From an uncultured Clostridiaceae bacterium (GTDB taxonomy: Bacteria; Bacillota; Clostridia; Saccharofermentanales; UBA5734): a stretch of DNA of 64,000 bases. The notes under the pieces were generated by a model that was given only the letters and a program-made list of their open reading frames with translations, ran no database searches and was not told where the DNA came from. The stretch's first letter is position 1, and each line of letters opens with the position of its first letter. Made by a program: the position numbers and the translations under genes. Shown here one piece after another: positions 1-64,000 of the stretch. The DNA lies in NCBI GenBank assembly GCA_942493365.1, contig OW818697.1:1122634-1186633 (forward strand). The letters run 5' to 3'.

Positions 1-534
1 TGGTCTGACCCCGACGTGATCCTGTCGCGTTACGAGCGCTGGACGGGCGAGGGTGTCAAGCGCCTGGTGACGATTCCCTACGTCAGCATGCACGGCAGCA
101 CGCACGTCATGGTCGACCATCTGGCAGTCAAGCTGGCTGAACAAGGCCTGTCGGTCATCTGCCGCGATCTCGGCCGTCACCCGGACAGCCTGGCACTGGA
201 GACCGGCCACATGATTACCGATTTGGTCGATGCCGCCGCCATCATTTTGGCCACGTCGACCGTGCTGGGCGGCCCGCATCCCAACATGTCGTACGCCGCC
301 ATGGTCGCCAACGCGGTGCGCCCCAAATGCCCCATTTACGGCATGATTGGTTCGTTTGGCTGGGGCAGCAAGGCCGCCGAAACGCTCGATACGCTGACCG
401 CCAACCTCAAGGTGGAGCGGCTGGCACCCTTCATGGTCAAGGGGCTGCCGACCGACGAAGACTTGGCGCGGCTGAGCGACTATGCGGTCGAGCTGGCACA
501 GAAAATTCGGGCGCTGCCGGTGTTGATCGACTAA
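1..534 (+). CDS. C-terminal fragment of a flavoprotein (flavodoxin-like domain, FprA/flavodiiron-type); 5' end outside window
   Basis: Frame 1 is open from base 1 (WSDPDVILSRYERW...) to TAA 532-534. Flavodoxin-like pattern VTIPYVSMHGSTHVMVDHLAVKLAEQG...IGSFGWGSKAAE. A hairpin terminator follows. Confidence 0.55.
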   Translation, partial: WSDPDVILSRYERWTGEGVKRLVTIPYVSMHGSTHVMVDHLAVKLAEQGLSVICRDLGRHPDSLALETGHMITDLVDAAAIILATSTVLGGPHPNMSYAAMVANAVRPKCPIYGMIGSFGWGSKAAETLDTLTANLKVERLAPFMVKGLPTDEDLARLSDYAVELAQKIRALPVLID

Positions 535-563
535 TAACTAATAACAAAAAAGCAAAAGATTTT

Positions 564-597
564 TGGACTTGTGGGCAAACGCCCCAAGTCCATTTTT
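564..597 (+). terminator. Rho-independent terminator candidate
   Basis: TGGACTTG (564-571) pairs with CAAGTCCA (585-592), followed by TTTTTG. Confidence 0.6.
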
Positions 598-644
598 GCG
601 CTAATATTACATAGGGTTATCCATGCAAAAACAGCAACATTTAA

Positions 645-776
645 AGTTAGCGGCAAAGATGTGACTTTACGAGATTTGCAAATCCTTCGAGAACGCCGAC
701 AACACACTATTGACAGCATCCATCTTAGTCGTTGTTTTAAGCGAGAAGATATGATGTCACATTTTTGCCGCTAACT
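645..776. repeat. 21-bp inverted-repeat element enclosing 90 bp (copy 1 of 2)
   Basis: Arms AGTTAGCGGCAAAGATGTGAC (645-665) and GTCACATTTTTGCCGCTAACT (756-776) are reverse complements with 1 mismatch. The same arms abut directly at 33175-33216. Confidence 0.8.
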
Positions 777-806
777 TCAGAAAGCGGTTTTTTAGCATAT
801 ATACTT

Positions 807-1484
807 TTAGCTAAACAAACTTTGCTGATTGGGGTCAACCGGGATTTCATCATCATCGTCATCGACCAGATCCAGGCCGGTGCGGAAGGGCTCGAACGAG
901 TTATCGTCCAGGCGGTCGATCGGGCCAGCCATGGTCACTTCGCCGGTCAGAAGGGACAGCAGGCCAAGGTAAACGGTCTGCGGGTGGCGTTTCCAGCGTT
1001 CGCAAATCTGCTGGGCCATGCTTTTGTCGGGTATGGTCAGGCGCAGGTCGAGCAGGTCTTTGAGACCGTCATTTTGCTTGAGACGAACGAGAAAAAAACC
1101 GTTACCGTCGGGCTCGCTGGTGGCGCTGAGGGTGTTTTCGAGGCGAATGTCCTTCTGCCAGCCCGAACAGGCCTGCGCCAGATAGGAGCGGATGGGCAAC
1201 GGGATGCGGCTTTCGAGAATAGACAGGACCGACACGCCGCCGGGGGTCAGGTCGCAGCGGGTAACCGGGCGGCCGATGGCATCGAGCATTTCTTCGCCCT
1301 TGCGCACGCCTTCGGCGACCATGCGATCGCGGCAGAGTTCTTCGTAGGCGGTGACAAAGTCGAAATAATCCATGTAGAGGGTTTCGAGCGAGAGGGTGGT
1401 CAGCTGGTTCAGGGTGATGCCCTGGATTCTGCTCAAGATGGACAGGATGATCAGTTTGTTGATGGCCAATTCTGCTGTGTCCAT
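807..1484 (-). CDS. DUF4364-like protein (putative winged-helix regulator), acidic C-terminal tail
   Basis: 225-aa ORF. The N-terminus LAINKLIILSILSRIQGITLNQL resembles the Clostridial DUF4364 family (recognised from memory only). C-terminal DDDDDE tail. The overlapping + strand ORF 765-1502 is an antisense artefact. Confidence 0.5.
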   Translation of the reverse strand: MDTAELAINKLIILSILSRIQGITLNQLTTLSLETLYMDYFDFVTAYEELCRDRMVAEGVRKGEEMLDAIGRPVTRCDLTPGGVSVLSILESRIPLPIRSYLAQACSGWQKDIRLENTLSATSEPDGNGFFLVRLKQNDGLKDLLDLRLTIPDKSMAQQICERWKRHPQTVYLGLLSLLTGEVTMAGPIDRLDDNSFEPFRTGLDLVDDDDDEIPVDPNQQSLFS

Positions 1485-1508
1485 TTTTCACCACTCCCTT
1501 GATTGATT

Positions 1509-2300
1509 TTAGCCGGCGAATTCCTGAGAGAAAAAGTAACGTCCATCACTGCGGAGATAAACGCTTATAGCGATGTGGGTGAAGTCTTGGTTCAACATAT
1601 TTATTAGATGACCGTCGGATGCTACAAGTCCTTCCATAGCTTCTTGGACAGCTTGGCCTGTTGAATAATTATTGTACGCCAGATTTTCGCCGAAAGTGTG
1701 CGACGGACGGACGCCGAGGGCATCAAACAGATCACTCCACTGATCGCAGGTCTTGTCGTCAGTCGGCCGCGTATGGCTCCAGAGTACCGAGGCCTCAGCG
1801 GCGCGAATCGCGGCAACTTGCTGCAGGCTGCTGCTTCCGACGGTTAGGGGCAGCCGGTTGTTGTCGATTCGAAGTTGATTGACCAAGCCGATAAATTGAT
1901 CAATCATGGCCTGACTGCCGCTGAACCCCACATTGGCCGGTACACCAGGCAGATGGATTTTATCAGGTTCGGTAAACGTCGTTGTCGTCGCGATTGTTGT
2001 CGGGGTGGTCGGCTTTACCGTCGGTTTGGCCGTCGTCGTCGGCGCTGCGGTCGTTGCCACCGCCGTCGTCGGCGTTATGGTTGTCGTCGTCGCCGTCGTC
2101 GGCTCCAAGGTCGCCGTTGTGGACAGGCTTGGCAACGATAATTCAGCCGTTGTCGCGCCAGTGACGGTTTCGGCGGATGTTGTGACCAATCCGGCCGAAA
2201 GTGCATCAACAGCCCATTCGCAAGATGAAAGCGTAATAATTAATGACAGGCAAAGCGCTGTGATTGCAGTGCTTTTCGCGATTCTAATGACAAACTTCAA
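1509..2300 (-). CDS. CAP/SCP (YkwD-like) domain lipoprotein with Thr-rich linker
   Basis: The C-terminal CAP-like region ends ...GENLAYNNYSTGQAVQEAMEGLVASDGHLINML.... The lipobox-like signal is KSTAITALCLSLIITLSSC. The likely start is TTG at 2300, with GGGAGG 7 nt upstream, not the track's ATG at 2423, which would overlap the upstream ABC gene. Confidence 0.7.
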   Translation of the reverse strand: MKFVIRIAKSTAITALCLSLIITLSSCEWAVDALSAGLVTTSAETVTGATTAELSLPSLSTTATLEPTTATTTTITPTTAVATTAAPTTTAKPTVKPTTPTTIATTTTFTEPDKIHLPGVPANVGFSGSQAMIDQFIGLVNQLRIDNNRLPLTVGSSSLQQVAAIRAAEASVLWSHTRPTDDKTCDQWSDLFDALGVRPSHTFGENLAYNNYSTGQAVQEAMEGLVASDGHLINMLNQDFTHIAISVYLRSDGRYFFSQEFAG

Positions 2301-2403
2301 AAGGTTTTCCTCCCTGAAATCCGCTTGATAATATAAGTATAGAGTTTTATGTTCTTTTTGCAAAGGGGAAATATACCCGAAATTTTCAGCAACCGCGAGT
2401 GAG

Positions 2404-4227
2404 TCAAGCGGGATTGTTGTCAATAACTTCCATAATGTACTGGTTGAGGTAAAGCTGACGATATTGCCCGCCCCGGCGCATCAGTTCGCGGTGGGTGCCC
2501 TCTTCGGCGATCTTGCCGTCGCTGATGACCAGAATGCGGTCGGCCTGCCGGATGGTGGACAGGCGGTGGGCGATGATGAAGGCCGTCCGGCCTTTGAGTA
2601 CGGCCTGAATGGCGTGCTGAATGAGCACCTCAGTTTCGGTGTCAACCGAGGAGGTTGCCTCGTCAAGCACGAAAATGCGCGGGTCGGCCAGGATGGCGCG
2701 GGCGAAGGAGATCAGCTGTTTTTCGCCCGTTGACAGGCGGTTGCCGCCCTCGCCGACCAGGGTGTCGTAGCCGTTTTCCAGACGCATGATGAAATCATGG
2801 GCACTGACCATGCGGGCTGCGGCTTCGATCTGCTCGGGGGTGGCGTCCAGGTTGCCGTAGCGAATGTTGTCGGCGACGCTGCCCGAAAAAAGATGCGGCG
2901 TCTGCAGGACATAGCCAAGGTTGGCGTAGAGCCAGAGCATGGGGCGTTCCCGGTAATCGACACCGTCGATCAGGATGCTGCCGGTGGTCGGTTCATAAAA
3001 GCGGCAGGCCAGATTGACCAGCGTACTCTTGCCCGCGCCGGTCTCGCCGACCAGGGCAATGACCTGACCAGCTGGGACGTGCAGATTGAAATCTTCCAGA
3101 ATTACCTCTTCGCCGCCATAACTGAAACCGACGCCGCGAAAGTCGACCTCGCCGTGCATCACCGGCCAGGGTTCGCGACCATGGCCATCAGCAGTGCCAT
3201 AGCGAGCCTGGACATCGGGGGTGTCGTTGATGGCCGGCTGCTCAGCCAGGAGCGACATGACGCGCTCAGCAGCGGCCTGGGCCGACTGCATGCTGGTCAT
3301 CACGCGGGCGAGGTGCTTGATCGGGTCCCACAGACGCGTGACGTAGAGGATGGCGGCATAGAGGGTACCGGTCAGGATGATGCCGCCGATGACCATCTGG
3401 CCGCCGAAATTGAGCACCAGCGCCGCGCCGACTGCGCCGAGCAGCGAGACGACCGGCATAAACATGGCGCCGAATACGGCGGCCTTGACTGATTCGCGGT
3501 ACATGCCGTCAGCGATTTCGCCGAATTCGGTATTGTTTTCCTGCTCGCGTCGCAAGGTTTTGCTGGTGCGGGCGCCCATGATGCCTTCGTTAAAGGCGCT
3601 GGTCAGACGGGAATTGATCCGGCGAATCTGACGTTGGAGGGTCAGCAGGCGTTTTTGGAAAAACCAGCTGACCAGGAGGAGAATGGGGATCAGCACGACC
3701 GCCAGCAGAGCCAGCCGAACATCGAGGACGAACATGGCTACGATGATGACAAGGATGGTGGTCAGGCCCCAGGCGAGGTCGACCAGACTCCAGGTGATGA
3801 CTTCACTCAAGCGGTTGGTATCGGAAACCATGCGAGACATGATCCAGCCGACCGGCGTCCGGTCGAAGTAGGAGAAGGAGAGGTCCTGCAGCTGCCGAAA
3901 ACCGGCCTTGCGGATTTCGAAATTGAGTCCGACCTCGATGCGGCCGGCGAAATGCAGAAAAAAGCGGATGGCAGCTGCCTGCAAAATGACGATCACAAGA
4001 TAGATCAGACTGTAGGTGACGATACCTTCGCTGCTGTTGTTGCGAATAAAGGTATCGATGGCATAGCGGGCCAACAGCGGGGTGACGGCGTCCAGCACGG
4101 CCAGAACGGCCATGATGACACCCAGCAGGATAAACTCGCGTTTGAAGGTAGCCGCATGCTGGAGAAAACGCTTCCAGACGGCCATGTTTAAGTGGCTGGA
4201 GAATTCTTGTTCTTCTGGCTGACTCAT
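2404..4227 (-). CDS. ABC exporter, fused permease/ATPase (type I, heterodimer partner)
   Basis: 607 aa with an N-terminal 6-TM domain. Walker A GETGAGKST, signature LSTGEKQ, Walker B IFVLDEATS. Confidence 0.9.
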   Translation of the reverse strand: MSQPEEQEFSSHLNMAVWKRFLQHAATFKREFILLGVIMAVLAVLDAVTPLLARYAIDTFIRNNSSEGIVTYSLIYLVIVILQAAAIRFFLHFAGRIEVGLNFEIRKAGFRQLQDLSFSYFDRTPVGWIMSRMVSDTNRLSEVITWSLVDLAWGLTTILVIIVAMFVLDVRLALLAVVLIPILLLVSWFFQKRLLTLQRQIRRINSRLTSAFNEGIMGARTSKTLRREQENNTEFGEIADGMYRESVKAAVFGAMFMPVVSLLGAVGAALVLNFGGQMVIGGIILTGTLYAAILYVTRLWDPIKHLARVMTSMQSAQAAAERVMSLLAEQPAINDTPDVQARYGTADGHGREPWPVMHGEVDFRGVGFSYGGEEVILEDFNLHVPAGQVIALVGETGAGKSTLVNLACRFYEPTTGSILIDGVDYRERPMLWLYANLGYVLQTPHLFSGSVADNIRYGNLDATPEQIEAAARMVSAHDFIMRLENGYDTLVGEGGNRLSTGEKQLISFARAILADPRIFVLDEATSSVDTETEVLIQHAIQAVLKGRTAFIIAHRLSTIRQADRILVISDGKIAEEGTHRELMRRGGQYRQLYLNQYIMEVIDNNPA

Positions 4228-6047
4228 GCGGGCTCACCTCCTTCGTCCATTTCGTCAAGATTGTTCTGGATATCAAAGACCCGCTGATAGAGGCCCGGCT
4301 GGTGTATCAGCTGCTCGTGAGTGCCCTCGGCTGTGATGCGGCCGTTTTCCAGCACGAAAATGCGATCGGCGCCGGAGAGGGTGGCAATGCGATGGGAGAC
4401 TAAGAGGGTGGTCGACTGATGACGCCGGGCGGCCAGTTCCTGACGGATCATCTGATCGGTATGGGTATCGACGGCACTCAACGAATCATCGAAGATGACA
4501 ATCGGGCACTCGCGAATCAGGGTGCGGGCAATGGTCAGGCGCTGTTTTTGACCGCCGGACAGTGTGACACCGCGTTCGCCGACCAGGGTATCGTAGCCGT
4601 TTTCGAAGGACGTCACATCGCCGTGAAAGGCTGCCACCCGTGAGGCCTCATAGACCTCTTCGGGACTGGCGGTCGGGCGCGGCAGGCGGATGTTTTCGAA
4701 GACGCTGCGCGAAAAGACAAAGGGCTCCTGGAGGACCAGGCCAATCTGACGACGAACGCTGCCGCGCTGAATTTGCGTGATGTCGGTGCTGTCGAGCAGG
4801 ATACGACCGGCCGTCGGTTCGTAGAGTCGCTGCAACAGGTAGAGCAGCGTGGACTTGCCCGAACCGGTCGGTCCGATGACACCGATGGTTTCGCCGGGGT
4901 TGACGTTGAAGGTGATGTCCCGGAGGATGGGCCGCTGTTCGGCCTGATAGGCAAAATCGACCTGTTCAAAGGCGATCGCCCCACGCAGCACCGGGTCGGC
5001 CAGCTCGGGTTCGGCCGGTTCAGCGGGTTCGTGGAGAATTTCCTGTAAACGGCTGTTGGAGATCTGCACCTTGCCGGCGTCACCAATGATGCGCGCCAGG
5101 CCGCGCAGGGGGTAGAGCAGCATTTCGGTATAGGAAATGAATACGACCAACTGACCCAACGTCAGGTTGCCGGCGATGACCGCCAGCGTGCCGGCGACGG
5201 TGACCGCGCCGATCTGGAGCAGGCAAATGAGATCCGAGAAGGCCCAGAAATTGGCAATGACTTTGTAGGTATTCCAACCGTGACGAAGCAGGGTCTGATT
5301 TTTTTCGTTGAATTTCTCGCGTTCAAAGGCCTGACGGGCAAAGGCCTTGACCACACGGATGCCGGTCAGGTTTTCTTGTAGGGTGGCCGAAAGCGCGCCC
5401 TCGGCCTCATCCCATTTTTGAAACGCGTCACGTTCCTGGCGAAAGTAAAGCATGGAGGAGACAAAGACAATCGGCGTGACGGCCAGGCCGATCAAGGCCA
5501 TAGTCGGGTTGATGCCGAACAGGACGGCGACCGAAAAGACGATCAGCGTCATCGACTTGACAATCTCGGTCAGCTGGGTGTTGAAAAACTTGTCAACCGT
5601 CTCAACGTCCGAGGTGCAGCGCTGGATCAGGTCGCCGGTTTCGGCCTTGGCATGGTAGGTGAAGGGGAGATTCTGGATGTGGCCGAACAGCGTCTTGCGC
5701 ATGCGACGGGCACCATCCTCGGCGAACAGGGCGATCCAGCGGCCGCTGGCAAAAACCAGCGCACCGTCAACCAAGGTGATCAGCAGCATCAGCAGGGCGG
5801 GCAGCCAGAGGTTGGCCAGCATCCAGCCGCGGCCACCCACGCTGTCGAACAAGGCGGTCAGAAAGCCCGGCAATTGCGGTGGCTCACTGTTGATGACCGA
5901 GTCAACGACAAAACTGACAATCAGCGGCAGCATCAGGGACAGGATGGCCGAGGACGCGGCAAAAACAACCGCTCCGGCGAAAAGGCCGAAGTGGCCGCGA
6001 TAGAAACCAAGCAGCCCGCGCCATTGTTTTTTAAGTCCGTCTTTCAT
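4224..6047 (-). CDS. ABC exporter, fused permease/ATPase (type I, heterodimer partner)
   Basis: 607 aa. Walker A GPTGSGKST, signature LSGGQKQ. A 4-bp ATGA overlap with the downstream partner gene suggests translational coupling. Confidence 0.9.
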   Translation of the reverse strand: MKDGLKKQWRGLLGFYRGHFGLFAGAVVFAASSAILSLMLPLIVSFVVDSVINSEPPQLPGFLTALFDSVGGRGWMLANLWLPALLMLLITLVDGALVFASGRWIALFAEDGARRMRKTLFGHIQNLPFTYHAKAETGDLIQRCTSDVETVDKFFNTQLTEIVKSMTLIVFSVAVLFGINPTMALIGLAVTPIVFVSSMLYFRQERDAFQKWDEAEGALSATLQENLTGIRVVKAFARQAFEREKFNEKNQTLLRHGWNTYKVIANFWAFSDLICLLQIGAVTVAGTLAVIAGNLTLGQLVVFISYTEMLLYPLRGLARIIGDAGKVQISNSRLQEILHEPAEPAEPELADPVLRGAIAFEQVDFAYQAEQRPILRDITFNVNPGETIGVIGPTGSGKSTLLYLLQRLYEPTAGRILLDSTDITQIQRGSVRRQIGLVLQEPFVFSRSVFENIRLPRPTASPEEVYEASRVAAFHGDVTSFENGYDTLVGERGVTLSGGQKQRLTIARTLIRECPIVIFDDSLSAVDTHTDQMIRQELAARRHQSTTLLVSHRIATLSGADRIFVLENGRITAEGTHEQLIHQPGLYQRVFDIQNNLDEMDEGGEPA

Positions 6048-6178
6048 TTGCCGCCTTAACCTTTGCCAGATTTGCCGAAAGCCCTTCTATTTTAACAGAA
6101 CGACCCAAAGAATTGAAAGAAAATGTCGCAATTTCAGGCATTATAGAAATATTCGATACAGTGAATATTTGCGCTTGC

Positions 6179-6207
6179 TTGCCCGGGCAGGCAATTTTTG
6201 GTATATT
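6179..6207 (+). promoter_or_regulatory. sigma-A type promoter candidate for galE
   Basis: TTGCCC (6179-6184), 17-nt spacer, TATATT (6202-6207), with TGG immediately upstream of the -10. Confidence 0.4.
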
Positions 6208-6242
6208 AAAGGGCAGGACAAGGCAACTTCGGGAGGATATTC

Positions 6243-7268
6243 ATGGTGAGTACTGTTTTGGTTACAGGGGGTGCCGGATACATCGGCAGCCATACCTGTG
6301 TTGAGTTATTAAATGAAGGCCATAACGTTGTCGTTGTCGACAATTTTGTCAACAGTAAGCCCGAAGCGCTTCGCCGAATCAAGACAATTACCGGCCGTGA
6401 TTTTGCCTTTTACGAACTGGACGTGCTGGATACCGATGCCCTGACGGCGGTTTTTCAAAAGCATTCGATTGACGCGGTCATCCATTTTGCCGGTCTCAAA
6501 GCGGTCGGCGAATCGGTGGCCATGCCCCTGGCATATTACCGCAACAATCTCGACAGCACGCTGGCGCTGTGTGAGGTCATGAATCAGGCCGGTGTCAAAA
6601 AGCTGGTTTTCAGCTCGTCGGCCACGGTCTATGGTGTGCCCGAGCGGATGCCGATCACCGAGGATTTTCCGCTGTCCTGCACCAACCCCTATGGCTGGAC
6701 CAAATTTATGAACGAGCAGATCCTGCGCGATCTGGCGGCGGCTGATCCGGCCTGGTCGATCATGCTGCTGCGCTATTTCAACCCGATCGGCGCGCACAAA
6801 TCCGGCCAGATCGGCGAAGACCCGGCCGGCATCCCCAACAACCTCATTCCCTTCATCGCCCAGGTCGCCGTTGGACGCCTGCCGTTTCTGCGCATCTTTG
6901 GCAATGACTACCCGACGGTTGACGGCACCGGCGTCCGTGACTACATTCATGTCGTTGACCTGGCTGTCGGACACTGCCGCGCCATTGATTATGTGCTCGC
7001 CAAAACCGGCGCCGAAATAGTCAACCTCGGCACTGGCCGCGGCTGCAGCGTGCTCGAAATGGTCGCCGCCTTCGAAAAGGCCTGCGGGCGCAAGATCCCC
7101 TACGAGATCAATCCGCGCCGCCCCGGTGACATCGCCGAATGTTACGCCGATCCCGCCAAGGCCAAAGCGGTTCTGGGCTGGCAGGCCCAGTTCAGCCTGG
7201 AAGATATGTGCGCCGACACCTGGCGCTGGCAGTCGAACAACCCCCAAGGCTACAATACCATCCCCTGA
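6243..7268 (+). CDS. galE: UDP-glucose 4-epimerase
   Basis: 341 aa. Rossmann motif VLVTGGAGYIGSH, catalytic YxxxK (PYGWTK), typical GalE length and end-to-end pattern. Confidence 0.9.
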   Translation: MVSTVLVTGGAGYIGSHTCVELLNEGHNVVVVDNFVNSKPEALRRIKTITGRDFAFYELDVLDTDALTAVFQKHSIDAVIHFAGLKAVGESVAMPLAYYRNNLDSTLALCEVMNQAGVKKLVFSSSATVYGVPERMPITEDFPLSCTNPYGWTKFMNEQILRDLAAADPAWSIMLLRYFNPIGAHKSGQIGEDPAGIPNNLIPFIAQVAVGRLPFLRIFGNDYPTVDGTGVRDYIHVVDLAVGHCRAIDYVLAKTGAEIVNLGTGRGCSVLEMVAAFEKACGRKIPYEINPRRPGDIAECYADPAKAKAVLGWQAQFSLEDMCADTWRWQSNNPQGYNTIP

Positions 7269-7313
7269 ACCACCCGCAGTCAGTCCGCCCTAAAAATTGA
7301 AAGGAGAATCGCC

Positions 7314-7964
7314 ATGATACTTGACATTATCCTGATCGTCATCGTCGCCATTAATGTTCTGCTCGGCTTCAAACGAGGTCTCCTCGTGATGCTGGGACGC
7401 CTGATCATGCTTGTTCTGATCGTGGCGGTCGCCTTGCTGGTGGTTGGTCCGTTGACTGACGCCCTGGCTGCCGCGCCCTTCATGGCATCGATCGAAAAGG
7501 GCTTCGGTGACGCCGTACTCGAGCCGCTCAAAAGCTCGGTCGCGACCATTGACTCAGCCGTGACCAGCCTGGGACTACCGCCGGCCTTGGCGGCTTTGAT
7601 CCGCTCGCAATTGCCGTCCAGCGGCAGCAGTCTGAACGAGGGCTATGCCGAATTCACCAATGTCCTTTTCAAGTTCGCGCTCAACGCCATCATCTTCATC
7701 ATCTTGTTTATTCTGATCATCCTGTTGGTCAGCGTGCTGACCAAAGCCCTGACCAAGGCAGCCGACAAGGTGCCGGTCATCGGCCCGGCCAACCATGTGG
7801 GCGGCCTGGTGCTCGGACTGGCGGTCGGTCTTCTGCAAATTTGTGTGATCCTGCTGGCCATGGGCTTCATCACCCCATATTTTGACTTTGTCGCCAAAGC
7901 CGTCAGTGATTCCTGGCTGGCCGCACGTTTTTATGAGATCAATATCTTATCGTTGATCATGTAA
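7314..7964 (+). CDS. cvpA: CvpA-family integral membrane protein
   Basis: 216 aa, multi-TM. The N-terminus MILDIILIVIVAINVLLGFKRGLL is typical of the CvpA family. Confidence 0.6.
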   Translation: MILDIILIVIVAINVLLGFKRGLLVMLGRLIMLVLIVAVALLVVGPLTDALAAAPFMASIEKGFGDAVLEPLKSSVATIDSAVTSLGLPPALAALIRSQLPSSGSSLNEGYAEFTNVLFKFALNAIIFIILFILIILLVSVLTKALTKAADKVPVIGPANHVGGLVLGLAVGLLQICVILLAMGFITPYFDFVAKAVSDSWLAARFYEINILSLIM

Positions 7965-7971
7965 TTTCCTC

Positions 7972-8000
7972 TTGACAAAGGAAATGCGAAAGCCTATATT
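7972..8000 (+). promoter_or_regulatory. sigma-A promoter of groES-groEL
   Basis: TTGACA (7972-7977), 17-nt spacer, TATATT (7995-8000), immediately upstream of CIRCE. Confidence 0.75.
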
Positions 8001-8011
8001 TATGTTTGGAG

Positions 8012-8038
8012 TTAGCACTCTCGTTAATGGAGTGCTAA
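8012..8038 (+). promoter_or_regulatory. CIRCE operator (HrcA binding site)
   Basis: TTAGCACTC-tcgttaatg-GAGTGCTAA is an exact match to the CIRCE consensus TTAGCACTC-N9-GAGTGCTAA. It lies 45 nt upstream of groES. Confidence 0.95.
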
Positions 8039-8368
<330 letters not shown>

Positions 8369-8396
8369 ACCCACAGATTTTACATTCAGGAGGTAA

Positions 8397-10025
<1,629 letters not shown>

Positions 10026-10034
10026 AAAACCGAA

Positions 10035-10160
10035 GAAAAGCGACAAAAAACCGGCTTTTCAGCGAACCTGTAACAGGTAACAGGTAACAGGGAACAGGGA
10101 ACAGGTAACAGGTAACAGGTAATAGGTAATAGGAAGCGAGGAGCTGGCGAAAGCCGGCTC
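10035..10160 (+). repeat. heptad-array module downstream of groEL (hairpin, 12 x 7-bp units, second hairpin/terminator)
   Basis: GAAAAGC (10035-41) pairs with GCTTTTC (10054-60). Tandem 7-mers run from 10061 to 10144: AGCGAAC CTGTAAC AGGTAAC x2 AGGGAAC x2 AGGTAAC x2 AGGTAAT x2 AGGAAGC GAGGAGC. The hairpin GAGCTGGC-GAAA-GCCGGCTC (10141-10160) is followed by TTCAATTTT. Confidence 0.9.
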
Positions 10161-10351
10161 TTCAATTTTATCGAACACCTGATATAATCATTTTAGTTGA
10201 ATCGACAAAATACGCTTAGCCCAACATATAAAAATCCGAATATAGCAAGGGGTCTTTATGGGTAGCACATTCAGCAATATCAGCATCCTAAAAAGTGAAA
10301 CCAACCAAAATATATTTTCATAATTGGCACCAGCAGGGAGAGTAAAACACG

Positions 10352-11149
10352 ATGATTCCTGAAGTAAACGCCGCCGCGAGCGGGTTTGGCCCGTACTCTT
10401 TTTCGATCCGTAACACCGACACCGACTGCTACGATCGGCTGCACCTGTCGTCGCTGTTCTCTTTCATGCAGGAGGCCGCCTACCTCAACGCGGAGGCGGG
10501 CGGATTGGGTGCCAGCCGGCTCGATCGGTTGGGGCTGTGCTGGATGCTGATCCGCATTTCGATCCGCATGGAGCGGCTCCCGCACTGGGGCGACACCCTG
10601 ACGGTGGTTACCTGGAGTCGCGGTTATCGCAAGTTGACCTGGCTGCGTGACTATGAGTTTTTCAATGAGGCTGGCGTCCGGCTGGGATGTGGCACGTCCG
10701 AATGGCTGGTTGGCAATGCCAGTGACCATCGACCGCAGCGACCGGAGCTGGCGCTGCCCGACCAACCGCTGCCGATCAGCGAGCGCGCTGTTTTCGAGGG
10801 GCTATTGTCCCGCCCACCCCAACTCACGCTTGACCAGGACAGTCAGCCGACGCTGGCGTTGTATGCCGATTTCAGCGACATTGACCGCAACCGCCATGTC
10901 AACAACACCCGCTACGTCGCCTGGTGCATGAACGCCATCCATGCCTTGGTGCGCTCTGGCCGCGAGGAACCAGCCGACCTGCAGGTCAGTGGGTTGGATA
11001 TTCACTACATCAGCGAAGTCAAAATCGGCGAAAAAATATACTGTTACGCCCAGACCGAAGCCCAGACGCCGTCAGGTGAATACCTGGTTGAGGCGCGTCG
11101 CGCGGAAGATGGTTCGACCGTTTTTCGGGCGCGGGTTCTGACCGCCTGA
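10352..11149 (+). CDS. acyl-ACP thioesterase
   Basis: 265 aa. The pattern YSFSIRNTDTDCYDRLHLSSLFSFMQEAAYLNAE...GLCWMLIRISIRMERLPHWGDTLTVVTW is typical of FatA/FatB-like bacterial acyl-ACP thioesterases. Confidence 0.75.
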   Translation: MIPEVNAAASGFGPYSFSIRNTDTDCYDRLHLSSLFSFMQEAAYLNAEAGGLGASRLDRLGLCWMLIRISIRMERLPHWGDTLTVVTWSRGYRKLTWLRDYEFFNEAGVRLGCGTSEWLVGNASDHRPQRPELALPDQPLPISERAVFEGLLSRPPQLTLDQDSQPTLALYADFSDIDRNRHVNNTRYVAWCMNAIHALVRSGREEPADLQVSGLDIHYISEVKIGEKIYCYAQTEAQTPSGEYLVEARRAEDGSTVFRARVLTA

Positions 11150-11201
11150 TTAGCGACGATTCTGAACAATTATGAACTCCGGCACCCGCGGGGCGATTTT
11201 T

Positions 11202-11210
11202 TGTTATAAT
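11202..11210 (+). promoter_or_regulatory. extended -10 promoter candidate for the ABC-2 cluster
   Basis: TGtTATAAT at 11202-11210, about 65 nt upstream of ATG 11274. Confidence 0.45.
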
Positions 11211-11273
11211 CAGAACTTGTGAAAAGCATAAACCTCTCCACGACAAGGTGGATGGAGGCAAGGAGGAAGACGG

Positions 11274-12227
11274 ATGATCGAAATTCGCAACCTGGTCAAG
11301 TACTACGGCGACAACCTGGCTGTCAATGATGTCACTTTTACCGTGCAAGAGGGCGAAATTCTGGGCTTTCTGGGGCCGAACGGCGCTGGCAAGACCACAA
11401 CCATGAATATTCTGACCGGCTTTTTGTCGGCCACGTCGGGGACCGTCGTTATCAACGGCCACGACATTCTTGAGAACCCGCAGCAGGCCAAACAGTGCAT
11501 CGGCTATCTGCCGGAAACACCGCCGCTGTATCTCGACATGACGGTCATCGAATATTTGAAATTCGTCGCCGAGCTCAAGGGCGTCGCGCACGACGACCGG
11601 ATCAAACACCTGGCCGAAATCATGAAACTGGTGCGCATCTCGGATGTTGGCAATCGGCTGATCAAGAACCTGTCCAAGGGCTATCGTCAGCGTGTCGGCC
11701 TGGCCCAGGCCCTGGTTGGCAACCCCAAGGTGCTGGTGCTCGATGAACCGACCGTCGGCCTCGACCCCAAGCAGATCATCGAAATGCGCAACCTGATCAA
11801 AGAGCTGGGCAAAAAACACACCGTCATCCTCAGCTCGCATATTCTGCCCGAAGTGCAGGCCATTTGTCAGCGCGTTGTCATCATCAACAAGGGCGTCATC
11901 GCCGCCATCGACACGCCCGAAGGCCTCTCGCGCAAAATGGCTAAAACCGCCAAAATCGAGATCACCGCTGAAGGACCAACCAAGGAGATCATCCACAAGC
12001 TGCGCCTGCTGCCTGGCGTGCGGAATGTCGAGATGACCATCGAAAAAGAAAACGCCATGGGCATTTACGAAATCGAGAACGACCCCGATCACGATGTGCG
12101 CAAACAGGTCTTTTTCGAAATGGCCCGCAACAGCTGGCCGATTATCGAAATGAAATCGATGGACCCGACCCTGGAAGAAATCTTCTTGCAGGTGACCAGC
12201 GCCAACCTACCGGGAAAGAAGGGATAA
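11274..12227 (+). CDS. ABC transporter ATP-binding protein (GldA-like, ABC-2 type)
   Basis: Walker A GPNGAGKTT, signature LSKGYRQR, Walker B VLVLDEPT. Confidence 0.9.
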   Translation: MIEIRNLVKYYGDNLAVNDVTFTVQEGEILGFLGPNGAGKTTTMNILTGFLSATSGTVVINGHDILENPQQAKQCIGYLPETPPLYLDMTVIEYLKFVAELKGVAHDDRIKHLAEIMKLVRISDVGNRLIKNLSKGYRQRVGLAQALVGNPKVLVLDEPTVGLDPKQIIEMRNLIKELGKKHTVILSSHILPEVQAICQRVVIINKGVIAAIDTPEGLSRKMAKTAKIEITAEGPTKEIIHKLRLLPGVRNVEMTIEKENAMGIYEIENDPDHDVRKQVFFEMARNSWPIIEMKSMDPTLEEIFLQVTSANLPGKKG

Positions 12228-12231
12228 TCGC

Positions 12232-13020
12232 ATGAATCGTCTGTCAGCCATTTTTAAACGTGAAATCGCCTCCTACTTCCGGTCACCGATGGGTTATGTC
12301 ATCTTCGCCATTTTCATGGCGATTGGCGGCCTTATCTACGGCTTGAGCACCATGGCCGGCTACTTCAACCTGGTCGATGAACTGGCATTTCTGAAATACG
12401 TCCTGATTTTCATCATCCCGATTATGACCATGCGCGCCTTCTCCGAAGATCGCCGGAACGGCACCGAAGTCCTGCTCTTCACCTCGCCGGCCAGCACCGC
12501 ACAGATTGTTCTGGCCAAATACCTCGCTTCATTGGTCATTTTCCTGCTGCTGACCGCCACCACCCTGATTCACCTGCTGCTGACCCTGGCTTTCGGTGGC
12601 CGGATCGATATCAGCGTGCTGGGTGCCTACATCGGCTTCATCTTCCTGGGCGCGGTCTTCATTGCCATCGGCGTCTTTGCCTCTGCTTTGACCGAGAATC
12701 AGATCATCGCGGCCGTCATCTCGGTGGTCATCATTTTTTTCCTGATGGTCATCAGCGCAGTGGCCGCCTTGCTCGGCGATGCGGTCGCCAGCATCATGAA
12801 CCAGCTCAACTTCTTCGGCTGGTTTACCGATACACAAATTCAAAGTGTCGGTACCGCGATCACCGACGGCATCAACTGGATCAGCCCAGACGCCCGCTTG
12901 GGCAACATCATCAGCGGCGTCTTTGAGCTTTCGCCGATTGTCTTCTTTGTCAGTCTGGTCGAGGTCTTCCTGTTCCTGACCAACCGCGTACTTGAAAAAC
13001 GGCGCTGGAGCCAGAGGTGA
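12232..13020 (+). CDS. ABC-2 type permease (GldF-like)
   Basis: 262 aa, 6 predicted TM segments, directly after the ATPase gene. Confidence 0.8.
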   Translation: MNRLSAIFKREIASYFRSPMGYVIFAIFMAIGGLIYGLSTMAGYFNLVDELAFLKYVLIFIIPIMTMRAFSEDRRNGTEVLLFTSPASTAQIVLAKYLASLVIFLLLTATTLIHLLLTLAFGGRIDISVLGAYIGFIFLGAVFIAIGVFASALTENQIIAAVISVVIIFFLMVISAVAALLGDAVASIMNQLNFFGWFTDTQIQSVGTAITDGINWISPDARLGNIISGVFELSPIVFFVSLVEVFLFLTNRVLEKRRWSQR

Positions 13021-14504
13021 GAGCAATGAGCAATAAAGAACAAAGGAAAATATTTGTTGATAAACGTAATCGCAGCCTGAAAAGGGTATCCATTATTTCG
13101 ACCATCCTCTTTATCGTGGTGGTCCTGGCCTTCAACATCCTGTTTGACAGCCTGCTGGGCAAAAAGCTGCAGTGGGACTGGTCGACCGGCGAGCTCTATA
13201 GCATCGGCGATGTCAGCAAGGGCATCCTGAACAACCTGAAACTGGACGTTCAGATCATCGGTCTTTTTGACAAAACGAACGACACGGTATACACCGACTT
13301 TCGCAAACTGCTGGACGACTATGCCGCCAAGAGCAACGGTCGTATCACGCTGCGCTACGTTGATCCCGACGCCAATCCGGCCATCCTGACCGAAATCGAT
13401 CCCGACGGCTACCTTGACCTCGACACCGCTGTGTTCGTCGTCTATTGCCCCAGCACCAAGAAGGCCAAGCCAATCTCGGACGACGACCTGTTGGACGTTC
13501 AATACGATCAGACCACCGGCCAGCAGGTTCTGGCGGGCATCACCGCCGAAGAGAGCTTCACCGGTGCCATCAAATTTGTGCAATCTGAAAACACGCCAAC
13601 CCTGTACTTCTCGTCAGGTCATGATGAAATTGACTATGCCACCTCGTACAGCGCGCTGGTGTCAATCATGCAAAACAATAATTTCCAGGTCAAACCGCTT
13701 GACATGTTTGGGATCGGAGCCATTCCGGCCGACTGCGCGGTTCTGATTATCGCCGAACCGCAAAAGGATATCACCCAATTGGAAAAGGGCGTCATCGGGG
13801 ATTACCTAAAATCCGGCGGCAGCCTGATGTTCATTGCCGGATACGGCAATACGAGATTTCCGGTGCTGAATCAGCTGCTGGCCGATTATAACCTCGAAGT
13901 CAGCAACACCAAAATCCGAGAAGGTGATGTCAATTACCGTCTTCAGAACGATGAGTATTTCATTCGCGTGATCGCGCCGGTCAGCACGTTTGTGACTTCA
14001 ACAATTGATGGCCAGATCGTCATGGAGAATACGCGCGGCATGAACATTCTCAGCAATACGTCGAGCCTGGTTGTCGCCGAGCCCATTCTGACCACGTCGC
14101 TTAAGGGCATCGCAGAGACTGACGGCGACATTGCCCAATCATCCGCGCCCGCCACGCAGAATGTGGCCGTTTTGTCAGAAAACAAAAGCTGGATCGATGG
14201 CAAAGATATCACAGTCAGCGCCAAAGTGATGCTGTTTGGCAGTTCCAGTATGTTTCTGGATGAAATGCTGACCAATAATTACACTGCCCTGAATGCCAAT
14301 ATCTTCTACGCCAGCGTCACGTGGATGTCCAATGCCGAGCCGGTCGATGATCTGATGATCAAAGCCAAGGACCCCATTTCCTATGCCCTGACTTCGGGCA
14401 CGCTGGGTGCCTGGAACCTGGCCAGTTTCTTTTGCTTCCTGATCTTGCCGATCATCCTGCTGATCATTGCGCTGGTGGTCTATCGCAAACGCAAAAACCT
14501 GTAA
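13017..14504 (+). CDS. GldG-family ABC transport auxiliary protein
   Basis: 495 aa with N- and C-terminal TM anchors. The pattern LQWDWSTGELYSIGDVSKGILNNLKLDVQIIGLFDK is typical of GldG. The start may be GTG 13017 or ATG 13026. Confidence 0.7.
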   Translation: MRAMSNKEQRKIFVDKRNRSLKRVSIISTILFIVVVLAFNILFDSLLGKKLQWDWSTGELYSIGDVSKGILNNLKLDVQIIGLFDKTNDTVYTDFRKLLDDYAAKSNGRITLRYVDPDANPAILTEIDPDGYLDLDTAVFVVYCPSTKKAKPISDDDLLDVQYDQTTGQQVLAGITAEESFTGAIKFVQSENTPTLYFSSGHDEIDYATSYSALVSIMQNNNFQVKPLDMFGIGAIPADCAVLIIAEPQKDITQLEKGVIGDYLKSGGSLMFIAGYGNTRFPVLNQLLADYNLEVSNTKIREGDVNYRLQNDEYFIRVIAPVSTFVTSTIDGQIVMENTRGMNILSNTSSLVVAEPILTTSLKGIAETDGDIAQSSAPATQNVAVLSENKSWIDGKDITVSAKVMLFGSSSMFLDEMLTNNYTALNANIFYASVTWMSNAEPVDDLMIKAKDPISYALTSGTLGAWNLASFFCFLILPIILLIIALVVYRKRKNL

Positions 14505-14524
14505 GAGCAACGGAGGCATCGATC

Positions 14525-16060
14525 ATGAAGAAACAATGGCGCACCCCCATCATCTTGGCCAGCGCGCTGGTTTTGCTGCTGGGTGTCTGGTGGCTGAGCA
14601 CGCTGCTGCCCGGCGAGGTCGCAACTGAAACAACGACAACAACGACTACAGCCCCGATGGTATTCGAAGCTGCGGCTGCCGACGTTGCCAGCATCGCCGT
14701 TCACAACACGAAGGCCGATCTGACGTTGCTGCCCCAGTCAACCCAAAACACCGACGGTTCGACCAGCATCAGCTGGCAACTCGACAGCACGACGGGTCTG
14801 CCCTTCTCCAGCACCAAACTGGCCAGCATCGCCAATGCCATGCTGGACCTCTCGGCCAGCCGCGTCATCGCCGAAAACGCGACCGATCTGGCCGCCTTCG
14901 GGCTGGCACAGCCCAGCACACAAATCACCATAACGCTCAAGAATGGCGCAGTCCATGTCATCAGCCTCGGCAACGAGCTGGCGTCGGGCAGCGGGGTCTA
15001 CGCGTCTGTCGACAGCAACGGCACCATCTATGCCATCAGCAGCACAACCGCCGGGCTTGCCCAGGTCGGTCTGCTGGAGTTGCTGGATCAAGCCAAAACG
15101 ATCGGCATTGATGCGGCGGAGCTGATCGGCTTGAACTTCGACCGGGCCAAAGATAATTTGAGCATGTACAGCACCTGTGTCTATGAGGAAACCACAATCG
15201 GCGACACAACCTCGTCATTTTTCGATTTTAAGTTGACCCGACCGCTTGCTATCACGGGCAATCCCGATAAACTGACCACCCTGGCCACCGAAGCCCTGAA
15301 GGCCGCGGCCGCCGAGTTTGTTGAAATCAATCCCGCGGATCTTACGATTTATGGGCTGGACCAGCCGCAGTATACGATTGCTCTGACGACGGCAACCAAA
15401 ACCGTCACGCTCAAAATCGGCAAGCAGGTCGGTGACAGTTATTATATGATCAGCGACGCCCTGCCGGCGGTCTTCAAGGTTTCAACCAGCACCTTCTCCG
15501 TGCTCGACATGCCTGCGATCGAGATGGTTGACCGCCAGTTCATGATGAAACCTATTTGGACGGTTGACCGTGTCGTGGTTGATATTCCCGGTGCGTCATT
15601 CACGGCCGAAATTGCCCAGACCAGTGCTCAAATTGCCAGCGACGAGGGGGTCACCTTCCGGCTGGACGGCGCTGATGCAAGAATCTTCAGCGAATCGGAC
15701 AGCAGCTTGTTTACTGCATTTTATCAGCGAATAATCGGCTTACGCATGGCCGGCATCGAGGCGGGCGTCTCGCCAGCCAACACGCGGGATGGCAGCATCG
15801 TCTTCAGCATTAAGGCCGACCCGTCAAACAATGTCGCCGCACACAACGTCGTTATTGAATTTGCCCGCCGAGACGATTATACTGATTATGTCTTTATCGA
15901 TGGGGTTTATGCCGGTTACTACATTGATCGCGCACTAGCCTTCACCTCGGAAAAGCTCAATGCCGAAGGGATCGTTGTCGCTTACGACATGATGAAATAT
16001 GCCATGGCGCATGCCGTGAATGGCGTTTTCGACACACAGGAAGGATATCAGCTTGACTGA
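14525..16060 (+). CDS. DUF4340-like membrane-anchored protein of the GldG cluster
   Basis: Start moved to ATG 14525 (MKKQWRTPIILASALVLLL), which has GGAGG upstream. Single TM followed by a poly-Thr linker. The position after gldG is typical for DUF4340. Confidence 0.6.
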   Translation: MKKQWRTPIILASALVLLLGVWWLSTLLPGEVATETTTTTTTAPMVFEAAAADVASIAVHNTKADLTLLPQSTQNTDGSTSISWQLDSTTGLPFSSTKLASIANAMLDLSASRVIAENATDLAAFGLAQPSTQITITLKNGAVHVISLGNELASGSGVYASVDSNGTIYAISSTTAGLAQVGLLELLDQAKTIGIDAAELIGLNFDRAKDNLSMYSTCVYEETTIGDTTSSFFDFKLTRPLAITGNPDKLTTLATEALKAAAAEFVEINPADLTIYGLDQPQYTIALTTATKTVTLKIGKQVGDSYYMISDALPAVFKVSTSTFSVLDMPAIEMVDRQFMMKPIWTVDRVVVDIPGASFTAEIAQTSAQIASDEGVTFRLDGADARIFSESDSSLFTAFYQRIIGLRMAGIEAGVSPANTRDGSIVFSIKADPSNNVAAHNVVIEFARRDDYTDYVFIDGVYAGYYIDRALAFTSEKLNAEGIVVAYDMMKYAMAHAVNGVFDTQEGYQLD

Positions 16061-17234
16061 TCCAGATCAATCTCATAATCAGAAACCGGCACAAAGAAGC
16101 AGAGCCAGCCTGATCATCCTGATCGTGCTGGCTTTCCTGCTGATGGCAGGAGCGGTCTTCCTCGTGGTCAGTCTGCCGGACGATCAAGCCTGGCATTTGC
16201 CGACCGCCGATACCAACAAAATCAACGCCGATGAAACCGGCTTCACCTGTTCGGTCAGCGAAGCACAGCAGCTTTTTCCCTTCAGCAGCGGCGTGATGAA
16301 ACTGACCAGCACCCGTGTGGCGCTGATCGATGTTCACGGCACTGAACAATTTGCCTATGACCTTGAATTTTCCGCGCCTTTCGCCGTCAGCAACGAAAAA
16401 TTCATGATGGCCGCCGATCGCGACGGCCATAGCCTGATCATGCTGAACAACCAGGGCAAGCTCTATCAGATCACAATGGCTGGGCGCATCAGTGGCGCGG
16501 CGCTGCGGGACGACGGCACCTTGGCGATTGTGAGCGACATTGGCTACGAGGGCGTCGTTACCGATCAGAGCAACAGCACCGGGGTTGTTTCCATCTTCGG
16601 AACCGGCGGCAATTGGATGTTCGACTGTTATCTGCCGGATACCGGCTACATTTTATCGGTTTCGTTTCCGACCGATAGCGACAGCTTTGACATTGCCTTG
16701 GTCAACACCGCGGCTTCAGCGGCAAAGCCCATCATCAAGCGTTACAGCCTGCAGGGGGTCGAGACCGGGCAGCGCATTCCTGATCTGCCTGAGATTTACC
16801 CGCTGGTCGTCTATGACCCGGCAGGTCACCCGGTTTTGTGTTCGGCTGCCAACCTGGCCGCCATCTCCTACGATTCGAGCGCCTTGATCTGGCAGCAAAG
16901 CTATCCGCGCATCCTGGCGGTCAGGAGCACCCCCGCCGGGCTGGCCGTCGCGGCCGCCAAGGCAGATGGGCAATGCTGGCTCGATGTGCTGGCTGGTGAC
17001 GGCCGTCAGCAAAGCAGTCAGCTGATCGGTGCCAGCATCACCAACATGGATTCGCGCGGCGATCTTTTGACCCTGGGCAGTGGAACACGAGTCGTTACCG
17101 TCAACCTGCGAACCGGCGTTAAGGTGCTGGATCGCGATGTTGGCGCGGAAATCATCCGCGTCGGGTTCGCTGCGGACAACGCTTTGACCGTTATTACCAG
17201 GACGGGCGTTCTTTGCCTGGCGTCAACTTCATGA
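16020..17234 (+). CDS. hypothetical membrane-anchored protein (possible beta-propeller, DUF5711-like)
   Basis: 404-aa ORF with one N-terminal TM (LIILIVLAFLLMAGAVFLVV). Start uncertain because the ORF overlaps the preceding gene by 41 nt. The family assignment is from memory only. Confidence 0.45.
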   Translation: MAFSTHRKDISLTDPDQSHNQKPAQRSRASLIILIVLAFLLMAGAVFLVVSLPDDQAWHLPTADTNKINADETGFTCSVSEAQQLFPFSSGVMKLTSTRVALIDVHGTEQFAYDLEFSAPFAVSNEKFMMAADRDGHSLIMLNNQGKLYQITMAGRISGAALRDDGTLAIVSDIGYEGVVTDQSNSTGVVSIFGTGGNWMFDCYLPDTGYILSVSFPTDSDSFDIALVNTAASAAKPIIKRYSLQGVETGQRIPDLPEIYPLVVYDPAGHPVLCSAANLAAISYDSSALIWQQSYPRILAVRSTPAGLAVAAAKADGQCWLDVLAGDGRQQSSQLIGASITNMDSRGDLLTLGSGTRVVTVNLRTGVKVLDRDVGAEIIRVGFAADNALTVITRTGVLCLASTS

Positions 17235-17261
17235 TATACTTGAGCAAAAGAAGGAGATTAT

Positions 17262-19097
17262 ATGGAACCTGATGGTCTCCCGCTACGACGAAGTCGGGCG
17301 GACATCCCCGAAACGTACCGTTGGAAGCTGGAAGATATCTTTTCGTCCGACGCGGATTGGGAATCCGCCTGGTCAGCGATACCCCCATTATTAGACAGTT
17401 TGCAGCAATGTCGCGGCAAAATCAACTACAGTGCTGAGATATTGCTTTGTGCTCTGGACAAAGCCAGCCAGCTCGATTTGGAACTCATGGAGCTGCTGGC
17501 TTATGCGCGGATGCGCCGGGACGAGGACAATACCGTCGCGCTTTATCAGAATATGGCTGACCGCGCGATGGGTCTGTATTATCAGACCGCATCATCGACG
17601 GCTTTTTTGACCCCGGAAATCGCCGCGATGCCCGAGGCAACGATCTTGTCCTGGCTGGAAAGCGAAGCGGGTCTGGCGCCCTATCGGCACAGTCTGCTCG
17701 ACACGCTCAGAACCAAGCCGCACATCCTCCCGGAAGCTGAGGAGGCGCTTTTATCCCGTTTCGGACCAGTCGCTGAAGGCTTGAGCGACGTTTTCACCAT
17801 GCTCAACAACGTTGACATTAAACTGGGAAGGGTTGAAGACGGGCAGGGGAAGACGATCGAACTGACGCATGCCGCCTTTGCGCAGTTGCGGGAGCATCCT
17901 GATCGTGCCGTCCGCGCAGCAGCTTTTGAGAAGATACACAACGCTTACGCTGGCGTTGGCCAGACGCTGTCGGTGCTCTACGGGACGCAGATCAAGGCCG
18001 ATCTGCTGCTGGCCACGACCCGGCTTTACCCTGACAGCCTCACGGCAGCCCTGGCCGGCGACAACCTGCCGGTGAGCCTTTACAGCAACCTGATCGAGAC
18101 CGTCCGAGAAGGCCGCCCGGTCCTGGAACGCTATTTGGATCTGCGCCGCCGCAGCATGGCGCTCGACGACCTTCATATTTATGATACTTACGTGCCGATG
18201 CTCAATCAGCCGCAGCGCCGTTACACCTTTGAACAGGCCTGTGACCTGCTGCGACTGGCTTTAGCGCCGCTCGGCAGCCAATACCTGGCCGACCTGGAAA
18301 ACCACCTTGGCGGTCGCTGGATAGATGTCTGCGAAACGCCAGGCAAGACCAGCGGCGCCTACTCTTGGGGGTCCTATAAAACCCATCCCTATGTGCTGCT
18401 CAACTTTGGCGGGACGATGTCCGATATCTTCACGCTGGCCCACGAGGTTGGCCACAGCATGCACACCTTCTATTCCAATCAGCGTCCCTATCCAGAGTCA
18501 CATTATCCGATTTTTTTGGCAGAAATCGCCTCAACGGTCAATGAAAACCTGCTGATGCGCTACCTGCTGTCGCGATGCGATGTCAATACGCCGGAAGGCT
18601 TGCAGGAAAAATCCTATCTGCTCAATCATTTTCTCGAGGAATTCCGTCTGACGGTTTTCCGTCAGACGCTATTCGCCGAATTTGAATGGCTGACCCATCA
18701 GCGGGCTGAAGCTGGCGAAGCCATGACAGCCGATTGGATCTGCGAACTTTACAGCCGTTTGCAAGCTGACTACTATGGTAGTATCATCGTGCCGGATGAC
18801 TATATGAAATGGGAATGGACCCGTATCCCGCATTTCTACAATGCCTATTATGTCTATAAATACGCCACCGGCTTTTCCGCGGCGGTGGCCCTCAGCCAAC
18901 AGATTTTGACCGAGGGACAGCCCGCGGTTGAGCGCTATCTGAAATTCCTCGGCGCAGGCGGATCGGATTATCCAATGGCAACGCTGGCGCTGGCGGGTGT
19001 CGATTTGACCGACCGCAAGCCAATCAGCGCAGCAATATCAGTCTTTTCAACCAGTCTGGACGAACTGGTGATACTGATCAATGGGAGGCAACATTAA
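17262..19097 (+). CDS. pepF: oligoendopeptidase F (M3B)
   Basis: 611 aa. Zinc motif TLAHEVGHSMH. Overall PepF-like length and pattern. Confidence 0.9.
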   Translation: MEPDGLPLRRSRADIPETYRWKLEDIFSSDADWESAWSAIPPLLDSLQQCRGKINYSAEILLCALDKASQLDLELMELLAYARMRRDEDNTVALYQNMADRAMGLYYQTASSTAFLTPEIAAMPEATILSWLESEAGLAPYRHSLLDTLRTKPHILPEAEEALLSRFGPVAEGLSDVFTMLNNVDIKLGRVEDGQGKTIELTHAAFAQLREHPDRAVRAAAFEKIHNAYAGVGQTLSVLYGTQIKADLLLATTRLYPDSLTAALAGDNLPVSLYSNLIETVREGRPVLERYLDLRRRSMALDDLHIYDTYVPMLNQPQRRYTFEQACDLLRLALAPLGSQYLADLENHLGGRWIDVCETPGKTSGAYSWGSYKTHPYVLLNFGGTMSDIFTLAHEVGHSMHTFYSNQRPYPESHYPIFLAEIASTVNENLLMRYLLSRCDVNTPEGLQEKSYLLNHFLEEFRLTVFRQTLFAEFEWLTHQRAEAGEAMTADWICELYSRLQADYYGSIIVPDDYMKWEWTRIPHFYNAYYVYKYATGFSAAVALSQQILTEGQPAVERYLKFLGAGGSDYPMATLALAGVDLTDRKPISAAISVFSTSLDELVILINGRQH

Positions 19098-19777
19098 TGG
19101 AAACCGAACTAAAGCTTCGTTTCGCCAAGCCCGGTGACGAGTTGGAATTTCTGAACAGTTCCTGGCTCCATCAGCAGGTGATGCCCGATTCACGGGTGGA
19201 AACGATCATGCTCAGCCGTTACTTCGACACAGCCGAGCAGAATCTGACCCGCATGAATACCTCCCTGCGCATTCGCGAAGAAGGGGAAGTGCGGGTGGCA
19301 ACCATCAAGCTCGGCCGACAGTCCAGTAACGGGCTGCACCAGCGGCTGGAATGGTCGGTCGACCTGGATGACGAAGTTTCGGAGGTCAACCCTGATGAGG
19401 GCCTGGATATCCAGTGGTTTCAAAAAAACGCGGTCAGTGAAGGCGATCCTGATGATCGGCTGCACGAAATCCTAAAATCGATCGATGGACTGCCGCTTAT
19501 CGAAATCTGCCAGGCCCGTTTTGTGCGAACGGCATTTGATGTCGGATATGGCGACACCCTGATGGAACTGGCCTTGGATGTTGGCGAACTGAGCGCGGGA
19601 GACATGACCGATCCGTTCCTCGAACTGGAATTGGAGCTCAAAGAGGGCGATGTCCGCGACCTGATGGAGCTGGGTGAAGAACTGAAAACCCGCTTCCGAC
19701 TGGATCCCGAACCCCTGAGCAAATATTCGCGCTGTCTGTCTATGCTGCAGCAACAAGCGGGATTGCAGGATGCTTGA
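19097..19777 (+). CDS. CYTH-domain protein (triphosphate tunnel metalloenzyme)
   Basis: The N-terminal ETELKL matches the CYTH ExExK signature. 226 aa. TAATG overlap with pepF. Confidence 0.75.
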   Translation: METELKLRFAKPGDELEFLNSSWLHQQVMPDSRVETIMLSRYFDTAEQNLTRMNTSLRIREEGEVRVATIKLGRQSSNGLHQRLEWSVDLDDEVSEVNPDEGLDIQWFQKNAVSEGDPDDRLHEILKSIDGLPLIEICQARFVRTAFDVGYGDTLMELALDVGELSAGDMTDPFLELELELKEGDVRDLMELGEELKTRFRLDPEPLSKYSRCLSMLQQQAGLQDA

Positions 19778-21083
19778 CAGCCTGCCCCGTTGTCAGATCG
19801 CCGTCATTGGCGGCGGTGCGGCGGGCCTGATGGCCGCGATTGCTGCGGCGATGACCCGGTCCGACTCGGCTGATCAAAGTCAGAGTGATAACCCGGTGCT
19901 GCTTTTGGAGAAAATGGATCGCGTCGGCAAAAAATTGCTGACCACGGGCAATGGTCGTTGCAATTTGACCAATCAGGACCTCGCGATCGAACATTATCAC
20001 GGCAGCGAACCGAACTTTGCCGCCGCCGTATTAAACAAATTTCCCCTGGACTCGACCATCGACTTTTTCCGCCGGCTGGGGTTGCCTTGTCGAACGCTGG
20101 AAAACGGCCGGGTCTATCCCTATAGTTTACAGGCCTCAGCGGTGCTCGATGTCCTGCGCCTGGCGGCCGAACGTCTGGGCGTTCGCACCGAAACCAACTG
20201 CGCCGTCAGTGGCCTCCAACCCGCCAAAGAACAGGGCGGTTTTGTGATCTCGACCCAGGATCGGCGCTTTTGGGCGCAACGCGTGATTGTGGCCACCGGC
20301 GGCTTGGCCGCGCCCGGCCTGGGTTGCGACGGCAGCGGGTACAGCCTGCTGACACGTCTGGGACACCGGCGCACGGAGACTTTTCCAGCGCTGGTTCAGA
20401 TTCGGACCGAAACGGAGCTGGTGCGCGGATTAGCCGGCATCAAATTTGAGGGCACCGCTTCGGTTGCTGTTGGCGGTCAAATCATCAGGGTGGCCAGCGG
20501 CGAAATCCTTTTTACAGAGTATGGTCTCTCGGGACCGCCGCTCCTGGAGCTATCACGCGACGTTGCTCAACTGCTGCAAAAAACCGCGGAACCGGTCGCC
20601 ATTGTGCTCGATTTGTTGCCGGAGATGACGATCAGCGCGCTCAAAGACTGGCTGACCTACCGTCGTCAATGCGATCCGAGCCATGAATTAACTGACTTTT
20701 TAACCGGATTGGTTCACAAGAAACTCGGTCAGGCGCTGCTCAAGCGTTGCCTTGATCGTGCCGTTTCGCTCGGCAGTCCGGTCAGCAGCTTAGACGACGC
20801 GGAAATCGACCAACTGGCTGATCTGCTCAAGGCCCTGCCGATCCGCGCGATTGGTACGCGGGACTGGACGCAGGCGCAGGTGACCGCTGGCGGCCTGGAT
20901 ACCCACGATTTTCAGTCGGAAACCCTGGAATCCAGGCTCGTGCCGGGCCTTTTTGCCGCCGGTGAAATTCTCGATGTTGACGGAGATTGCGGCGGCTACA
21001 ATCTGCAATGGGCCTGGGCTTCGGGTCACACGGCCGGTCAGCAGGCCATGCGGCAATGTCTGGCTGAACCCAAACAGCCATGA
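19770..21083 (+). CDS. NAD(P)/FAD-dependent oxidoreductase, HI0933/BaiN-like
   Basis: 437 aa. Dinucleotide-binding motif IAVIGGGAAGLMAA. The C-terminal ...GEILDVDGDCGGYNLQWAWASG is typical of the family. Confidence 0.8.
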   Translation: MLDSLPRCQIAVIGGGAAGLMAAIAAAMTRSDSADQSQSDNPVLLLEKMDRVGKKLLTTGNGRCNLTNQDLAIEHYHGSEPNFAAAVLNKFPLDSTIDFFRRLGLPCRTLENGRVYPYSLQASAVLDVLRLAAERLGVRTETNCAVSGLQPAKEQGGFVISTQDRRFWAQRVIVATGGLAAPGLGCDGSGYSLLTRLGHRRTETFPALVQIRTETELVRGLAGIKFEGTASVAVGGQIIRVASGEILFTEYGLSGPPLLELSRDVAQLLQKTAEPVAIVLDLLPEMTISALKDWLTYRRQCDPSHELTDFLTGLVHKKLGQALLKRCLDRAVSLGSPVSSLDDAEIDQLADLLKALPIRAIGTRDWTQAQVTAGGLDTHDFQSETLESRLVPGLFAAGEILDVDGDCGGYNLQWAWASGHTAGQQAMRQCLAEPKQP

Positions 21084-22663
21084 ACAAGCAGACCCTAAAC
21101 GATCTGCGCCTGCCGCTCGGCCACAGCGAAGCTGATCTGTTAGCGCTTATCGCTCGCCGCGCCGGCCTGTCGACAGCCGCGACCGTCGACGCCGGGTTCC
21201 GGATCGTCAGAAAATCGATTGACGCCCGCCGCAAGGGGGCACTGATCTTGCAATACAGCGTAGAACTTGGCGGCTCGCTGGCCTTAACCGGCGTGGCCAG
21301 CCTGGTTGCCAGCGCGCCAAATCACGCGAACGCCGAGCGACCAGTGGTCGTCGGCGCAGGCCCGGCCGGTCTCTTTGCCGCGCTGGCGCTGGCGCTGGCG
21401 GGCCAAAAGCCGATTGTTCTGGAGCAAGGCCGTCAGGTCGCAGAGCGGCAGGCCGATGTGGAGCGCTTCTGGCAAACTGGCCAGCTTGACCCGGCCTCCA
21501 ATGTCCAGTTTGGCGAGGGGGGTGCCGGCACCTTTTCTGATGGCAAGCTGACCACCGGCATCAAGGATCCTCGCTGCCGCGCGGTCCTCGAGGAAATGGT
21601 GCTGGCTGGTGCGCCGCCGGAGATTCTGTGTCTGGCCCGTCCGCACGTGGGTACTGACCATCTGCGGCAGGTGGTGCGCAACCTGCGCGAGAAAATTATC
21701 AGCCTGGGCGGCGAATTTCGTTTCAACTGCCGACTGACCGGCTTACAGCACAAGCAAGGCCAGCTGACCGGACTGACCTGCGACACCCGCGTGAACGACC
21801 AGACGCTAACGCAGGAATGGGCCGTCAAGCGACTCGTTCTGGCCGTGGGGCACAGCGCCCGACCGACTTTTACCTGGCTGTCCGACCTGCCGGTTGAGAT
21901 GGAGGCCAAGCCTTTCTCGATTGGCGTGCGCATCGAACACCTGCAGTCCGCGATTGACCAAAGTCAATATGGCCGCCAGGCCGGCCATCCGCAGCTGCCG
22001 CCGGCCGACTACAAGCTGGCCTGCCATTTACCGTCCGGTCGATCGGTTTACACCTTCTGCATGTGCCCCGGCGGTCAGGTCGTCGCCGCGGCTTCTGAAA
22101 GCAGCGGGGTGGTCACCAACGGCATGAGCTGTTTTGCCCGTGATTTGCCCAATGCCAACAGCGGCCTGTTGGTGGGCGTCGATCCCGTCGACTTTCCCGA
22201 ACCAGGGCCGCTCGGCGGCATGCGCTGGCAGCAAAGTCTCGAACAGCGGGCTTTTGTTCTCGGCGGCGGCCAATTCCGTGCGCCGGCGCAGCGGGTCGGG
22301 CAATTTATGACCGGCTTGCCGAGTTGGGGAGACAGGGCAGCCAATTCGCTGCTCCAACCCTCTTATCAGCCCGGGGTCAACTGGTGCGATTTGGCGGAGG
22401 TCTTGCCATCGATTGTATCGATGGCGCTGCGTGAAGCCCTGCCGCTTCTGGATCGGCGTCTGGCTGGATTTGCCGCGCCCGAGGCCATCCTGACCGGTCT
22501 GGAAACCCGCAGTTCATCGCCCTTGCGGATCGGGCGCGACTTGAATTTTCAATCTTCGTTGCGCGGCCTTTTTCCCTGCGGCGAAGGCGCCGGCTTTGCT
22601 GGCGGCATCATGTCGGCGGCGGTCGATGGCTTACGTTGTGCCGAAGCATTGAGCAACTCTTGA
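21080..22663 (+). CDS. FAD-dependent protein (COG2509-like)
   Basis: 527 aa. VVVGAGPAGLFAALALA motif. 4-bp overlap with the upstream gene. Confidence 0.7.
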   Translation: MNKQTLNDLRLPLGHSEADLLALIARRAGLSTAATVDAGFRIVRKSIDARRKGALILQYSVELGGSLALTGVASLVASAPNHANAERPVVVGAGPAGLFAALALALAGQKPIVLEQGRQVAERQADVERFWQTGQLDPASNVQFGEGGAGTFSDGKLTTGIKDPRCRAVLEEMVLAGAPPEILCLARPHVGTDHLRQVVRNLREKIISLGGEFRFNCRLTGLQHKQGQLTGLTCDTRVNDQTLTQEWAVKRLVLAVGHSARPTFTWLSDLPVEMEAKPFSIGVRIEHLQSAIDQSQYGRQAGHPQLPPADYKLACHLPSGRSVYTFCMCPGGQVVAAASESSGVVTNGMSCFARDLPNANSGLLVGVDPVDFPEPGPLGGMRWQQSLEQRAFVLGGGQFRAPAQRVGQFMTGLPSWGDRAANSLLQPSYQPGVNWCDLAEVLPSIVSMALREALPLLDRRLAGFAAPEAILTGLETRSSSPLRIGRDLNFQSSLRGLFPCGEGAGFAGGIMSAAVDGLRCAEALSNS

Positions 22664-22780
22664 CACAATTGCAACACCAACGTAAGATAAAGGTATCCGA
22701 GTCATCTTTTGTCATGATATAATTTTGATATCGCAACCCGGCGCTGCTTTGCTTGCTCGGAATACGGATTGGAGTTTAAC

Positions 22781-25700
22781 ATGAAAAAGAAAGTCCTGGC
22801 TGTGTTGATTTGTCTGGTTTTTTGCACCACCATCCTGCAAGGCCTTCCAAATCGAGTTGAAGCGACAACCAACCCCACAGCGGTTGGCCTGACGGAGTTT
22901 GCCTTAAAAGCCTACCGAGAAGGCTGGGGCTACGTCTACGGCACCTATGGGCAGGTCATTACCCAGACGTTAATCGATGGCAAAGCCGGACAATACCCGG
23001 CGGTCTACAGCGAAATCATGTCCGATGGCAATACCGCCTACCAGAATTCTCAGGAATGGATCGGTCACCGCGGAGCCGACTGCGTCGGTCTGATGAAAGC
23101 CTACCTCTGGTGGCAGGGCGATGCCTACGACCCAACGCGCTATCTGGCCCAGGACAAATCGGCCAATGGCACCTACAGTTTGGCGTCTGTCAAAGGCCCG
23201 ATCAGCACCCTGCCCGAGACTCATGGCATCTGCCTGTGGAAAGACGGGCACGTTGGTGTCTACATTGGCAATGGCTGGGTCATTGAAGCCCGCGGCTGTG
23301 AATACGGGGTTGTCATGACCCGTTTGTCTGACCGGCCATGGACCAATTGGTTCCAAAATCCCTTTGTCAGTTATTCGGCCAGCGGCTGGACTACGGTTGA
23401 CAGCCAGACTTACTATTATCAAAACGGCGTTTATCTGACCGGCTTGCAAACCATTGACGGCAAAACCTATTTATTCGGCACAGACGGCAGCGTTCAGACC
23501 GGATTTGGCGTTATTGATGGCAAAATCCGTTATTTCCAGGCTGACGGCTCCCAGCTGTCCGGCTGGCAAACCATTCAGGGCGCGCGTTACTACCTTGGGG
23601 ATGACGGGACAGCCGCCACCTCGTGGGCGACTGTTGACGGGCAGGCCCGCCTGTTCAGTCCGCTCGGCATCCTGCTGACCGGCTGGCAGCAAACCAGCGA
23701 GGGCGTTTACCGGCTTGATGCCGAAGGCGTCCCGCTGATCGGCAGTCAGGACATCGACGGCATAACCTATACCTTTGATGAAACCGGCAAGCTCTTGACC
23801 GGCTGGCAGGATAATGCCGGCGACGTGTCATATCGGGATCTGACCGGAGAAACCCTGACTGGTTTCCAGTTGATCAACGGCCAGCGCTACTGGTTTGACG
23901 GCACCGGCCTGCGCGGCAACGGCTGGCAGACCGACGGCACCGCGGATTATTACTTTGACACCACGACCGGCATCGGCCTGCCCGGCGGCCTCTCCACAGT
24001 GGATTCGCAGCCTCGCCTCTTTGCGGCTGACGGGTCCCTGATCGAAGCAGCCGGCTTGGTCTTTACCAACGGCCAGATTTATCTGGCCGACGCGACCGGC
24101 CTGCCGCTGGACGGCACGCAAACCCTCAATGGCCAGGCCGCTGACGCCTCCGCGGCTGCGGTCGACCTCCTGTTGACGGACGCTGTCTTACAAATGCAAA
24201 ACCAGGCTGATTTCGCGCTCACACCGACCGCCGCAGCCTTAACCCTGTCAGCCACTGTCCAGCCTACTGCCCAATTAACGATCATCGGCACACTGCCGGA
24301 CGGCGACCCGACGACCTGGATGACACTTGATCCGAGCATTGCCACAGTAGATGCCACCGGCCTGGTCACGGCGACGGGGATTGGCCAAACGCTGGTCATC
24401 CTCAAGACGGCTGGCGGCGCATATGCCGCCTGTCAGGTTACGGTGCTGCTCGACCCGGCGACCCTGCCCGCGGCGGGCGACCTGACGCTTGAAACAGGCC
24501 GTTCGGCTGACTTGACGCTGGCCGGTCTGCCGCCTGCGCTGCTGAGCGCTTGTACCCTGACCAGCGGGAATACGTCGGTTGCTACGATAGACGCCAACGG
24601 CCGCATCACCGGCATTGCCGCCGGTCAGACCACCATCACGATTGGTCTGTGCGGCGAAACCAGCGACGCGCTCCATGTCACGATCGCCGAACCGCTGCTC
24701 GGCCTCTCAGCCAGCCGCCCGGCTCTGACGCTGCCAATTGGCGCAACTGCAGACACTTTTGTCTCCCGCGTCTATGCCGCCAACACCGCAGCGGTGAGCT
24801 ATGAGAGCTCCGATCCGCTCGTCGCCTCGGTCAACAGCGCAGGCCGGATCAAGGGCCTGACCACCGGGGTGACGACTATCACAGCCACATCCGGCGCGTT
24901 CAGCGTCAGCTGTCTGGTGACCGTCAATGGAACTTACCCGATTCTGCGCCGCGGCAGCTCCGGTCAGTACGTCCGGCAGCTTCAGCAGCGCCTTGCCGAT
25001 CTTGGCTACCTGACCGGCCCCGTCGATGGCCAGTTTGGCCCATTGACCGAATTTGCCGTTAACTGCTTCCAGAAGCACCTGGGCCTGTATCTGACCGGCA
25101 AGGCCGATCATGCCCTGCAGCTCGCCCTGCAAGCTGACTCAGCGCTTGCAGCGGCCAGCGTCCAGGTCGCCGGCACCCTAAGGTCAGGTGACAGCGGCGA
25201 ATCGGTGTTTGTCATGCAGCAGCGGCTGTTCGAGCTCAATTATCTCAAGCAATACCCGACCGGCACCTTTGATGACCTCACACTGCAAGCCATTCACACC
25301 CTGCAGTCGCTCAACAGTCTCACACCGGGTGACATCGTCGATTCCACAGTCATCAGCGGGCTTTACAATCGCAAGGTTATTGCCGGCAAAACATCTTTGG
25401 TCCTGGGTGACAACGGCACCGAGGTGCTTCTGCTCCAGACCCGGCTCGCGCAGCTCAAATTCTACAACGGATCACTGGACGGTATTTTCAGCGCCAGCGT
25501 TGAGTTGGCTGTCAAAACCTTCCAGTTTCAGGCCAAACTGGCCGTCGACGGGGATGCCGGGCCCATAACGCAACGAGCCCTGTTTGCTGCCAGCGCCAAG
25601 GAATACGATCCTGCGCTTGGCACACCTGGGCCGATTGAGCTCAGCCCTGGCAACAACAGCAGCGCCGTTTTTGATTTGGAATGCCGTCTGGTCGCGTTGG

Positions 25701-26329
25701 GTTATCATTATGCGGTTCCCGACAATTACTACGACAGCCTGACAGTTGCTTCCATCCAGTCCTTTCAGCGCCGAATCGGCTTTGCGGCCACCGGCGTGGC
25801 CGATCTTTTGACCCAGGCCAGACTGACGGCGGCCAGCGCGCCCCGCTCGGCAACAACCTACAAATACGGCAATAGCGGCGTGCCAGTCAGTCAGATCCAG
25901 CAGCGGTTGAACCAGCTCGGGTTCGCCTGCGGTGTCGCGGACGGCCGCTTTGGCAGCAAAACATCGGCAGCGGTCAAGAATTTCCAGCGAGCCAATGGAC
26001 TTTATGCTGATGGCATCGTTGGCTCAATCTCGGTTGCCCGCCTCTTTGCTGCTGGCGGCACACCCGCGCCGATCATCACGCCGACACCCGCTCCAGTTGT
26101 TCCAGTTGTCACCGCATCAGGCATCACGCGTACCTTGCGATATGGCGCGCAAGGCGCTGACGTCAAACTGCTCCAGCAGCGCCTCAATCAACTTGGGTAC
26201 TATTGTGGCACGCCTGACGGTCGTTTCGGTCGCATGACCTTGGCCGCAACCAAGGCTTTCCAACGTAGCGCCGGACTGACGGCTGACGGCATTGTGGGTT
26301 CACGGACTCGAATTGCGTTATTCAGATAA
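22781..26329 (+). CDS. secreted multidomain cell-wall hydrolase: NlpC/P60-like domain, cell-wall-binding repeats, Big_2 domains, six PG_binding_1 domains
   Basis: Signal peptide MKKKVLAVLICLVFCTT. Cys/His pair in ...HRGADCVGLMK... and ...DGHVGVYIGNG.... About 12 GW/YF choline-binding-type repeats (GWQTIDGKTYLF...). Three Ig-like Big_2 segments. Six repeats of the L(R/K)xGxxGxxVxxLQxRLxxLGY type. Confidence 0.8.
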   Translation: MKKKVLAVLICLVFCTTILQGLPNRVEATTNPTAVGLTEFALKAYREGWGYVYGTYGQVITQTLIDGKAGQYPAVYSEIMSDGNTAYQNSQEWIGHRGADCVGLMKAYLWWQGDAYDPTRYLAQDKSANGTYSLASVKGPISTLPETHGICLWKDGHVGVYIGNGWVIEARGCEYGVVMTRLSDRPWTNWFQNPFVSYSASGWTTVDSQTYYYQNGVYLTGLQTIDGKTYLFGTDGSVQTGFGVIDGKIRYFQADGSQLSGWQTIQGARYYLGDDGTAATSWATVDGQARLFSPLGILLTGWQQTSEGVYRLDAEGVPLIGSQDIDGITYTFDETGKLLTGWQDNAGDVSYRDLTGETLTGFQLINGQRYWFDGTGLRGNGWQTDGTADYYFDTTTGIGLPGGLSTVDSQPRLFAADGSLIEAAGLVFTNGQIYLADATGLPLDGTQTLNGQAADASAAAVDLLLTDAVLQMQNQADFALTPTAAALTLSATVQPTAQLTIIGTLPDGDPTTWMTLDPSIATVDATGLVTATGIGQTLVILKTAGGAYAACQVTVLLDPATLPAAGDLTLETGRSADLTLAGLPPALLSACTLTSGNTSVATIDANGRITGIAAGQTTITIGLCGETSDALHVTIAEPLLGLSASRPALTLPIGATADTFVSRVYAANTAAVSYESSDPLVASVNSAGRIKGLTTGVTTITATSGAFSVSCLVTVNGTYPILRRGSSGQYVRQLQQRLADLGYLTGPVDGQFGPLTEFAVNCFQKHLGLYLTGKADHALQLALQADSALAAASVQVAGTLRSGDSGESVFVMQQRLFELNYLKQYPTGTFDDLTLQAIHTLQSLNSLTPGDIVDSTVISGLYNRKVIAGKTSLVLGDNGTEVLLLQTRLAQLKFYNGSLDGIFSASVELAVKTFQFQAKLAVDGDAGPITQRALFAASAKEYDPALGTPGPIELSPGNNSSAVFDLECRLVALGYHYAVPDNYYDSLTVASIQSFQRRIGFAATGVADLLTQARLTAASAPRSATTYKYGNSGVPVSQIQQRLNQLGFACGVADGRFGSKTSAAVKNFQRANGLYADGIVGSISVARLFAAGGTPAPIITPTPAPVVPVVTASGITRTLRYGAQGADVKLLQQRLNQLGYYCGTPDGRFGRMTLAATKAFQRSAGLTADGIVGSRTRIALFR

Positions 26330-26411
26330 AAAAAGATTTATGAAAATGTCAAACGGCACGATAATCTATCATGAGGACACAAATCTGACACTGTATCCTT
26401 GACGCGCAAGA

Positions 26412-26448
26412 GGGAAAGGATTCCCGACGCACTTATTCATGGAGGAAT
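26412..26448 (+). promoter_or_regulatory. conserved flagellin 5' leader with CsrA-type GGA hairpin and GGA-containing SD
   Basis: GGGAA-AGGA-TTCCC hairpin (26412-26425) presents AGGA in the loop. SD GGAGGA is at 26441-26446. The same 37 nt recur upstream of the second flagellin gene (28760-28796). Confidence 0.6.
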
Positions 26449-26454
26449 AGATTT

Positions 26455-28404
26455 ATGCGCATCAACAACAACCTGATGGCGATGAATACTCATCGTCAGT
26501 ATTCCGTGAACACTTTAGCCACATCCAAGTCCATTGAAAAGCTGTCATCCGGCCTGCGCATCGGTCGCGCCGGCGATGACGCCGCCGGTCTGGCCATCTG
26601 TGAGAAAATGCGCTCGCAGATCCGCGGCATGAACCAAGCAGCCCGCAACGCCCAGGACGGCATCTCGCTGATCCAGACCGCCGAGGGCGGCCTCGGCCAG
26701 ACGCACAGCCTGCTGCAGCGCATGCGCGAGCTGTCCGTGCAGAGCGCCAGTGACACCAACACCGCCGTTGAACGTTCCAGCTTGCAGCTCGAATTCGACC
26801 AGCTGACCGACGAAATCGACGACATCGCCAACAACACCAAATTCAACGGCATGAATCTGCTTAACGTCGGCGGCAGCTCCGTCAGCGCGTCGGTCACGAC
26901 CACAACCACCGGCGCCAGCTTTGGTGTGATTCAGGGCGATTCGGGCAACGGCGTCATCTCGCTGAACCAAGTAGTCCCCAGCGAAGCCGGATCATTAGCG
27001 CAATGGACCTTCGATATTACCAACGGGGGCGCGTTTAGTCAGGGAACCGGCATAATGCAATTCATGGGCGTGACATTGAGCATTGATGTTATTGGCGGTG
27101 GTGATCCGGCAGGTGTTTATTCGGCAACATCGCCTGTGAGTTCAACGGTAACCTTCGATGAAAATGCGACGACGGATGATGTAGCCGGTGGCATTGTTGC
27201 GGCCTTGACCGATCTGAGTAACAGCTTTGGCGGGTCATCCCCGATCAATGGTTTTACTTTCGCTGCGACCGGTAACCAAATAATGATTACAGCACCGGAT
27301 GCCGATGACGCCTATAACACTCGCAATGTTAACTTTACCAGCACGTCCAATGGCATCACAACAGCCGATCTCGCCTTACCAACGACGCTCAACGCCGCGG
27401 AACAGCTCGGCACCTATTCGTTTGTCATTGACAAGGCCATTGAAGCGGTCGGCGCCACGATCAACTTGGGCGGTGAAACCTTCACGGCTGTTGAATCGGG
27501 CGCGACTGGCAATCAATTCAACATCGGCACCGATGCCGGTGCTCAGGCCCAAAGTCTGGTCGATGCCATCAACGCCAACAACAACCTCAACACTCGCTTC
27601 ACAGCCAACGCGGTCGGCGGGGCAATCACCCTGACCGAAAAGACCGGCCAGGCCACTGGCGTTGATCTCACCGATTTAACGCTGGCCGGCAACACCCCGG
27701 TCGCAGGAGAATACACATTTCCGCTGGGTACTTCAATTCCGGACGGCGGCAGATACACCATTGACGGCGTTGACATCGCGGTCACAATTGATGCAGGCGA
27801 TGCCGGTATCGCTGCCGGTACGTCGGTACTCTATAATGCCGATCCGGATACCATGGCCGCCAATCTCAGCACGGCCATCGCCAACAATGCGGCCTTGTCT
27901 GCCAAATACATGCCCAGCGCAAGCGGCAACGTCATCACGCTGACGCAGCCTGGTCCGCCTTCCAGCATGACTGCCCCCGTCGTCACAGCCAGTACCAGCG
28001 ATGCAACGGGCTTTGATATTGAACTGCAGGTCGGCGCCGGGCCGGCCGATTCGCTGGAGCTGACAATCGCCAGCATGACCGGCGCCGCAATCGGCGTGGA
28101 GACCCTGAATATTTCCACCCGCAATGGCGCCAGCACAGCCATTACCGCGATCGACACGGCTGTCAACATGGTCTCCGGTGAACGTTCCAAAATGGGTGCC
28201 CTGCAGAACCGGCTGGGTCATAAAATCAGCAGTCTGGGCACGACCGGTGAGAACCTGACCGCTGCCGAATCGCGCATCCGTGACGTTGACATGGCCCACG
28301 AAATGATGATGTACACCAAGGACAACATCCTCGTCCAGGCCGCTACCGCCATGCTGGCGCAGGCCAATCAGGCGCCGCAGGCCGTGTTGCAATTGTTGCA
28401 GTAA
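26455..28404 (+). CDS. fliC: flagellin (large variable central domain), paralogue 1
   Basis: 649 aa. N-terminal MRINNNLMAMNTHRQY...LSSGLRIGRAGDDAAGLAI and C-terminal ...AMLAQANQAPQAVLQLLQ flagellin domains. The central region has flagellin-IN-like motifs. Confidence 0.93.
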   Translation: MRINNNLMAMNTHRQYSVNTLATSKSIEKLSSGLRIGRAGDDAAGLAICEKMRSQIRGMNQAARNAQDGISLIQTAEGGLGQTHSLLQRMRELSVQSASDTNTAVERSSLQLEFDQLTDEIDDIANNTKFNGMNLLNVGGSSVSASVTTTTTGASFGVIQGDSGNGVISLNQVVPSEAGSLAQWTFDITNGGAFSQGTGIMQFMGVTLSIDVIGGGDPAGVYSATSPVSSTVTFDENATTDDVAGGIVAALTDLSNSFGGSSPINGFTFAATGNQIMITAPDADDAYNTRNVNFTSTSNGITTADLALPTTLNAAEQLGTYSFVIDKAIEAVGATINLGGETFTAVESGATGNQFNIGTDAGAQAQSLVDAINANNNLNTRFTANAVGGAITLTEKTGQATGVDLTDLTLAGNTPVAGEYTFPLGTSIPDGGRYTIDGVDIAVTIDAGDAGIAAGTSVLYNADPDTMAANLSTAIANNAALSAKYMPSASGNVITLTQPGPPSSMTAPVVTASTSDATGFDIELQVGAGPADSLELTIASMTGAAIGVETLNISTRNGASTAITAIDTAVNMVSGERSKMGALQNRLGHKISSLGTTGENLTAAESRIRDVDMAHEMMMYTKDNILVQAATAMLAQANQAPQAVLQLLQ

Positions 28405-28424
28405 AATCGGTTTTGCCGATTTTT
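28403..28424 (+). terminator. flagellin-1 terminator hairpin (module hairpin)
   Basis: AAAATCGG-ttttg-CCGATTTT overlaps the stop codon and is followed by T. Confidence 0.75.
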
Positions 28425-28473
28425 ACAACGAAAAGGTAATAGCTAACAGGTAACAGTTGCGGATGACAAATCC
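28425..28473 (+). repeat. heptad array + end box (plus orientation)
   Basis: CAACGAA AAGGTAA TAGCTAA CAGGTAA CAGTTGC, then the end box GCGGATGACAAATCC (28459-28473). Confidence 0.85.
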
Positions 28474-28487
28474 TTTTAAACTGATCG

Positions 28488-28523
28488 AACCAAAAAGAGA
28501 TCGTGCGCGATCTCTTTTTGGTT
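28488..28523. terminator. 16-bp-stem palindromic hairpin (bidirectional terminator candidate)
   Basis: AACCAAAAAGAGATCG-tgcg-CGATCTCTTTTTGGTT. A near-identical copy lies at 30834-30869. Confidence 0.7.
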
Positions 28524-28635
28524 ACATTTTTTTCTGCTGGTTTGTGTGGAGTTATTATTGAGTTGAAAAATACAATGACCTGTAGCTTCATCAGGATTGC
28601 AATGTGATCTAAATTGATCTAAATCAAATTTTTAA

Positions 28636-28714
28636 GGATTCTCATACCGCCGTTGTTCGTTGTTCGTTGTTCGTTTTTAGCTTTTAGCTTTTAGCTTTTC
28701 GTTTTTAGTCCGTT
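28636..28714 (-). repeat. end box + heptad array (minus orientation)
   Basis: The plus strand reads GGATTCTCATACCGCC (28636-28651), then GTTGTTC x3 GTTTTTA GCTTTTA x2 GCTTTTC GTTTTTA. The minus strand reads ...AAGCTAA AAACGAA CAACGAA CAACGGCGGTATGAGAATCC. Confidence 0.85.
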
Positions 28715-28759
28715 ACTATATTTGAGGGTAAAAATACATCTTTACCCGTCTGCGCACGT

Positions 28760-28796
28760 GGGAAAGGATTCCCGACGCACTTATTCATGGAGGAAT
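28760..28796 (+). promoter_or_regulatory. conserved flagellin 5' leader (copy 2) with CsrA-type GGA hairpin
   Basis: GGGAAAGGATTCCCGACGCACTTATTCATGGAGGAATA is identical to 26412-26448. SD at 28789-28794. Confidence 0.6.
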
Positions 28797-28802
28797 ATTT
28801 CT

Positions 28803-30749
28803 ATGCGCATCAACAACAACCTGATGGCGATTAATACGCATCGCCAGTATTCAGTGAACACTGTTTCCACTGCCAAGTCGATCGAAAAGCTGTCATCTGG
28901 CTTGCGCATCGGCCGCGCCGGCGATGACGCCGCCGGTCTGGCCATCTGTGAGAAAATGCGTTCGCAGATCCGCGGCATGAACCAGGCAGCCCGCAATGCT
29001 CAGGATGGTATCTCGCTGATTCAGACCGCCGAGGGCGGCCTTGGCCAGACGCACAGCCTGCTGCAGCGCATGCGTGAATTGTCCGTGCAAAGCGCCAGTG
29101 ACACCAACACCGCCGTAGAACGTTCCAGTCTGCAACTCGAATTTGACCAGTTGAACGACGAAATCAACGACGTCGCCAACAACACCAAATTCAACGGCAT
29201 GAATCTGCTCAACGTCGGCGGCGGCACGAACTTCACCGCGGTCACGACATTGACAGCCGGAATCGGCAATGGCGTGATTCAAGGGAGCTTAGGTGGCGTG
29301 ATCCCGACGGATATTAACGCCAACAGCGTGGTGGGCAACAACGCGCAATGGATTGTCGACATTACCAACAACGGCTCATTTACTGATGGCGGCGCTGGCG
29401 ACATGCAATTCAACGACACATTTATTACCTATTCTTCTTCATTTCTTAATTCTTTTGCTGGCGATATAGTCTTACATGCAGCAGACAACTTTTCACTGAC
29501 CATCAATGACCAATCAACACCTGACATGTTGGCTGCTTGCCTCGCAAACGGCTTCAATCAATTAAATGCCAATTATGGCGAGTTTTCCCCGGTTAACGAT
29601 TTCAGCTTCAGTGCAACCGGCAATCAGCTGATCATTACTGCCTTGAATGCCAGCGCAGAATACGATGCCGAGGGCGTAACGATTACACCCTATTCTTTTG
29701 GCCTGACAACAGCCAGCCTCACCGAGCCCACGTCGCTTTACGTCGCGGAACAACGTGGCGATTATTCGTTTACCATCGACAAAGCCATTGAGGCGGTCGG
29801 CACCGAACTGAACATTGGCGGTGAAATTTTTACCGCCGTGGCCTCAGGCGCGACGGGCAATCAATTCAACGTCGGTACCGATGCCAACGCCCAGGCGCAA
29901 AGTCTGGTGGATGCCATCAACGCCAACAACAACCTCAATACCCGTTTTACCGCGAGCGCGGTCGGCGGTACAATCAGCCTGATCGAAAACGCCGGCCAGG
30001 CCACGGGAAGCGATTTGACCACGGTGACATTGTCGAACAATACGGCAGTGCCGGGCGAGTACACCTTTGATCTGAGCTCGTCAGTGCCGGTTGGTGGTCA
30101 ATACACCATCGACGGCGTTGACATCACCGTGACGGCGGACGTAGGTGACGCCGGTCTTGCCGATGGCACGACCGTTCTTTACAACGGAGATACGGATGCA
30201 CAGGCCGCCAATCTCAGCGCTGCGATCAACCAAAATGCCTTGCTGACGCCTCGTTACGATACCACCGCCAGCGGGAGTACGATAACCCTGAACCAAAACA
30301 TTTCCAGCAGCATGGGGACCCCGATTGTGTCCGCCAGCAGTAGCGAAACCGACGGCTTTGCCATCAACCTGCAGGTTGGCGCCAACACGGGTGATGACCT
30401 TGAGTTGACAATCGGCAGCATGACCGGCACGGCGATCGGTGTGGAAACCCTGAATATTTCCACCCGAAACGGTGCCAGCGCCGCCATTACCGCGATTGAT
30501 ACAGCGGTCAACACCGTTTCCAGTGAGCGATCCAAAATGGGTGCCTTGCAGAACAGGCTGAGCCACAAAGTCAGTAGCCTGGGCACGACCAGCGAAAACC
30601 TGACGGCCGCCGAATCGCGCATCCGCGACGTCGATATGGCGCACGAAATGATGACCTATACCAAAAACAACATCCTCGTCCAGGCGGCCACCGCCATGAT
30701 GGCACAGGCCAATCAGGCCCCGCAGGCCGTGCTGCAATTGCTGCAGTAA
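28803..30749 (+). CDS. fliC: flagellin, paralogue 2
   Basis: Start moved to ATG 28803 (MRINNNLMAINTHRQY), behind the conserved leader and SD. 648 aa. The N- and C-termini are nearly identical to paralogue 1, and the central domain is partly divergent. Confidence 0.93.
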   Translation: MRINNNLMAINTHRQYSVNTVSTAKSIEKLSSGLRIGRAGDDAAGLAICEKMRSQIRGMNQAARNAQDGISLIQTAEGGLGQTHSLLQRMRELSVQSASDTNTAVERSSLQLEFDQLNDEINDVANNTKFNGMNLLNVGGGTNFTAVTTLTAGIGNGVIQGSLGGVIPTDINANSVVGNNAQWIVDITNNGSFTDGGAGDMQFNDTFITYSSSFLNSFAGDIVLHAADNFSLTINDQSTPDMLAACLANGFNQLNANYGEFSPVNDFSFSATGNQLIITALNASAEYDAEGVTITPYSFGLTTASLTEPTSLYVAEQRGDYSFTIDKAIEAVGTELNIGGEIFTAVASGATGNQFNVGTDANAQAQSLVDAINANNNLNTRFTASAVGGTISLIENAGQATGSDLTTVTLSNNTAVPGEYTFDLSSSVPVGGQYTIDGVDITVTADVGDAGLADGTTVLYNGDTDAQAANLSAAINQNALLTPRYDTTASGSTITLNQNISSSMGTPIVSASSSETDGFAINLQVGANTGDDLELTIGSMTGTAIGVETLNISTRNGASAAITAIDTAVNTVSSERSKMGALQNRLSHKVSSLGTTSENLTAAESRIRDVDMAHEMMTYTKNNILVQAATAMMAQANQAPQAVLQLLQ

Positions 30750-30770
30750 AATTCGGCTACGCCGAATTTT
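30748..30770 (+). terminator. flagellin-2 terminator hairpin (module hairpin)
   Basis: AAAATTCGGC-tac-GCCGAATTTT overlaps the stop codon. Confidence 0.75.
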
Positions 30771-30820
30771 ACAACGAACAGGTAATAGCTAACAGGTAAC
30801 AGCTACGGAATGAATATCCC
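30771..30820 (+). repeat. heptad array + end box (plus orientation)
   Basis: CAACGAA CAGGTAA TAGCTAA CAGGTAA CAGCTAC, then GGAATGAATATCCC. Confidence 0.85.
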
Positions 30821-30833
30821 TTAAATTGATCAA

Positions 30834-30869
30834 AACCAAAAAGAGATCGCGTGCGATCTCTTTTTGGTT
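30834..30869. terminator. palindromic hairpin, paralogue of 28488-28523
   Basis: AACCAAAAAGAGATCGC-gt-GCGATCTCTTTTTGGTT. Confidence 0.7.
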
Positions 30870-30909
30870 ACATATCGCTTTATGCTTTATGTGGAGATAA
30901 ATTCATGTT

Positions 30910-31011
30910 GCAATTCTCATTCCGCCGTTGTTCGTTGTTCGTTTTTAGCTTTTAGCTTTTCGTTGTTCGTTGTTCGTTTTTAGCTGAAAAGGCGGCCGCA
31001 GCCGCCTTTTC
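30910..31011 (-). repeat. complete module in minus orientation: hairpin, 8 heptads, end box
   Basis: The minus strand reads GAAAAGGCGGC-tgcg-GCCGCCTTTTC (31011-30986), then CAGCTAA AAACGAA CAACGAA x2 AAGCTAA x2 AAACGAA CAACGAA, then CAACGGCGGAATGAGAATTGC. It sits directly after the stop of the small ORF 31019-31138. Confidence 0.9.
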
Positions 31012-31018
31012 ATATCGT

Positions 31019-31138
31019 TTATTTGCTCGGTTCTTTTGGTACGATAGATTCGATGGTTACGATCGCTGGCTTGGCCGTGGTTTTTGTCGTTGATTTTTTC
31101 TTTTTGACTTCTCGTTTGCGCGGACTTTTGTCGCCCAT
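31019..31138 (-). CDS. small Lys-rich protein (39 aa), hypothetical
   Basis: ATG 31138, TAA 31021-31019, translating to MGDKSPRKREVKKKKSTTKTTAKPAIVTIESIVPKEPSK. SD AAGGAGGG upstream. Extended -10 TGGTATAAT on the minus strand at 31194-31186. Module hairpin as terminator. Below the ORF-track length cutoff. Confidence 0.5.
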   Translation of the reverse strand: MGDKSPRKREVKKKKSTTKTTAKPAIVTIESIVPKEPSK

Positions 31139-31197
31139 ATTCAGACCCTCCTTATACCATGTCGCCTGGCATGTTCAGTACTTTCATTATACCAGAA

Positions 31198-33063
31198 TCA
31201 GGTCATTTCGACATACTCATCGTACAGACGGTCGAGCTCGGCCAAAACGTCGGAATAGCGGTGATAGGTTGCGGGGTCGGTGTCGCCGGTAAATCCGGCT
31301 TCCAGCAGGGCCTTTTCGCTTTCCAGGTCAGCGATTGACTTTTCAACCTGTCGCAAACGGTCTTTGCGTTGGGCGGTTTCGCGGCGCTCCTGGGCGCGGT
31401 TGGCGGTCGGGGTGGGTTCGGTTTTGCCGGGTGATGGCTGCGTTTGTTGAGCTGACGCGTTTTCAGCCTTACGAACGGCCTGGCGATAGGCGGTGAAATT
31501 GTCATAGGGCAGGACGCGGTCGCCAACAAAGCCGAGGACCTGCTGCGTGCAGCGTTCGATGAAGTAACGATCGTGGCTGACGGCCAGGATAGCGCCGGGG
31601 AAATCGACCAGGGCTTGCTCAAGGATTTCACGCGACTGGATGTCAAGGTGGTTGGTTGGTTCGTCGAGAAATAAGAGGTCGGGCCGCTCGAGCAGCAGGC
31701 AGGCCAGGTAGAGACGCGAGCGTTCGCCGCCGCTTAGGACGCGGATCGACTTGAAAACGTCAACGTCGCGGAAGCCATAGCGAGCGAGCAGGTTGCGGCC
31801 CTGGCCTTCGTCAAGGTCGGCGCGCTGCATCAGCTCGTCGAGCAACTGACGGTTTTCATCGGCAAAATCAACATGCTGGCCCATGTGGCCGTAAACAACA
31901 TTGCCGGCCAGCCGGACCTGCCCGGCGAAGTCGTCGACCTTGCCGAGCAGCAGTGACAGCAGGGTGGACTTGCCGCAGCCGTTGGGGCCGCACAGGCAGG
32001 TTTTCATACCGCCGCGCAACAAGAACGACACCTCGCGGAACAGCGGCTGGGGGCCGAAGCCGTAGGTCAGGTCGCGGGCGTCGAGCAGGATTTTCTCGGG
32101 GTCGCCCTCGGCCAGACCGGGGAGGAAACCGAAGTTGATGCGCTGATTTTGGCGGCGGGCGCGTTCGCGGATATCGTCGAGCTGGCCTGACAATTTGGCG
32201 ACGACCTTTTCGCGGGCGTGATAGGCCGACATCTTGCGGTGGGACAGCATGGTCTGGGTGACGTCCTTCTGGCGCTCCAGCTCACGGGCCAGCTTTTTCA
32301 TCTCGCGGCCGCGGGTCAGGTCCTCGGCGGCCTCGATCTCTTTGAAACGCGTGTAATTGCCCGGCCGCACGGTCAGCTTGCCGCCGGCCAGTTCAGCGAC
32401 GGCGGTGGCTGTGCGGTCGATGAAGGCGCGGTCGTGCGAGATGAGGAGGACGGAGCCCTTAAATTTGCAGAGGTAGTCCTCGAGCCATTCCATCGCCGCG
32501 AGGTCCATGTGGTTGGTCGGTTCGTCTAAAAGCAGCAGATCGGGTGATTTGAGCAGCAGCCGCGCCAACGCGACGCGCATGCGTTCGCCGCCTGACAGCG
32601 TGGTCAGCGGCCGATCTAAAATGTCGCCGGACAAACCCAATCCGGCCAGCGCTTCCTGCATGCGATGGGTAAAATCATATCCGCCCAACGCCTCGTAGCG
32701 GGCCGTGAGCTTGGTGTAGCGCTCGAGGTCGTCGCGGTGTCCGGCCGTCATGCTGGCTTCGAGGTCGCGCAACTGATCCTCCAGCTGCTGCAGCTCGTGG
32801 CTGACCAGCGCGGTCTCGGCCAGTTCGCCGGCATCCTCAAAATGCTGCGACAGGTAGCCCGGCACGACATTGTTGGGCAGGATGATCGAGCCCTGATCGG
32901 GCTTTTCCGTGCCGGTGATCAGGCGCAAAAGCGTCGTTTTGCCAGCCCCGTTATTGCCGATCAGCGCCAGCCGCTCGCCGCGATCCATCGCCAACGAGAC
33001 CTGGTCGAGCACGACCCGGCCAAAGTAGGATTTGCTGACGGCGCTGATGGTGAGCAGGCTCAC
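31198..33063 (-). CDS. ABC-F family ATPase (EttA/Uup-like translation factor type)
   Basis: 621 aa, no TM domain. Two ABC cassettes (GNNGAGKTT/LSGGERMR and GPNGCGKST/LSGGERSR). Charged C-terminal coiled-coil tail. Confidence 0.9.
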   Translation of the reverse strand: MSLLTISAVSKSYFGRVVLDQVSLAMDRGERLALIGNNGAGKTTLLRLITGTEKPDQGSIILPNNVVPGYLSQHFEDAGELAETALVSHELQQLEDQLRDLEASMTAGHRDDLERYTKLTARYEALGGYDFTHRMQEALAGLGLSGDILDRPLTTLSGGERMRVALARLLLKSPDLLLLDEPTNHMDLAAMEWLEDYLCKFKGSVLLISHDRAFIDRTATAVAELAGGKLTVRPGNYTRFKEIEAAEDLTRGREMKKLARELERQKDVTQTMLSHRKMSAYHAREKVVAKLSGQLDDIRERARRQNQRINFGFLPGLAEGDPEKILLDARDLTYGFGPQPLFREVSFLLRGGMKTCLCGPNGCGKSTLLSLLLGKVDDFAGQVRLAGNVVYGHMGQHVDFADENRQLLDELMQRADLDEGQGRNLLARYGFRDVDVFKSIRVLSGGERSRLYLACLLLERPDLLFLDEPTNHLDIQSREILEQALVDFPGAILAVSHDRYFIERCTQQVLGFVGDRVLPYDNFTAYRQAVRKAENASAQQTQPSPGKTEPTPTANRAQERRETAQRKDRLRQVEKSIADLESEKALLEAGFTGDTDPATYHRYSDVLAELDRLYDEYVEMT

Positions 33064-33174
33064 GGATGACCTCCCGGAAACGGTGAAAATACGATGTTCA
33101 GTATAGCATATGGGCGGCGAATTGGACAGGCGGGGGGAGGGCGCGATCTATAGTGCGGAATTTCGACTTTTCGT

Positions 33175-33216
33175 AGTTAGCGGCAAAGATGTGACGTCAC
33201 ATCTTTGCCGCTAACT
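33175..33216. repeat. perfect 42-bp palindrome (copy 2 of the 21-bp inverted-repeat element, no insert)
   Basis: AGTTAGCGGCAAAGATGTGAC|GTCACATCTTTGCCGCTAACT. It lies in the divergent region between the ABC-F gene and the cimA operon. Confidence 0.9.
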
Positions 33217-33358
33217 TGAAAAAACCGCATTTCAACACCAATAGGTGCGCTCCCGACCCCAATCTCGCTAAAAACGTGAAGAAAAAGGCGGCAGAACGGG
33301 ATTGCCCGAATTGCCGCTCAAGAGTATTCTATTAGTAGTGAAACGGGGTGAAGCACAA

Positions 33359-34948
33359 ATGAACAACCGTACGGTCGAGATCCTGGACACCACGCTGCGC
33401 GATGGCGCACAGGCCGAAGGCGTGTCGTTTTCGGTCAACGATAAGTTTCAGATTTTGGATTCGCTGGTTTCCATTGGTATTCAATACATTGAGGCGGGCA
33501 ATCCCGGCTCCAATCCCAAGGACCGCGAATTTTTCAGCAAGGTCGCCGATCGCCGCAGCAAAATGGGCGGCAGCGTGCTGGCCGCTTTTGGCAGCACCAA
33601 ACGCAAGGGCACCAAGGTAGCCGAGGACGAGGGCATCATCAACCTGCTGTCGGCCCAAACGCCGACCGTTGTCATATTTGGCAAGGCCTGGGACGTGGAA
33701 GTGCGCGAAAATCTGGGCTGCACGCTCAAGGAAAACCTGGCTATGATCACCGAAAGCGTCGCCTACCTCAAAGCCCAGGGCCGCGAGGTCATTTTCGATG
33801 CCGAACACTATTTTGAAGCCGCCCACGCCAACACCGAATACGCGCTCAAATGCCTCCAAGCTGCCGCCACCGGCGGGGCCGTTGTGGTCTGCCTGTGCGA
33901 CACCAACGGCGCGACGTTGCCCGAAGAGATCGCCAGTCGCACCGCCGAGGCGGTCGCCACCCTGCCCGGCACCAAGATCGGCATCCACTGCCACAACGAC
34001 AGCGGCCTGGCCGTGGCCAACTCACTGGCCGCCGTCAACGCCGGCGCGTCCCATGTGCAGGGCACCTTCAACGGTATCGGCGAGCGCTGCGGTAACGCCA
34101 ACCTGTCGACGATCATCGCCAACCTCCAGCTCAAATACGGCATCGACTGCATTCCAGCCGACCGCGTTGAGCTGCTGACCGCCGTCGCCCGCCGCATGGC
34201 CGAGATCACCAACATCGTGCTGCCCAACGGCGAACCCTTCGTCGGCCTTTCCGCCTTTTCGCACAAGGCCGGCATGCACATTGACGGTGTCAAGAAAAAC
34301 CCCAAGACCTTCGAACACGTTACCCCGGAATCGGTCGGCAACAACCGCCGCTTCCTGATTTCCGAGATTTCCGGACGTTCGGGCGTGATGGACATCATCC
34401 GCAAAATCAAGCCCGATCTTGCCAAAAACGCCCCCGAGGTCAGCCGCGTCCTGCACAAGCTCAAGGACATGGAACACCAGGGTTACCACTTCGAAGGTGC
34501 CGAAGCCTCGCAGGAACTCCTGGTTTGCAAGGAGCTGGGCCTCTACAAGCCCTTCTTCAACCTCGAGAAAATGCGCATCAGCAGCGAACAGCCCAGATCC
34601 GGCCCCAACAGCGCTTACACCTACATCAAAATCCAGGTTGAAGGCGTCGACGAAGTCACCGCCGCCGAGGGCGAAGGCCCGGTCAATGCCATGGACCTGG
34701 CGCTGAAAAAGGCCATGAACGTCTTCTACCCCGAACTGACCCAGGTCCGGCTGACCGACTTCAAGGTCCGCGTCCTCAATGCCGAAGCCACGGCTTCACA
34801 AGTACGAACCCTGATCGAATCAACCGACGGCCGCGTCGTCTGGAACACCATTGGTGTGTCCACCGACATTTTGGAAGCGTCCTATCTCGCCCTGGTTGAT
34901 TCGTTGGAGTATAAATTAATGCGCAGACAATTAGGTTGGGAGGAATAA
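33359..34948 (+). CDS. cimA: citramalate synthase / 2-isopropylmalate synthase family (CimA-like)
   Basis: Start moved to ATG 33359 ([25 protein letters not shown]). [17 protein letters not shown] motif. About 530 aa with a LeuA-type C-terminal regulatory domain. The CimA versus LeuA assignment is inferred from the N-terminal pattern. Confidence 0.75.
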
Positions 34949-34952
34949 ACCT

Positions 34953-36236
34953 ATGGCCATGACCATGACGCAAAAAATTCTGGCGGCTCATGCCGGCTTA
35001 CCCGAGGTTAAAGTTGGACAGCTGATCGAAGCCAAACTGGACCTTTGCTTGGGCAACGACGTGACGATTCCGCCGGCGCTCGATGTTTTCAAGACCACAG
35101 GCGTCGACAATGTCTTTGACAAGACCAAGATCGTTTTTGTACCGGACCATTTCACCCCGAACAAGGACATCAAATCCGCTGAAAACTGTGCCAGAATCCG
35201 CCGTTTCTCGCGGGCGCAGGATCTGCCCTACTACTACGAACAGGGTGAAGAGGGCATGGGCGTCGAGCACGTCATTCTGCCCGAAAACGGCCTGGTCGCG
35301 CCCGGCGATGCCATCATCGGCGCCGACTCGCATACCTGCACCTACGGCGCGCTCGGCGCCTTCGCGACCGGCGTCGGCAGCACCGACCTGGCCTGCGCCA
35401 TGGCCACCGGCCAGACCTGGTTCCGCGTGCCGGCCGCCATCAACTTTGTCCTCAAAGGCAAATTTCAGCCCGACGTCACCGGCAAGGATCTCATCCTGCA
35501 CCTGATTGGCATGATCAGCGTCGACGGCGCCCTCTACGAGTCGATGGAATTCACCGGCCCCGGCGTCGCCAACATCACCATGGCCGAGCGCCTGACCATC
35601 TGCAACATGGCCATTGAGGCCGGTGCCAAAAACGGCATCTTCCCGGTCGACGAGCAAACCATTGCCTACATTCAGCGCTTTGCCGGCGAACGCTACGAAA
35701 AGGGCCAGTACAAGGTTTTTGCCGCCGATGCCGACGCCGAATACGTGCGCACGATCGAGGTCGATCTCGCCACCATCCCGCTGACCGTGTCCTTCCCGCA
35801 TCTGCCCGACAACACCCGTGTCATGGGCACCTTCGGTGAGATCCCGATCGACCAGGTCGTCATCGGCTCCTGCACCAACGGCCGCCTCGAGGACATGCGT
35901 CTGGCTGCTGAATACCTCAAGGGCCGCAAGGTTAAAAAAGGCCTGCGCCTGATCATCCTGCCCGGCTCGCAGCGCGTCTGGAAAGAAAGCATGAAGGAGG
36001 GCCTGTTTGAGGTCTTCGTTGATGCCGGCGCCGTTGTCAGCGCCCCGACCTGCGGACCCTGCCTGGGCGGCCACATGGGCATCCTGGCCAAGGGCGAGCG
36101 CTGCGTCTCGACCACCAACAGGAATTTCGTCGGCCGCATGGGTCACCCCGAGTCCGAGGTTTACCTGGCCGGCGTCGCCGTCGCCTGTGCCTCGGCCGTC
36201 AAGGGCTACATCGCCGGTCCGTCCGAGTTGGAATAA
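34953..36236 (+). CDS. leuC: 3-isopropylmalate dehydratase large subunit
   Basis: 427 aa. Aconitase-family motifs [15 protein letters not shown] and [12 protein letters not shown]. Confidence 0.9.
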
Positions 36237-36251
36237 GGAGGAAGCAAAGTT

Positions 36252-36752
36252 ATGAATGCCAAAGGAAAAGTTTTTAAATACGGCGCCAATGTCGACACCG
36301 ACGTCATCATCCCGGCCCGTTACCTCAATACGTCCGACCCGGACGAACTGGCCAGCCACTGCATGGAGGACATCGACGCCACCTTTGTCGGCCGCGTCAA
36401 AAAGGGTGACATCATCGTTTCCGGCCCCAACTTCGGTTGCGGCTCCTCGCGCGAGCACGCTCCGATCGCCATCAAGGCCAGCGGTGTCAGCTGCGTCATC
36501 GCCCCCAGCTTTGCCCGTATTTTCTACCGCAACGCCATCAACATGGGCCTGCCGATCTTGGAATGCCCCGAGGCCTGTGCCGCTGTCAACGATGGCGACG
36601 AACTGGCGGTCGATTTCGACACCGGCGTCATCCAGGATCTGACCACCGGTAAAAGTTTCCAGGCCGAGCCCTTCCCAGAATTCATCAAAAAGATCATCGC
36701 CGCCGACGGTCTGGTCGGGTATATCAACGAACAGCGAAAAGCGAACAGGTAA
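36252..36752 (+). CDS. leuD: 3-isopropylmalate dehydratase small subunit
   Basis: 166 aa. [14 protein letters not shown] motif. The last about 9 codons and the TAA stop are encoded by heptad-array units. Confidence 0.9.
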
Positions 36753-36857
36753 CAGGTAACAGGTAACAGGTAACAACGAACAGGTAACAGGTAACAGGTA
36801 ACAGCGAACAGGTAACAGGTAACAGCTAACAGGTAACAGGTAACAATGAACAGTTGA
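36726..36857 (+). repeat. 19-unit heptad array between leuD and leuB (no hairpin)
   Basis: CAACGAA CAGCGAA AGCGAA CAGGTAA x4 CAACGAA CAGGTAA x3 CAGCGAA CAGGTAA x2 CAGCTAA CAGGTAA x2 CAATGAA CAGTTGA, running into GAGGAG (36856-61), the SD of leuB. Confidence 0.95.
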
Positions 36858-36869
36858 GGAGTACCAAAT

Positions 36870-37970
36870 ATGGCAAAGTATAAGATTGCGGTCATTCCCG
36901 GTGACGGGATAGGCCCTGAAGTGACCAACGGCAACCGGCTCGTGCTCGAGGCCGTCGCCAAAATATTTCAACATGAATTTCGATTCGAAGAGCTGCTGGC
37001 CGGCGGTATTGCCATCGACGCCACCGGCATCCCGCTGCCCCCGGCCACCGTCGCCGCCTGCAAAAACAGCGACGCCGTGCTGCTCGGCGCCGTCGGCGGA
37101 CCCAAGTGGGACACGCTGCCCGGCCATTTACGCCCGGAAAAGGCCCTGCTCGGCCTGCGTTCGGAGCTGGGCCTCTACGCCAACCTGCGTCCGGCTGTCC
37201 TCTACCCATCGCTGGCCTCGGCCTGCCCGCTGCATCCCTCGATCTCGGCCAACGGCATTGATATTCTCTTTGTCCGCGAGCTGACCGGCGGCATGTATTT
37301 CGGCGATCACGGCCGCCGCGACGGCGCTTACGGCCCCGAAGCCTTCGACACCGAATGCTACAGCGTCATGGAGGTCGAGCGCATTGCGCGCGTCGGCTTC
37401 GAACTGGCCCGCACCCGTGGCAAAAAACTGACCAGCGTTGACAAGGCCAACGTGCTCGAAAGCTCCCGCCTATGGCGCGAAACCGTGATCAAGGTCGCCG
37501 CCGACTACCCCGATGTCCAGCTCGATCACCTTTATGTCGACAACGCCTCGATGCAGCTGATCATGCGCCCCAGCACCTTCGATGTCGTCGTCACCAGCAA
37601 CATGTTTGGCGACATCCTCTCGGACGAAGCCTCGCAAATCACCGGCTCGATCGGCATGCTGCCCTCAGCCTCGCTCGGCAAACCCGGCACCCCGGGCATG
37701 TACGAGCCGATTCATGGCTCGGCTCCCGACATTGCCGGTCAGGACAAGGCCAATCCACTGGCGACAATTTTGTCGGGCGCCATGATGCTGCGCACCTCGC
37801 TCGGCCTTGAGGCCGAAGCCGCCGCCGTCGAGCAAGCTGTAGCCAGCGTACTTGACGCAGGCTACCGTACGGGTGATATACTCGATAAAACAGCGACAGA
37901 CAAGACCTACAAGCTGGTGGGCTGCAAAGCCATGAGTGATCTGGTGGTTGCCGCTTTACTGAAAGGATGA
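36870..37970 (+). CDS. leuB: 3-isopropylmalate dehydrogenase
   Basis: 366 aa. [14 protein letters not shown] and [12 protein letters not shown] motifs. Confidence 0.92.
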
Positions 37971-37977
37971 ACAGACC

Positions 37978-39645
37978 ATGAGAAGTGATGCCCTGAAGAA
38001 ATCGTCGGTTCGCGCCTCGCACCGCTCCCTGCTGTATGCCCTCGGCATGACCGAAGAAGAAATGAAGCGGCCGTTTATTGGGGTCGTCAACTCGTTCAAT
38101 GAAATCGTCCCCGGCCATGTTCACCTTCGCGGCCTGACCGACGCGGTCAAGGAAGGCATTCGCAACGCCGGCGGCGTGCCCTTTGAATTCCCGGCCATCG
38201 CCATTTGTGACGGCCTGGCCATGAACCACGCCGGCATGAAGTATTCGCTGGTCAGCCGCGACATCATCGCCGACAGCTGCGAAGTCATGCTGATGGCTCA
38301 CGCTTTCGACGCTGTCGTCTTCATCCCCAGCTGCGACAAGGTCGTGCCCGGCATGCTGATGGCGGCCGCCCGCATGAACCTGCCCAGCATCTTTGTCAGC
38401 GGTGGCCCCATGCTGCCCGGCAATTTCAAAGGCCAACGCATTGGCCTCAGCAACCTCTTTGAGGCCGCTGGTGCCCACGCGGCCGGCAAGATGAGCGACG
38501 AAGACCTGACCTGCATGGAAAAATCAGCCTGCCCGACCTGCGGCAGCTGCGCCGGCATGTACACCGCCAACACCATGAACTGCCTGACCGAGGCCATGGG
38601 CATGTCCCTGCCCGGCAGCGGCACCATCCCGGCCGTTTACGCCGATCGCACCCGCCTGGCCCGCCACACCGGCGAACAGATCATGAAACTGCTCGACAAC
38701 GGCCCGACCGCGCTCGAGATCCTGACCCCGGCCGCCATCCGCAACGCGCTGCGCGTCGACATGGCACTGGGCGGTTCGACCAACACCATCCTCCATCTAC
38801 TGGCCATCGCCCGCGAGGCCGGCTACGAGTTGACCATGGCCGAGATCAGTCAAATCAGCGACACGACACCGCAGCTGTGCAAGCTCAACCCGGCCGGCCC
38901 CGATTTCATCACCGACCTCAACGACGTTGGCGGCATCTCGGCCGTCCTGACCGAACTGGCCAAAAAACAGCTCGTCGATACTGCGAACCCCACCGTTGAC
39001 GGTACCATCGCCACCCGCACTGCCGGCAACCGCGGCGCTGACGGCCATGTCATCCGCTCGATCGCCACGCCCTATGCACCGGACGGCGGACTGGCCGTGC
39101 TGACCGGCAACCTCGCCCCCGAAGGCTGCGTCGTCAAAAAAGGTGCCGTGCTGCCCGAAATGATGCAGCACCAGGGTCCAGCCCGCGTTTTCGAAAGCGA
39201 AGAGCAGGTTTCCGAGGCCATCTTCGGCCAAAAAATCAAGCCCGGTGACGTTGTCGTCATTCGTTTTGAAGGCCCGCAGGGCGGCCCTGGCATGCGCGAA
39301 ATGTTGACGCCGACCAGCGCCCTCGCCGGCATGAACCTTGACACCTCAGTCGCCCTGATCACCGACGGTCGTTTCTCGGGGGCCAGCCGCGGCGCCTCGA
39401 TCGGCCACATCAGTCCCGAAGCCGCTGTTGGCGGCCTGATGGCCTACATTCACGAGGGCGATCAAATTAAAATTGATATCCCGGGCCGTACCCTGGAGTT
39501 GCTGGTGCCGGCCGCCGAACTGGCCGCTCGTACCCCCGCCCCGACGCCCGACCGCGGATTGACCGGCGTGCTCAGGCGCTACCAGAAGCAGGTCGCGGCC
39601 AGCAGCACGGGCGCGCGCATGATGATTGCCGGCGAGGAGGGTTAA
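37978..39645 (+). CDS. ilvD: dihydroxy-acid dehydratase
   Basis: 555 aa. [10 protein letters not shown] and GRFSGASRG motifs. Confidence 0.95.
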
Positions 39646-39647
39646 GC

Positions 39648-41354
39648 ATGAATGGTGCAGAAACAGTTATTGATTTTTTGATGAAAAAGGGCGTCAAGAA
39701 GGCCTTTGGCTACCCGGGCGGGTCGGTCATTGTCCTCTATGAAGCCATTCACAAATTAGGCTTCCCGCACATCCTGACCCGCCACGAACAGGGCGCGTCC
39801 CATGCCGCCGAAGGCTATGCCAAGGTGTCCGGTCAGCCCGGCGTCTGTATTGCCACCTCCGGCCCCGGCGCGACCAATCTGGTCACCGGCTTGGCCGATG
39901 CCTACCTCGATTCCGTGCCCGTCTTAGCCATCACCGGCGGCGTCACCCGTGCGGCGACCGGCACTGACGCCTTTCAGGAAGCCGACATCACCGGCATCAC
40001 AACGCCGATCACCAAATACAACTACCTCGTCATGGACCCTGAAGACCTGCTGCCGATGCTGGAAGAGGCCTGGGTGATGACCACCAAAGGCCGCCCCGGA
40101 CCGGTGCTGGTCAATATTCCCAAAGACATCCTGGCCATGCAGATCCAGCCCGCTGCGAACGCTCAGGCACCAACCTACATTCGCCACCGCCCGGCCAAGA
40201 TCAAGGCTGTGGCCATGACCGAAAAGATTTTCGATGCCCTGGCCGCCTGCAAACGCCCGCTGCTGATCGCCGGCGGCGGCTGCGTCATTTCCAAGGGCGG
40301 CACCGACGACCTCAAACTGTTTGCTGAAAGCCTTGGTATTCCGGTGGCCACCACCATGATGGGCAAAGGGGCCATTCTTGAGGATCACCCCCTATTTCTC
40401 GGTATCGTCGGCATGCACGGCACCCCGCAGGCCAACACGGCGCTGGGCAAATGCGACCTGCTGCTGGCCGTCGGCTGCCGCTTCAGCGACCGCGTCATCG
40501 GCAATCCCGAAATGTACAATCGTGTCGGCCGTACGATCATCCATGTCGACATTGATCCGGCTGAAATTGGCAAAAACATCAAAGCCACCCTCGAGGTCGA
40601 GGACGATGCTGCTGTGTTTTTCGAAGCCATGCTGACCGCTCGCCCCCAAACCGATTTCGCCGCCAACTGGACCGACTGGCGCGCTATGCTGCAGGCCAAG
40701 ATCGATCGTTTTCTGGTGCTCAAAAACGCCATGTACCGTGCTGCCTCGCCGATGTTGCCGCAATACGTCGTCCATCAGGTTGCCGAGGCCCTTAAGGGCC
40801 ACAACCCGATCGTTGTCACCGACGTTGGCCAGCACCAGATGTTCGTCATGCAGCACTATCCGATCGAATCGCCGCGTTCCTTTATTTCGTCCGGCGGTGC
40901 CGGCACGATGGGCTTTGGTCTGCCGGCGGCCATCGGCGCCTCGGCTGCCGAGCCCGACCGCACCACGGTCGTCTTTGTCGGCGACGGCGGTTTCCAGATG
41001 ACCATTCAGGAACTCGGCCTGCTCGACAAACTCAGGCTGCCGGTCAAGATCATCATCATGGACAACGGCTGCCTCGGCATGGTTCGCCAATGGCAGGAGC
41101 TGTTCTTCGACAAACACTACAGCCAGACCCTTTTGGACAACAACCCCGATTTTCTAAAGATCGCCGATGCCTACAACATCCCGGCCGGTGAGGCTTGCGA
41201 CGCCGCGACCCTGACGCAGCAAATCAAGACGGCGCTGGCCACCCAAGGGCCCTACGTCATCAGATGCGTCATCGACCCTGATCAAAACGTTTTCCCGATG
41301 ATACCGGCCGGCAAGATGCCGCAGGATCTCCTGATGCCAGGCATGGAAGAATGA
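39648..41354 (+). CDS. ilvB: acetolactate synthase large subunit
   Basis: 568 aa. ThDP motif GDGGFQMTIQELG...IIIMDNGCLGMVRQWQ. Confidence 0.9.
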   Translation: MNGAETVIDFLMKKGVKKAFGYPGGSVIVLYEAIHKLGFPHILTRHEQGASHAAEGYAKVSGQPGVCIATSGPGATNLVTGLADAYLDSVPVLAITGGVTRAATGTDAFQEADITGITTPITKYNYLVMDPEDLLPMLEEAWVMTTKGRPGPVLVNIPKDILAMQIQPAANAQAPTYIRHRPAKIKAVAMTEKIFDALAACKRPLLIAGGGCVISKGGTDDLKLFAESLGIPVATTMMGKGAILEDHPLFLGIVGMHGTPQANTALGKCDLLLAVGCRFSDRVIGNPEMYNRVGRTIIHVDIDPAEIGKNIKATLEVEDDAAVFFEAMLTARPQTDFAANWTDWRAMLQAKIDRFLVLKNAMYRAASPMLPQYVVHQVAEALKGHNPIVVTDVGQHQMFVMQHYPIESPRSFISSGGAGTMGFGLPAAIGASAAEPDRTTVVFVGDGGFQMTIQELGLLDKLRLPVKIIIMDNGCLGMVRQWQELFFDKHYSQTLLDNNPDFLKIADAYNIPAGEACDAATLTQQIKTALATQGPYVIRCVIDPDQNVFPMIPAGKMPQDLLMPGMEE

Positions 41355-41379
41355 AAAAACCGGCGAAAGCCGGTTTTTT
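41354..41379. terminator. bidirectional terminator hairpin after ilvB
   Basis: AAAAAACCGGC-GAAA-GCCGGTTTTTT. It is followed by three degenerate heptads and TTTGCGG (to 41408). Confidence 0.85.
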
Positions 41380-41408
41380 CGACGAAAGAAAATTCAGGAC
41401 ATTTGCGG

Positions 41409-41768
41409 TTAGGGTTTATTTTTTGATTTAAAAACCAGCCGCCACAGCAAGCCAACCCCCAGACCGAGTACAGCCGGGATAAATCCATAGATCAGACTGA
41501 TCCATTCCAGGGCGCCAAAGACGATGAACGGAATAAGCATACCACAAACGCCTGCAAACAGGGGATAAAGCCAAAACAGGGCAGCATGCTTGCGGCTGAT
41601 GACCATCGAAATAATCAATGAAACAAGGGGCATGACGACGAAAAAGCTCAGGATCCAGTAGGTGATCTCTTCGTGGTCAGGCAGTGTGACGCCGATCAGG
41701 GTGATGAGCAGGAAGATGGCTGCTGAGATGCTAAAGCTGAATAGGGAGAGTTTGTTTCCATTTATCAT
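41409..41768 (-). CDS. hypothetical small membrane protein (4 TM)
   Basis: Start moved to ATG 41768 (MINGNKLSLFSFS...), which has GGAGG 5 nt upstream. Hydrophobic throughout. Confidence 0.55.
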   Translation of the reverse strand: MINGNKLSLFSFSISAAIFLLITLIGVTLPDHEEITYWILSFFVVMPLVSLIISMVISRKHAALFWLYPLFAGVCGMLIPFIVFGALEWISLIYGFIPAVLGLGVGLLWRLVFKSKNKP

Positions 41769-41821
41769 AAATCCTCCAGAAGGTATTTTTTGAATTGTAC
41801 ATCTATTATACCTTGTCCGGT

Positions 41822-41850
41822 TTGACACCCCAACCCCCAAACACTATAAT
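41822..41850 (+). promoter_or_regulatory. consensus sigma-A promoter of the metal ABC operon
   Basis: TTGACA (41822-27), 17 nt, TATAAT (41845-50). Two palindromic TTGCAA hexamers (41856-61, 41867-72) sit at the predicted transcription start. Confidence 0.7.
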
Positions 41851-41855
41851 TCTAA

Positions 41856-42650
41856 TTGCAAGTGTGTTGCAACAAGACCGAATGGGCAGAGGAGGGATCC
41901 AATCTGAGCGACATTAATTTAAACGAACCCTGCTGTGAGCATGGCATTCACCCCTGGCATCACTTGCATCTGGATCATGTATCGGTGCGCCGCGGCAGCC
42001 AACTGATCATCGACGATGTCAGCTTCAGCCTGACCTGCGGCGAGTTGGTCGCCCTGATCGGCCCCAACGGCGGTGGCAAGAGCACCCTCCTCAAGACCAT
42101 TCTCGGCGAATGGCGCTATGACGGCAACATCACCTTCACCGATCGCGAGCGAAAAATCCTGCCCCGACCGCGTATTGGCTACATGCCGCAACAACTTGGC
42201 TTTGACCGGCAAGCCCCGTTGACCGTCGCCGACCTGCTACTGGCCAATCGCAGCCGCTGGCCGGTTTTTCTCGGTGCGCGCAAAAGCGACCGCCAGGCCG
42301 TGCGGGAGCTGCTTGACTTGGTCGACGCGGCGCACCTGATCGACCGTCGACTGGGCGCGTTGTCTGGCGGCGAACTGCAGCGGGTCACGCTGGCTTTTGC
42401 GCTCGACCCCATTCCGGACATCCTGCTGCTGGACGAGCCGGTTTCGGCGCTGGATGAAGAGGGCCAGGCGCTCTTTTATCAATTGGTCGGTGACCTGCGT
42501 CAGCGCTACGATCTGCTGACCCTGGTTGTTTCGCACGACGTTGAGGTTATCGCTGCATACGCCACGTCGCTGATTATCCTCAATCACTCGATCCGCGCGG
42601 CCGGCCCCACGGCCGAGGTGCTGGCCAGCAGGGGAGGTGAGTCGCGATGA
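41856..42650 (+). CDS. metal (Zn/Mn-type) ABC transporter ATP-binding protein with Cys/His-rich N-terminal extension; start uncertain
   Basis: Walker A GPNGGGKSTL, signature LSGGELQR. The track start TTG 41856 coincides with the predicted TSS. An in-frame CTG at 41904 has GGAGGG 7 nt upstream. N-terminal CCEHGIHPWHHLHLDH. Confidence 0.75.
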   Translation: MQVCCNKTEWAEEGSNLSDINLNEPCCEHGIHPWHHLHLDHVSVRRGSQLIIDDVSFSLTCGELVALIGPNGGGKSTLLKTILGEWRYDGNITFTDRERKILPRPRIGYMPQQLGFDRQAPLTVADLLLANRSRWPVFLGARKSDRQAVRELLDLVDAAHLIDRRLGALSGGELQRVTLAFALDPIPDILLLDEPVSALDEEGQALFYQLVGDLRQRYDLLTLVVSHDVEVIAAYATSLIILNHSIRAAGPTAEVLASRGGESR

Positions 42651-43462
42651 ACCTCTTGTCCTTTCTCAACTATGACTTTATGAAATACGCGCTACTGGCT
42701 TTTTTGATCATATCCCCGTTGTTTGGTATTGCCGGCACGATGGTCATCAACAACAAAATGTCCTACTACTCGGATGCGCTGGGGCACTCGGCGCTGGCCG
42801 GCATTGCCATCGGCACCTTGTTTGGCTTGCAGGACCCGCTGATCTCGATGATCGCCTTCAGCGTGCTCTTTGGTCTGGCTTTGTCTACGGTCAAAAACCG
42901 CGCCAAATCCTCGACCGATACGATCATCGGCGTTTTCTCGGCTTCGGCTGTCGCGCTGGGCATCGCCCTGCTCTCGCGTCAGGGGGGCTTTGCCAAATAC
43001 AACAGCTTTCTGGTCGGCAACATTCTGGCCATCCGTCCCAACGATATTCTTATTCTGGCCATTGTTCTGGTCTGCCTGCTGGCCTTCTGGTTGTTTTGCT
43101 TCAATCCGCTGCTGCTGCTGAGCGTCAATTCATCGCTGGCGCGCAGCAAGGGCATTCGGGTTCGCCTGCTGGAAAACGCCTTCATGATCCTGATCGCCGT
43201 ACTGGTCACGGTATCGATCAAACTGGTCGGCATCCTGTTGATCAACGCGCTGCTGATCCTGCCGGCGGCGGCGGCGCGCAATGTGGCGCGCAGTGTCCGC
43301 CATTACAGCGTGTTATCGGTTGTATTTGCTCTACTTGCGGGCATGGCCGGTCTTCTGTTATCATTTTATTTAGACGTTGCAACCGGCGCGGCCATCGTGC
43401 TTTGCAGTGCCGCGATTTTTGCAGCGACTTGGCTGCTGGGGCAGCGCAAGCAATCGTCTTAA
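42647..43462 (+). CDS. metal ABC transporter permease (ABC-3 family)
   Basis: 271 aa, multi-TM. YYSDALGHSALAGIA motif. 4-bp overlap with the ATPase gene. Confidence 0.85.
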   Translation: MNLLSFLNYDFMKYALLAFLIISPLFGIAGTMVINNKMSYYSDALGHSALAGIAIGTLFGLQDPLISMIAFSVLFGLALSTVKNRAKSSTDTIIGVFSASAVALGIALLSRQGGFAKYNSFLVGNILAIRPNDILILAIVLVCLLAFWLFCFNPLLLLSVNSSLARSKGIRVRLLENAFMILIAVLVTVSIKLVGILLINALLILPAAAARNVARSVRHYSVLSVVFALLAGMAGLLLSFYLDVATGAAIVLCSAAIFAATWLLGQRKQSS

Positions 43463-43484
43463 AGAGCGCAGGAGGATTTGCATC

Positions 43485-44249
43485 ATGCTACATAGACTAT
43501 TTGACTACCAGATCGCCCTGCTCAAAAGCGGAATCGACCTGAAATTCCAGCGCAAAGGGATGATCCTTCTCTTGGGCTTTTTCTTCAGCGTGGTGGTCGG
43601 TACCCAAACCATGCTTTATTTGACGATTGGCCTGGTCAGCGCCTTCATTATTTATCGGGTGATAAATAGCGAACGCCACGATGCCCTGCCGCCGGCATCG
43701 GATCATTTTTACGTGGGCAACCTGATGCTGCTGGCGATGCTGACGCCGGTGCTTTGTTATCTTTTGTACGCGATTTTGTCGTGGGCCTTGATCCTCTTGT
43801 TCTTCGTGATTATGGCAGCGATTTTACCCAGCAATCCGCCGCAGGACGTCATCAAATTGACAACGGCCATTACGCCCAACTGGCAGGACGTGATCTTCTG
43901 GATCCTGCTGATGCTAATCATCATGATGCTGCTGACCCTGTTCAGCCTGGCCCGCAGCAAAAAAATCCAGAGCGTCGGCTATTCGCTGATGATCATCATC
44001 AGCCTGGGCCTTTTTCTCCTGCTGCGCATTAACACGCTGATTCAGCTGAGTGCCTGGGACAAATATTTTGAATTCAACGATGTGCTGTCGACCTTTCATC
44101 TGATGCCGGCCGCCGATGCAATCTTGTTGATCATGGCGCTGGTTCTGGTTGTGTTGATTCCGCTGGCCTATATTATTGGACTGGGACTCTATCGCCGGCG
44201 TCAGCGGCTGAAAATCGAGGCGCCGATGGAGAAGGAAACCGAGATTTAA
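43485..44249 (+). CDS. hypothetical membrane protein
   Basis: Start moved to ATG 43485 (MLHRLFDYQ...), which has AGGAGG upstream. Six or more hydrophobic segments. No family recognised. Confidence 0.5.
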   Translation: MLHRLFDYQIALLKSGIDLKFQRKGMILLLGFFFSVVVGTQTMLYLTIGLVSAFIIYRVINSERHDALPPASDHFYVGNLMLLAMLTPVLCYLLYAILSWALILLFFVIMAAILPSNPPQDVIKLTTAITPNWQDVIFWILLMLIIMMLLTLFSLARSKKIQSVGYSLMIIISLGLFLLLRINTLIQLSAWDKYFEFNDVLSTFHLMPAADAILLIMALVLVVLIPLAYIIGLGLYRRRQRLKIEAPMEKETEI

Positions 44250-44267
44250 CAAAAATGGAGGCACCAA

Positions 44268-44825
44268 ATGTCAGATGAAACAGAGGGTATCGAAAAATCA
44301 ATCAACCCAATAGAATTTGATCTTACCTATACGAAAAATGATTATTGCCAAGCCTGGGTTCAAATTTTAAATCGTGTAAACTTATATTGGATTTATTATA
44401 TTATTTTTCTAGTTGCACTGGTCGTGTCCTTTTATCTATGGATTACGAGCGATTTCGCAAATCTGAACGGAATAAATACATTATCGATATTATTTATTGT
44501 TGCCCTTCTGTTGTATTACCAGTATATTTTGCCGGCCAACAGATATGACAAACACAAAGCCTATTTTCAAAAAGAACGAACTGCGGTTTTCGATACCAAT
44601 TATATTGTAATTAAGACTGAAACTGGCGAAACTAAATTTCTATGGACCTCATTTCGATCTGTTTTAGTATTCAAGTCATCGTATAGCTTTTTAACTAAGG
44701 AAAAACAACAGATACTCATTCCGTGCCGCATTTTGGCAAAGACCGACTACGAAGAACGATTGCTGGCCTTATTAAAACAAAAAGCAGATGAAAAACTATT
44801 TATTTTGAAATTCTACATCGATTGA
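44268..44825 (+). CDS. hypothetical membrane protein (YcxB-like topology)
   Basis: 185 aa with two adjacent TM helices followed by a soluble domain. Visibly AT-richer than its neighbours. Confidence 0.45.
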   Translation: MSDETEGIEKSINPIEFDLTYTKNDYCQAWVQILNRVNLYWIYYIIFLVALVVSFYLWITSDFANLNGINTLSILFIVALLLYYQYILPANRYDKHKAYFQKERTAVFDTNYIVIKTETGETKFLWTSFRSVLVFKSSYSFLTKEKQQILIPCRILAKTDYEERLLALLKQKADEKLFILKFYID

Positions 44826-44971
44826 TGTATTGCACATTATATTCGATCTCCTTTGACTAATTGAAATATTGCAAAACGTACGAAATAAGCAATATATATC
44901 GTACGAATAATGCCTGGCCACATATTTCTCTCGCTATTCCACTCAGGATGCGGTATATTGATTGTTACCAC

Positions 44972-44990
44972 GACTGACTATCGGTCAGTC
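44972..44990. promoter_or_regulatory. palindromic operator candidate upstream of the MacB-like ABC operon
   Basis: GACTGAC-tatcg-GTCAGTC, about 14 nt downstream of a TATATT (-10-like, 44953-58). A TetR gene ends the operon. Confidence 0.4.
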
Positions 44991-45013
44991 AATCCGGAAA
45001 ACAGGTGACAATC

Positions 45014-45715
45014 ATGGGTTTTATCCAATTGAAAAATGTCCAGAAGCACTACAAAATGGGCGAGATCATCATCAACGCTGTCGATGATGTCAGCTTTGAA
45101 ATAAACAAGGGCGAATTCGCAGTCGTCGTTGGTGCATCTGGTGCTGGCAAAACGACCGTGCTCAACATTCTGGGCGGCATGGATGGCCTGGACGGCGGCA
45201 GCATTGTCGTTGACGGCAAGGACATCAGCAGTTACAGTCGCAAAATGCTGACCGAGTATCGCCGCTTTGACATCGGTTTTGTTTTTCAGTTTTACAATCT
45301 GGTCCAAAATCTGACCGCCCGCGAAAACATCGAGCTGGCGTCGCAGATCAGCCGCGATCCGCTCGATGTCGACGTCGTGCTCGAACAGGTCGGTCTGACC
45401 GACCGCAAGGACAATTTTCCGTCGCAGCTGTCGGGCGGTGAACAGCAGCGGGTGGCTATTGCGCGCGCGCTGGCCAAAAATCCTAAATTGCTGCTGTGTG
45501 ACGAACCGACCGGCGCGCTGGATTATCAGACCGGCAAGTCGATTTTGAAATTGCTGCAGGACACCTGCGTCAGCACCGGCATGACGGTGGTCATGATCAC
45601 GCACAACACGGCGCTGATCTCGATGGCCAACAAGGTCATCCGCATGAAAAATGGCAAGGTCACCGAAATTATCATCAACAAAAACCCCATGCCGGTCGAA
45701 AGGATTGAATGGTAA
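45014..45715 (+). CDS. ABC transporter ATP-binding protein (MacB/LolD/FtsE-like)
   Basis: Walker [10 protein letters not shown], signature LSGGEQQR, Walker [13 protein letters not shown]. Confidence 0.9.
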
Positions 45716-48700
45716 TGAACCAGAAATCCTTCCGCAAGGACCTTTTTCGCTCGATTTTCAAATCCAAGGCTCGCTTCTTATCGATCATGGCCATCATTGC
45801 CATGGGCGTCGGTTTTTTTGCCGGCATCAAGGCCACCGAGCCGGACATGATTCTGTCGGCCGATCAATACTACCAGCAGCACAATCTTTCGGATTTTCAC
45901 ATCATCTCGCCGCTGGGCTTTAGGGATGAGGACATCGCGGCGGTGCAGGCGATTGACGGAATCGAGCAAGTCCAGACCGGTTATGCCAAGGACTATTTTA
46001 CAACGACCACAACCGGAACCGAATACACCACAAGGTTTTTCAGTTACGATCGGAATGATGCCGGACAGACGATGATCAACCAGCCAGCGCTGATTGATGG
46101 GCGATTGCCGGAAAAGTCTGGTGAGATCGTCATCGAGCAAGGCAAGCTGATCACCGAAAAAATCCCGCTTGGCAGTCGGATCACCGTTTCGCTCCCAGCC
46201 GACGAACAGGTCGGAGACACGCTCAAGACTGCCGTTTTCACGGTGGTCGGCCATGCTGATTCGCCGCTCTATATCAGCTTTGAACGCGGCCAGTCCAATA
46301 TCGGCGATGGCTCGATCAATTTATTTGCCTATATCATCGAGACTGATTTTACGATGGAAAAGATCACGGACCTTTACATTCGGACCACCGAATCATCCCA
46401 ACTGATGGCTTATTCAGACGCCTACGCTGCTTCGATCCAGCCGATCCAGGACGTATTGGACACGTTGGGCGAGCAGACCATTGCGCTGCAAACCCAGGAT
46501 TTGCGGACGGAACTGGACGATAACAAGACTGAGTTACAGGACAGCAAAACCACCGCCGAAACCGAACTGGCTGACGGTGCGCAAAAACTGGCTGATGCGG
46601 CGCAAGCCATCCGCGACGGCGAACAGGAGCTCCTGGATCAGGACGCCCTGTACAACCAACAGCTGGCCGATCAGCGAGCTTTGCTGGATCAGGGCCTGGC
46701 CGGCGTTGCGCAGGGCAATGCGCAATATGCTGTCAACCTTGCCCTTTGGCAGCAAGGCGTGGCTGATTATGAGGACGGCGTGATCCAATCGGATGCCGCC
46801 AAAGTCGCACTCGACCAGTCGCTTATCCAACTTGGTCAGTTGCAGGGTGCCATTGACGGCCTGACCGCGCTGCGCGCGACACTACCGGCTGACTCGCTGG
46901 TCATGACGGACACCGAGCTGGCGCTGTTCATCGCCAACGTTGACGTGTTCGCACCTGATTTGGCCGATGTGCTGACGCTGACCTGCCACGCCGACGATCC
47001 GGCGTTGCTGGCCACCCTGACCGGCACGATCGGTCCGGCGATCGCCCAAATGGCGGCAGACAAGGCGCTTGGCCAGGCCGCCTACGATGCGGGGATGACG
47101 CAATACCAGGTGGGAGAAGTTCAATTGGCCGCAGCAAAGGCAGAATTGGACGCCAGCGAGTTGCAGCTCGATCAAGCGCGCATTCAGCTGGACCAAAGTG
47201 CCATTGACCTGGCTGCCGGCGAAGCCGCGCTGACCCAGGGTGAAAAGGTCCTGCGGCACAAACTGGCCGACGCTCGCCGCAAACTGGCCGACGCCAAGGT
47301 CGAACTGGCCGACGGCCAGGCCGAGTACGAGATGCAAAAGGCTGACGCCCTCAAGGAAATTGCCGATGCCGAGGTCAAGATCCAGGATGCCGAGCTTGCC
47401 CTTTTGGAGATTCCCGATCACTGGTTTGTGTTGAACCGCGACAGCAATCCCGGCTACGCCGGCTACGGTGATGACGCCAATCGCATCGGGGCCGTCGCCC
47501 AGGTTTTCCCGCTGTTTTTCTTTTTGGTCGCCGCGCTGGTCTGTCTAACCACCATGACGCGCATGGTCGAGGAGGAACGCACCCAGATCGGCACCTTGAA
47601 GGCCCTGGGCTACGGGACGCTGACCATCTCATCCAAGTATCTCGTTTACTCGCTGCTGGCCAGCGTCAGCGGCTCGGTCATCGGCCTGCTGGTCGGATTC
47701 CAGCTGTTTCCGGGCGTAATCATGAAAACCTATGCCATGATGTACCGTATCCCCGTACAGCTGACACCTTTCAATCTCGAATTCGCCACAATCGCCGTCC
47801 TGATCGCCGTCGTGACCACCACGGCCGCCGCGCTGCTGGCCACGCTGCAAGAGTTGCGGGCGGTGCCGGCGGTGCTGATGCAGGTCAAAGCCCCCAAGCC
47901 CGGCAAGCGTATTTTCCTCGAACGCATCAAGCCAATTTGGAAACGCCTGACCTTCACCCACAAGGTGACCGCCCGCAACATTTTCCGCTACAAGGCCCGC
48001 CTGCTGATGACCGTCATCGGCATCGCCGGATGTACGTCGTTGCTATTAACCGGTTTCGGGCTGCGCGACTCGGTCAATGCCATCATGGAAAAGCAGTTCA
48101 GCGAAATTTTTGTCTATGACGGCCTGATTGCTCTGGACACCGACAAAACCACTTCCGGCAGTGATCTGGCCGCCATCCTCGAACAGCCGGAAGTCACGGC
48201 GACGATGGATGCCCACAACGAAACCGTGACGGCTGTGGCGACTGGTGGCCGCGAGTATGAGATCAATTTGCTGGTGCCGGATGCATCGGCTAACCTGACC
48301 GAATTCTATGACCTGCACAACCGGCTGACCAAAGCCAGGATTACGCTGCCTGCCGAAGGTGCCGTCGTCACGGAAAAACTGACCGAGCTACTCGGCATCG
48401 GCGTCGGCGATCTCATCACCTTTCGCGATGCCGACAACCGCACCTACCAGGTCAAAGTCGCCAGCATCGCCGAAAACTACCTGACCCATTACATCTACCT
48501 ATCACCGGCGGCCTTCACCGCCGCCACCTTACGCACCCCGCAGGCCAATACCGTGGTTTTCAATCTGGCTGACCCCACTGCGCTGGATAGCAAAGCCTTC
48601 AAAGAGGACCTGCTCAGCAACGAGCAAGTGCTGGTGGTCATGCTGACGCAAAATCTGGCCACCGACTTCAACAAAATGATCAGCAGCCTCAACTACGTGG

Positions 48701-64000: not shown

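Follow-up and report, generated by a model that had tools for sequence, protein, structure and literature searches.

The heptanucleotide repeat array described here lies between leuD and leuB in a 64 kb stretch of DNA (the window) from an uncultured Clostridia lineage. The leuD gene (36252-36752, + strand; from the ORF list) encodes a 166 aa 3-isopropylmalate dehydratase small subunit that is 92% identical to P0001, a protein carrying PF00694, and the leuB open reading frame (36870-37970, + strand) encodes a 366 aa 3-isopropylmalate dehydrogenase whose orthologue in the related contig L081 carries PF00180 (Iso_dh). The 19-unit heptad array that a preliminary sequence-only reading had placed between these genes was confirmed at 36726-36858 (+ strand) by direct reading of 19 consecutive period-7 units, by a self-match scan, and by TRF, which reported 36744-36845 with period 7, 14.6 copies, 87% matches and a score of 162, the top score of the whole window. 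The units run in the order AACGAAC, AGCGAAA, AGCGAAC, four AGGTAAC, AACGAAC, three AGGTAAC, AGCGAAC, two AGGTAAC, AGCTAAC, two AGGTAAC, AATGAAC and AGTTGAG. This order resolves into three ancestral-type units, AACGAAC AGCGAAA AGCGAAC (36726-36746, + strand), unit types that also stand first in the arrays of the related contigs L081, L082 and L084; an expanded core of 11 AGGTAAC units with single AACGAAC, AGCGAAC and AGCTAAC units interspersed (36747-36844, + strand); and a last ancestral-type unit, AATGAAC, with the array terminus CAGT(T) (36845-36855, + strand), whose aligned counterpart is AACGAAC-AGTT in L081 and L082 and AACGAAC-AGTA in L084. At this junction AGGTAAC units occur only in the window array, bracketed by the ancestral-type units, and are present in none of the homologous arrays of four relatives. 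The RNA of 36720-36875 is predicted to fold no more stably than shuffled sequences (z = -0.59), so that the array can be described as lacking a hairpin, as had been claimed.

The array encodes the last eight codons of LeuD and its stop, giving the C-terminal tail NEQRKANR. The units at 36726-36746, which are free of stops in any frame, are translated as N-E-Q-R-K-A-N, and the TAA stop (36750-52) falls within the first AGGTAAC unit. In the relatives that carry an array LeuD ends ...YIASK-stop ahead of it, and the array-supplied tail is therefore the derived state; the same tail without an array was found in no relative compared. LeuD aligns to the solved small subunits 3VBA and 2PKP as far as residue ~161, and its total length varies naturally among relatives from 161 to 178 aa, which suggests that NEQRKANR lies outside the conserved fold, in a naturally variable part of the protein. 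These comparisons uphold the proposals that the array is the source of the LeuD tail and stop and that such arrays can remodel coding termini, for which the LeuD of Clostridium nigeriense, with its stop inside a heptad, is a parallel. A second candidate for a stop within a heptad, at 530-551 of the window, comprised only two ACTAATA copies and was set aside as too weak. A frame check showed that AACGAAC is open in all six frames and that AGGTAAC closes all three sense frames, with TAA at 36750, 36757 and 36764, and when slippage by one or two units was simulated the LeuD tail stayed at 8-15 residues.

The leuB Shine-Dalgarno sequence is GAGGAG (36856-36861, + strand), with the predicted 8 nt spacer to the ATG at 36870. 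It had been suggested that this ribosome-binding site was born by a single change at the start of an end box (CAGTTGCGG to CAGTTGAGG), and this did not hold: the array-free relatives L227 and L228 already have TAAAGGAG, and the array-bearing relatives read CAGTTAAGGAG or TTTTTAAGGAG at the leuB junction, all retaining AGGAG, which makes the AGGAG core ancestral. CAGTTGCGG does occur 3' of other arrays of the window (28454, 55355 and, on the minus strand, 56922), and the resemblance of Shine-Dalgarno and end box is best explained by a common CAGT(T) array terminus. That leuD and leuB are normally tightly linked is true of the nearest array-free relatives, with spacers of 14-15 nt, but not of the wider group, since the spacer spans -19 to 713 nt over 22 Clostridia loci with leuB placed after leuD. 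A scan of 33000-41900 revealed no promoter-like or + strand terminator-like site between leuD and leuB, of the kind that would argue against their co-transcription. The layout of L081 agrees, as only heptads separate its hairpin from the leuB Shine-Dalgarno, and transcription of leuB must therefore come from upstream. As the earlier reading proposed, the array is very probably transcribed inside the leu operon mRNA. We also considered that it might keep the leuB Shine-Dalgarno open, and rejected this: constrained partition functions gave predicted opening energies of 7.9 kcal/mol for the window, 3.7-6.0 for other array-bearing relatives and 6.5-8.2 for array-free ones, with no systematic difference between sequences with and without the array.

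Comparison of LeuD C-termini and leuD-leuB spacers in related genomes gave four contigs with an array at the junction (L081, L082, L083 and L084; 4-7 AACGAAC/AGCGAAC-type units, LeuD ending YIASK) and three without (L227, L228 and L229). In L081 the TAA stop is followed by a 10-bp hairpin, four units and CAGTTAAGGAG; in L084 a TAG is followed by a hairpin and six units; and in L082 and L083 the TAA directly adjoins ~7 units with no hairpin. The leuD|leuB arrays of relatives thus hold 4, 6 and ~7 units against 19 in the window. L227 and L228 have the 14-15 nt spacer, and in L229 the two genes overlap. Heptads are also present at the leuD-leuB junction of the distantly related C. nigeriense. The junction hairpin of the relatives folds with z = -3.57, and its stem carries a compensatory T:A to A:T change between L081 and L084, indicating that it is real and maintained; L082/L083 and the window lost it independently. 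The array itself is kept at leuD-leuB in every sampled member of the clade, hairpin-less members included. In a neighbour-joining tree of LeuC+LeuD+LeuB the window and L081 form one group (82% bootstrap) and L227 and L228 another (97%), while the identities of the window proteins to L227 and L081, respectively, were 88 and 85% for LeuC, 91 and 92% for LeuD, and 85 and 85% for LeuB. Comparison of the filled site, TAA-[module]-TAAGGAG (L081, L082 and L084), with the empty TAAAGGAG of L227 and L228 hints at a duplication of TAA, although one base misfits and a single site was analysed.

We think it probable, with some reserve, that the leuD-leuB array is a hypervariable heptanucleotide SSR that was inserted as part of a module, was then altered by a 40-nt deletion and by expansion of AGGTAAC, and is passive at this locus. 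The order of events that we infer begins with a tight ancestral junction, in which leuD would have ended ...AAG TAA and been followed by AGGAG, ~10 nt and the leuB ATG. A hairpin-plus-heptad module would have entered between TAA and AGGAG in the ancestor of the window and the L081/L082/L084 clade. In the window lineage a 40-nt deletion would then have taken out three codons at the end of LeuD (A-S-K) together with its stop and the hairpin, fusing ...GGxTATATC straight to AACGAAC, and slipped-strand duplication of the new variant AGGTAAC would have lengthened the array from ~4-7 to 19 units. It would now be transcribed as an unstructured ~110-nt spacer in the operon mRNA, with leuB initiated on its own ancestral Shine-Dalgarno and uncoupled from the termination of leuD. 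Most likely, then, the array is passive or near-neutral here, slippage-prone DNA rather than a dedicated device.

The junction array is one of hundreds of fast-changing arrays in this lineage. The self-match scan of the window at periods 3-12 returned 189 strong windows at period 7 and 0 at every other period, and with a second threshold period 7 had 12 arrays and periods 4-11 had 0. There are 13 array loci in the 64 kb, and all 13 are intergenic apart from 27 nt at the LeuD end. All seven arrays within 45 nt of a gene 3' end are co-oriented with that gene, and six arrays sit 23-40 nt from the upstream stop. Array sites are conserved among the window, L081 and L228, and the relatives L081, L228, L231 and L232 have 4-6 arrays per ~20 kb, compared with two arrays in total at 80 other Clostridia loci (470 kb), a background set from a LeuD scan of genome contigs with 68-76% identity among the matches listed. 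The family is very dense: the DNA of this uncultured Clostridia lineage, which stands close to MAGs named Saccharofermentanales, has an array about every 5 kb.

Elsewhere the typical module comprises a terminator-like hairpin, an A-rich heptad array and an end box (TTGCGGAT...AATCC), and is located just 3' of a gene with its A-rich strand as the coding strand. Of ~25 arrays examined, 12-13 have a 5' hairpin and 11 have an end box TTGCGGA(T/A)..AATCC; the leuD-leuB copy of the window is without both terminal boxes. Full modules follow flagellin gene 1 (28403-28479, + strand; hairpin and T run, heptads and end box CAGTTGCGGATGACAAATCC; families D6 and D11) and an ABC-2 permease gene (55303-55371, + strand; hairpin, CAACTAA/CAACGAA units and CAGTTGCGGAAATAATCC; D6). 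A paralogue of the first, 81% identical to it, follows flagellin gene 2 (30749-30825, + strand; D11), and upstream of that gene is an array of AACGAAC and AAAAGCT units with the end box GGCGGTATGAGAATCC (28638-28708, - strand; D8). A further module consists of the hairpin GAAAAGGCGGCTGCGGCCGCCTTTTC, heptads and an end box (30913-31012, - strand; D7, D8 and I21), and ilvC is followed by two tandem 77-nt modules, both made up of a hairpin, heptads and the end box GCGGATGTGTAATCC (56910-57063, - strand; D7). The module after ilvB is degenerate, with a terminator hairpin, decayed heptads and CATTTGCGG (41355-41408, + strand), where the orthologous site of L081 has a hairpin, three AACGAAC units and CAGTTGCGGATTGGAATC. 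The remaining arrays, detected by TRF and, except for the second and the last, by the self-match scan, are a purine-only array of GAAAGAT/GAAAGAC units with the end box GGTGGAATGATAATCC (51449-51533, + strand), a short array of GGTGAAA-type units (51908-51936, - strand), an array of GGTGAAG-type units (61301-61363, + strand), a sister array of AGGTAAC/AGGGAAC/AGGTAAT units 40 nt after groEL (10065-10135, + strand), and an inverted pair of purine-type arrays that could fold into one long hairpin (62882-62984, no strand assigned). Sub-threshold miRNA-precursor-like Rfam matches to this last feature reflect the long hairpin; a search against Rfam 15 gave no match at gathering thresholds, and at E<=1 only chance miRNA-like matches on long hairpins elsewhere.

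Array turnover at orthologous sites is rapid. The site downstream of groEL has nine AGGTAAC-type units in the window, 3.5 ACAGATA units in L231 and none in L232, and the site downstream of ilvB is also variable between genomes. Nonetheless, the unit sequences AACGAAC and AGCGAAC recur at many loci, and fourfold-degenerate sites between genomes that share unit sequences are only 57% identical. Such sharing of units is not predicted by pure local neutral slippage, and their persistence may point to constraint, to a trans-acting factor or to a mobile module that spread recently. Several other ideas about the family were discarded. An end box could be read as a sigma-70 promoter (TTGCGG-17-TATGAT) in one L081 copy only, several copies have no gene ahead of them, and nothing relevant emerged from the scan of 33000-41900. 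Footprints of 7-bp target-site duplications were considered as the origin of the units, but block-wise variants fit slippage better and no such transposon was evident. A 745-aa 'GroEL' (P0134), considered as an array-driven extension, is internally duplicated and a chimeric assembly. A scan of metagenome and viral contigs with AACGAACAGTTGCGGA returned at least 142 matches, none of those listed having adjacent heptads, and these are chance 16-mers.

The arrays are a case of the intergenic heptanucleotide repeats already known from Xanthomonas, Nostoc and Beggiatoaceae, here in Clostridia and with a hairpin-heptad-end-box layout. The Xanthomonas GGGAATC and Nostoc/Anabaena GGGGA(C/T)T arrays have period 7, are ~90% intergenic, lie nearer to the ORF upstream of them (28 nt on average) than to the one downstream, are conserved in position and variable in length, and show no association with a gene class; transcription was seen for many, a Nostoc array lies within an operon between pecE and pecF, and no function was found (Rehm et al. 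2015, PMC4692102). The arrays of the window are likewise intergenic, with period 7, placed near the 3' end of the upstream ORF and conserved in site between species. They differ in their Clostridia host, in the hairpin and conserved end box that flank them, and in their units, which are A-rich and without G-tracts (AACGAAC, AGGTAAC, GAAAGAT and GGTGAAG), with runs of three or more G only in an occasional GGGTGAA, whereas the Xanthomonas/Nostoc units are G-rich, form G-quadruplexes and occur preferentially in four copies. That work does not describe an array fused to a coding terminus (PMC4692102). The TAACTGA repeats of marine Beggiatoaceae, some Cyanobacteria and Bacteroidetes are also abundant intergenic heptamers, some placed directly before a start codon or inside ORFs and ribosomal-protein operons, and an RNA-binding protein has been proposed for them (MacGregor 2015, PMC4679880). 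As in that family, the unit sequence here is common to many loci and species. However, TAACTGA repeats have one dominant unit, mostly in 2-6 copies just before start codons where they replace the Shine-Dalgarno, whereas the units of the window fall into two families with numerous variants, the usual position of an array is behind a gene 3' end and a hairpin, and the Shine-Dalgarno of leuB is still canonical; the TAACTGA unit was found in no array of the window or relatives. More generally, heptanucleotides are the most over-represented class of long SSR (LSSR, or cyanobacterial STRR) in many genomes, and repeats whose unit length is not divisible by three are kept out of coding sequence, according to the summaries in PMC4679880 and PMC4692102, and DNA-polymerase slippage was proposed as their origin (Mrazek et al. 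2007, as summarised in PMC4679880). The present arrays agree with this class in having 7-nt head-to-tail units beyond chance length, a non-coding bias, and copy-number and sequence variation at orthologous sites. As summarised, the LSSR surveys (Mrazek 2007; Calothrix PCC 7601) include no hairpin-array-end-box module and do not list this Clostridia lineage, and one array per ~5 kb of sampled DNA is apparently very high beside them. A literature search for heptamer repeats in Clostridia or Firmicutes gave no relevant report.

Pneumococcal BOX elements (boxA-boxB(n)-boxC) and enterobacterial REP/BIME elements also have variable internal tandem units between conserved terminal boxes; they are found after genes or within operons, are transcribed and hairpin-bearing, and vary in presence between relatives. 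The modules here differ from these in their 7-nt internal unit (45 nt in boxB), in having no long terminal inverted repeats and in sharing no sequence similarity with them. Mobility of the modules is suggested by the one leuD|leuB insertion and the tandem 77-nt modules.

A more active role for the leuD-leuB array deserves consideration. It might be a functional cis-element of the operon mRNA, an unstructured A-rich platform tuning leuB translation or mRNA stability once leuD-leuB translational coupling was broken, through an S1-, Csp- or CsrA-like protein or through 30S subunits (AGGU being a 4-nt match to the anti-Shine-Dalgarno). This would accord with retention of the array throughout the five array-clade contigs, hairpin-less ones included, with units conserved across loci and genomes whose synonymous sites are near-saturated, with the array directly adjoining the Shine-Dalgarno in the window and L081 and another L228 array adjoining the start of the gene after ilvB, and with the translational roles proposed for TAACTGA heptamers just upstream of start codons (MacGregor, PMC4679880). 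We nevertheless consider it unlikely, given that most arrays follow terminator-like hairpins or occupy spacers that do not look transcribed rather than pre-start positions, that orthologous sites differ freely in unit type and number, that no Rfam family matches, and that the array has no consistent effect on the predicted opening of the leuB Shine-Dalgarno. A Rho-utilisation site is rejected on sequence grounds, as the sense units have no YC dinucleotides. Copy number at the site (4, 6, ~7 and 19 units), the slippage-prone nature of heptad SSRs and the location of the first three units inside the ORF could instead point to a contingency locus, where phase variation would switch or grade LeuD and/or LeuB. 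This is very improbable: with TAA in all frames, LeuD still terminates after any change of one or two units and an on/off switch is lacking, the units within the ORF are not perfect repeats, the array has no promoter elements beside it, no promoter spacing is affected, the genes are housekeeping biosynthesis genes, and published heptamer arrays are not associated with surface or virulence genes either (PMC4692102).

Two further alternatives concern the history of the site rather than its function. The arrays of the window and of the L081 clade might be independent insertions at the same hot-spot, the LeuD tail having been made by insertion and not by a later 40-nt deletion. The modest bootstrap of 82% and the near-equal identities of the window to L227 and L081 leave room for this, array gain and loss is frequent between close relatives, and in C. 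nigeriense this junction likewise carries heptads, one of which contains the LeuD stop. The first three and last units and the CAGTT nonetheless match the L081 order (AACGAAC AGCGAAx AGCGAAC ... AAxGAAC AGTT), the right-hand junction T(A/G)AGGAG is common to the window and the L081 clade, and the best tree favours common ancestry; separate insertions are thus distinctly unlikely. Finally, the array length or the 40-nt deletion could be an error of long-read assembly, to which repeats are prone; frameshifts are present in genes of the related contig L084, a gap of 100 N falls exactly on the leuD-leuB junction in L067, and the exact proteins of the window are found in one assembly only. Such an error is extremely improbable, as all six leu/ilv cluster genes of the window are intact with full-length products, the array variants are internally ordered and not noisy, a precise 40-nt loss that leaves a clean ORF end would be an unlikely error, and the same kind of array is present in five independent assemblies.

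The preference for seven bases and the function of heptanucleotide arrays remain unexplained (PMC4692102, PMC4679880). To these, the present lineage adds a Gram-positive, A-rich, non-G4 and very dense example with a recognisable modular context, and its arrays therefore argue against explanations specific to G-quadruplexes. Tentatively, the hairpin-heptad-end-box modules could also be an undescribed family of elements that is actively spreading or maintained, in which a trans-acting factor keeps units uniform. Units of the AACGAAC and GGTGAAA types may be kept so across hundreds of loci and between genomes whose synonymous sites are saturated, and the factor, by recognising or synthesising the units, may be a repeat-binding protein, a templated-addition enzyme, or transposition or gene-conversion machinery. 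Were this true, the leuD-leuB copy would be a transcribed, translated and ribosome-adjacent case in which RNA-level activity could be measured. Caution is warranted in the annotation of gene ends beside heptad arrays, and with assemblies across them. The leuD-leuB junction is a natural experiment with three states, an empty site, a hairpin with a short array, and a hairpin-less array fused to an ORF. It indicates that heptad repeats can rewrite the C-terminus of a protein and uncouple two genes of an operon with neither being broken, stop codons in all three frames providing a built-in safeguard.

The leuD-leuB feature is real, sharply bounded and informative on evolution. When the sequence of 36400-37100 was read and divided in sevens, 19 consecutive units were found from 36726, in the order AACGAAC, AGCGAAA, AGCGAAC, four AGGTAAC, AACGAAC, three AGGTAAC, AGCGAAC, two AGGTAAC, AGCTAAC, two AGGTAAC, AATGAAC and AGTTGAG. 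The array core (36744-36845; period 7, 14.6 copies, 87% matches) had the window's top Tandem Repeats Finder score, and a self-match scan of periods 3-12 gave strong arrays of period 7 only. The leuD reading frame (36252-36752) closes with the residues NEQRKANR and stops at the TAA of 36750-52, in the first AGGTAAC, and relatives end ...YIASK before the array, which bears out the sequence-only reading that the array supplies both LeuD tail and stop. In agreement with the same reading, the window array has no hairpin, the fold of 36720-36875 being no more stable than shuffled sequence (z = -0.59), and its predicted transcription within the operon is supported by a scan of the leuD-leuB interval in which promoter-like and + strand terminator-like sites were both absent. 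An Rfam search gave no matches.

Homologous contigs differ at this junction. The array-free L227 and L228 read ...AAG TAA AGGAGCC...ATG, with a spacer of 14-15 nt, and in L229 leuB is overlapped by leuD. L081 has ...YIASK TAA, a 10-bp hairpin (GAAAAGTCTG-cauua-CAGACTTTTC; fold z = -3.57), the units AACGAAC AGCGAAC AGCGAAC AACGAAC, and then AGTTAAGGAG...ATG; L084 has a similar layout with six units. In L082/L083 the hairpin is absent and the array begins at the stop codon, and the window lacks the hairpin, the ASK codons (the last three of LeuD in relatives) and the original stop. The suggestion that arrays can remodel coding ends is supported. The description of leuD and leuB as normally tightly linked fits the nearest relatives that lack an array but does not extend to Clostridia at large, with spacers of -19 to 713 nt at the 22 loci compared. 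The leuB Shine-Dalgarno sequence, GAGGAG (36856-61; ATG at 36870), had been attributed to a single base change in an end box; the comparison does not support this origin, since AGGAG is already present in the array-free and all array-bearing relatives.

Relative to L081, the window shows one 40-nt gap (GCCAGCAAGTAA + CCAGAAAAGTCTGCATTACAGACTTTTC) and then the same opening units, and both share the 3' array end AAxGAAC-AGTT-(A/G)AGGAG. Among the compared contigs, AGGTAAC occurs at this junction in the window only, and only in the array interior. In a neighbour-joining tree built from 951 columns of LeuC+LeuD+LeuB, the window grouped with L081 (82% bootstrap) and L227 with L228 (97%). Judged from these sequences, the most parsimonious history would comprise a single insertion, two hairpin losses, and deletion and expansion in the window. 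One hairpin-heptad(-degenerate end box) module would have entered between TAA and AGGAG; the hairpin would then have been lost twice independently, in L082/83 and in the window, where the deletion would also have removed the stop codon and the array would have expanded internally. The filled sites, TAA-[module]-TAAGGAG, compared with the empty site TAAAGGAG, could reflect a short target duplication. L229 (2521-3048) encodes a 175-aa LeuD (85% identical) with a long tail (…RTAKGESSQCPDSK) and a 19-nt overlap with the leuB start, and is another, array-free remodelling of the variable LeuD terminus. Heptads are likewise present in this spacer of the distant Clostridium nigeriense Marseille-P2414T (L053:3470-3625; LeuD 73% identical): A-rich units AAGAATT/AAGAATG start within the LeuD end, with the stop TAA inside a heptad, and are followed by two small hairpins and T-rich inverted heptads directly before the leuB Shine-Dalgarno sequence.

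AACGAAC-type units are free of stops in all six frames and AGGTAAC puts a TAA into each of the three sense frames (at 36750, 36757 and 36764), so LeuD ends at the first AGGTAAC. The tail stayed at 8-15 residues after simulated gain or loss of 1-2 in-ORF units, and natural tails past the conserved ...GLVGYI were of variable length and polar or basic in the relatives compared. The array-encoded tail is probably tolerated, as it lies outside the region aligning with the solved small-subunit structures 3VBA and 2PKP. The LeuD stop overlaps the leuB Shine-Dalgarno sequence in L227/L228 and lies 117 nt from the leuB ATG in the window, where translational coupling appears lost and leuB would depend on its own strong Shine-Dalgarno sequence. 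Two antisense ORFs cross the array (36524-36961 (-), 145 aa; 34998-37127 (-), 709 aa), because the complementary heptad strand is nearly free of stop codons. Codon-usage scoring ruled out both as genes; such ORFs could mislead gene callers.

All 13 array loci of the 64-kb window are intergenic. Their units form an AAC-type family (AACGAAC, AGCGAAC, AGGTAAC, AGCTAAA) and a purine-only family (GAAAGAT, GAAAGAC, GGTGAAG, AGTGAAA). Arrays are often the middle of a module in which a terminator-like hairpin, with its runs of A and T, is followed by heptads and then by an end box, (C)AGTTGCGGA(T/A)...AATCC; the module lies 23-40 nt past a stop codon and with the A-rich strand as coding strand. All 7 arrays that lie no more than 45 nt from the 3' end of a gene share that gene's orientation; other arrays occupy divergent or promoter-side spacers, some as inverted pairs able to form long hairpins (62882-62984). 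Two 77-nt whole modules stand in tandem after ilvC (56910-57063). Near-identical terminator-like hairpins adjoin arrays at 55303-55327 and 57035-57060 (AAATCGGCTTGCGCCGATTTTT) and at 30986-31012 and 56957-56983 (GAAAAGGCGGCCGCAG(C/A)CGCCTTTTC), and in one pair the + strand loop is identical though the modules face opposite directions; these hairpins could constitute a repeated element in their own right. The tandem flagellin paralogues (26455-30825; 649 and 675 aa; Flagellin_N/C) represent a 2348-nt duplication in which the heptad modules were copied too, as was a second terminator hairpin (28488-28523 / 30834-30869), so array-bearing spacers duplicate together with genes. Purine-only heptads (GGTGAAA, GGTGAAG, GAAAGAT; window 51449-51936, 61301-61363 and 62882-62984; L228:14993-15030 and 17571-17607) resemble repeated weak Shine-Dalgarno sequences, and their complement (CACCTTTCACC) is, we presume, similar to the 16S rRNA 3' end (CACCTCCTTTC). 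One purine-only array in L228 reaches the very start of the gene that follows ilvB. A separate repeat family is represented by a near-perfect 43+43-nt palindrome (…GTTAGCGGCAAAGATGTGAC/GTCACATCTTTGCCGCTAAC…; 33153-33238) in the spacer of 238 nt that precedes leuA, where neither a T-box nor another Rfam family was detected; a related copy at 618-803 has its arms 90 nt apart.

By GroEL, the closest named relatives, at 88% identity, are MAGs that carry the labels Saccharofermentanales, Clostridiaceae or Eubacteriales bacterium, which points to an uncultured Clostridia lineage as host. Relatives found via LeuD and GroEL homologues (L081/L232, which are the same contig, L084, L082/83, L228 and L231) carry 4-6 arrays per ~20 kb; 470 kb of 80 other Clostridia loci listed held two period-7 arrays, both in C. 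nigeriense. Immediately after groEL, at a place taken in the window by a 71-nt heptad array, L232 has an IS (11822-13357; DDE_Tnp_1 transposase, 511 aa), with arrays flanking this region at 13508 and 13694. The divergent ABC exporter/epimerase spacer holds four arrays in L232 (5942-6366; two tandem [AACGAAC x3-4 + CAGTT] blocks, two inverted), arrays of other units (GTGAATA) in L231 (5949-6139) and none in the window (6048-6242, 195 nt).

A role specific to this locus is opposed by the free variation of unit type and number at orthologous sites, by the ability of arrays to decay, as at 41355-41408, and by a predicted accessibility of the leuB Shine-Dalgarno sequence that the array leaves unchanged. 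Constraint or a trans-acting process is favoured by identical units at many loci and in genomes that agree at only 57% of fourfold sites, by retention of the array in every sampled clade member, and by a compensatory T:A to A:T change in the hairpin of L084 relative to L081. Taking these points together, we on balance favour a passive, slippage-driven repeat with the history reconstructed above, and regard a cis-acting RNA role as unlikely. Three separate readings, that the array was inserted independently, that it mediates phase variation or that it is an assembly artefact, carry still less weight. Assembly problems cluster at or near array regions: a 100-N gap with duplicated flanks lies exactly at the leuD end in L067 (3487-3586), leuC and leuB are split by frameshifts in L084 (8705-11723), and L230 encodes a chimeric 745-aa GroEL (P0134; 5426-7663). 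The locus is an instructive accident, not a new mechanism.

The window arrays share the defining features of the general class of heptameric intergenic repeats. GGGAATC of Xanthomonas and GGGGAYT of Nostoc are ~90% intergenic, at a mean distance of 28 nt from the preceding ORF, and conserved in position but variable in length; many are transcribed, one lies within the pec operon, and a search for function gave none (PMC4692102). TAACTGA repeats of Beggiatoaceae, Cyanobacteria and Bacteroidetes are often directly upstream of start codons (PMC4679880), and Mrazek's work, as summarised there, ranks heptanucleotides first in abundance among long SSR classes, with polymerase slippage as a possible cause. 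Unlike the former, the window arrays have no G-tracts; unlike the latter, they have neither the TAACTGA unit nor Shine-Dalgarno replacement. The hairpin-array-end-box layout resembles BOX/BIME mosaic elements in architecture only. Our limited literature search found no reports of such arrays in Clostridia, and we regard them as a known but unexplained repeat class, here in a lineage new for it.
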